A stretch of 64,000 nt of DNA, taken from contig CM022679.1 in assembly GCA_012295275.1 (NCBI GenBank), positions 2,728,001 through 2,792,000 on the forward strand, written 5' to 3'. The notes below the pieces were generated by a model, which saw only the letters and a list, made by a program, of their open reading frames with translations, did no database searches and was not told where the DNA came from. The position numbers were made by a program, and so were the translations under genes. How positions within the stretch are numbered: position 1 is the first letter of the stretch; each line of letters begins with the position of its first letter. Positions 1 to 64,000 of the stretch are shown here, piece by piece. This DNA comes from Chrysomallon squamiferum. Its lineage: Eukaryota; Animalia; Mollusca.

Positions 1-528
1 GACTAATAAGTGTGCCATAAATGATTTTATTTATTTATAAAAACAACTGGAGATAGCTAGACAAAAAATTGTTAAACAGGAATCTATCCTGACAAATAGG
101 TTACACAATCAGCTAATTTGATTTTTACTGGGTATCATGTCCTCAAACATCTGGAGAAAAGTTCATATTTATGTAATTTTTATCTCATGTTTTATTTTAT
201 ATCAATTCTTTCAGCATTTTATCAACCATAATATTAGAAAATTCTGATGTCACATTTATTATTTCAGTCCAGAGAGGAGATATTTTATTGAAATATCTAA
301 AATGTTTTATTTCATCACAGTTCTCCATTATATCAGCAACCATAATCATCAAGAAATTTTTCTGTTACATTTGTTACTTTAGTTTCAGTGAGAATTAATA
401 TCTTAAAGATATCGTAATTTTTGTTTTTTTCTAGCAGTTCCCTCAGTTCAACAGAAGTGAAAATCATCATGATATTATTAATTTAGTTTCAGCATAATAC
501 ATTTTTAAATTTTATTTTGTATTTGTAG

Positions 529-3500
529 CAAATCCCACATCGTATCAGCAATCAGAATCAGCAGGAGATACTGCAGTTGTTGTGTCGAGTACATCAACTT
601 GAGATTGAAAACCTCGAGGCAAAGTCTGTCAGTCTTCTGCGAGATTTCCAGATCAAAAAGAAAGACATGGTCATCACCCGATTTAAACATCATCGCAATC
701 TCTGTTATGACATTATCAAACAACAGCAACAGATTATAGAAGGTACACTTTGAAAAATCCCTTCAGAATATTTGTATTAATAAGAAAATATTAAACATTA
801 TTTTGATGGTGAGAATAAATAAATAGCAGTAAATAAATAGCATATGATCAACACTACAGAAACAGATATATCTAAACAATATAGTTAATATACATGTATA
901 CTCATATCTAAACAATATAGTTAATATCCATATATACTCATATCTAAACAACATATTTAGTATACCCTATAATATACACATGGTTAAATCAAATATGTTA
1001 ATTAAAATCAATTTCAGATCACAATATAATTGTACCAAAAGAGTTGGAAGAACTATACGCTGTTTACAAATTGGAAAAAGATGACAAGATTCTTAATGGA
1101 GATGAACCAGGGTCATCACCAAAGGTAAAGTTTTAATTTTTGTCTGCTGTTTATTTCTGAGAGTCAGCAGTTTTATAATACACAGGTCACAAATATTAAA
1201 TCAGTCAATATTTTGTCATAAGTCTTTGTTTTTAAATATTAAAAAGTATTAAAACATTTTCTTTCACTTATTGGATTTTTAAAATATTGTCATGCACATT
1301 TACATATAAATACAAGTAATACACAAACACAGTTTGAAATAATAATATGGTTTACATGTTAAAATAGCTGTTACTCTTTTTTATAAACATAACAATATCT
1401 GGTATAATTTCAGTCTGGGATTCCAGTTCGACAAGGCAGCAGTCTCACAGATTCATCAGGGTCAGTTCTATTTTACAGCAAAGTTTTGTTAATATTTCTT
1501 AAGATTTTGCAGTATTTATATTTGTTGCATTAGGTGGAGTGTATTAATATATTTTTTATGAAGATAGTTTCAACAAAAGAAACTATGTGAAGTATAGATA
1601 TAACATTTTATTTTATTTGAGTGAACAAAATTGCCAGACATTTTGAATTCTCTCAAAAGATAAGGTGATAAAATGAAGATAATGTCTGTAATTTCATCTA
1701 ATAATATTAAGTATAATAACAATTTATAGTTGTAGAAGAAGCAGTGATTATAATAATAATAATAATAACAGCAACAGCAATAGCAATGGAAATATAGATA
1801 TTTAATGGTAATAATAGCAATAAAACGTTGTTAATAACAAATCCTGCAGTAACAAATGTTATGTTTTTCAGAATGGACAATGGGAAAATATTCACACAAA
1901 GTGCTAAAGCCAGACAGCTACAAGAATGTCAGACACTGAGTGGCGTCTGGAACAACTACTTACTCGGTGGTGAACGTGAGATCCCATCATCGTTGGTGTC
2001 ATCGCAGCAGTCGTTTGAGGATCGGACACTAATTAGCACAAATACTCGCAACATTGCAGCACTGGCTGCAAAAAAGCGAACAAAAGTTCACAATGACTTG
2101 CTGAACACAGAAAAACAGTTCAGTCGAAGTCTGTACCGGCCCCTGCCAGACATCAAAGACGAGCCTGTGCTGACTCCGAGCAGACTGGCCAAACATAACA
2201 AGACATTCACAGACTCAGCGGTCGCCCAGCCGCAGAGCGAGGACGAGCTGTCGCTGGTGTTGTCTGAGAAAGTCAGCGAGCACACGGAAGTCAGCCTGCC
2301 ACCGATTAACGGGATGGAAGAAAAGTACCGGGCAGGAGTGAAAAAACCCACAAAACAAGAGACTGAACTGAAACGCAAGAAACGAGGAAGAGTTGATAAC
2401 AGTTACTCACAGCAGGTTTGTTTTTTAATTGTTTTAATTATAACTGAGTTGATAACAGTTACACACAGCAGGTTTTTTGTTTTTTTATTGTTTTAATTAT
2501 AACTGAGTTGATAACAGTTACAGCAAGTTTTTTTTTTATTGTTTTAATTATAACTGAGTTGATAACAGTTACACACAGCAGGTTTTTTTTTTATTGTTTT
2601 ATTTATAACTGAGTTGATAATAATTTCACACAACAGGTTTGTAGTCATTTATTTTTATTTTTTTAATGCTTTTTTCTGGGGAGGGGTTGTTATTTTGTTT
2701 TAAAACTTTTAATAATATGTCTTGATTTAATTATAACTGAGTTCATACGCAACAAATTTTTAACTTTGATTTTATTTTTTATAAATATATACTTACCTTA
2801 TACAACATAAATAACTGAAATTATATATAATATAATCAAAGAATAATAATGTGTACATTGATTACTCCATCTGTTTGTTTATTTTCAGGTTACCAAGGTG
2901 TCAACAAAGAAAAATACTTCAACCAACAATGGAAATAAAAATGGTGGACGAAGAAGAACAAAACCAGATAAATGTATTTATTTTAATATTTTATATTTCT
3001 TTATGACACAGGAGAACTTAATAAAACATACATTCGGAGAAATAATTATAATCATAAAAACATATTATGGAAAGTGAATTAAATAGGCTGTTATTAAATT
3101 TTATAACAATGATATTGATATTGGTAAGTTTTTGGTATTTTGTAATTTCATTTTAAATGATGAAATATTGGCAAAAACAAATATAATTTCACTTAATATT
3201 CTTATTAAATTTAAAAGTCTTGAATTTGAGAAGATGATGTCTATCATTAATAGTTTTGATTTAAATTGTCAGTATTTATCAACATACTTGGAATAATTAT
3301 AATACATACTGTATTTTTTCAAACACTGCTGGATTGGTGGATCTGACAATGTAAGAAATATGAATCATTGTACTTACAGGCATATGTGTTTTGTTTTGTG
3401 TATTGTGTGTGTGTTAGAGAGAGAAATAGGCTGTGTTTGAGAGTACAGCAGTATTTTTTAATTGTTTATTTATTTATTTTTATGTTTCAGTGCCCACATC

Positions 3501-3621
3501 TGACTCCTCTAATGTGAGTACACCACAGACAAAAACTAACGAGAAAAAAGTCCTTCCCACAATTCCCACTTATCGCCGTGGAGATATAGCTGTTATGGGT
3601 TTCAGTTTACCAAGATATTAA
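529..3621 (+). CDS. KIF19: Kinesin-8 family protein KIF19, C-terminal exons (motor domain lies upstream of the window)
   Basis: GT-AG exons with consistent phases: 529-742, 1018-1124, 1414-1460, 1872-2415, 2889-2973, 3491-3621 (TAA). The translation QIPHRISNQNQQEILQLLCRVHQLEIENLEAKS...HRNLCYDIIKQQQQIIEDHNIIVPKELEELY matches the recalled KIF19 coiled-coil (LPRRI..EQREVLSLLCRVHELEVEN...HRSLCDEII..Q.QIIDDYNL.VP..LEELY). Confidence 0.85.
2388..2642. repeat. ~51-59-bp tandem repeat, 5 units, containing the KIF19 exon end and donor
   Basis: gagttgataacagttac(a/t)cacagcaggttt...ttattgttttaattataact repeated at ~2389, 2446, 2505, 2556 and 2611. Confidence 0.9.
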
Positions 3622-6600
3622 AAAAAAAAAGTGCCATCTGCTTAACTATATGAAGACGTTTGACTTCCATTAAGAAATGAAAATAATACTTTCCTGACAA
3701 CTTTTGAAATGTATGACAATAGTCATATTGTGGCTTTCATTCAGTTTATTGGATCTGTTATGCATGAGTTAAATATATAAACTTAGCTTTTTTTTTTTTA
3801 GTTAATATTGTAAGTTTATTATGTCAGCAAAATAATTAGATATATATATATAAAGTTTAAATACAAATTTTGAAATATGTTTTAAAAAAAATTTGATTAG
3901 TGAAGTGTATAAAAGGAGACAAAAATTTAAAAAACATTAAAAAAATCACCACAAAAAATGTTTATTATACTTTATTAGAGAAAAAAGAATAATATTTTGC
4001 AGTTTATTTATTTTGGCAAAAAAGCAAAAAATTTTGTTTTGTAGATTAAAAATCATTTCTCTGTTTTTTGTGACCAGAATCAATGTGGAATTTTTTTCAG
4101 CATCATTTATAAATGATTATGTTTCATAAAAACTCAAAAGAAATATTGTTGTACATTTAATTTACCATGACTTGAATTATCAGTTTTAGTCATGTTAGTA
4201 TTAATTTATTTTTTAAAAACTTTTAATGTAGAATTTTTGAATTCATTATTAAAACAGGAAAGTGATCTCTTAGTTCTACATAAATATTTAAAAAAAAAAT
4301 TATTACCATCTTATGTTGGTTCTTACAAATGGAATAATTTAAGAATTTTTGATATTAGAATTGTATTTATTTTGTTTTCTTAATTTCATAGTAATAATTT
4401 CAAATAAAAATTAAAGGCTTTAATTTATTTTTGTTTAATAAAATTTTGAAGAAATGCAAGTCTGAAATGAATAGTGACAACAGTTTTTTTTGTTGTTGTT
4501 TCATGCTAATTGTTATTCTTTTTTTTTTTCCTTGCCATATTTTGGATATGCAGTTATAACCAAAATTATTGCATTGGTCTGTGGATGTAACTGTCACTGT
4601 TACAGTCACTAAATGTGATTATGTTGCACATGGATATTAAAAATGTTCCCTTTTGGCTTGGAAAATCTAAACAATGCACAATAAATGGACTTTTGTTATT
4701 GGATGGAAAACTCTGAACTAGCCAATCAAAATAGAGAATAAATCTGTGACATAGAACGCAGAAGAAACAATTGTTTAACAACTTTTTATATATCCTATCC
4801 ATTACAATGCAGAATTTGGATAATACTGAAATCTTGTCACAACTGAAAGGGTTAATATAAATATTGCTTGGTGTAGTCTGCTTCTCTCATCCAGCACAAA
4901 GATTTTTTTTTTTTATTTTTTTTTTTTTTTTTTACCATTTGAAGAAATCATATCAGTGTCTTCATTGTCTGGGGGGTTTGTAAACTTTTTTCTTCATTCT
5001 AATCCATGTCATATCTAACAAACAATTTATTACAGTAAAGACTGATGTGAAAAACAGGGTAGAGTGATTTATGTATTTTTTTGGCAGATGTTTTCTTGTT
5101 AATATCATTACTAAAATGTAATAACAATGATGATGATGATGATAACAATATAAATAAAGGCAGCAGAAAAACGTTTTAATTAAATTTTAATTTAAAAAAG
5201 AAAAAAGAAAAAAAAAAATTCATTTACATAAATGTGTGTTAAAACATACCTGTACAAAAATAAAGGCAACATTTCTTTAAATATACCTGCAAAACTATTT
5301 CATGTGTTTCTCATTATGCATATCTTTGTGAATCTTGTAAATATTCATATAATTTTAAAATACATAAAATCTCAAACTGCTTGGATTAACATACCAGAAT
5401 CTCTGTGCTGTTGGTTGAAATACATTGCACTAATAATTTTAATTTATTATATTTATTCATAACATTTAAACAACTTTATAATTATGTTTCATTTAATGCT
5501 AATACTGTGATATTTTATTAAAACTAATTTTATAAAAAAAACATTCTACCTGTATATTTATTATTTCTTGATATTATCATTTTTGTTTAATGTAAATATA
5601 CATGAATGCATATTATTGTCATCTTATTGTCCTTATTTTTCAATAAACATGTGAACTTTTTAAATATTTTCTGATACACTGGGACTTGGTTACTGTTGGA
5701 AGAAAGCTTTAAAAACAAAATAATGTTTTTTTTTGTTGTTTTTTTCTTTTACATTGATAAGCAGTACAAACAAAATACATCAACAATTACAGAACTGTTG
5801 TATTTTGAACTGTTGCTACATACATAAATCATATCAGAATTGAATAAAAAGAATTTCAAGTCATGTATATAAAAGATTTTAAATTGTTTATGTTTTTTAC
5901 AATCAATTTTGTCTGTTTTGATTGTTCATTGGACTGATCTTAATGGCATTTTTGTTTTTTCTTCAGGATATTAAATTTATTTTTTCATCTTTTAAAACAG
6001 ATTTCATTTGCATAATGGATTTAACGGTGGACATTATTATTTTATTAAAGGTTATAATATCAAATCCAAATTATTTTCCAAAAGTGTCTGAAACAAAATT
6101 AAAATCTAATAAACCAGTAAAACGTGGTCTTGCCTGACAGTAACAGATGTCTTATTATCCAATCAAAAATAATGTTATGATTCCAACTGATTAGTAAAAT
6201 CTTGTTTTGCATAATGTTGTGTTTGTAAGTTTGTCATCAATTAATGGTTTTAAATTTCTCTTTTTAGTCAACACATGGTGCAGACTGAATACGTAACCAT
6301 TTTCTTTTTCTTTTTTAAATCAATATTGTAATTCTTTTTTTATTTAAAATCAAACTACTCATAAAAACTGTTGAATATCAATGTTGTCTCATGAAGGAAC
6401 ATTTTAATTTAATTTTTTATTTATAGTAAAATTTAGTTATTGATGAATCATCTTAAACCTGATTAGAGATAAATCTTATTGATTTTACTCTTGAAATAGT
6501 TTTTTTTTTTTTTTTTTTTTTTTATATGATCAGTGATGAAAATATAAAAGTGTGTACCTACTTTTTAGTTCCCAGAGATCTTTGATATTCAGCTTTATTA

Positions 6601-9600
6601 GTAATGGAGAATTTTATCAATTTATCAAGTGTCTATCAACTAAATTATATTTTTGTAATACAGGAATAAATACTTTATTTCTAATAGTTACTGTAGTTGA
6701 ATCTTGTATTAATTCCTAAAATACCTCTCCTTTGCTGCTTATAGCAGAAACTTTTTAAAATTAACAGTAATAATACTGAACCATGTGACAGGATAATGAG
6801 ATGGAAAAAAAAAAGATTTTTTAATAACAAAAAATAATTCTGGTATTATTTATGTGTGGAAAATTATTAATATCGGATTAGCAATCACTTGTTTGATGTC
6901 ACTGAAAAAGTCTATTCAGGTTAAGCAAAAAAGTTTTAAAAGTCTAAAAAGCAGTTTAAACAGACCACATAAAGCCACACTAACATTCATCACACCCAAA
7001 CACATACATGCCCACATACAAAGCTTATTTCAGCATTTCACATAAACTTAATTGTTTTTTTGTTTTTTTAAATATTGCTTTGCAAAAATCTGCTTACAAT
7101 TCCTTTCATATCATTTATATACTTTGCATTGTTGTAAAAGAAAAATACACTTAAGACTGGGTCAAAGATTTAACTGACATAATTTTGATTTGCTTTAAAA
7201 TGTGTACTTTTTTTTATAAACTAACATTTGTTGGTAAATCTTTGACATGAATTGACCTTGCAATAAAAGAAAATGGACACCAGTTTGAGTTAGAGTTTTA
7301 ATTGCTGGCCTTTGTTAAGGGTCTGTTCTTTATATGTATATTTTTTATTTCATTTTTTATTTTTTTAAATTATTTCAATGAGTTTGTCTTGCTTTAACAG
7401 CAAAAAAACAACAAAAAAGTTGCATATAAAATAATAAATGAATATATATAAAAATTATTTGGACAACTAAAACTAGTCCTGTAGTAAACTTAGAAAGATG
7501 ACATTGCTTTCTTAGAGGAAGCTGTTTATAATTGACAGAACAAGTCATAGCTTGGTTGCATCAGGTTTACTTTCTTTTAATCATCTTTATATGAACATCG
7601 AAAAAAACTGTTTTAATCCTATTAACATCACTCTTTAAGAGCAGTTTATTTGCCTTAGTCAAATTCAAAACAAAATTTTCTCTAATTATTTGACCTTGTT
7701 TATTGTGGTGCATGTGCATAACTCAGATATGATGAACAACTCAAATACAGCATTAACACCAAATACTAAACTTTAGTACATCATTTATCTTTGGAATGAA
7801 CTAAACTGTTTAAGCTTTATTATTAGTATTATTATTATTATTACTTTAAATCAAATAAATATTTCTGGCAATACAATAAAACAAATACCTTCTGTATAAC
7901 AGAAATAATTTTATTTATCTCAGTTTCACTATACATGTATAATATATTTTTGTGTTGATATCATGCACATTAAACACATTAGCAATCAAAACTTTAACAA
8001 ATCACAAATGTATTTACACAATGACAATAGAGTGTCAGATATATATTATAAAACAAAAAAATCTATTTTTTTAATAGAAAACACTTATTTTGGCACCAAT
8101 GTCTGTCCACAATTTTGTTGTTTACAAATGAACTGACTTATTATATATAAAAATATGTACATAAAATTATTCTCTTTTACTTTAAAAGCCTGATAAAGAA
8201 CAAATACATATATCATAAAATACAAACAGAAAAGAAACTAAAAATAAGATGTTTATGTTTGTTTTGTAATTCAAGTAATTTATAGTAATTCAAATAATTA
8301 TTAACAATTACAAACTAATGAAATGACTCATATCAACATACATAAGGAATAAAACACTAACATAGCTTCAAATCAAACATAATATTACATAAAATATAGT
8401 ACACAAACATACACAGAGAATGTCTTTTATTTTTTTTTACATTCAGTTATTACAACCTTTGATTAAAACTGGTTATTTGTAAATGTATGAAACCAAATGA
8501 AAATACACCTGTTTTGTCCAAGTATGAAATCACAAATTCAAAATAACAGTCCATTTAAAATAGCTATTTGTACATGCAAAATGAAAATTCAAAATACATC
8601 TGGGTATTAACTATTTCACATTACACTTAAACAAATAACACAGAGGTAATAAATCAGTAGTTCAAATAAACATTTTATCTCAAATATCAACTATTTTACA
8701 ATGAATCAATATTTGTATTCCACACAAATATAAACATTTTACCATCATTCAGTCTTAGAATATTTACATAACTAGATTATTTAAAATGAAATAAATGAGA
8801 CAGCTATTGCTCTTTAAAATATACATGAATATTCAAACAGAAAAAGAAAGTTAAAAAGTTAAAATACTATAAAATCACCAGATGATAAAAAGAAATGTTG
8901 TAAAATATAAAGTAAACGTATAAAAATTGTGAAATAAACAGAAAAATTTTAATATACATTTATTACAAGGTTTAAAACAGTGTAAAAATATTTCTATATT
9001 TTATAACTAATATTCAATTTCGTTTTAATTACTTTTTAATTTTGAAGTTTAATTACTACAAATCTAGGCCTTTTTTTAATCTATTTTTTGTTTTTCCTAT
9101 TTTTAAATAATTACATTTATTATTCATCATTTGACTGAAGTATATCTGAATTTAATAAATATGTGTATATATTTTATTAAATATATTTGTCATGGTTTAC
9201 AAGTATTAATAAAGTATTACAAAATGATCACAGCATTGTTGTACACAGTTTTTGATTATGCACAGTTTATAAATAATAGTACATTATTTTTAAATTAATA
9301 TCTTTTAAGACTGAATTAAATATTAAAATATTTTCTTAAGAATATTTTTATATTTACCCAATTTTTACTAGTTTAAAAAATTTAAATTTAAGGTAACTGT
9401 GTTTTATAAACATACTTATTTATTAATTAAAAACATAATACATGAACTGTTGTTATCAAACATTAATTTGGTATTTTTACTGATTAAAATGATTGCATTT
9501 CTCTGTAATTCAAATTAAATTAACAGATATTTTTAAAACTTCATCCCAAATATAAATTTAAAAAGAGTGCAGACTAATTTATGAACTGTACAGAATCAAA

Positions 9601-9650
9601 AATGAGCCAACATAATTTTTTTTCTTATTTTTTTTATATCAAAATTTTCA

Positions 9651-10383
9651 TCATCTGACAAGAGGATCCAGTCTCAGTTTTTGTAATCGAAGTTCCTCCT
9701 GTAAATGAATAAATATGTATATATTCAAATAAATATTTAATACAGAGAAAAACAGACAAACAGAGAAAGAGAGACAGACAAAGAGATAAAGAGACAAAGA
9801 TGCACAGAGGGAAATATAAATAGATAAACAGATAGAAAAGATTGAAGTAAAACAAATAATTATGACACTTATATAAAATAAAATAATATACCTTGTGTAC
9901 AAAAAAATACATCATAAAATCTTTTGAAAATAAATAATATGAATGAATAAATAAATAACTAGATAAATAATAATAAAAAATAAGTCAGAAATGAAAAATT
10001 AAATAAAGTTAAATAAATGAACTTTAAAATATTATAAAATAAACTGAACCAAAAATTCACTAAAATATTTTTTTTTTTTAAAAGAATAAAAGACAAAAAA
10101 TTAACTAACTAAATGTTGTGTTTCAATGAAAAAACACTAATTACATGAACAGAATTTAAGGATGTTAAGACATGCAAATTACAAATTTATAAAAAAACAA
10201 AAACATAATAAATAAATAAATAAATTCTTACTGTCATTGGGTAATCATGAACAAGCAATCCAGCTGTTCGGCCAAATCCATGCTCCGCCTCATTCAGTTT
10301 GATTGACAGATCACCTTTTTCTTTACCCCACATACGAGCATTTTCCATCAGCTGTAGAAATAATAAACTAATATATATTCTTC

Positions 10384-10465
<82 letters not shown>

Positions 10466-13462
10466 TTCAAATTATCCTCAGCTCTTTTATCTAAATTCAC
10501 AACCCATGAAAGTTAAAATGAATTAACTACATGCTTTAAGAGTAAGTAAGTATAACAAAATCAATTTTGTTTGTGTAAAGGTTAATTCAAACTATTTACT
10601 TAAACTGATTTTAAAATTCTGTAAATCTAACACTAGGTACCCCTGCACTTACCTGTTTCTCTAACGACATTATTCGCCCCTCTGCTCGTTCAAGTGCCTG
10701 ATACAGTTCTAGTTTCTCTAAATCCTCTCCACTTCGACCTGCTCTCTTCAGCTGTTCCTAGATTAATAAATAAATCAGTGAAAGATTATACGAATGAACG
10801 AATAGATAAATGAAATAATATTTAATTATTGAATTCATTAAGTCAGTGGCTGTTTAGGTATCACAGATGTTCTTGTACATAGTAGCATGAGAAAAGAAAC
10901 ACTGTCATTAATTTTAATGTTTTATACCTATTGATTAAAAGCAAAGGATTTTATATGGATTTTCCACAGATAGGACACAGACTATGAAAAAAAAATAATA
11001 ATAATAATTATTTTTAAAGTTTTATTCAGTAAGAATTGTTAACAAAATATGCAAACAATAATACACATATTATTATATAAAATGATTATGTTTAAAGATT
11101 ATATCTGGGCTCATTCTAACTTCAACATATTTTCTAAGTAGAGAGGGAGCTAACTCTAACTCATATTATTATATTATTTTATAATTCCTTACCGTCAGAT
11201 CTACAATGGTTGCTCGCAGTCTTCTGTTTTCTTCCGTCAAGGCATCCTTTATCTCCTGTCCAACATTGTCTACAATGATTTAAGCTTTAAAATTATTTTT
11301 AAAGTTTTATTCAACAAGAGTTGTTAACAAAATATGCAAACTATAAAACCAAAAAATATTCATAATTAAACGAAATCTCGATTCAGTTTAAACATGATCT
11401 AAACAGGACATTTTCATAAACAACATACATTCTTAATATATATATTAAAAATATTGGATTAGATAAATGTTTACCACTAATAAAAACAGGTTAAATGAAT
11501 ATATATAATTTCTGTTTTTGGCCAAAGAATGTCAATGTCAATGTTTATATCAAACGTTTTGTTTATTTACTTTTCTACAATTATTTTGACCAGTTTAAAT
11601 CCATTCTCAAATTTCATATTTTAACATCTATATAGCAAATATTATGAATTTTCTGTTAATTATAAACTGTCCAAGTACAAATAAATAATTTTTTTTTTTT
11701 AAAACTACACCATCTGACACAGAAACAAATATTTTATGTTTTACTTTTGAACAATTATTATATTAATAATAACATTGAGTAAACAAATACAAATTTTAAA
11801 TTTATTATTCTATAATGTTCACCATTCTTCGGCTGTCCACGCAATCTGGAAACGAGTCTTTCCAGTCTCTCGATAACCCGCTCCTGTTTGCGACATGCCT
11901 CCTCCAGCTTGGCTAACTTTCTCGCCTTCTCCTGCAGTCGCTGCAACAGCTCCTGCTGTGAGGAGTGAGCCTGATTCATCTTCAGATACTCCTTTTCTCT
12001 GTCGTTTTTCTAAAAGTTTAAATTATCTAACACTGCACAAAATGAATCAAAGTATTTTCTATGATTTTAAATTATGATTTATTCTTTAATCTACCACATA
12101 AAATTTATTTATGTAGCCTGTATCTGTGTATGCACAGGTAGATATATTGATATAAACATATACATACACGTGTGTCTGTGTGTGTATATAAATATATATA
12201 TATGTGCATAATAAATATAAACACATACACACACATGCACACACATACACATTTGCACACATTCATCACCTTATAAATGAATAGTAACTATATTATAGTA
12301 AACTGTACACTATGACCTCATGGAAGAGTTAGTATGTACTTCAGTCATTTTACTGAAGCTATACAAGTTATCACAGTGAGGACTGATATGGTACATTACA
12401 ATACCATTTAAAGAAAACTTACTTTAATCAGTTCATTCTGAAGTTTCTGAACCTTGTCTTTGTATGCTTTAAGATCAGAGGTCTGCATAGTCAGTTTTTG
12501 TTTCAGGGCCGCTGTGAAAAAAACATTTTAAAAATAGTTATTAGACATATTAACTAGTTGACTATACAAACTAACTGAAAACAAATGAATGAATGAATAT
12601 GTAATAACATCTCAGCATATTTTATCAATGCTTGTTAGATATTAAATTTATACAGTTTTTATGCAACCTAACAAAAAGAAATATGTCTTCTGTTTTGTGT
12701 GATAAATCTATGACATTTCTCTTCTTGATTTCTTCTTGTGCAGAATAAAGACAGCTTGATATCTTTCACCATCTTCTTTTGTATTTCAGTTCAAACTCCA
12801 TCAATCTCTGGACCCTTTCTTCTGATTAGCAGCAATGGATGTTTTATATACACCACCCCATAAACAGGAAATAACATTTTTTTATCTTTGATAAACAAGT
12901 TATAGAGCACTGCCTATAAACAAAGACAGTTAGTCCTCATAATTCTTTTGAAGAAAATAAAAAATTAATCATCAAAAAATAAGAAAAACAATTTTTTTTT
13001 TTTTTAAATCATTTCTAGGAACTCAAGAAGAACATTTTTGACTCTAAGGCTTATACAGATAGCTTGTTCTAAATGAGTAATTTATCAAAGTTTACCATAT
13101 CGTGCAGCCAAATCTTCTTTACTAAGTCCATCTGCCTCAGTGGAGTCTATGATAAGCCTGGTGGTGTTGTTGTAGTGGTGTAGGTCAGTGCGGAGGTGGC
13201 TGTTCTTTGTCTCAAGGTCTCGGATTGTCTGTCGAAGGACGAGGATGTCCTGACCCATTCTGTGTACAGCAGAACGGTAGTTGTCCAAATCCTTTGACTG
13301 TCTGTCGATCATCACGTACGATGTCGCATCCAAGTCTTCAGGTATTCTGTATGTTGTTGTGTTATTCCTTCTGTAATAATGATAATAATAACATAATGAT
13401 ATTGATAATAATAATAATATTTATCTTCATACTAATAACAATAATAACCATCCTAAATATGA

Positions 13463-13545
<83 letters not shown>

Positions 13546-16500
13546 TTTTATTTATGTATTGTGGTTAAATCTGAATGACATAATTCTCAAAGAACTAAAT
13601 ATTTATGTTGTAGACTCATCACATCTTATTCCTGTGCTGTAACAAGTCTGCCATGTTCTCTACCAATCTAGATAAACACTACTAGATATTTAGCTGTCAG
13701 ACAATAGAGATATTTACTTAGTCACTGTAACTCGACTTGGTGCAGCCTCAGTCTGAGTTTTAGGTTGATCAGTTCTATCTGTGTCCATAAAAATATACTG
13801 ATACTCAGGCAGCACAGTTTCCATGGCATCAAAGGGAGGTAACTCGCCATCTTTTATTGGCTGAAAAATAAAAATAAAAAGAATATAATATAGAAAAAGA
13901 AGATTTAAGATTTCAAAAATAACTAAAATCTGAAAAGCTAATAATAGTTAAAAGTTTGTAATACAGACACTGATGAGATTTGAACCTGAGTCTTTGGCTT
14001 GAATAAAATCTGTGCTTTGAGTGTTTGAAAGTCATTTAAAGTATAAATCTATATCGGATCAAAACAAATCTGTCATTCACACATACACACACACATACTC
14101 ACACAGAAATAAATATATAATCTCACTCTCTCTCTCTCTCACTCACTCTCTGTATGTTTATGATTAACATGTATTTTCAATATCAAAATATTATTATTAC
14201 TAATTTGAAAATAAAATATTTTTTCATTTTAATACACTGATTGTATTTTTAAATATATGGATAATAAAGTTAGAACTTTCTTACTGAGAAGCAAACTTTT
14301 AAAGTTTATTTTTTTAATTTAATTTTTTTCTAATTAACAAAACAACTGAAATATACCAATATATTTTCTATTAACTATGAATGTCAAACATCTGGTGTTT
14401 CTAACATGTTGTCTTCACACAAATGCTGCTAATTATTTTTTCTCCATTAGTGGCAAATGATCTTTCATAGGCATCTTACAGTAGATAGAACAGCACATAC
14501 CAAGCTTTTTCCAAGCAGCTATGAATGAAACAGGATTTATGCTAATGAAGCACAATAAAAATTGATTCTGAGACTAACTTCAGTAGAAACCAACAGTCAA
14601 TTAAACTAGAACCCATTTTTGATACGTTCCAAACATCATAAAACATCTTCCGCAAACAAAGCTAAACCTCAATAACTGATGGTCATCAAACGATTTCCAA
14701 TATTGCTGACAACAGCACAATACGTCTGAGACGTTAATCTTCTCCCAGGAACCAATTCCAGGAAAACACTGCAGATTAATGGCCTCAGGCCACAATTAAA
14801 CAGCAAAGCTCGTGAAGAAACAAATCAATAAGTTAATCATCCAAGAAATTTCACTTCATGATTCACACCCATCAAACATTCATTACATTCTCTGAATTCT
14901 TCACAAGGACAAAATATTAATTGATTATTAATTATCTGCAACATTGATTATACATCTCTAAAGTCTACACTCACAACTGAAAACTGGATAAAAATATCCT
15001 TTTTGAAGTTTAAGTTTTGAGTAAAATAAATGTTAAAATATACCTATAGAAAAATATATATTGTTCAGTTCTTAATTTTTTATAAAGAATACTTTTAGTG
15101 GTACAAACAAATAGTATATGAATAAACTGTTATGTTCTAAGTTGTTGTTTTATTAAATGTTTTAGTGGTTGTGTAATATCAGTATTTTTAATCTTAATTA
15201 ATGTACAATTTTTTTTTTTTTTTTAAATTAATATTATTTTATAGTAATTTATTTAAGTAATTTCTTTACATTTATTTTTAAAAAATATAAATTAGAGAAA
15301 ATAATTAAAAGCAAAACAAAACAAACATGTCAAATAACAGTAACATAAAAAGAAAATATAAAAATAATAATAATAATTAATAAAATACATTTAAACTAAT
15401 AATAATAATAATAATAAAACAAATAACAAAAGCAGTAACAGCAACAATGATCATAGTAACAGGAGCACTAATAATAATAATACTGAAAAAATGTAAGCCA
15501 AGACATAAATGGCTGATTTTGACCAATACAAATTGAATTATATATGTTACATTACTAGTGACAATTCTGAAATAACAAATATGTTTTAAATAGGAATGTT
15601 TGAAAATGTCAGCATTTCTCCAGCAACCTAAACTTTAGTAATTATCAGTTGAGTTATCAGTCACAATTTCTATCACAATATATTTCTCTCCTTTTATTCT
15701 TTTTCATATCAGAGTTCTTTACTCAGTCTGTACATTATAACCTCACCTAAATGAAATGGTATACATGAATTAACATTATTAACTAGTAAACAGTAAATAT
15801 TTCATTAAATTACTAGCTTAACAACTTTCTAAATTAATATGAACATAAAACAAAGTAAGATAAGTGTACAACAGGCTTACCTATATGATGATTTAAAGAC
15901 AATAATAATTTTACATACTCTCCACAAATTTTGATTAATCACTTACCTCTGCAGTATATGGTCGATAGTACATGGTAGCCATATTGATTTTTTTACTGAC
16001 ATGCAAATTTAATGTTTTCTCAAGATATTCTTCCTTGTTAATTCAAAACACACAAACTTTTCTTGTTCTTTTGTAAAATTTCCCAAAATCGAAAACACAC
16101 AACAGTGTGACATAAAACTTCAACTCTAACATACAACAAATTAAAGCAAGCAGAAAGTCAACAATTGGATTATGACAAGGGGGGAGTCTAATCTAATCCA
16201 CAGGCACATAACTTTAACAGATACATGTCACAACACCTCTCTCTCAATTACTGTTTACCTGGTTGCCCCTGGTTACCATTACCTGCACAGGTATCTGAAG
16301 TGGGTATGTTTTTTTCTATTGCTTTGTGTGAACTTGTGTACAGAGCTGGTGGGAATGATATTATGTATAAACATTTATTATGATTTCAGTTCATAGACTG
16401 CTGCTTCAAACAGTTTATTTTTAATTTATTGCTAATAATGGCAATTACTTGCTTAATAAGAAGTCTGCATAGTAAAATTTGTTATTAAATAAAAATAATT

Positions 16501-16654
16501 TTTCTCAGAAGAAACATGGAAAACATATATATAATGGTGAAGTATACAAATTTTAACTTATATGATGGCATACACAGATAATTACTTTTTTCAATTAGTA
16601 ACATTGTATCTTTTATATGTAACATCCCATAGTCTGAATAGCTTTTGTCTTTTA

Positions 16655-16709
<55 letters not shown>

Positions 16710-19700
16710 TTAAAAATAATTGTTTTTTTTTCCAACCATATTTAAGAAAGCTATAAAAGAAAGCCAATTAAATCATTTATCAGCTTTTTCAATTTTAAGA
16801 TTCAAATGAAATTATCATTATGATATTAATTCAGTGTGTTAATTTAATAAAAAATTAAATTGAGTACATCTTGGAAAGTTATGTATGTAAATATTTAAAA
16901 TACTGTTAATAAAAAAATCTAAATCGGAAAGTAGAGTGAAAAGAGAAAAAAACAAAAACAAATAAATGATAAATATAGGCTAATGTAAAAAACAAAACAG
17001 AATTAACAAGTAGATACACAAAAGAGATCACAACCAAAAAGCAATAAAAAAAATATATATATGTATGTGTAAAATAATAATAATAACAATAACAATAATA
17101 ATAACAACAACAATAATAATAACAATAATAAGAATGATAACAGTAATAACAATAATAATAATAATAATAATAATCATAAAAATGATAATAATGATGATGA
17201 TATAATATGCAAATACAAAAAGTACAATGATACTAATAAGCTTTTGGTGGTGAATTCATCGCACAATTTTGTTGAACATCATGTCCCTTAAACTAACTTT
17301 AAACCATGGTAAGTTGGAATTTACGTTTTGTTTATTTGTTAGTAAAATACAGCAAAATATAAAACATTTCTTTAATATTCCAGCTGAATTAGAAATTGAA
17401 AGCATTTTAAACCTAGAATTTTAAGAAAGACTAAACATTTTACATTTTGCTGTAATTCCTAAACTACTTCATACAGATTTAGTTATTAATGATAATCGGT
17501 AAATGCCAATCATGTGTTGAATTTGTTTTTTTCTTTATTATTACTGTTATTATTTATTTATTTATTTATTCATTCATTTATTTATTTTCTTGTTTTTTTG
17601 TTCAAGATGATATCTGTGAGTGGAAATTCACTTTCATTCTATGGTCTTTTTCTTAATGATTAGCAGAAGGAATGTTTTATTTAAGCCTTCTCACATACAG
17701 GAATAATCAAAAAAAAATAAACCAATCATTGAACTAGAACAAAGAATAACCCACTGAATACGTTAACATAAATTAATGTTTGTGTAACTTAAATTCTTGC
17801 TACTAATGAGATTTCTGTACATGCATAATGAAAATTATCTTTCTCAGTAACTGTTTTATTAGACAGGGGCCGATATATTCAGAATTCCTGTAAGGACTGC
17901 AGAGACAACAGTTCAGAGACAATAAACAAATATTTTAAAAACTTACACCAAGTTTTTTCTTTGGTACTCTCTGCAGATAGTAACGCCCTCTAGGGGTGTG
18001 GTCAATGACAGACTCCTCTTCTGCAGACTCAAACTGAAGAATTTCAGGTGACTTGTCTTCGACATTTGATGACCTTGTCTCAGGTGGGTTGAGGTCAATC
18101 AAGGGCAAACTCTCCAAATTATCAGCAGTAACCAGAGAATCTGGTTGCTTAAAATGGATTTAAAAATAGTATGAATAGCTTTCAGTAAAAATTAATACTT
18201 TTATTTTAAAAGTAAGACCAGATTATCTAGGTAAATTATCAGTTTTAAATTGCTTTTGATTGCTTGAAGAGGTTTTGCTGTCATTACAAAATTTTGAGAT
18301 AAATTATGTGGAAAACTGTAATAACTTGGATATTATTATTATGAAATTTGAAAAACATTTTTTGATATAGTATAATATTTTGATCATAATGATAAAAACG
18401 ACTAGTCATATAAAAATTGAACTATATGTTCAAAACTATATTTTTATTATCATATTACATTGTTTTACTTATAAGAATATACTCTGAAGAATGAAAAAGA
18501 AAATTATATTAAACTTACATCACTTGTAACAAGTCTAAGAACAAGACCAACTGTCGGAGTTCGGCCATCAACAGTTACCATTTCAGTTCCCTGAAAATTA
18601 TAATTATTTCCTAAATAAATCATGCATCTAACATTGAGCAGATCATTCTCTGACATGAAGTGAAACAGTTGAAAGATAATATTACTGATTTTATATGAAA
18701 ACTAAACAACACAGAAGAATAACTACTTAATTTTGTGAAAACAGTTTCAAATTGAAACAAACTGTTTATTGAGAAACCTTAAATATATGATGATGAGTAT
18801 TTCCAGTTGGGGGAAAAAACACAAAAACAAACAACAACAAACAAAACAAATATTGAATGTATACTTTTATATAATGATAACAGATCTGGATAAAATCTTC
18901 TTTTTGTTTTTTTAACTTAGCAAAAAGTGAATATGAGTCATTCCCTATATTCCTTAATGATGCCCAAGTGATATTTTAAAAAGTAAAACTATACCTGTAT
19001 TGGCAAACCTTCGACTCGAGTCCATTTTTAGCATTTTCACTGGTCAGCTGTGTGTACATTTGCTCATCGAGGAGAAAGGAGGAGAAACCTATTGGACTCT
19101 GCATCTTCCAGAACTGGTCAGTCATTGCTATGGCAACAAAAATAAAATGGTAATTCCAAAGAAATGATATTATAAATAGCCTAAATTAATGTAGTCATTT
19201 CCCAGAATCAATTTTTAAAATATCTTCTATCGCTTTCACAACCAAAATAAAAATAATTATTACTTATATTACATAAGAACAATAACAACAAACAATAATG
19301 ATAGTTAAAATAATGAAATAATAATCATAATTGTTTAAGCAATTACTAATATTCAATTCATTCTCACTTGTATTACACTTTTTGGACTCAATGTTACAGA
19401 TACCATTTAAATTACCTCAGTAAGAATAATAAACATTGTTTGAGATTAACATGGAACAAAAGAAAAAAGAAAAACCCTTAAAAATCTACCTTGATTTGCA
19501 ACATAGTACTCAATAACAACAGCAGCAGATGGTGTGAACATTGTGGCTTTGTCCTTCGTCTCTGAAAACAGGAATGGATGATGCCATGTTGGAAGATTGT
19601 CTGGGTAGCCAGGCAGAGTTATCTGTGAAAATGTAACAAGTAACAGTTATCTGTGAAAATGTAACAAGTGACAGTTATCTGTGAAAATGTCACAAGTGAC

Positions 19701-20722
19701 AGTTATCTATGAAAATATAACAAGTGACAGTTATCTATGAAAATATAACAAGTGACAGTTATCTGCAAAAATGTAACAAGTAACAGTTATCTGTGAAAAT
19801 GTAACAAGTGACAGTTATCTGTGAAAATGTAACAAGTGACAGTTATCTGTGAAAATATAACAAGTGACAGTTATCTGTGAAAATATAACAAGTGACAGTT
19901 ATCTGTGAAAATATAACAAGTGACAGTTATCTGTGAAAATATAACAAGTGACAGTTATCTATGAAAATATTTCTCTTTTAATGACATTGTATCACTGCTT
20001 TGCAACTGTAAAAGAAAAGAAAAGAAAAAAATGACAAGAGAAAATGTGGAAAACATGAATTAGCCATAAGGTAAATAGCATTATTATTATTATTATTGTT
20101 GTTGTTGTTGTTGTTGTTGTTGTTATTATTAAATAGTTATTATATTGTTGTTACTACATGATATTGTCATTATTATTAGTTATTATTATTTTCAGTATCA
20201 ATATTTTTATTGCTATTATTATTTAATATTATTACTATTATCATCATTATCATTATTACAGTAAGAAAATATTATAAGAAAAAAAAAGTATTTACCTGTG
20301 GATATCCCTGCATGGATCGTGGTGGGACATTGAAAGATGATGGGTGTGGGTTTGGAAATGTGACACTGCTGATTGCAACACCTGCAGTTCTGGGATGAGA
20401 TAACAAATTGTCTGCCCTACAGTAGAAAATAACAGTAACATTACCACAGATAATTACATTTAATTACATATCAGTTTAATAAATATCAGATGGCAAATAT
20501 ATCACTGTTTGTAATTTTGTAATGATAATAATTTTATAAGCATTGAAATCCATTCCATTGGCTACTCTTCCCAACAGCAGTCTCAGAAACAGGAAAGCAC
20601 ATCCCATGATCTTTAGTATTCCAGCTCTTAGCCATTGTTTAGAATGGGAAACTCCTCAAAGAATTCACTAAGGTGGATTGATGTGCTATACCATAACCAA
20701 ATTATATATTTCTTCCTAAAAC

Positions 20723-20753
<31 letters not shown>

Positions 20754-23307
20754 CATTATGATATATATTACATATCATCAAAGACTATATAAGTTCTCAA
20801 ACAGTTTTTATCTTTTGTATTTTACATTTTATACCGTCAAATTTTTAAAGGTTTTGATTGCTCACTACAAGATATAAAAAATGTGGAAGAATCCTTGGAT
20901 AGAGTCACTGCTGTCTAATTTAGAAAATTCAAAAACTGACTAACTTGTAGTTGTAGTAGTCTGGTACAATCCTGGCGACAGCTACTAGTGGACCTGGAGA
21001 ATTTATTAAGTCTCTTTGTACTTGTCGCAAATAAACCTGTCAAAATAAATAACTTTATAACAATTTTTTGTTTTTATGATATATGATTTAATTAATGTTT
21101 TTTTTTTTTTTTTTGTCTGGATATTGTGTGTGTGTTGTGTGTGTGTGTGTGTGTTAAATAAATAAATAAAATAAAATTAAATTAAAAAGGAAGTAAATAA
21201 TGCAGTTTTACCTCCAATCCTTGATAATTGGGGGATGACGACTCCTTTGGCAGACGACTCTTCTTGCGCATGATCGAAGCGTACATTCTTACTCCGTTTG
21301 TTGTATTTTCAGATGGCTGTTAAAAATCAACGAAAAATACACGTGACATTATATTAACACTAAACATATATTCGAAGATGTATAAACATAAGCAAAAACG
21401 TGTTTAGAACTATTATTAAAAAATATAATCAAACTTATCCAACTACTGAACTAGTTATTAAAATTTTATGGTCTTAGCACTTTCACTGGTACTTTCTTTC
21501 ACAATTTATTTTTCTCTGTCTTTATTCTGTAATTAAAATAATAATAATAATTTTAAAAATTTCCCTTTCTTCTTTTCACTTTATTTCTTAATTGCGCATT
21601 AATCAGCCATCTTTATTGGATGTGATAACGTGATCTCGAAAAAGCAAAGCGTTTTCATTTCTACTTGAATAATGACTTCTGTTTGATCTACTTCGTTTTT
21701 ATGCAGTGATGGTGCAAAATGTACATGTTGTGTGCATGTTTCGACAAGAAAAAGAAAAAAAAGACAATCTGATACTTACGGCTACCATTTCCAAATGATA
21801 CTGGTGAAATGGCTGGAGATGAGAAACAGGAACATGATAGTTTACAAGAGACTGACGACTTGTACCATCACCAACAGACAAAACCATAGCTACAAAATAA
21901 AAAAATATATATTTTAATTCAATATTTATTTATTTAACAAAATTGTAAATAATAAATCATTAGTAACTACAGAAATGATATCGGGTACAGCGTAAAAAAA
22001 AAAAAAAAAAAAAAAAAAATACCAATAGTAATACATCGAAAACAAATGCATATAAAACGTGACACTCATTTTTTAAATTATATAAATACTTTTAGAATCC
22101 GCAGAAATGTAGTGAATAAATGTTTAACGACACCTCAACTTACAGTTTTAATTCTAAAGATTATTACGTTTACTTTATACATTTTACATGTAATAAGAGA
22201 AGAAATCCACGCTGTAGACCTTCATACAGACCACGTTCATCAATGAGGAGCAGCAAGATATTTTTATTTCTACTTTACCAATAACATAAAACCACTTCAT
22301 AAGCCTCGTAAAACAACTACTGGTGTACTGGCTGGAACGAGAAATAGACCACTGGCGGCGCTAATGGTTATACACAGCAGCCTATCAAGTCCGAAACTTA
22401 TGCTCTAACCACTGAATCATAGCGAGGTGTCAGTGAGTTGAAATACTGATAAACATATATTCTCCATTCATTCATTCATTCATTCATTATGTCATAGTTC
22501 TTCAAAAAATCTAATTAACGTAAAATACAGAAATGTTTTGAGGTGTTGCTAAACAAATGTGTATTCATTCACTGACATTATTAATTCATTCTCTGATATT
22601 TGTTTTTAACCACTGATCACCCACTTTCGTCTTGTGCCTTCTTTTCATCCAGCTGCATGACTAGCATCTCCTCCCAGGCGGGCGCGTGGGTCGGGCGAAC
22701 TGAACTGTGAGTTCTAGACTCAACTTTCACTTTCCTGTCGTCTTCTGATTTCGTCTTTCTGCAGGCAAAATAATAATAATAATAATAATAAATAAAAAAA
22801 TAAAAAAATAAATAAATAAAAAAATAAAAAAATAAAAAAAATAAAATAAAATAATTAAATAAAATGAAATAAAATAATTAAATAAACATTTAAATAAACT
22901 GAAATAAAACATGACTAATTAAACTAATTAATGTAGATATTTATTTTAATTAGACGTACATTGATACATATGGTAAAGCAACATGGCCTTTTGGTGTGGA
23001 CGGAACACTGGTAGCGCCATGCAGAATGACCTCGATTTGTTCCTTCCCTTGATTGGCAACATGGCGCCAGTGTGGTCCAGACGTGAAAGTCGAGTGGTCG
23101 TGATCGGGAAGCGGAGACTCAACCATCTGTAGAGAAGGTACAAATTACAAATGTAATGTCTAGACACGCAAAAACTGTATTTAGCTGTGTCTGTATATGT
23201 TTTTAATCTGTGTGATTTAAAGAAGGAAGATTATTATCTATATATATGTTCACATTAATATACGAAATATACACACTGTCATTCAAATATAAATCTATAA
23301 AAACATA

Positions 23308-23340
<33 letters not shown>

Positions 23341-24679
23341 GAAAAACCCTCCAAAAAAACAACAACCGATATACATATATGTGTTTAGTTACAAAGCTTA
23401 CTTTGAAAAAGTAGATGTACTATGTAGATAATGAAGATAGATGTTATTACACTTTATGAACCTGTGGATCAGATAGTCTCTTCCCGACTGTTTACATTTT
23501 GTTTACGTAATTACTCTGAATCACGCAATACTTTTGTAAATCTGGGATTTTTTAATTCCACAAACGAACATGTATGTTCCTGAGGATATAAGTTTCAAGA
23601 AAGAAAGGAAAATGACATGCACCATGGATTGTCGAGGACGCATTGTATTACTGTATACTTTACAGTTATTATTATTATCATCATTATTATCAGTGACTGA
23701 TCTCAAAAAACAAATGTGTGGAAGTATACTATGTAAGTTAGGCTGATTTTAGTGTTAGTAAATGTATTCTTTAACAAATCATCTGCTGTTAAGAATATAT
23801 GTATTTACGCTTTTTGCCAGCACCATTACAAGTACGGTCAAAGTTCAAACAGTTACTTGAAGGAATACTACATTCATGAAGTAACAAACCATCATTGATT
23901 TTTGTTTGAAATTAATGATGATTATAATTAATTAATTAGAAACATGCAACATTTGGATGCAGCACCACAGGACACTTACCCCTCTGCCATCTGTAAGTGG
24001 AGCGGGTGGTGGTGACGGAGGCAGATTAATTTTCAAAGATCTTGTGTCACCCCAAGACGTGACAGACGGTTTTCTGGGAGGGGGTGACCTCTGCACAGGT
24101 TGTCGTCTCGTGGGTGGGTCGGGAGCTTGTGGAATCTGACTCCTTCTGACGGGCGTTCGTTTGTGTTTTACTCTGCGTTTCGGTTCAGGGGACGGAGTTC
24201 TCTTCCTTGGTGGTATGAATAGGGTTTCTCGTAAAGCAAACGTACATCTTAGTCTTCCACAGTGCATCTGGATATTGTCAGACGACTGCGTCCTCATCAT
24301 CGTCACGACGTCAGTGTATCTGTACATGTCGTCACCAGGTTCGACGTAAAGGTTAATTCTTGGTGCGTTGGTTCTGGGGTAAATGGCGAACTTCCCTTCC
24401 CCAACCTTTTTGCCCATGTCGTGGTCGTTGTCAGGTAGCGAATACGCCTCAAGCAGCATGTAGACGTCGTGATTCTTGTCATTTTTACAGAAGCCTAAAA
24501 CAAAAAACATTTTCTTTTTGAAATGAGGCAAAAAATGGTGTCTTTGAAGTCTATTTCGTTTTTCATCGCAACGATGTCGGTAGACTTCAAACAGTAACCG
24601 TAAACAAACGAATTCATTCAGTAGATATCCTTTCTATCGGAACAGAAATCTATACTAGATATTTTTTAAATAAATACTT

Positions 24680-24710
<31 letters not shown>

Positions 24711-25845
24711 TTCGGTTTGAGGCATTTACCTGAAAATAGTTACGGCCATGGAGGTGTAATCATTCAAAACAACAGTGTGGAGCTTTTTTATTCTCGTTTT
24801 TACTGCTACGTAAGAAAAGTAATATTAACTGTCTTAAAACTATTTAAAACTAAAGGTTCATCACAGATACCTTTATATTAATATAGGAATCTAGGATTCT
24901 AATCATATAATATTGCCTTCTTTTAAACAGTTCAAAACGTATGATTAATATAATTTATTGATTGTTAACTCAAACAACTGGAAGTAAACAGATATATGTA
25001 TATAAAGGTAAAAACAAAGTATAGGACTTTTCTAATCTCTCTCCGCGTAAAAAATCACACACACACGCACACACATACACATTTGTTTAGGCTTGGCACA
25101 TCAAATTTATTTCCAGATTTATTTAGACTTAAAAAATTAAACTTAAAAAAAAAAAACCTAATACCATTTGAAATATCTGTTTTCGGTGGTTTTAAAGCGG
25201 AGTGCAAGATATAATAAATGGTAAATTTGGCCCTCAGTTCTGGAATAAAAGCATGTTAGCTTGACAGGGTTTTATATATATATATTCATAGTATAATTAT
25301 ATATAATACTAACTTTTAGGCAGACTAATGTAATTTTAAACAACACTGCATCGTTTTGGTGCATTGATCTTGAAACAAATGATTTAATACACTACCGTAG
25401 CATATTGTCATGCTTTAGATATGGAATCCAAATAATCATGTAATGATACGTTAAAAATTTTTAATAGTTTATATTATTGTGTTTTAATATACCATTCTGT
25501 GTTTAAGAAAAAAAAATTATATCTAATTACTACGATGGATTTAAATAAACATCAATATAAATAATTTTAAATATATATATTGCACGTACCTTTAGGTAGT
25601 TTAAAAGAAAATTTTCTGTCTGCAAACATACACAACTCTACGTCTGCCGTCTGCCTGACCACGTCTGTCAGAGCTTCGTTGTCACTGATGTAGTCGACAT
25701 TTGGCGGTTTTCTCACTTTTATCTTGGAATAATCCTTGGTGTGAAGACTCTGGACTGAAAGTTTGATGAAATAACGTCCCATGTGATTGAACTGGGCATC
25801 GTGAATTTCCACATCGAAAATCAAACTCTTTTGCTCAATCCCCAT
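9651..25845 (-). CDS. CCDC33: Coiled-coil domain-containing protein 33 (C2 domains plus C-terminal coiled coil); one apparent -1 frameshift
   Basis: 20 coding exons: 25590-25845, 23980-24494, 22960-23126, 22625-22758, 21780-21889, 21212-21316, 20945-21036, 20296-20416, 19490-19622, 18995-19127, 18519-18590, 17947-18147, 13718-13860, 13096-13370, 12423-12511, 11823-12009, 11193-11269, 10653-10757, 10232-10351, 9651-9698. C2-like segments (IEVILHGAT..PYVS; RPTHAPAWEE; HLQPFHQYHLE) and the motifs NYRSAVHRMGQDILVLRQ, QERVIERLE and LMENARMWGKEK match recalled CCDC33. Phases agree except at exon 18995-19127. Confidence 0.85.
10388..10461. repeat. (GA)n microsatellite
   Basis: Pure GA run; similar runs at 13465-13540, 27148-27225 and 28503-28569 (TC). 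Confidence 0.95.
15947..15982 (-). CDS. CCDC33: Putative alternative first coding exon of a short CCDC33 isoform (MATMYYRPYTAE)
   Basis: ATG at 15982-15980, 12 codons, then a consensus donor GAG|GTAAGT in phase 0 that matches the phase-0 acceptor of exon 13718-13860. An X-box lies 280 bp upstream. Confidence 0.55.
16252..16276 (-). promoter_or_regulatory. RFX X-box with adjacent forkhead (FOXJ1-type) site; putative internal CCDC33 promoter
   Basis: Minus-strand GTAACC-AGG-GGCAAC (16276-16262) fits GTNRCC-N(0-3)-RGYAAC exactly. TGTTTAC is at 16252-16258. Confidence 0.55.
19616..19970. repeat. 28-bp minisatellite, ~12.5 units, built from a CCDC33 splice acceptor
   Basis: Unit atctgtgaaaat(g/a)taacaagtgacagtt; ATCT recurs every 28 bp from 19621 to 19957. 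Confidence 0.95.
22105..22420 (-). mobile_element. Degenerate SINE-like interspersed repeat (best-preserved copy)
   Basis: Blocks gtttaacgacacctcaac...gagaagaaatcc...agcagcaagatattttt...actggctggaacgagaaatag...ctctaaccactgaa. Related decayed copies share (t)tagcagcaa(a)ggat(c)ttttatat: ~10930-10980, 12590-12915, 14380-14510, 17610-17735, 20545-20690, 41790-41900, 47945-48140, and ~30060-30335 in the opposite orientation. Family identity is from recall of mollusc SINE-like repeats and is not verified. Confidence 0.6.
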
Positions 25846-27144
25846 ATTCCAATTAACGGTATCTGTTTTAATTTCAAATGTATTTATGAATCCGTGCTGT
25901 ATTCAGTTATTCTATTTACTATTTTTGCATGATATTAGATATTTTAAAATTATACGATAGCCTTTAAATATCCAAAGATTCATCGATGGTGTAATTCATA
26001 AATTTAAGCACTATTCTGGCACCTGTAAATCAGAATACACTTTAGTCACAAAACACCTTTTATTCCAAATTGAATTTAAATCCAAGTAATACTGGAACAC
26101 AGCTAAATTGTTGGTGTAGAATTTATCTGTTTAACTGACCACTTGAAACTTGCAGTGTCTAGCCACAAATCCAAAGATAAGAAAAGATTTTCTCCAAGTA
26201 TTAAACCATTTACCAGCTCAGTTTTACATCCACCTAATTATAATTCCACAAATCTGCACAATTTCAGCCTTTTTTTTCGACAACACAAATCAATGGTATG
26301 TGATACAGACACTCACAAATATACAAAAACACTCCAAATGTTTCATACATACCAGACACAGTTTCGGAGCATCCGTGAAATAAATATATATTAAAAAATG
26401 GAAACAAAAATAGCTAAATACATCATGAAGATGTATAAATATTTTTTTGAATATATATCTTCTTCACTAATGTTTCCTGCATAGTTTTATCAGTTCATTA
26501 CTCTATTTGAAATGCCATGCAAGAATTTGTTTTCTATGAATACATTACAATGATAACAGAGATACGTAAAGAGCGTCTCCATGCAGTGTCATATTTTACA
26601 AATAAACATTCATTGGACTTTTGAAAACACCCACAATAAATACAGAGTGAACAATACGTCCTATTATACGTCCTGGTAGGCAGGACTTTGCCGCTAAATG
26701 AACAAATCGAACGCTCAATGTGATCGTCTGATTCATAAATTTAGCCATGCCCTGCGATGTGTTCAAACAGCTTTCTTATTGAAAGTCAAGTGTAAAGCGA
26801 CAAACAGTCAAAGGAAATCGCATTGAAAAGACCACGTCTCGTCTCATTAGAGCGCTCCAGAAGAAAGCGGCAGGATTTCATAAAGAAATGAAATAACTAA
26901 CCTGCGTCTTTTGTAATCTCTGTCTTTTCAGTGTGTGATCATTTGAAGACGATTTCGTTGAGCAGTGACAGCAGAACCGCCAGCAATGTCAACAGACCTG
27001 CACGATCAAACATACCCACTGGCCTCAACACACACACACACGCACACACACATACACACACACAGAAAACGTGTGTATATATATTTATATATACATACAC
27101 ACACATGCACGCGCAAACACACATACATGTACACGCATACATGC

Positions 27145-27227
<83 letters not shown>

Positions 27228-27411
27228 CGTATACTTTGAGTACTCAATAAAACAAACATATAAACACTCAAGCATAAAGTTATATTAATATTCTGTTCTC
27301 ATCATCTGCTGGTTTATCAAACATGGTTCTAGCTCTGTTTTCTAGTAAAAGATTTCACAGACAGATATCAAAAAAAAAAAATTTTTAGTTTTACTTTTAT
27401 TTCTATTATAA

Positions 27412-27465
<54 letters not shown>

Positions 27466-27642
27466 AAACGCTTCAGATAAACACAAACTATTCAAAAAAT
27501 GGACACTGGATTGGTATTATTATGAATAATCTACTGATGACATAACAAAAAAATCACCGGTCATTATTACCGGTCATTGTTCTTGTTTTATGCTTGAGAA
27601 ATAAAGAAAGAAAATTAATATTAAAAAAAAATCAAAAAGAAA

Positions 27643-27978
27643 TTTAGAAGCGTCGGCGTAAATGATTTAATATATATACATATATATATATAAAACTAAA
27701 CTTAAATTTAGATGGTTCTCCAAAATAATGATGACCGGAATCTAAATTTTCAGACGCCATACCGAATTTGATAAAGTAAGGTGAATTTCAAGTTCAAAAC
27801 TCAGTTTCCGATCGAGAACCTGTTGCAAATTAGATTTACTTTTTGAAAGTCTCAACTGATTTTCGCTGACAACGGTATTTATAAACGTTTGTAAAGCGGA
27901 CATGACGGAGAACGCAAGAAAAATATGGCGTCAGCTTGCTGAAATGGCACGAGTCTGTGTTTCTTTTTAATGAAATTA
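27643..27978 (+). repeat. CpG-rich dispersed element, copy A (upstream of ASPSCR1, between the divergent CCDC33 and ASPSCR1 genes)
   Basis: Colinear with the reverse complement of 49834-50194. Shared blocks include ttagaagcgtcggc, ccaaaataatga, ccataccgaatttgat, caagttcaaaact, ttccgatc.agaacct, ctgacaacg, tttataaacg and acggagaacgc. Confidence 0.9.
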
Positions 27979-28500
27979 CATGTATATTAATTTAAAATTT
28001 GTTATGAATATTTTATTTGAAATGTCGATTAAAATATTGTGCAAGCAACCTCTAGTTTCAGTCTATCACTTTAATACATCAGTAAAGCTGATGTATAACC
28101 TATCGAAAACAGTTTTCAGAATGAATATGACATTTAATGACCTGTTTGATATAATATTTACTAACAATTTTTGTAGTTGTAGTTTAATCTTCTTACAAAG
28201 TAGACGGCGCAATGCAATACAATTATTATTAGTTTCATATCTTATTTATTTGGTTTTGTTATCTATCTATCTATACACATACATACGCACGCACATACAC
28301 ACATATACAAATATCTGTGTGTGTGTGTAACATGAAAGGTATAACAAAAACTGTAATCAACTGTGTACTGAATAAAATAAAATAAAATAAAATAAATAAA
28401 TAAATAAAAATGTTATAGGAGTCTCAGTTACAAGTGTTATTATTATTTTACGTTTTACATGTACCCATCCCTTATTTCCTTATAATATCTTAAGTTTGCT

Positions 28501-28573
<73 letters not shown>

Positions 28574-28858
28574 ATTGGTATTTTTGATTCGTGCCGTGAT
28601 CTTTTTTTAATTTCTTTTCATAATTCGTTCTTGTTCATTTATCACTTTTTCTTTCTTTCTTTCTTTTTTTCTTCATCCTTCTTTTCTTCTATTTTATATT
28701 TATTATTATTTTCTTCCCTTCTTTTCAGTTTATACCCTGAATGATTCATTTCGAAAAGCACAACATGAAATTCTCACGATTGATTCAAGGTAGTTAACTC
28801 TGGGCTAAATATCAAGCTTTATAGTCAAGGTAGTTAACTCTATTAAATATAAATAAAT

Positions 28859-29318
28859 ATGGCTACCGTACAAGTTCTGTGTCCCAATGGAAGAAGGCAA
28901 ACTGTCAAAATTACTCCTAACTCCAAACTTCTTCAGGTATCTTTAAAAATGTAGTTTAATTTATTTACATATTTGGTCTTTTAATCATAAAAAATTATCT
29001 AATTATTAATTATATGTTTCAAATTAAAACAAAAGTTTCTTAACCATGTAAAGTTTGTTTTTTGATTTATCTTTTTTACTTGGCTGGTTTGTTGTAATTT
29101 ATTTAATTTACTTATATAAGTTGATATAAATATTTTATTTATCTTATTAAAATTAATTATTTTATATGAATCTGTATAATTATATCAATTCAAAGGTTTT
29201 AGAAGAAGTTTGTCAGAAGCAAGGATTTCTTCCATCTACTGACTATAAATTGATGTAAGAATTTTTGACACTTCATTAGACGTAGAATTCAGTTTAGAAT
29301 TTTATTTTGTTTGCTGAG

Positions 29319-29381
<63 letters not shown>

Positions 29382-29500
29382 ACAATGGAAAATGAGTAAA
29401 AGATACACAACAGGGAGATACTAATAGAGAAGTTATTTTCATTGGTAATTAGCTGAAATTCTTCTGCAATTTATATAAGAATTATTACAATTCTAAACGT

Positions 29501-29531
<31 letters not shown>

Positions 29532-32078
29532 CTATTTATCAAGTAACTAGTTTATCTTATTTATGCTTTGATGTGTAAGTATGCAACAAAAAATACAAAT
29601 GGTGGTTCTTCTGGAAATTTAGTAAATCTGATGTGTGATAAAGATAAATTTATGTTTTAAAATCTTTTTACCCACTGAGATTTAGCATTTAAAAGATATT
29701 AAATACACATACTGTATTTTAAATGTAAATTGTAACATATTGTTTTTGAAACAAATCTCTGCAATTGTTTCATTTAGGCATGGACGAACAAAAGTTGATT
29801 TAAGTTTGGCATTCCGATATGCAAACTTGTCAAATAATGTCAGGTTGGAGCTGGTAAAGTCAGAGGAGTCAAGAGCAGAAGAGGAAGTTTTAATAGCACT
29901 TCAGCTTGAAAATGGGGAACGATTCCAGTCGAAGTTCTCTCCATCCACTTCACTGTGGGATGTTCTGAAACACTTTGAAAACCAGCCAGATAGGTACTGG
30001 TGTTGTCTGAATTATAATAAAGTTAGGTTAAGACACGATAAGTCGCAATATCAATAACCATTGGGTTGATGATTTATCCATTTTCCCAGTCCATCTTGTA
30101 CCCATAATAGGTTTATCAGATACTTTGTTTATACATCCCTTTGTCTGTGAAAAAAAAACAAAAAAAAGATAAATATTGTGTTTCTGAGTGGCAGTAGCAG
30201 GTTTTGTTCTTAGTCATTGTGGTTGTTCTGAAATGCTTTGTAAAGCAGTCAGACAGGTTATGATGATATGTGCGTCACAAAATAACCACAAACTAAACAG
30301 TTTGTTAACTGCATTATTAAAATATTCCTTCCATTCTGTTATAAATAAATTGTTAAAAAATTAATTATTGTTCATATTGTCATTAATGTGATTTTTTATA
30401 TTTTGAGATTCATTACAGAATAGCATTAAAATAAATTTTAATGTTTTTGAGATTCATTAATAAAGAACGTTAAAATAAAAACATTATTTTTTTCTTCTGT
30501 ATTCACTAATTTTAATGTTTTGAGATGTTAAAACTTTAGTTTTGTTGATTTCTCTGTTTTCAGTGCTTACAGAAATAAACTGACTGTTGTGGACAGTTCG
30601 AAGAAACCTGCTGTACATCCAGTTTGTATTTACATGAGAGAGGAGGTAAAAACTAAGTATATATTTTTATATTTTGGATATTGCCATACATTTTGTAGAA
30701 ATACTTAAAAATAATATTGTGAAGTTTTTAAATTATTTTTCAATATTAAATTTAAAGAAATCTATATGTATATATATATATATCTTTTTATCTTTGTCAT
30801 ATTTTTTTTTTATTTAGTTATTTATTTTGTTAAAGCAGATATTTAAAAACTGCTGAAATTTGTGGGTTGTTATAGAAATATTAATTTGTTCACTGAATAT
30901 TCAGATTGTTGGTCAGATGGCTATACAGATGACATCTTTAAGACATCTTGGACTGACAGGTGGCAAAGCAGTCATTAGGTAATGTTGTAGCAGTCATTTA
31001 GTAACACCATTCATCCATCATTTTAGTAGCAACATTAAAATATTTTTTTCAGTAATAATATCATTCAACCAATCTTTGTAATAATAACATCTATTCATGT
31101 ATTTCAATAACAACACCATTCACTGATTCAGCAGATCATTTCATTAACTCTTACAACCAGTCATTTAATAACACCATTCTGCAAGTCATTTCAGTAAGAG
31201 TACAATTTAACTGGTTCTTTCAGTAATAACACTGTTCAACCAGGCATTTTAGTACCAACATTAATTCTTACATCTCAATTGCAGCACTTTTCATTAGGTC
31301 ATTTAAGAACATGAAGTTATTTAACTACACTGTTCTACCATTTTATATAAGTAATAACACAAATCAACCAAACATGTATGTGACTGTACCATTTATTATT
31401 TAACTAAGTAACAATGTCTTTCATACAACCCTGACAACAACAAAAACCAGTTATTTAAAACAACACTGACAGGGTACAGGAAGAAAAAAGCCAAAATTAT
31501 AATTATTATCTTTTTAGTCAAATGTATTTAGAAAAATAAAACCTTGTACAGTTAGTTAATTGTTTTTACTAGCAGAAGTTTTCTTTCAACATTTTTACTT
31601 GTTTAGACTGGTTTGGCGGGGAGTGGAAGACAGAGATCTCGCAGAAATTATGCATCGCTTGGAGAAAGAGAAAGCCAAGCAGACCCGACTGGAACAGATT
31701 GCCTCACGCAAGTTAGCCGAGGAGAGGAAGAACATTCAGACAGACAGCAGAACGGGCACGAAAAACGAACTGATGCAGGTGGACACACCCAGCTCTGAGT
31801 GTGCGGAGAAGTCGAGGATGGAATGCCAGACGAGTGATAACACGGAGCAGATGGAAATTGAACTTACTGCTAATGCGTGTGCCGTGTCATCGTCTGTGAG
31901 CAGTGAGGCAGCAGTTGGATTCGCCAGCCGAGCAGCCGAGCGCCGCACAGGCAGCCAGAGTCTGAAAAACATCAACATTCCTGCCATGGACATCATAGCC
32001 GCAGAAGAGTTCAGCGACCTCACACCCGAACAGCAGAGAGTGAGAGACCTTTTATAGTCATTGTTACTGTTATTTGTT

Positions 32079-32143
<65 letters not shown>

Positions 32144-34419
32144 TAATATTATTATTACTAATATTATTATTATTGTTATTATTATTATTATTATTATTGT
32201 TACTAATATTATTATTATTATTGTTATTATTATTATAATTATATTATCATTACTACTACTACTAGTTTTAATCATCATTATTGCTGGTTTTTAATTTTAT
32301 TTTTATTATTTTTATTTTTGTCTATTTATTTTTTTATTTTTTTTTTTTTTTATTATTTATTACTCAATTTGTCTGAAATTCTCAGTGAAACACAGCAGAT
32401 TGTCTTCCCATGTTTATTCTTTAAAAAATCATTCAGTTAAGATTTTTTATCAAAACGTTTCTATGGGTGTGTTTTAAATTAACTTTGAATAAACACCCAA
32501 TCACTGTAAGAGTATGTTCAGTAAATCAGATACTGTTTTATCTAGATATTGATACTGATTATCTTTTTTTAAATTTTCTTCACTTTCGTGAATTTTCACA
32601 ACAACCTTTACAATTGGGTCCAAAAATGTTATTTCATCAGTTTAAGATTTTTTTTTTCCATTTTGAACATGCAGTTTACAAATAGTTTAACATGATTTAT
32701 GATAATCTGTCCCCAGATTCCAGACCATGTGCCTGATTCTGTGCCTGAGCTGGAATCAGACTTGCCTGAGACTGCTGAAATGGTACCTTTAATTTATTGT
32801 CCAATAAAACATTTACTATAACCAGAAAAGAAAAATAACTTTTTCCCTCAAATTTACATGATTACCATGCAAGAGATGATGTTTTATGGATGTCATACTT
32901 TAGTACTAGCAAGGACTGTTGCTAAAATATTTAAAACAGTGACTTGAAAATATGTGGATTTTATTTACAATTTAAACTGTATTTAATGAATTGCTACTGT
33001 TTTTCATTTAAAACAAATGTATTTTGTTGACTGATTAATATTCAACTACATTCACAATCTCATTGATCTTTTTATCTCTGACTGAAATTTAATTAATCCT
33101 GTCAAACTTTGTCCTGTTGCTAATGTGTTTAGACAGACAGGTACAAGAGAAACAAAAAATGAAAAACAAGATGTTTTCAGTATTTTAAAAATGTTCAGTA
33201 TAATTTGATGTGGTTTCAGCTTGTTATTTCATTAATTCATGCTGTTCATAATTCTGTGTTAAAACATGATAAGTTTTTTTTATTAATCTTTTCAGGAATC
33301 AGAAGAGGAGGTGAGTGCTTGTCTAACACTCACCCCTGGGGATGGGTTCATGCTTATTTGTTTAGTTGAAAAGACAAGTTTATTTAGTTCTGTTACCGTA
33401 GTGACAGATAAAAATATTGAGCCATCATTTATCCCAGAGAGTTTATTCATACTATTTTGGATTTACCACTTTTATAAAATTATTCAAAACAACTTTTTCT
33501 GTTGTTTTTGATCTTCATTTTTTTTCTCCATTATTAACATTAACAATGTGCAATGTTTATTTTAGATATTTTTTCTTCTTTTGGGAATATATGTAAAAGA
33601 TTTGTTACTTCTAATTGTTGAAAACAGTCGATACAAATGTCATACGTTTCACTTTTTATAAAAAGCATATGAATTTTACAGAGCATTGTTTGCTCATTTA
33701 TTCATTCATCTTTCATTCAGATTGCTCAGAGATTAGCTCAGAGAATTATGCCACATATTGATGGCAGCACGTCACCAAGTCCCTGCAGTTCGCGGCAGAG
33801 CAGTGCCAAGTCAAAATATCAGAGTGAAACACAGCAGTCTCAGTTTGTAGAGTTCAAGGTAATGTTTTTTTTTTTATTATTTACCTTTGAGTTTTATTTA
33901 TTGTAATTTTTATTGTTTCTGTGATGTATTATATTAATTATTATTACAATAAAATAAGATAGTGGGAGATTCACGGGAGTTAAATATATTTTCATTTATA
34001 TTAACACACATGTAATTTAAATATGTATATGAAAGCAATAAAGAGAGAAAGACATACAAGCATGCACACACACATGCACAGACAAACAGACTGATTACAT
34101 TGTTTTTGTTTTTGTTGTCTGGGAATGAGTATATTTATGACTCTAAACCTAAATGAAAAAAACCTGTATATTAATACATGTGTTCATGTGTGTGAAAAAG
34201 AGCAAAAAAACGAATTAAGGTAAAATATTTGGACATTTCTTGTTACTTCACCAGTCATTTTAATTACATAAAATTAGAAACTCTCTTCATCATTATTCTT
34301 GTTTGTTTTAGTTTCCAGAATCAACAAAAGGGAAAACATTGTACTCCAATGAATACACGTAACATTCTTCAATTTTATCCATTTATCTATCTATTTATTT
34401 ATTTATTTATTTATTTATG

Positions 34420-34452
<33 letters not shown>

Positions 34453-37400
34453 TTATAGATTATAATGATTACAGTTATTATTTAATTATGTTAAATAATA
34501 ACAAACAATCAAAAACTTAGTCAGTGTATTAATTAACATATAGGTTGGATATATAATTCACTTTATGAATAATCTGTCGAAATACATGTCCTTTGATTTT
34601 CCATTGCTGTAAATATTTTTCACTTGATTTATTAAAATATGTGGTATGTACTGATCTGTTTATAATGCATATAAAATATCCCTTTTGATGTAGGTTTTGT
34701 AATCATACAAAATACAAAATTATATCTAACATCTAATAACCATTAATATTAAAAAGTGATGAATATTCATTCAGTTTGTTCAGTTGAAAGCAGTTTAATT
34801 TATTAAAAATAAATGTGGTTTGTTTTTATTTTATTTCAGTGATGTCAGCAGGGAAGATTTTAAGGTAGATACATTTTTTTCTTATTATTGTTAATTTAAA
34901 TACTGTTATTAACATTTGCAGGTTATGATAAATATTTACTTTCCATTACACTTAAAATTGTGTGAATATATGGAAAGTTTTATAGTGTAAATAAATAATT
35001 ACAAATAAAAATTTAAAAATGTAAATATCGTCTGTAAATTGCAGAATTAATAATCAGATAATTAGATTATGAAAAAGTTATTTCTATTTAATATATTTGA
35101 CTCAGGTGTATTTTAACTTCAGTGTGAATATTTTTAAAATAAATCCTTTTTATTATTATTGTTATATATTTCATTTTTTATTTATTTATTTATTTTAATG
35201 AAAAGGTTATTTCTATTTAATGTATTTTTTACACTTTAAACTTCAGAGTGAATATTTTTTAGAGATATCCTTATTATTGTTATATTTTATTTTTTATTTT
35301 TTATTATATTATTCCTACTTTTTTTTTTTTTTTTTTTTTTTTTGGTTAAATATTTTGTGTTTTTTTCAATCTTTAATCTTTATACGCAATTCTTCAGTTT
35401 GATTTTTAAAATTTATTTTGATTTTTCAGCCATGTCCAAGAGAGGCAGTGTTGTACAATCTTGATGAACCAATAGCACACACCTCAAGTTCTGATGGTAA
35501 CAACTACAACAACTACAATATAACACATTTGAGTTATCTCATATAGAATAATATTATTATTATTATAACTATTGCTGCTGTTGTTAGAAGTAGAAGAGAT
35601 ATTGGTTTTATTAATAGTATTTTATGAGAGAAATTTGATGAAATGAAAGGTTAAGACTTACAGTAAAACTATAATGTTGCAGCAATATGTATGGTATAGG
35701 GTTGTGTATTTTGATTCAATAGTTACACATTCTTCTTTTTTCTTTGTTTATTTTTACTTTTAACAGAAAGAAAAAATCAGACAAATTCAAAATTGAATAT
35801 TTTATTTCTCACTTTCAGATTTGCCTGATGACTTTTTTGAAGTGACTGAATCAGATCTCAAAAAAATGCTTGTAGACCAGCAAAAGAAAACGTAAATTTA
35901 TATTTTTTTTATTTATCTTTTTTTCTTTGTTTTTTCTTATTCATTCTTATCTTTTTATCATTTGACAAAGGGCTTGTTTTAGAAGGTTATTTTAGCTATC
36001 AGAATTCCAAACTTGTATTAGATGATTTAATAATTTATGCTGACTACAGAGCTTAAATCTATAACCTTGTAAAAGTTTTAATAAATATTTAAATTGAACG
36101 GTTTTGACAAAACAAATATACAAATTAATTTCTCAGATTATGTTCTTAATAAAAAAATTCATATTATCGTTATATGATTTTATTAAAAGTAAATTTATTT
36201 GTAAGCATATGAAATTTATCTATGTGTTGATTATATAACAAGACTTGGATTTCAGAGCAGAAGTGTTAGAAGCTCCTTTGATGACTCAAGCAATGAGACA
36301 GCAAAGACTGGAGGAACATTACGGCAGATACGAGAAAGTGGTCATCAGAGTCCAGTTTCCTGACAGACTTGTTTTACAGGGTCTCTTCAGTCCACGAGAG
36401 CGAGGTACGCTCAACAGATAGTTTTACAAATAACAGAAATTATTAGAAATAAATTCTTTAAGAATTCTTTCAAAATTGATGTAGAATTGTCGAGTGTTAA
36501 TGTTGAAGAGTGAATCAGAAGTTGCATCAAAAATGTTGGGAAGTCTTCTTTTTTTTAATAAATTTTATTTTACTTTGTTTTACTGAGTTATGATAATATG
36601 CAAACATAATAAGATCATCACAGAAGTATTTACAAAAGATGAATAAATAAAAATCAGTAAAATGTGTCATTTTGACATATACGTCGGCAACATGTAAGGG
36701 ACAATATTTCAGATAACATCATTTCTGTTTTGCACTTACATTGTTTTGGTTGATGAAAAGCAGAATGTGAGCTGTGTGTGAACCTCTGACAGTATTTCTC
36801 ATTGTTTGTGGGTTTTAACTGTATATTTATTTGTATTGTTTGTAAGTACACTGCAGTATATTCATGTAGGTTAAGTGGTGAAAATATGGTGTGTTTGAAA
36901 TGTATGTACATTAATTCCTCTTAGGCTTCATTTTGTTATTGGACTTACTAATTATGATTAATGATATATACTCTGTATGTTTTTATTTATTTATTTATTT
37001 TTTTTTTTTTTCAGTTAGTGCAATTTACAAGTTTGTTAAAGAATTTCTTCAAGATAAATCTCTTTCATTTTATCTTTGTAAGTATTTAAATATTTTCATT
37101 AATCTTTTAATAAATACCTCGTGTAAAAATAATTATTTTATTTTATTTTATTTTATTTTATTTTATTTTATTTTATTTTATTTTATTTTATTTTATTTAT
37201 TCTTCAGACACTACTCCACCCAAGTGTGTTCTTAATCAGAAGTCTACAATTATTGAGGTAATTTTTTAGTTTTTTTTAATGAGGTTTAATAATTTATAGT
37301 AATACATCAATGCCCATCTTTTTAATGTTTTTGCTACTATTAGTCACAATTTGACAAAAGTATTTTTATTCCTGTTAATGAAATTGGTGTAATACAGAAT

Positions 37401-37600
37401 GTTGTTAATGCATTCATTGTTTATTTGAAGTGAGAAATAACCTATATATATTTATATATTATTTAAATTAGCATCAGAATTTTAGCACCAGTTTAGCATC
37501 ATGTTGACTTATAGTTTAAATTTTTGAAAATTGATTTCATTTCTTAAACTCTTAATATTAGAAATGTTATATTACCAGTGTACACATATGTCCACATACA

Positions 37601-37641
<41 letters not shown>

Positions 37642-39449
37642 TGTATGGCTAAGATTTTAATATATCTTTGAATTAATATGTTATTTGAAATGTTTTTTTC
37701 ATTACATCAATTATATGATTTACATCTATTTATATTATACTCTTCAACTCAGTATTTTCAAATATATTTCTAGTATTAAAATATTAATATCTTTAATAAA
37801 ATGCCTATCACTTCAATTTAATTGGTATTATTGTTACAGATATTTGTATTAATTTTACTGCGTGACCTTTCAGATTGGTTCCTGATACAACAGTTAATAA
37901 AAAAAGTTTGTTAAGGATCATTAAGCTTTTTTATTCTTTTTGTAAAAGTCTGTTAATTAAATTGTTTAATGGCTTTTTCTCAGGCTAGGTTGGTTCCTGC
38001 TACAATTGTTTACTTTGGTGCTGAACCACACAAAGGTAAGTTTATTTTGAATAGATAGATTTACTCAGGTGTATTTGTAGTTGATCAGATACATAACACA
38101 GATATCCGAAATCTTTTCCTGAGTTTAGACTGAATGAGTAATTTAGTGAAGTATATTTCAGTTGATCAGATAAGTAATAAAAATATCTGAAAATGGTTGC
38201 TAAGTTTATCATGAATTTTAAGATTTAGCAATGTGCATCCACAGGTGATTAAATGAATAATATTAACATGGGAGTAAGAATATCTGTTTTACTAGCTAAC
38301 TCGTTGTCAGTCTAATCATTTAAATACTTTCCCTGTTATTGAAATTATTCAGAGATTATTTTTACTGAAGAGCTAGCTCCCATGACATCTACATCTCTGA
38401 TTTGAGAATGATGTTTGGTCTTCTATTATTTAAAGCATATTCACAGTTAGCATTAGATTATATTTCAGTTTTCTTCTTTCAGATCATTATTTGTCTGAAA
38501 AAGCTAGGTCTCAGACAATGTCAAGAAATGTAGCAGAAAAAGTGGCATTCAGCAGGTAATAAAACACACAGAATGTAAAACCACTGACACTCCCTGACTT
38601 ATGTAGCTGGAAACACTTTGTAATTTAAAATACCTGTCACAGTGTATCACACACACACATTACAGTTTTAATTGTATAATTAAAACAATAAGTTAGGGAA
38701 CTGCAATGTTACTATGGATCTGCGTAAGAAGTATCTGCATGTATCACAGAGTGTAAATACAAATTATGTTTATTTTGTTATTTCCTAATTTGAAATTTAT
38801 CAACTCAAACAGTTACAAATAAATACTCTTCACTGTGATACTGCGGACAAAACTAGCATTTTTGTGTTACAATTTTTCATAGTGATAAATGCTGTTTATT
38901 TTTTTTATATTTAACAAATGAAATATTTATCTTACTTTTTGTATCTCTATTTCAGCCTTCCTAAAACTCACGAATACAGTGCTGCAGATTCTACAAGTGT
39001 TGAGACTCTCCAAGAAATGGGAGACAACTCTAAATATCAGGCCTCAGGCAAAAAACCAAAATGGCTCAAACTTGGTTTGTACATAAACATTTGTAAATTA
39101 AATAATTTCACATATTTTGGTAATGGATTTATACAATTACTATAAAATTAAATATAATTAAATTATATAATATAATATAATTAAAAATAGTGATAATACA
39201 ATAAACTTTATTTTTTTAATGTATTAACAAATAAGTTAAATCTTGAAAATTTGTGGTGTTCAGAATTTTTTTGGTAATATATGTATGTGAAATATCTAAA
39301 TGCTTTTTTAAAAAACAACTCTCATTCAATAATAAAACATTATTACTATTACATTATTTAGTAATTAACAAAACATTTAGGGGATTACACTTAGTTCTTT
39401 ATGTTCTTAGTAATTTTTCATTTTTCTTTATTTTACAGGAAAAAAGTAA
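28859..39449 (+). CDS. ASPSCR1: Tether containing UBX domain for GLUT4 (TUG/UBXD9)
   Basis: Exons 28859-28936, 29196-29254, 29778-29993, 30564-30645, 30905-30978, 31607-32039, (32717-32782), (33296-33310), 33721-33858, 34312-34358, 34840-34864, 35430-35496, 35819-35891, 36256-36404, 37015-37077, 37208-37257, 37984-38035, 38483-38555, 38956-39074, 39439-39449; phases are consistent. Motifs: MATVQVLCPNGRRQTVKITPN (UBL1), FRYANLSNNVRLEL, LRHLGLTGG, LPDDFFEVT, IRVQFPDRLVLQGLF (UBX) and C-terminal PKWLKLGKK. Confidence 0.93.
30968..31460. repeat. Degenerate ~26-30-bp satellite starting at an ASPSCR1 exon donor
   Basis: Recurrent (c)agtcattt(c)agtaa(ta)acaccattcaac-like units, beginning with the exon end gcagtcattag|gtaa. 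Confidence 0.6.
32068..32283. repeat. (ATT)n microsatellite
   Basis: Imperfect ATT run that generates the spurious poly-Ile ORFs; similar runs at 16657-16707, 17073-17200 and 57410-57474. Confidence 0.95.
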
Positions 39450-42400
39450 AGAAACATATCTTCAAAGACATTTTTGTTACCAGAATTGTTTGAGAAAATT
39501 TCCAAAACGTTTTCTTTAGTTAACATTTGGAAAAATAAGTCATACAAATCAGATTTGAATTTATGTTTAGTTGTTATAAATCAACCTGCCACAGAGCTCT
39601 AGTCTGTTGATACAAGACAATATTAATTTATAAACTTTTATTTCCTGCTATAGACAGAGAAATACTGCATTAATCCAGGGAATAATCTACCTATACACAC
39701 ATAACAAAACATTTACAAAATGAAAAGAGATCTACTGTTCAAACATTTACAAACTCTGGCAACCAAATGTCTCCGACAAAAAAAAAAAAAAAAAAAATAT
39801 TATTTTTCTCATTTGTCATTGTTTCATATTTCAACCAAATGAGCAAGACCTATAAATCAAACCATTATTTCAAATGGGAAAGAAAAACAACAAATTAAAT
39901 TTATCTAGATGTAAACGGAATGACAGATGTAGCAGGAAGTGTCATCCATTCTTAGTTATAGTAGTTACAGAAATTACATCATTTTGTTTTTGTTTATGGG
40001 TAAAATGAGGGTGTATTTTCATCACTGATGGAAATGAGATTTATGGACTGGGTATACCAAGGTGTGTGAGGCATACTAAGGGTATACATAGGTTGGGAAG
40101 GAGGTGGTTGATGCTGAAAGTTCTATGAGAATGTGTTGAAAATATGGGGTGTTGCCAGGGGCAGATAATAGAAAAATTACTGAATTATTATTACCTACCC
40201 TAATTTTTCCAATCTATAATGATTTCTAATGCAAGAACATTTTATAAAAAGCTATTTAATTATTTATTAAAGAAAGTTTCTGTTTTTCATGGTTGTTAAG
40301 ATCTCTCATTATACTGTGTGGTTTATGAGACTTGAGTAAATTATTTAAGTATAAATATAATAAAAATAAGTTAATTGCTAGAAATTTGATGAAAGCTGGC
40401 TAATAAACTTCATCAACTAGACATAGGTACAGAAATTAGACATAAACTGGAAACTTAAAAATAAGGGGAACACTGTGCCCTTGTGTACCCACCATTTTCA
40501 CCACTGATATCCATGTTTACACAGCAGAAGTGTGATGTGCTCTGTATTGTTGCTTTATGAAGACCACATTTTTTTTTATTACCATTGTTTATTGTTACTA
40601 TATGCATAATAAAAATAGAAGTTTCTTTTTTATGTCTGGGAATTGGTGTAAAGATCTCCAATTTATAAGCACAATACTGACCTGTCTACCTTAAATCGTA
40701 CTGGATCATCTCATTATCGATCCAAGATGGTCCAGTAATAGGTAACCACAAATACCCATCACTGACAAAGAACCTAATTTAACTGTTAACTTTAAATTCT
40801 TTAAAAGTTGATGTCTTTCAAGCTGTATATGCATGCATGGTTGTGCTGTAAGCACTCAATATGTTCTAGAATGTCTCTGTTTCAGTTTAATAATATTCTG
40901 TGATTGGAACTGTGTTGTTATGAAAATGCATTTTTCAGGGACTGATCTTTTGCTTCTACTGTTTTCCAGTTTAAGACACATTTTAAAATAATTAACTTTG
41001 AGAAATATAAATGTTTCTGATAATGTTTATTTTGTTTCATACTGTTTCCTGCATTTTAAAATAAATCTAACTCAGTAATATATATTTTGGGAAAAAGTTG
41101 TATATTCAATATATCTAATTCAGTAATATATATTTTGGGAAAAAGTTGTATCTTCATTTAATATAATTCTAAAATTTCCAAATTTTTAATGCCATTGTAA
41201 AATAAAACAGTTGTGTAATGTAAATTTACCAACAAATAAAAAAAAAATGTTCTGCTTTGCTTGATTTTGTTTTCTTTTTTCTCTAATACAGATTTTATTT
41301 CAAAACACACTGAGGGCTTACCACCAAAATATGACCTGCAAATAAACCACTTTTGGAGAACATTGCAAAGTTTATATTTTTATACAATTAGTTTTTAAAT
41401 GACGTCATTAGAGATTAATTTTCTATCATTAACTCTTCAATATAAAATCTTATTTCCAACATGTATCATTCAAATAAATAAAAATTCTCAACATTTTATT
41501 TATCATGTTGCGTTAGTCTACTTGTGGCAGTATGAACAAATGGTGTAATAAAATTCTGTCTTATCCAAGTTAAAATTTTATTGTTTTGTACAGTCTGTCA
41601 TCTGTCAAAGTCTAATAATAAAATATTAACATTTTAACACTTCCATTTTATACAATGCATCGAGTTAACTTATATTATCCTGTTGTTTTATTTTAGATGG
41701 ACAACAAAAAAAAAAAAAAGAAACACCTCTTGGAAATATCTAGAAACCTTCCAAATTACCAAAGATACACTTCTGGTGATCTGTCTATGTTACCATAGAG
41801 GAAATCTGCTGATACTACTGCATAGGATATACTTTTCCAATAGCAGCAAAGGATTGTATCTCTTTGGAACTAGAAATAAATCTTTACCAGTTAATAAACA
41901 CAACATCATCAACTTACTAAAATAATTATCTTTATTTTAGCCAAAAAAAAAACCCTTTCAATTTAGACCCCGTAACAAACTGATTAGTGAAACATAAAAT
42001 AACATCAAAAATAATAATGAACCCACAACATATATTAAAATCTAGAGCAACAACAAAGTTCAAAATCAAATATAAACATTATAATAATTAAAAAATTGTC
42101 CATTAAAATAATGTTTCTTTAAAATAGAGTAATAAATATGTGCATTGAATGTCATGGCAATTTCTGAATTAACTTCATGTATTTTGAAGTTGATGAGAAA
42201 AGAATGTCATTTCATTAAGAATAAAATTTATATGAAATACTTTAATCATCTCAAATAATCTGACCACTAGAAATTTTCTCACTGATTAGTGCATTAGCAT
42301 TTGAATTTTACCTACAACAAATTTTTATGAAACATATCAAAAAATAATAATTATGTTTGTCAAGTTGTTCTTCTTTCATTAGTAGCCTTTATTATTTAAT

Positions 42401-43920
42401 ATTAACAAACCAACAATTGGTAAAACTTTGTGAAATAAAAACTATTACAGCTAATTACTCGGACACACTTGTCACAGTAAAAACCTGTGATGAAATTTTA
42501 TTGTTAATACTGGTAAAAAAAAAAAAAAAAAAAAAATTTATAAAACAATTTGAGGTCAATTTATCTGTCATTATGAGATCAATTTATCTGACAATTTGAG
42601 TGAATGATTTTTAAAGTGTTCTTTCTTACTATCAAATGTGAAAATAAATAAAGTTAATGTACATCTGTTGTTGACCAAGAGTTAAAGAAAATGAAACCAT
42701 GTAACCTACACATATCTTAAAACTAAAAAGAATTAACTAAAATATATGAAGTAAAACAGAAAAACAAAATAACATGACCAATAACTAATAAAAAGAATTT
42801 ACAAAATATGTAAAATCAAATAACAGTATCAAAATAACATGACTTAAATTTAATAAAACTCAAATTAATTTCCTAAATATGTAAAATCAAATACAGTAAC
42901 ATGTGAGATTCTCTGAATGTGAGATTTTAAATAAAGGGATGCAGATCATGGATAAATAATACACTTTTTTTTTTTTTTTTTAATCAACAATACTTTTTAA
43001 CAAACTGAAAAATTTATCCAACAATAAATGGATACAAAAATACATCACCTAAGAATCAGTAAGAAATCTTTCTCTTTTATGTGAAACATGGCACCGAAAT
43101 ACAAACAAGAGATTACAGTAAAACACCAACACATGGAGGACAACTAAAAAAATTCTGAATAAACGATGAAACAATTTTGATTTGGCACACAACTGTAAAC
43201 TATTAGGGGTTTAAGTGCACCAGCATAGGCAGTTATTTCCTAACATATTTCTGTATTGTAGTTGCTTCTTAATATATTGTATTCTGTTGTCGAGTGGGTT
43301 TTTTTCAGAACAGTTAATCTACCATAAAAAGAAGTACAGACTGCAAGTTCTAACTTAAGCAATATTTAAAACATGATTGTACATTTTCACTAAACAAACA
43401 AACAAACAAAACTGAAATGGCAAATCATAAATTACTAGATGTTTTAGTAATTGTATAAGGCATCATAACATACTTTAGTTTTGATTACTAAATTGTTAAA
43501 CATTATCATTGCAGACTTTTCTTTCAACAAAAAAATTTAAACATTCTTGTTTTGAATGTACAAGTCTCAATCACTAATCCAGGATTACTGCAAGATAAAC
43601 CAAAATTTTGAAAAAAGTAAATTGAGGTGGCTTAGCAACAAACAGTTTAGTGTCAACTACAACACATTATGCACCAAGCTGATTTAAATAAAGAAAATTA
43701 CAACAGCAGCGTTAATTAAAAATAACTTACAAAACAAGTCATAAAATGCAATTATTCTGAATATAAATAAATACTACAGAGATCTGACAACATATTAAAA
43801 AAATAAACATTTGTTATTTCAGCCAGAGTGAAAAAACCCAATAGAACATGTATTACAAATAAGAGAAATAACAATAACGACAAAAGAATGTAATAATGTC
43901 AAAATTAAATAACATATTGA

Positions 43921-46900
43921 TCACAGAATTAGTTTCTTGGGTATCTCCCATGGAAACTCTGACCGCCCAAAATGACCGTAACATGCTGTCTTCTGGTAGA
44001 TTGGACGTCGCAGATTTAGCTGCCTAAAAAATAAAAAACCAATAAAATCATTAAGTATAATTCATTTAAAAAAAACATAACACATTTATGCATTAATCAT
44101 TATTATTACAAAATTTTTACATATCTATAGGTGAATAATAATTTTAAAATATCAAAATTATATATATATTATTGTTATTATTATTTAAAGTCTTAAAAGA
44201 GAAAACCTACTGAAAGTTTCTCTTGTTAAAAGAAAGTAATGTTATGTGACTGACAGAATCACATTAATGCATTAAAACAATTGTTTTAACTGATAATCAT
44301 GTTCTGGAAATCCCAAGATAAAAAATTATGAGCAAATGTTTTATGACTAACCTATATGCCATCTAATTTATCATTTTCTCAAAATTCATAATAGTTTTAA
44401 CCATACATACACTCATCATTATTATGTTAATGTGATGCAGAAAGAATGTATGATTATGTATTATCCTACACAAAAACAAACGTATAAATTAATATAAACT
44501 GTACTCTTTATTTGAATGTTATGACTACAAAGATGGCAATTGTATGCACCATTATCGAAAACCATTCTCACACAAGCACTGTGAATGCAGCATTCACTTT
44601 CTGTGCTCAGTCAGTAAATTGCACTGTGATCTTACTTGATAATTATGTTTGGTCTGAAGTCAAAATTCTTTCTCACAATGTCGAGGAGAACTTCACGTCT
44701 TTTCCGACTTGTTCCGTAGTTAAACAAAGTGACAGACACAGGCTCAGAGACTCCATGACAGTATGCAATCTGAAACACATTTTACTGTACTACTTACCAG
44801 AAGATACTAACAGTTTGAAAACTTTCTCACAAACATCTGACAATCTTCATTTTTATCAGAAGAAATTTATCAGGTTTGAAAATCAAACTAACATGTAACT
44901 ATTATTTTAAAAAAAAAAAATAAATAAAACCAGATCAGATATAAAATGATTCAGTCAACTTCAAGCTACAGATAGTTAAGTCTAACAATAACTGAAACAA
45001 TTAACTCAAAACAAATTTAAAAGTTTTAATTTAACAACTTAATGTCAGAAAGGTTTCAAATTTTTAAATTTAAAAAAATGTTAGTGATCTAAATTTCATT
45101 TCCATTATTATTTTTTTAATAATAATCATGTAACTTTTTTTAATTAAAAGTTCATATTAAGAAACATTTTTACAAGAGAACAGTTATTTTGCAGATGTTT
45201 ATATCAAGTTGTGAATGACTGAAAACAAATATTCTGTAATTCTAAAATATGTTTATGGACTACTATTACCTGAACTAGAACTCTCCGACAGATTCCAGCT
45301 TTGACCAGTGACAAGGCAACCCAGCGAGCTGCATAAGATCCACACCTGTCAATCTTGGTTGGGTCTTTACCTGACAGAGCACCCCCTCCATGAGCACCCC
45401 ACCCACCATAAGTATCAACAATAATCTTACGACCAGTCAAACCTGCATCACCCTTTAAATGAAACAAAAATAAAGATTTTTCACATATATACATATATAT
45501 AGATATACATACATATACATATACACACATAAACACATATACATATACATATACAGAAAAAAAAATTCCATAAAGGAAAGCCCATATATCAGCTTTTGAT
45601 AAATGAATAGTAAATGATTCTACCACTAGACATTTCAACAAGGCATCAATTTTCTAGATGTTTTATAAAATTCCAGCTATTCAAGAGGTTTTCATCTTTA
45701 TTTTATTACACAAATAGCTGAAACAAGCAGTGTTAAAATAGTTAAATAAATCCTCTCAAATAAATAAATAAATAAACTTTCAAGATAAGACATTTAGAAA
45801 TAGAAATCCCATAAAATATTAAAGGTTTTAAATGAAGGAAAGAACCTGAAAATACAAATATATAATTACCTGTGGGCCTCCAATGATAAATCGACCAGAT
45901 GGTTGTAAATGATAAATAGTATTCTTGTCCCGGTATTGCTCAGGAATCACAGAATAAATCACTTTTTTCATGAGGTCGTCTCGCAGTTGTTCCAGGGTTA
46001 CAGTTTCATCATGTTGAATGGATATGACCACTGTGTGTATTCTGATTGGAACCATAGCACCTCTGTCTGATCTGTACTCTACGGTCACCTTAAAGTAATC
46101 ACTATTTGTTTTTAACTACATCTGAAAACATGCTTACAATAACACAATCAGCTGACAAGCAAGTTTATATTAAATAAACAGTAATATATTATGTGGAATT
46201 AGAATAATTAATATTACTGAAAACAGACAGAATGTTATTTATCCAAATTTCATACTGACATCTCTTTTGCATTCAGAATATTCCATAAAATGTAAGAATG
46301 GTTGTTTTTAATAGTCTTTTAGGTCTGAAGATAACATAATGGAATGTTAACCTCGGAATATTAACTGTTTTAATTTACTTGTGTCTTTGAATCTGGTCTG
46401 GCCCATGGAAGTTCTTTCTTTCTTCGTAATTCTGCTATCTTTGCATTCAACTGATGAGAAAGTAAAACTGTCAGTGGTATACACTCCTCTGTCTCATCAG
46501 TGGCATATCCAAATACAAGAGCCTGAAAACAAACAATTCATCACTGCATACTCAAATACAGCAGTTTGAAAACAAACAATTCATCGGTGGCGTAACCAAA
46601 TACAACAGCCAGAAAATTGTCTCTGAATACAGAACACACTGATGTAACAAACATTTATAAAGCAAAAACTCTAACAACAATTTTTGCACAAATGAATGAA
46701 TTTCCTAACTCTAATTCCAAATTTTTAATTTATTAAAAAAAAAGCTGTTTTAAATGTATGTATATAATCCTGCAAATAAGTGTCTGGTTACGGATACTGT
46801 GACAAAACAAATCTGCCTGATCATAACAAATTTAATATTAGCTGTCATTCAAAATGAAGTATTTGAAGGTTCAAAGGTGAACAAATAAAAATGCATATTT

Positions 46901-49002
46901 CTAATGGTCTTCAGATTGTATTTTATTTTGATTAGTACTTACAGAATCATTGGCAGGCATGTTGTCAGTCTCATCTGAATGGACAGACTCAACAAGTTTA
47001 TGATGCTCCAGGGAAAGAAGAACATTACAAGTATTGTAACAAAAACCTGCAATTTGCAATCAGTGTGTTTATTATAATCAGGTTTTATTATCTATTAAAC
47101 ATGGTTTTATTTAAATAAATGAATATCAGTTAATACTAAGCCATGTAATGAGCAGTGGTTGGAATGGAAAAGAATGAAATGGGTACACTGAGAAGAACTG
47201 ATTCTGTGACAGAATTCAAGTAAACTGTTTAAAACATTACAAATTAAATATACAACTGAACAAAAATCACTAAATACAGTATCTTCAAAATTAAATTAAA
47301 AATGTTTAGAAAAATAATAATAAATAGAATTACTATTTTAATTAATTAACGGTATCATTCATCCAATTCTGATGATATACATTGTAACATTAAACAATTT
47401 TTCATAATTTTTATTATCATAACGTTGTTAAATATATTAAAACGTTTTGAAGCGCAACTTATAAATGTATAACAATGATGCTGCAAACCTTTTTCAGAAC
47501 AGTCATATCCAATATGTTGAATTGTGTTGCGGATAACATCTTGGTAGTTCACCTCTGCTTTGGAAACGATGTCTCCACAGACAAACACCATGCCTGTTTT
47601 AGCTACTGCCTGACACGATGCTTTGACAAACTTGTCTTGGGCCAAGTGAGCATCTAAGATAGCATCACTCACCTGGTCACACATTTTATCTGTCAAGCAA
47701 AAATAAAACTTACCAGAAATGTTACATGTCTGTTGTTTTAGTTATTTTGACACATGTATCTGACCATGTAATTTTATTTGTGATGCATATGATATAAATA
47801 ACCAATAATCAATTTTTTTTACAGTTCAGTGTTGTTTTATTTCACCTAACAAACAATTATTGTTTTTACAAATAAAACAAAGATAGCAATACTTGTCTGA
47901 TTATATATTTTATCTGATAAAAAAATTCTATAAAGAAAGAAGTTAAGAATGCTTAAATGACTGACTAAACCAAGCATTTAAAATCTTTGGTTATACTAGC
48001 ATCAAACATTTTAATGACCACACCATTAATCAGAGGATATCTATTACCATCACAGAATGGACAACTTCAACTAGCAGCAAAGGATCATATATATGAACCG
48101 TATCTGGAAAATACACACTGTAGTCTTTGATACATATTTCATGTTCACTGCTGATTCAGTGCTGAATGTTCAGCAGGGGAACTACCCATTTTTCAACAAA
48201 AAGTAAAATATCTGGTACCAGTTCAATTATTTGCTGTAAACACTTGATATAAAGATGAATATTATTAATTTTAAATCAGATAACCCTAATATTTGTATTC
48301 TTGTTTATTCTGAAATGTCTGAAATATATTTTTATGTTTAAATTCTAATCCATGCCATCATAAATACAAAAGAAAAGGAGAAAGGGAAAATTTCAAAGTA
48401 AATTTAGAGGTCTCCTTTGTTGTTTGTGACAAAATAATTTAAATTATGAGATAAACTGGCACTTCAGATTTATATATTGCCGAATATTTTGCTACGATTT
48501 CTGCTGGTGCAAGTATAAAAAGGACTACTTGTGGTACTTCCAAAAAATCACCACTTAGCACAAAATAACATTAACACTGCAACTTGCATGTGCAACACTA
48601 ACACTAACAGCAACACTAACAATAAGAGGCATGTTAAAAAGTTTGTGAGAAGCGTATGTGCGTGTGTTCGCAACTAAGACGAATAAGATATAGGAAAAAA
48701 TAAGAAATCATAAAAGGCAGAAGCAGTTCTGACTGTAAATTTAATAAAAGAAGAGATTACATCATTATATAACTATTATAACTCTAACATCTGTAAGTCA
48801 CTTCTTGAACTTCAAGTTGACGTTCTTCGGTTTATGACGCACACATTCATAAATATATTATTAAAATATGAAAAATACCTGGATGTCCTTCACCAACAGA
48901 TTCTGATGTAAATAAAAATGTTCCAGAAATATCTTCAGACAAATTCGTTGAAGATATCTTTTTTATGTCAGGTAAACTGATCGCTTCCAAAATGTTAGAC
49001 AT
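43921..49002 (-). CDS. MAT: S-adenosylmethionine synthetase (methionine adenosyltransferase)-like protein, 403 aa, divergent methionine pocket
   Basis: Exons 48879-49002, 47489-47689, 46943-47046, 46379-46522, 45870-46088, 45270-45452, 44636-44769, 43921-44023 total 1212 nt with an intact frame. Motifs: [86 protein letters not shown]. Confidence 0.95.
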
Positions 49003-49833
49003 TTTTCCTTTTCCTTTGTAAATTCCTTCTTTATTTCTTTTATTTTTTTATATCGATTTAATACAAGATTCGTTTTATTTCTTCTTATCTTTTTCTCCAC
49101 CTTTTATTTTATGAACGTACATGCTTTATAATTTTAACATACAATAAACGTAACATAAATTGTTAATTATAATTATACAATAACAATTCAGTAAAACGAT
49201 TTCAAATTTTCCAGCTTTTAATGATCGTCCACGTTTTGCTTCCTAAAATGTCTTAAATGGGATGGTATGGAAATAATCGTAGAAAAAATGGGATTTTATT
49301 CATTTTGTAAAATAAAAAATAAAATACAAACTATTCAATGAATTATTTATTAAATATATAAAATTTAAATAAAACTAATACTAATATTGTTTAATACTTC
49401 TGAACGTAATTTTCCATAATACCTAAAAAGATCCGAATATATCGACCGAGAGTGTCCGAGAATTCACGAAAAAAGCGATGGAAACGTCACCAACGAATCG
49501 AACCTGATGTTCAAGTTAACAGATAAAGAGATATTATTATTCTGTAATTAAGAATTCAAAGATATCGTGTTTCTGATACACTACGCCCTTACTATTTTGT
49601 AACAAAAATAAACCACAAAGATGAAAACAATGTACTAAAAATTATATCAGATAGATCGTTTATTGTTATTATCAATGTGGAAATAATTTTCGATACGTTA
49701 AATTTATAGAATTACAGACTATACATCAGCATTACTAATGTATTGAAGTGATAATTTGAAGCTAGAAGTTGCTTGCAACTTGTTATAATGGGCATTTCGA
49801 GTAAAATATTTATAACAAATTTTAAATTAATTT

Positions 49834-50194
49834 AATTTTAGTCAAAAGAAACACAAATTCATGTCATTTTGACGGACTGACGGCTCACGTCTCTCGCGTT
49901 CTCCGTTACGTCCGCTATACAGCGTTTATAAACAACGTTGTCAGTGGTAACCAATTGTGACTTTCAGAAACCACTTCTAACATCCAAGAGGTTCTAGATC
50001 GGAATTTAAGTTTTGAACTTGGCATTCAAGATGTTTTCATCAAATTCGGTATGGTTTCTGAACAGTGAGATTCCGATTTTCATTATTTTGGCGAACCGTC
50101 TAAATCTGCGTCTAATATTTTTTAGTTATCTATTTATTTAATTATTATTATTTTTTTTTAAATTCATTTTATCATTTCGGCCGACGCTTCTAAA
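49834..50194 (-). repeat. CpG-rich dispersed element, copy B (upstream of the MAT-like gene)
   Basis: Inverted homolog of 27643-27978; contains the X-box-like GTTACCACTGACAAC (49951-49937). Confidence 0.9.
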
Positions 50195-50274
50195 AAAAAA
50201 AAAAAAAAAAATTATTTTCTTTCTTTTTTTTTCTTTTTAATTTTAATTTTAATTTTTATTATTATTTTTTTTTT

Positions 50275-50799
50275 CTTCTGCATACAACATGAATACGCCC
50301 TAAATGGAAGAAAAAAGACCAAGAAGAAGAAAGAAAGTCAAGAGATGGAAGATCCCACTGCCATTTTCCTGCATACAAATATCTTCTTCACACATCTTTT
50401 TCTGTCGTTTTTTTAAAAATTATATATATAATTTTAAATTATTATTATTTTTACTATTATTTTAATTTTACTATTAATATTTTATTTTGATTTATTTATT
50501 TATTTATTTATACTTACTTTATTTTGTAAATTTATTTTTTTCTAATTTACTTTTTATTATTTTTATTATTATTATCATCATTTTTTTTTTTTTTTCTTCT
50601 TCTTCCACATACAAGAATACACTCTTCACAGAAGACCAAGAAGAAAGAAGTCAAGATATGGAAATCCCACTGCGACTGCATACATACATACATCATCTTC
50701 AAACGTCTTTTTCTGTCGTCTTTTATTATATATATAATTTTAAATTATTATTATTTTTAATATTATTTGAATTTTATTATTATTATTATTTTGATTTTC

Positions 50800-50834
<35 letters not shown>

Positions 50835-51330
50835 TACTTTGTTTTCTAAATTTTTTTTTTTTCTAATTTACTTTTTATTATTTTTATTATCATCATTTTT
50901 TTTTTTTTTTTTTTTTTTTTTTTCTTCTTCTTCATCCACATACAAGAATATGCCCTACATGGAAGAAAGACCAAGAAGGAAGAATCAAGAGATGCCATTT
51001 TCCTGCATACAAACATCTTCTTCACACATCTTTTACTGTCCTTTTTTTTATTATATATATAATTTTAAATTATTATCATTTTTAGTATCGTTTTAATTTT
51101 ATTATTATTTTGATTTTCTTTTTATTTATTTATTTATTTATTTATACTTACTTTGTTTTCTCAATTTATTTTTCTAATTTACTTTTTATTATTTTTATCT
51201 TTATTTTTTTCTTCTTCTTCTTCCACACAACACAAATACGCCCTACAGACCAAGAAAGTCGAGATGGAAGATCCCACTGCCATTTTCCTGCATACAAACA
51301 TCTTCACACCTTTTGCTATCATTTTCATTA
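50275..51330. repeat. ~320-bp-period degenerate tandem repeat, 4 units
   Basis: Core (a)gaccaagaag(a)aag..tcaagagatggaagatcccactgccattttcctgcatacaaa(c/t)atcttc recurs at ~50317, 50634, 50969 and 51248, separated by T/AT-rich tracts. Confidence 0.85.
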
Positions 51331-51611
51331 TTTTTTCTATTGCTTTTTATTTTAATTTTAAATTGTATTATTATTATTTTATTTTTTTTATAATTCCTCA
51401 CCATTTTCTTCTTTTAAAAAAAAAATAATCTGTACCTTAAATGCAGCAACAGTGAGTCACCTGGTGAGTGATGATACCCCCACCTCAGAGTGGCTAATAC
51501 AGGAACTCATACTTGAAAATGTGTTTCTGGGGGACTGTTCACCTAAGGTACAGAACATAAAACAAAACAAAAGAAACAAAACAACAGTAAATAAAGAAAT
51601 AACAACCACAA

Positions 51612-51646
<35 letters not shown>

Positions 51647-53235
51647 AGTGAAAAAAAACAGGTCAAGTGACTTAGAAAAGTATTTTATCTTGCTGCAAGA
51701 CTGGAAAGATTGCTGAGTAACTGACATCATGTTAAATGATGTATACATAATTTAAACTTGAAGTCAATTTCAGTACAGTGAATTATTTTATGTTCTTTTT
51801 TCAAAAGAAAATTCCTAGATACTATTAAAAGATCTATCTAAAACATACTTAAGTGTGTCTTTAAAAATTATCTTCATTTTGCATACTTCTATACATAAAA
51901 ACTTGCAATTGAAACAGTTTTAAATACAACTTAAGTCTTAGGTTAAGACAAAGATGATTACACATGGATTAATACATGAATTCTGTAAGTCATGGAAGAC
52001 AAAAATATTTTTGCAGTAAAAACAAATTGCTACAAAACATCAATTATTAGTTCTGCCAGGAATAAAATGCATGCAAGTGTTTTCATATTTTGTCATGTAA
52101 CTTTAAGAAGAATATTTAGAGGAAGATAAATAACAATAAAGCCAATACAGAGCAAAATATTTATAAAATAAAGAAAATATGTATATATATATATATATAT
52201 TAAGAATTAACCAAGACAGTCTGAAACATATTATTTTATTAATGCTGTTGGCACACATTTCATAATTACACTTTATGAATAGGAATTAAGTGGCTTTGTA
52301 TTTAATTGCAAAACTAGATGTACATCTTATATTTAATGTACAAAATACATTAGCATAATTGTATCCTTCCTGATATTGATTTAAAATAAATATTTACCAG
52401 TAACACAAAATTCATTTCTTATACATAGTTCATAATTATATTTACATCAGTATTACAGTACCTGAGTATTTTTACATCTATATTTTGTCGAACATTCAAT
52501 TATTTGTAATTTAACACATCAGGCTATCTTAAACATGTCAAAACAAATAAAATTCTAATGTTAACAATATACAATTTCTTAACAGTAAGATCATCAGTAT
52601 TATTAAAAATAAGTATTTAAACTTAAAATGCATTTCACAACAAAATCATAGTCAAAAAGTAACTGAAAATAAGTTTTCAATAACACAAGTAAAATGTATT
52701 AAATTTACCTGTTTAAGTAAAATAATAATTTAAAAAAATGAGTAATAGCACAAAGTATGTGATTAACATACTGGCTCTCTTAACAGTAAAATCACCATCA
52801 CCTTATTAACAGTTGGTTCAGAGAAATAATGTACATCCATCCACAAGTGGAATGTTAATTAGTTCTTTCATAGCAGAATCATTCAATATGGCTGAAATTT
52901 TTGTGTGTCACATTTTGATTCACAACTTTACAAATATCTGTTCATACACATCAAACTTCCTAAATACATATTTTTAAAACCGTTTACGACATGAGATCAT
53001 AAAAATGAAAATGACATCTTAAGAATTTCTCTAAATTTTAATGAATACTCAATTTCTGAATGAACCAGACAATGAAATGAAAAACAGACATTAAAAGATT
53101 TTTTTAACTAATGAAAGTTTGTGGGTTTTTTTAGATTTATTTTTTCGGCTGTTGTTGTTGTTAAAAATAGGACTCAAATATTCAGATGAACCAACTCTAA
53201 AATCAGTGCATGATTTCTGGTGACATGGACAGTTT

Positions 53236-54101
53236 TCAATTGGCAGTGCTTTTTTCAGAGAGTGTCTGAGTGTTGAGGCACTTCAGTGGTGATCGTTTCC
53301 GTGGTGACCGTTTCACAGGACTCTGAAAGCAAGTTCGACACACTGCTAAATATTTTTCTGCACCTCCAATTACTTCAACCTGCAAAGAAGACATTAGTCT
53401 AAGCTTAAACATCTTTTATCTTTTCCTTTTCTTTTTGTTTTGGTTTAATAAATATTAAGTCATTATAGGCTGAGAAATGTAAAAAAATGTGTTCTTCTTC
53501 ATAACAGCAAAGGTAGAAAGACACAACATTAATTGCTTGAAATTTTTGGTGTGAAACAGTGCACCATAACTGAGTTGAATAATATATCGGTTCCCATATA
53601 ACAGTGTAAATTAATTTGTTCATTACATCAAAAGAAAAATGGCTGACCTTTCTTATATGAAATTTTACATCTGAGAGTGAAAGGAAAGATCAAGAAATTC
53701 TTCCATTAAATAGCAGCATTATTTATTATTTTTGTTTTTTCCTTAACTTTTTTCTTGGTAGGAACAAGGTTTTAAAATCAACACAAAAATACCTTTGTTT
53801 CATTTCCTTTTCTTTTTGTGAATGAAGCCTCATCAAAACAGTTCATACACACAGCTGTTAACTTTGTTACATGTTCTGCAAGTGGAACCAAGTTCAGTAT
53901 ATCTCCAAATCCCTAAACAAATTTTTAAAAAACACAAAAACATAATAAAATATTAAAAATAATTTAAAAACAGATAAAAGAAGAATAAACATCTGTGTCT
54001 AACATGATTAAAAACAAAAATATCAAAATCTACCCATTCTCAATAATTGATTTACAAATGGGCACAAGATGCAGAAAAAGCAGTAAACAACAGTTTGTGA
54101 A

Positions 54102-54148
<47 letters not shown>

Positions 54149-56810
54149 ATTTACACTATTTCAGTATTTGAAGGTTAATTAATTTTTTTTTTTTTAATTC
54201 AGGATTTATTTTTTTAAATATTTTTTTTAATACAATTCCAGAAGTAAAAATACATAAAATAATAAACCTTTTTTTGAAAGGTCCCATCTAGAGCAGCAAC
54301 TATTACCACTTTGCCTATTTCTGCCAGTTCATTGCAGAACTCAACAATATCAGGAAACTAAAATTACAAAAATATACATATTTGGAAACACTTAATTTTT
54401 CTGATGCCGAAATCAAATTTTTGTATAAAAATTACCCAGATTTAATTTCAGGAATATTAACATTTTCGCCACTAAAAACAGTTATAAAAAAAATAAAATA
54501 AAATAAAACTGTTGGCAGATATTAATATATATTGATATTAAACCACAAATGTTTGCATTTTTTTTCTTTCATTTTGAGCCAATACAAATTTAATAAAATT
54601 AACTAAAATGAAATTCATTACAGTTCAGATTTAATCAGTGATTCAGTTTGTATTCTAATCCAGGAATTCTAATCACCCTGGAAACTAAGAGTATATCTTT
54701 GTATAAAATGAAATTTTTAGACTTCAAAAAAAAAAAAAATAATAATAATAATAAAATAAAATAAAATAAATAATAATAATAATAATAAAAAAAAATAATA
54801 ATAAATAAAAATAAAATAAATGAAAAAATAAAAAAAACATAATTAATACTAATAAAAAAAAAAAACATAAAATAAAATAAAATAAAATAAAATAAAATAA
54901 AATAAAATAGAATAATAAAAAACAATCAGATATTAAAATTAATATTTCTACTCACAAACTGTCCCTCATCTATTCCAAGAACATCGTAACTCATTGCTTG
55001 TGTCATTAGAGTGTTGAGTTTGTCTGCAGACACAGCTGGTAATGTCTGTCTGAAATTAGAATTCTAACTGAAACAAATTGCCTCGAGTTTCTAGTTAAAA
55101 ATAAATGAAGCTGTTGACAAAAAAACGTAACTCAAGCTAGGTCTGTAGCACAATTTAACATTCAGTGAACATTTTGACCTTTTTTTTTTTTATCATATTT
55201 GGCTTCACTTTTGCATAATAGTTATGATTTTTCTGTACTAGTTGTCATGATTTTTGTCAACTACAATAAAATAATCTTATTTTCTTTGTGCTTTTCTATG
55301 TGATAAAATGTAAAAATTAAAAAAAGAACATGAAATGTACCTCCCCTAATAAATTGCAAATGAAATATGAAAATAATAATAATAATGGACTTGTTTTTTT
55401 ATCTTCATAGTGATTATAAACTGCTCTCTAGAAGTAAAACGTGTAACTGAATTTATTGATTTCAGATAATCCAACAGATTGTACTGAAGAGAAAACTAAT
55501 ATACAAACCATATACATTAGTGTGTCTAAACAATTACAAGCATGATGTTATCTACCCGAATATGCATTTCTGCTATCTTACTTGTCATGGGTAGCAATGC
55601 CATCTTTATCATATCTGTCATCATTTGAATATTTAATTATCATGCACTTGTAATTAGCAATTTGATATCTCTTCATTCTTCTCATTAATTCAGTTCTGAA
55701 AACAATTATAAAATAATAATAATAATAAATAATTAACAATTTAGCTACTAGTACTAAAGTCATTACTAATCTTACTTTATAAAGAAATACAAGAAATTTA
55801 GTTTTAAGATTCCACATGAAAATCCATGAATTTTTTTTAGAACTAAACAATCTATTATAGATAATTTGATAAACTTTATATGTCACCAGTAGCAAGGAAG
55901 AATCAATTACCTCCCGTCAGTCAAAACGTGATAATCCCCCCGAGTGATGTAACTGATTTACTAATTCTTCATGACTAAGTCGCTAACTCCATGTTAGTTC
56001 ACGAAATGCTTGTAACCCGACCAATTCATATTTTGATAAACAAATGTTTATACACTAATACAGACTGGATGATCGTATAGGTTAAAATGGCAACATACCG
56101 GTTAAATGTTTGTCGCGGAAAACCAGACCGATAAAACGAAGAAAATTTGTTTATTTAAATACAAACAATCGGTGGCGCATTTTGTGGAGGCGATAAACGG
56201 GGTGGGGTAGACATGATAAAGAGGCGTGACGTTATGTCACAGCCTTTGTCACATAAATCATGGAATGCTGGATGGAATGGGAAAACCCCCAAATGATTCT
56301 TCAAGGACTGATTCCACGAACTGTAACGTCTGACGATACTCATCATACTGCATATAATTATACTATTATCTCCAGTATCGTTTTAAGTTTTTAAAAGTAA
56401 TAGTAATAAATGTAATTATAATTTGTGTAGACTCAACTTTAATACATTTAATTCTTCTTTTTTTTTTTGAAGATATAAATTATAATATACAATTACTAAA
56501 TTAGTGAATTACAAATGAAATGTATATAGCATATACTTACGTCTTTCCTGAAAACATGGGGCCAAAAATAATCTGCAATAAATGATACCGTTTTAATATA
56601 ATTATATGCACACGAACACGGACACAACCACTGCAAAATTAATATAATAAACATAAATTCTGATTATATGCACGAATTTATAAACAGAGTGACAGACGTA
56701 TTATGATTATGACTATAACACTATTGACTAGAGTTAAAATAGATAACCTGAATTTGTCCTTTCCTGGTGGTTTTTGTTGGCAGTGACATTATAAGATGGC
56801 TTGACGACAT
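53236..56810 (-). CDS. TK1: Thymidine kinase 1, cytosolic
   Basis: Exons 56748-56810, 56541-56572, 55582-55695, 54956-55049, 54268-54357, 53793-53912, 53236-53379. P-loop [28 protein letters not shown], and the Zn-lasso motifs CMNC and [16 protein letters not shown]. Confidence 0.96.
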
Positions 56811-57131
56811 TATGACTATCTTGCTGAATTATGTTGTGAAAAAAAAAAAAAAAAGGGAAGTATCACTTTTAAGAATCACTAGTAACGTTTTAGCGCGTTA
56901 AATTTCCCTCTTTTATTCACACTGATATCTACTAATAAATTATAATCGCAACCATGGGCCTGTCTATTAACGGAAAGGAACGAATTCTCGGCGATTTCTA
57001 ACGAAATTCTTTTAACAGGCTTTGTAAAAAAAGAGAAGAAAACAGAACGGAATTGAACGAGGTCTGGCGATTGCTTAGTCTCGGTCAGCCATAAACTCAT
57101 AAAAGCGTTGGTTTCCTTAACAACCACAAGA
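56811..57131. promoter_or_regulatory. Bidirectional promoter TK1/CCDC96 with X-box-like site
   Basis: Start codons are 321 bp apart head-to-head; the interval is CpG-enriched. GTTTCCTTAACAAC at 57111-57124; E2F-like TTTAGCGCG near 56889-56897. Confidence 0.6.
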
Positions 57132-57408
57132 ATGGCGGACTCACAGGTAAAACAATAAGAAACAGTTAAATTATTATAAACATTTAATATTACGCTTTTA
57201 GCATAATAGATTTTATTTTCACTATGCATAATTTCAAATTATTATTAACGTTCATCGAAAACATATTTTCGTTCATTATGCAAAATGGGACATAAATTAG
57301 TTTTACAAATTAAGAATATAAAAGTAACACCATCACTCTACCCTCCCAAAATAACAAAACAGTAAAAATAATGTCAGATATTTTTAATACGCTTGAATTT
57401 ATATTTAA

Positions 57409-57465
<57 letters not shown>

Positions 57466-57576
57466 TAATAATAAAATTCATATTACATAAAACATGACAG
57501 ATTTATCATTACATGATTATTTTTGAAAATAATATTTGTCAACCACATATATATATATATATGTTTTTTTTAAATT

Positions 57577-57607
<31 letters not shown>

Positions 57608-60600
57608 TGTGTTGTCTTAATATCTTTATCTTTAATTATTTTATTGTATTCATTTTTTTTCTTCAGGAAACAGAACAGACACCAACTGCTGGTGAGGAAA
57701 ATGTTGAAACACCAAAAACAGAAACATCTACACCAGCTCCTACTACAGAAGAACCACAGCCAGATGAGCAGCCAAAAGCTGACGAAGCAGAGAGTAAAGA
57801 TGAAGAGTCAAAAACTGAGGAACCACCATCAGAACAACCAGAAGGTAAGACAAATAATAATAATAACAACAATAACAATAACAATAACAATAATAATAAA
57901 ATAATAATAATAAAATTTAAAAAATAATAATTAATTTAAAATTTAAATAAGTAAAATTATACAAAAAAAATATATTTTACGTTTTGTCTCAAACCGAAAA
58001 ACTTTTATTTGAATTCTTCTGTTAAAAATAATTTATAAATTTATTACAGACAAAGCAGAACCAAAATCTGAAGAAGCTTCCATTGATCAGGTTGCAGCTG
58101 AGAGTAAATCTGAGGTAGCAGGTTCTGAACAAGCTGAAGTGCCACCTGAACCATCTGCAGAAGCAGAGAAACCAGCAGAAGGAGAAGAGACTACTAAAGG
58201 TTAATAACAGATGGAAAATATTTAACTAACAAATTTAAAAAAATATATAATTATACTATTTTTTTTTTTTTTTTTTTTTGGAATTAATTGAGAATATCAG
58301 TAAACAATATTTAAATCTGAATAAGTATGCAAGTTAAATACTTTTTGTATACCTCAAAGTTATGTTTTAATTTCTCCAGAGAATTCAGACTTTGCTAATA
58401 ATAAAGTAATATAGACAGTCTCTGGAGATTAATGGAATCATAATTTTATAATGATTCAAAACCTATTATGGAACAATTCATAAATACTTTATTTTGTTGT
58501 CCAACATGCAGAAGTTACTGAAACTGATGTAGAAGGAGGTACAGAACCTACTGAAGGAGAAAAAGTAGAAGGAGAAAAAGTGGAAGGAGAAGAGAAAGAA
58601 AAACCTGAGGGAGAGGAAGAGGAGAAAACTGAAGGAGAAGAGGTGGCAGAAGGAGCTGAAAAGGAGAAAGTTGGCGAGGAAGAAGAGAAGACTGAGGGGG
58701 AAGCTGTCACAACTGTGGGTGAAAGTGAAGAAGATGTTGCTGTTGCAGAATCAGTAATAACTCCAGGAAAAGAAGATGAAGAGGAGGGTGAAGAAGAGGA
58801 AAGAGATCAGTCACCACTTCCCAAGGTAAAATAAAACAAACATATTGTTTATCACGTTTTTACTTTCTATTGCATTTGTATTTACAGAATTTATAAACAT
58901 TAACTTTAACTGATATAGTTAAAGCATTTTGTAAGTCCAACACTCTACAGCTTATCCTGAATTAGCATCTGTATTTCTAATCTTTAATTAGCCTTTCTAA
59001 TTAGTTAAAATAATGAAAAAATTGAAATGTGAAGCTAAATTTTGTTTTGGTTATTAATCAAAGCTTTTGGCACTTTGGATTCCAGATTTTCTGTTTTAAA
59101 TGACTTGCAAAGTCTGATCGGATCCACATATAATTTTAGTGAAACCAATATAAAGTTCTGCTGTACCATTGCAGAAGAATAGAATTTTTAATTTCTTCTA
59201 CCATTAATAAATTGTTATTGTGTAAAAACAACTTTTATATTAGATGTAGATATAGATATAGATTATGTTGTGTTGTGTTGTGTTGTGTTGTGTTGTGTTA
59301 TATTATATTACATTATTTTATATGTTCTGTAATGTTATTTTATATGTTCTGTAATGTTATGTTATATTTTCTTGTAGAGTGATACGTTTGAAGAGGGAGA
59401 AAGACCGGCAAGTCCTGAAAGAATTGGAGAAAAACTTTCTCGTGAACCAACACCTGAGAGAGAACCTCCTGCAGAGCCTGTCACTGACATAAAACCAGAC
59501 TCACCTTTTGGTAAGTTTGCTTTGCCTTTGTGTCTGTATGTATGTCTGTGCACAGTCTTTCTGAGCTTCTGCTTGTGTGAATGGATGGGAGGAATGTGAA
59601 TCTGAATGTGTGTAGATGGGTTGTGGATGAGTGAGTGGATGGTTGGATTTGAATGTAAATGGAAGAGGTTGGATTTACATATGTGTGGATGGAGGGATGG
59701 ATGGTTAGATGTAAATATGCACGAATGAATGGGTATATGATGCATGTGAATGTGTCTGAATGGATGATTAGATGAATATATATATCTGGGATATCAAAGC
59801 AAGTTAGCAAATGGATGATGGTCAGTAATTATTATTAATATTTAGATGAGTTGATGAATGGAAGCATGTTAGAATTAACTGATGTATGGACAAATGGATG
59901 GGTAATAGATGGAAGAGTGTTTGGTGCCAGTGACAGTGTCTAAAACAAGACCAGATGTTTACTGAGTACACATATGACAGTAATTTGCTGTTGCTTTGTT
60001 CAGATGAAGAAGGAAAGCATGTCCACGACACAGTGTACGAGGAGGGTGAAGAGTTAGAAATGGAGGAAGAAGAAGAAGAAGCTGAAGAAGAAGTAGTACC
60101 AACATTTGACAGAGAGGCACTTATAGAGAAATATCATGTATGTCATTTGATACAGTTTGTTATAGAGAAATATCATCTGTTTGGTTTGACAGAGAGGTTC
60201 TTCTAGAGAAATATCACAAATGTAGTGTGATGTAGAAAATATTTGGTTGTGGTAACATTTTAACTTAAATATATTTTTAAGACATATGATGAAGTGTCCA
60301 TTTGCTGACACAAACAAACAGATTATATTAGCTTCTTTGAGTATTATTAATTCCTAGTGGCAAAGGTTTTCTAATAATAAAATAAACAACTGGAGGTGAG
60401 TAAGTGTGAATGGACAAGTGGATGAGAATACATGTGAAGACATTTTGCTTTCTTTTTTGTGTACTTATACTTAATCTTAAACTCTTATTCAACAGTAATA
60501 ATAATCTTGATGTATAAGAAAGGTGATTTAGTAGACATTATCTATCAAGCTTTAATTTGTGAAATAAAAGCTTCATTTGTCTCTGTGTTTGTCCAGTCCA

Positions 60601-61410
60601 TCCTGTCAGAAAGAGAAGTGTTACAGAATCATAACCTGCAGCTTCAGACAAAACTCAGTGATTATTTCCGCAAGAAGAAAGCAGACGAGAGGCAGGATTA
60701 CGACAAAAACGTCACAGATCAGGAACAGCGATATCTCAAATACATGGGTACTTGTTTGTTCGTCCATCCACACATCCACCCAAATATCTTTCTAACTATT
60801 AATCAGTTCTTAATTGGTTGATTTGTTCATCCATTCATTAATTAATGTTCTTATCATTTTTTTTTTTTTTTTATCCATACATTAATTTTTAATTTTTTTT
60901 TTATTATTTACTCACTCGTTCATACAGCTTTTTATACTTCATCATTTCATCATCAAATATTTGTGGTCCATTATCTCATTTTTGTCTCACTTATTCATTC
61001 CTCCAATTATCCCTCCCTTAATTCATTCATTTATTCATTCATCCATCCATCCATTCATTAAAATCATCCATCCATCCATCACTGGTGTTTTCTGTTTGTG
61101 TGCTGCAGCTCAGCTGGAAGATCTGCGAAGACAGGACATGCAGCAGAGGGAGTTGTACCAGAACCAGATTGAGGACCACAAGGCGAGGTGCGAGGAGAAG
61201 CGAGACAGAGTGGACGAGGAGAGGCAGAAGTTCATGGAGTTCAAGAAACAGATTGCTCTTAGTGCGATAAACACACGCTCAGGAAAACCCATCGCACCAA
61301 AGGTTAAGAACACTTTGATTATTGTTCTGCTGATACATCCGTGGATGAAAATTTATTAAACACACACAATCTTCTTTCTTTTTTAAATCCATAAATATAA
61401 TAAAAAATAA

Positions 61411-61441
<31 letters not shown>

Positions 61442-63612
61442 AAATTAAATTAAATTAAATTTAAAAAAAAATATAAAAATTAATAATAAGAAGAAGAAAA
61501 GAAAGAAAGAAAGATGGAAATAAAATAAAATAAAATAACATTTAAATAATAATAATAATAATCTTTTCCAACAGCTCTGTGTACCTGCTGAAACCTAATA
61601 CCTTAAGTTAAGAGGTCACAACATAATACAAACTAACCTGTATTAAGCAGCCACCTGTCTAGAAAGGACACCTTTCAATACTTCATTTGGTGGCTGATTA
61701 AAACAGATTTGCCTCTGAAGTGAAGTAAATAAACATTGACAAAAGATTTCTCATTATCTTTAAACATCAATTGCTTATCTGCTATTAATATTAAAATCTG
61801 TCTTTGCTTATTTAAACAAATATTTATTGCTTTATTTAATTTCATTGCATTAAAAGCATTATTATGGGTAATAATAACATTACTATTGTTTTAGGATACT
61901 GAACAGTACTTGAGCAATGAAAACAAGAAAGAATTGGAAGTTGTCAATGTCAGGTTAGAGAATATTAAACTGAAAAACAAACTCAAAAAGAAGGAACAAC
62001 AACTAAAATCAAAGGTTTGTATCCTATTATTTTTTATTTATTCATGATTTATTATTGTAATGATTCAGAAACATTAATGATATTTTTAATTTTTTGGAGT
62101 AATTTTCAATTTATATACTTGTTTATTTATTATTTGTAAAATTTGCTAAAATAACACTAACATTTTGTTTTTCTCTTCCATCGAACAGTATGCAGTATTT
62201 ATAGACAGAATATAAAATATCAGTCAAGTACTTTTTGTATCAAAATATTGATTATAAGGCATTACCTTATTTGTTTTTCAACAAATAAATAAATAAGAAA
62301 ATTAAAAATATTTCTAGACATTCATTATAACATAAAATTACTTTTATATCTATTTAATGTTTTCTTTTTCTTCACTTTTTTTAATTTTTTTTTTAATCAG
62401 GAAGAACTTGCAGAAGGTTTACACTTGATTGACTTTGAGCAGCTGAAGATAGAAAATCAAACTTACAATGAGAAGATTGAGGAACGAAATGAGGTATGAC
62501 ATTCTTTATTTAGCTTCTTAATCTGACAACAGGTGTCTGGATCAAATCTTGTTTCTACCTCTGATATCAGCACATTACATGACTGATTGATTTTTAAAAA
62601 TATATTTTTGTGTTTTGAAAGATTTGTTTTTCTGTTGTTTTATTTTCAGAATTACTGAAGCAAACACAGTTCTCTTTCTGAGCTAAAATGTCATCATTTT
62701 ATTTTCAGTATTAATGCAGCTGCTGAGAAAAGCAAACATTTTAAATTCGTTCAATAATTTTATATTTAAGTGCTGTCTTTGTGCAGCTGTTAACTGAATC
62801 TCCACTGAGAAGTTTTGAACCAAGCATCTCCCATAACCATCGTTTTACATTTGCAAAAACAGTAAATAACTGAAAACAAATTTTATTAAATTATATTTAG
62901 TTATTTTATAGGAATGTTTGTAGAATATTATTACCAGTATCAGCACAGTCACATTAAGAATTTATAAACAAAATAATAATTAAGCACTGTTAGTAATAGA
63001 AGATGTTGTTGTAGGAGTTGCTGAAGCTACATGAAAGATAACGAGGCAGTGCAGGTGTTGACACACCTGAAGGAGAAGCTGCAGTTTGTTCAGGCTGAGA
63101 ACCACGTACAGAGAGGAAATCTTCGAGAAGTGGAAGCCCTTGCAGCTCAGGTTTGTTTGTCTCTCAGTACTGATCTCAACATGTGAGTGTGGGTGTTTGG
63201 GTAAAGGGTCTGTATTTTGTATATTTGACTGCGAATTACCGAATGTTTAACTGGTTCTGGGCTGTGGATAAAATGACATTGATTCAATCTAGCATTCATT
63301 TGGTTGTTTTTTCATTCAAGTTTTCATTAATTTTTGCGTGTTTTTTTGTTGTTTTTTTGCTCACAGAAACGGGATATTTTATCAAGGACAAAACAAGCCA
63401 GGGATTCTCTCAGAATTGATAATCAACGTTTACGTCAGAACTGTGGTCTCCTTGGAAACGAGCCCCTGTTGAGAGATTTTGAAGAGCGCGTGGATGAGAG
63501 TGAAGAACTCAGAGACAAGCTGGAACGAATGAAAATGATTCATGCTGAAATGACCTTGACCTGTAACCAAGTGCGAAGAAAAATAGAACAGGCCAGATCA
63601 GGAAGAACATAG
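57132..63612 (+). CDS. CCDC96: CCDC96/CFAP184 (acidic N-terminus, DUF4201 coiled coil); apparent frameshift in exon 11
   Basis: Exons 57132-57146, 57667-57844, 58050-58199, 58512-58825, 59378-59510, 60004-60137, 60597-60747, 61109-61302, 61895-62014, 62401-62493, 63015-63150, 63367-63612. Motifs: LSDYFRKKK, EQRYLKYM, VRLENIKLK, EELAEGLHLIDFEQLKIENQTYNEKIEERNEE, VLTHLKEKL, GLLGNEPLLRDFEE. Confidence 0.92.
61627..61717. mobile_element. Short MITE-like element with terminal inverted repeats (Tc1/mariner-type) in a CCDC96 intron
   Basis: aacctgtattaagcagccacc (61635-61655) pairs with ggtggctgattaaaacagatt (61689-61709), 18/21 complementary. Confidence 0.55.
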
Positions 63613-64000
63613 GTCCCTTTACTGTTTTCTTAAAAGAAGAAATATGTTGTGTTATCAATAAAATTAATGATTTCTCGTGTTTTATAAGTCTTATTTTTTT
63701 ATTATTATTATTATTTTTTTATTTTATTTTTTTCACAAATTTTCATTATTTAAACCAAAATTTGGATTGCCTGTTGTATTCCTCTGAATATATTGTGGCC
63801 AAAATTTCAGAAGGACTGGACTGTTTATGTATCGTTTCTAAAGGTTATCAGTATCATGTCCTTTTATGTCTATTTTTGAATAAGATGGTGTACCTTCTTT
63901 GAAATATGAGGAGATTATTATTATTACTTTTTTTATTATTTCTTTTTTTTTTTCCTTTTTTTTTTTAATAATAAATTACACTCCATGTGGTGAGGGTATG

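What the first reader, a model, noticed from the sequence alone, without database searches (positions are those of the whole stretch)
43921..49002. Intact SAM-synthetase paralog with a rebuilt methionine pocket: candidate altered-substrate enzyme or pseudoenzyme
Seen: the spliced 403-aa ORF has no stops. Using recalled human MAT2A numbering, it keeps the ATP/triphosphate/Mg residues (E23, H29, D31, D134, D179, K181, S247-R249-F250, D258, R264, K265, K285, K289, D291). The changes concentrate at the amino-acid site. ACETVAKTG becomes SCQAVAKTG (K+ ligand E57Q, 47610-47612). AGEIT becomes CGDIV (E70D). The gating loop EQQSPDIAQGVHLDRNEEDIGAGDQG becomes [23 protein letters not shown] (Q113H, SPD lost, 3 aa shorter, signature GAGDQG destroyed; 46943-47046). 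YAIG becomes YCHG (I322H, 44755-44757), and GAFSGKD becomes GALSGKD. Known: these positions are near-invariant from bacteria to humans, and I117/I322 are the residues mutated to change MAT methionine-analog specificity. Inference: retention of the rest of the fold implies a new role, such as adenosylating a different or polar substrate, acting as a tripolyphosphatase/ATPase, or serving as a regulatory subunit of canonical MAT.
Basis: partly seen in the sequence, partly recalled or inferred. Interest (0 to 1): 0.82.

Follow-up and report, generated by a model that had tools for sequence, protein, structure and literature searches.

The report
Gastropod-wide rebuilt SAM-synthetase paralog
Snails and slugs keep, beside their normal SAM-making enzyme, an old second copy that is transcribed and spliced, keeps the ATP-handling residues and has a fixed, rebuilt methionine pocket, so it likely acts on a substrate other than methionine.

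Summary
An 8-exon gene encodes an intact 403-aa methionine adenosyltransferase (MAT) homolog. RNA contigs of two runs join all 7 introns, and a second MAT with a canonical-type N-terminus lies in the same RNA run. It is not a one-off. It belongs to a clade (100/100 support) found in 22 named gastropod species of four subclasses; 12 species were seen to hold both it and a canonical MAT. In 30 aligned members A55S, E70D, G131P, F282L, V290I, S293C and A295S are fixed, E57Q is in 29, and Q113/S114 are always replaced, while 12 of 13 nucleotide/triphosphate/Mg residues are invariant. Coding variants are 7 synonymous to 1 non-synonymous. Decay and assembly error are rejected. Best reading (0.45): an adenosyltransferase re-aimed at a non-methionine, amine-bearing acceptor. 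Rivals: retuned SAM synthetase (0.28); triphosphatase or regulatory subunit (0.24). No paper on it was found in four searches, and the scan's earlier notes hold nothing on it.

The parts
48879..49002 (-). Coding exon 1: start codon, N-terminal extension, E23, H29 and the GHP of the GHPD signature
   Evidence: first ATG after an in-frame stop
47489..47689 (-). Exon 2: D31 and the clade-fixed A55S (47618-47616), E57Q (47612-47610), E70D (47573-47571)
46943..47046 (-). Exon 3: rebuilt gating loop, Q113H (47002-47000), G131P (46957-46955), G133N (46951-46949), D134 kept (46948-46946)
46379..46522 (-). Exon 4: D179, K181
45870..46088 (-). Exon 5: S247, R249, F250
45270..45452 (-). Exon 6: D258, R264, K265, K285, K289, D291 kept; clade-fixed F282L (45377-45375), V290I (45353-45351), S293C (45344-45342), A295S (45338-45336)
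44636..44769 (-). Exon 7: I322H (44757-44755), seen only in this protein among 30 clade members
43921..44023 (-). Last coding exon with the stop codon
43500..43920 (-). 3' untranslated region (an RNA contig runs to the edge of the stretch laid, so it may be longer)
   Evidence: X9 record 20
49003..49041 (-). 5' untranslated sequence covered by an RNA contig
   Evidence: X8 record 18

Best explanation
The gene is a transcribed, spliced member of an old gastropod-wide MAT paralog clade that likely still cleaves ATP and transfers adenosyl, but probably to an amine-bearing acceptor other than L-methionine. Shown: intact spliced frame, clade membership, co-existence with a canonical MAT, fixed pocket changes, kept nucleotide ligands. 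Inferred from human and E. coli MAT structures: it forms the usual dimer with sites shared between subunits; H29, D31, D134, D179, K181, F250, R264, K265, K285 and D291 bind ATP and Mg and break the C5'-O bond; the triphosphate is then hydrolysed. Inferred from the pattern of change: an acid is kept at both amine-binding positions (D70, D258) and a new hydroxyl is fixed beside them (S55), whereas the carboxylate ligands are lost (Q113 in all members, K289 in the caenogastropod branch) and the S-methyl pocket (I117, G133, I322) drifts. The acceptor would thus keep an amine but not methionine's carboxylate or side-chain fit. The leading guess is a decarboxylated or reduced methionine such as 3-(methylthio)propylamine, which would give decarboxylated SAM directly; this identity is a guess (about 0.1 to 0.15). 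E57Q would make the enzyme largely independent of K+.
For: Clade of 20 of 64 tree rows at 100/100, with subclades matching Heterobranchia, Caenogastropoda and Vetigastropoda+Neomphalina; the window protein is sister to Gigantopelta P0001. Fixed in 30 of 30 aligned members against 26 of 26 canonical rows: A55S, E70D, F282L, V290I, S293C, A295S; G131P in 30 of 30 against G in 25 of 26 (1 gap); E57Q in 29 of 30. 12 of 13 nucleotide/PPPi/Mg sites are invariant, 0 of 10 methionine/K+/loop sites keep the canonical residue throughout (Fisher p 1e-5, site lists chosen by me after seeing the alignment). E70, Q113 and D258 bind methionine's main chain (PMC6850014), A55 and I322 touch SAM (PMC3793261), E. 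coli Q98 and K269 bind the carboxylate (PMC3853416). In mouse MAT2A, S114A I117A and Q113N I117A lower kcat/Km for Met from 778 to 0.079 and 0.085 and shift selectivity to an analogue (PMC11240257); S114 is replaced in 30 of 30 members. 12 species hold both copies. 7 synonymous to 1 non-synonymous coding variants (p 3e-4). Recalled, not read here: human K289L/K289S favour methioninol (Huber et al. 2020; only the title of PDB 6P9V was seen).
Against: No activity was measured and no substrate is known. The pocket is not uniform across the clade (113 H or P; 133 G, R, T, K or N; 289 K or Q; 322 M, I, V, T or H), which fits relaxed constraint as well as one new substrate; the window protein itself keeps K289. 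Q98H and G117N in E. coli keep over 50% ATP activity, human Q113A keeps 75.6%, and archaeal MATs make SAM with a different head-group pocket. D258 also binds the ribose, so its retention needs no amine. Recalled, not found: E. coli E42Q (= E57Q) cuts SAM synthesis about 100-fold but triphosphatase only about 2-fold, which would hurt any adenosyl transfer. A search for papers on MAT with methylthiopropylamine and methioninol found none.
Confidence: 0.45

Rival explanations
1. It is still a SAM synthetase, but a retuned isozyme: K+-independent, high Km for methionine, freed from product control, or loosened in nucleotide choice (GTP, CTP or UTP giving SAM nucleobase analogues).
For: Members pass the NCBIfam metK equivalog cut-off (464-549 bits against 309.4; canonical copies 595-599). 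E70D keeps an acid; K289 is kept in 20 of 30 and AGDQG in 15 of 30. Q98H and G117N keep over 50% activity, and the loop sets nucleotide choice in E. coli MAT (bioRxiv 10.64898/2026.07.10.737877). Archaeal MATs bind the Met carboxylate with His, Asn and a second Asn near the loop and lack an E55 counterpart (PMC3853416). Human S114A activity is restored by the beta subunit.
Against: All of A55, E57, E70, Q113, S114 are changed together, a combination seen in none of 320 other MATs or 150 distant representatives. Single mutants were tested in those papers, not the combination. Human S114A alone leaves 2.5% activity. A canonical MAT already exists in the same species.
Confidence: 0.28
2. It no longer uses an amino acid. 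It acts as an ATPase or triphosphatase, or as a nucleotide-binding partner subunit that pairs with canonical MAT and tunes it. In a mixed dimer one of the two sites would be fully canonical, because the residues given by one subunit (H29, D179, R249, F250, D258) are all kept and the changed ones (E70, Q113, I117) come from the other.
For: Subunit assignment of E. coli E55, Q98, I102 against H14, D163, R229, F230, D238 (PMC8727953) matches the split between changed and kept sites. Human gating-loop mutants lose SAM synthesis but keep full triphosphatase activity, and S114A crystals hold adenosine and PPNP. The methyl pocket and the loop drift freely. Recalled: E42Q spares triphosphatase activity.
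Against: E70D, A55S and G131P are fixed in 30 of 30 rather than drifting, which an empty pocket would not obviously need. Methionine-side residues come mostly from one subunit in any MAT, so the half-site pattern is expected under every reading. E57Q weakens the E57-R264 bridge between subunits (role).
Confidence: 0.24
3. A decaying duplicate, or assembly errors.
For: The clade evolves about 2.2 times faster than canonical MAT in the same species (median of 66 species pairs).
Against: Intact frame and spliced RNA; intact orthologs in 22 named species; 154 of 344 positions invariant in 30 members; pN/pS about 0.05; DNA and RNA contigs of other runs carry the same pocket codons.
Confidence: 0.02

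Closest known systems
Animal methionine adenosyltransferase alpha subunit (human MAT1A/MAT2A; canonical molluscan MAT; EC 2.5.1.6)
   Same: Same three Pfam domains in relatives, same fold (model of Haliotis member P0002 matches human MAT2A, Foldseek E 2e-50), GHPD signature, nucleotide/PPPi/Mg ligands, 62-68% identity to canonical animal MATs.
   Different: A55S, E57Q, E70D, Q113H/P, loss of S114, G131P, F282L, V290I, S293C, A295S; gating loop of variable length (18-27 against 21 residues); 2.2-fold faster rate; always found beside a canonical copy where checked.
Archaeal MAT (Thermococcus kodakarensis, Pyrococcus furiosus, Methanocaldococcus jannaschii)
   Same: A rebuilt methionine head-group pocket with His and Asn, and no E70-type glutamate; the window's Q113H and G133N equal the archaeal-type changes tested in E. 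coli.
   Different: The paralog is of the bacterial/eukaryotic sequence type; no archaeal MAT was among the 45 PDB matches. N133 is private to the window protein and H113 is in 15 of 30 members, so the likeness is convergent and partial.
Engineered MATs with changed substrate range (mouse MAT2A I117A, Q113N I117A, S114A I117A; human K289L; E. coli loop swaps)
   Same: Changes at the same positions (113, 114, 117, 289, loop) shift specificity away from Met or ATP (K289L recalled).
   Different: Those are laboratory mutants with one or two changes; here a natural set of about ten changes has been held across four gastropod subclasses.
Catalytically dead paralogs that regulate their active sister, such as trypanosomatid AdoMetDC prozyme, and MAT2B (both from my own knowledge)
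   Same: A duplicate kept beside the active enzyme that could act through a mixed oligomer.
   Different: Prozyme lost its catalytic residues, whereas this protein keeps the MAT catalytic His and metal ligands; MAT2B has an unrelated fold.

Membership tests
MAT / SAM synthetase sequence family (TIGR01034, PF00438/PF02772/PF02773) | Profile match above the curated cut-off | tested here: met
   4 of 4 full-length clade members score 464-549 bits against a cut-off of 309.4; 3 of 3 window exons given match the same model. The spliced window protein itself was not scanned.
MAT / SAM synthetase sequence family (TIGR01034, PF00438/PF02772/PF02773) | MAT three-domain fold | tested here: met
   Model of Haliotis member P0002 (mean pLDDT 64, pTM 0.53) matches human MAT1A/MAT2A in all 50 rows listed; the model is too poor at residues 117-131 and 255-295 to judge the pocket.
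Canonical (L-Met + ATP) MAT of bacteria and eukaryotes | GHPD catalytic His and nucleotide/triphosphate/Mg ligands | tested here: met
   12 of 13 sites invariant in 30 members, D291E in 3; all kept in the window protein.
Canonical (L-Met + ATP) MAT of bacteria and eukaryotes | Methionine main-chain ligands E70, Q113, D258, K289 | tested here: not met
   E70D and Q113H in the window; D258 and K289 kept; K289Q in 10 of 30 members.
Canonical (L-Met + ATP) MAT of bacteria and eukaryotes | E57 (bridge to R264; K+ ligand role recalled) and gating-loop S114, I117, GAGDQG | tested here: not met
   E57Q in 29 of 30; S114 replaced in 30 of 30; G131P in 30 of 30; PANDSA in the window.
Canonical (L-Met + ATP) MAT of bacteria and eukaryotes | Synthesis of SAM from L-Met and ATP | not testable with these tools
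   Needs an enzyme assay.
Archaeal-type MAT | Sequence of the divergent archaeal family | tested here: not met
   Best matches are animal MATs at 62-68%; matches TIGR01034.
MATX (divergent algal MAT) | Placement in the MATX clade | not tested
   No MATX row was in the tree; identity to animal MATs and the gastropod-matching topology make it unlikely.
Pseudogene | Broken frame, no spliced transcript, neutral variation | tested here: not met
Regulatory pseudoenzyme subunit | Binding to, and control of, the canonical enzyme | not tested
   No complex job was sent: a MAT-MAT pair would pass by likeness to solved dimers and could not tell homo- from heterodimer.

The most novel reading that the evidence does not exclude
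Gastropods evolved, early in their history, a natural MAT that no longer makes SAM but adenosylates another small molecule (for example decarboxylated methionine, giving decarboxylated SAM without AdoMetDC, or an unknown amine-bearing thioether or a different nucleotide pair), so a whole animal class carries an undescribed adenosyl metabolite or a shortcut into polyamine synthesis.
Probability: 0.4. Interest if true: 0.88.

Novelty: new variant of a known kind. Interest (0 to 1): 0.7.

Why it matters
MAT is among the most conserved enzymes, and I know of no natural animal MAT with another substrate (own knowledge). Here databases label the members simply as SAM synthase or SAM synthase-like. 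A paralog with a fixed, rebuilt pocket in abalone, periwinkles, whelks, apple snails, pond snails, land snails and sea slugs points to an unknown piece of gastropod metabolism or a new way of controlling SAM supply. It is directly testable with recombinant protein and LC-MS. It may also give a natural scaffold for making SAM analogues, which laboratories now obtain by engineering the same positions, and it marks a snail-restricted enzyme in species that transmit schistosomes or damage crops.

Tried and rejected
No genome is held for this window, so the canonical copy could be seen only through reads and relatives. Laying reads on exon 6 at 80% likeness did not pull in the canonical transcript, and run X10 (organism B) gave only a 32-base match in a 31.8-kb contig, so no between-species dN/dS was obtained. 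Contig depths were not used to rank the two genes, as the tool forbids that reading. The AlphaFold model (24-row alignment) was of middling quality and says nothing on pocket geometry. The date of the duplication is open: in the free tree the clade attaches next to two annelid rows, yet AU tests reject neither a mollusc-internal (p 0.184) nor a gastropod-internal origin (p 0.151). No member was seen in limpets, bivalves, the chiton or any non-mollusc among the top 120 rows of each of three searches; only the listed rows were screened, so this is not proof of absence. Paper searches for the paralog, for six accessions, for E42Q and for methioninol/methylthiopropylamine found nothing relevant; supplements were not searched and most subscription papers are not held. 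The Huber 2020 paper is not held. The scan's earlier findings held nothing on this lineage. No complex prediction was run because it could not separate the rivals. Rejected: I322H and the loss of GAGDQG as the defining changes; archaeal origin; retrocopy (7 introns); pseudogene; assembly error.
Full report
Gene. The minus strand holds eight coding exons from 49002 to 43921, all introns GT..AG, giving 403 residues without a stop. The ATG is the first after an in-frame stop. No genome is held. Eleven runs were listed for the stretch, two of them RNA, both from one study. Contigs of both RNA runs join all seven introns, and one 1980-base contig of X9 covers all eight exons and at least 420 bases of 3' untranslated sequence. 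The gene is transcribed and spliced as modelled.

The changes are real. No listed read difference touches these codons. Eight coding variants were listed; seven are synonymous and one is Ile to Val. Under neutrality one or fewer non-synonymous of eight has probability 3e-4, pN/pS about 0.05. Twelve rows were not shown, so the count may be incomplete.

A canonical copy. In RNA run X9 another record matches 48879-48912 and runs on unlike the window at both sides. Translated by hand, the two loose ends read CSQDDVGSFL and DKICDQVSDA, as in the canonical MAT of Gigantopelta aegis (P0196). DNA run X2 has a 3138-base contig that matches 48876-48912 with 3 differences at depth 19.3, against 18.6 for the contig of this locus. 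A second MAT gene with a canonical-type N-terminus is therefore likely in this organism; its pocket residues were not seen. The library is a metatranscriptome, so another source for that record is not excluded.

A gastropod-wide clade. Exon 2 found Gigantopelta (P0001, 78% over the full length) and Haliotis (P0002, 72%) first. A profile search, a search with the 270-325 region and cluster look-ups gave members named from 22 gastropod species: Gigantopelta, four Haliotis, Pomacea, Babylonia, Nucella, Batillaria, Littorina, Bradybaena, Candidula, Arion, two Biomphalaria, Bulinus, Lymnaea, Physella, three Elysia and Plakobranchus, plus seven unnamed assemblies. In a 64-row tree the 20 members included form one side of a 100/100 branch, split into heterobranch, caenogastropod and vetigastropod plus neomphaline groups, with the window protein sister to Gigantopelta at 100/99. 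The organism is thus a gastropod close to Gigantopelta. Twelve species were seen with both this copy and a canonical MAT; in seven of them the two proteins are reported on contigs of identical length, which suggests the same chromosome or scaffold and a local duplication. The clade must predate the split of these subclasses, several hundred million years ago by my own knowledge. AU tests reject neither a mollusc nor a gastropod origin (p 0.184, 0.151), and the free tree places it near two annelid rows, so an older origin is open. Outside the loop it evolves 2.2 times faster than canonical MAT (median of 66 pairs), yet 154 of 344 positions are invariant in 30 members.

What is fixed. In 30 members (some near-identical, so not independent) against 26 canonical rows: A55S, E70D, G131P, F282L, V290I, S293C and A295S in all 30; E57Q in 29; V59A in 29 (the window protein has V); Q113 is H in 15 and P in 15; S114 is never kept. 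K289 is Q in 10; G133 and Q135 are kept in the 15 heterobranch-type rows; I322 is M in 19, I in 6, V in 3, T in 1 and H only here. E23, H29, D31, D134, D179, K181, F250, D258, A259, R264, K265 and K285 are invariant and D291 is E in 3. Of 352 proteins screened, none outside the clade had more than 2 of 9 diagnostic residues, apart from one fused Batillaria record that is a piece of the paralog. Of 150 distant representatives none had more than 3 of 8.

What the positions do. I read passages of PMC6850014: E70 and D258 bind the amino group of Met, Q113 its carboxyl; E57 bridges to R264 of the partner; Q113A keeps 75.6% and S114A 2.5% of SAM synthesis, all mutants keep triphosphatase activity, and the beta subunit restores activity. 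Passages of PMC3793261: A55 and I322 contact SAM. Passages of PMC7271947: E57, E70, Q113 and K289 are among the conserved catalytic residues in 2963 sequences. Passages and a table of PMC11240257: I117A double mutants lose about four orders of magnitude in kcat/Km for Met. Abstract, the first third of the results and passages of bioRxiv 10.64898/2026.07.10.737877: E. coli Q98H and G117N keep over 50% ATP activity, and the loop governs nucleotide choice. One section of PMC8727953 and one passage of PMC3853416: archaeal MATs make SAM with other head-group ligands, and E. coli E55, Q98, I102 come from one subunit while H14, D163, R229, F230, D238 come from the other. Passages of PMC1282579 give the His14 mechanism; passages of PMC13324607 added nothing used. 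Recalled only: E. coli E42Q abolishes K+ activation and cuts SAM synthesis about 100-fold (McQueney and Markham 1995); human K289L favours methioninol (Huber et al. 2020).

Mechanism. The nucleotide and metal ligands of both half-sites are held, so ATP binding and cleavage are probably kept. The amino-acid side is rebuilt in two ways: fixed new residues at the amine end (S55, Q57, D70) with repacking next to K285 and K289, and drift at the carboxylate and methyl contacts. I take this as most likely a change of acceptor (0.45), with an amine-bearing, carboxylate-free methionine relative as the first guess. Against it: the pocket differs between subclasses, the window protein keeps K289, single matching mutants stay active, and E57Q may slow any transfer. 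A retuned SAM synthetase (0.28) and a triphosphatase or partner subunit (0.24) remain close rivals; decay or error is at 0.02.

Comparison and novelty. By profile and fold it is a MAT-family protein. It fails the residue tests for a canonical methionine and K+ site, so it should not be filed as a confirmed SAM synthetase, although public records name it so. Four searches of the held library found no description of the paralog; subscription papers and supplements were out of reach and may mention it. The scan's earlier notes held nothing relevant. Verdict: a real, expressed, old and apparently undescribed variant of a known enzyme; function untested; interest 0.70.

Noticed in passing
window 46503-46629: Three tandem copies (40 nt, spacing 43-44, 68-85% identity) of the intron 3 acceptor and first codons of exon 4; only the copy at the exon is used in the RNA contigs.
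   Followed up: partly
window 48300-48657: A 352-base contig of RNA run X8 lies inside intron 1, across a short length-variable repeat near 48592-48625; may be unspliced RNA, DNA carry-over or a separate transcript.
   Followed up: no
window 29686-33906 (+): Exons of a TUG/ASPSCR1-like gene (TUG-UBL1 and UBX matches); extent beyond the first matched exon is estimated from open frames.
   Followed up: partly
window 57533-63612 (+): Exons of a CCDC96/CCDC113-like ciliary coiled-coil gene (PF13870 match at 63331-63609) with long acidic Glu-rich exons near its start.
   Followed up: partly
window 11758-25902 (-): A multi-exon gene with a C2-like start and coiled-coil end, resembling CCDC33 (name recalled; Pfam gave only weak sub-threshold matches).
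   Followed up: partly
P0130 (Littorina saxatilis paralog): The only clade member of 30 with E at position 57; a natural revertant useful for testing K+ dependence.
   Followed up: no
P0198 (Liolophura) and P0208 (Sinanodonta): A chiton and a freshwater mussel each carry a second, long-branch MAT outside this clade; the chiton copy has S114N, a changed loop start and S293C but keeps E57, E70 and Q113.
   Followed up: no
P0493, P0491, P0450, P0443, P0403 (unnamed representatives): Other full-length MAT homologs with independently altered methionine pockets (changes at 55, 57, 70, 113, GAGDQG) exist among distant representatives.
   Followed up: no
P0142/P0160 (Babylonia), P0155/P0165 (Nucella): Neogastropods hold two canonical-type MATs in addition to the rebuilt paralog.
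   Followed up: no
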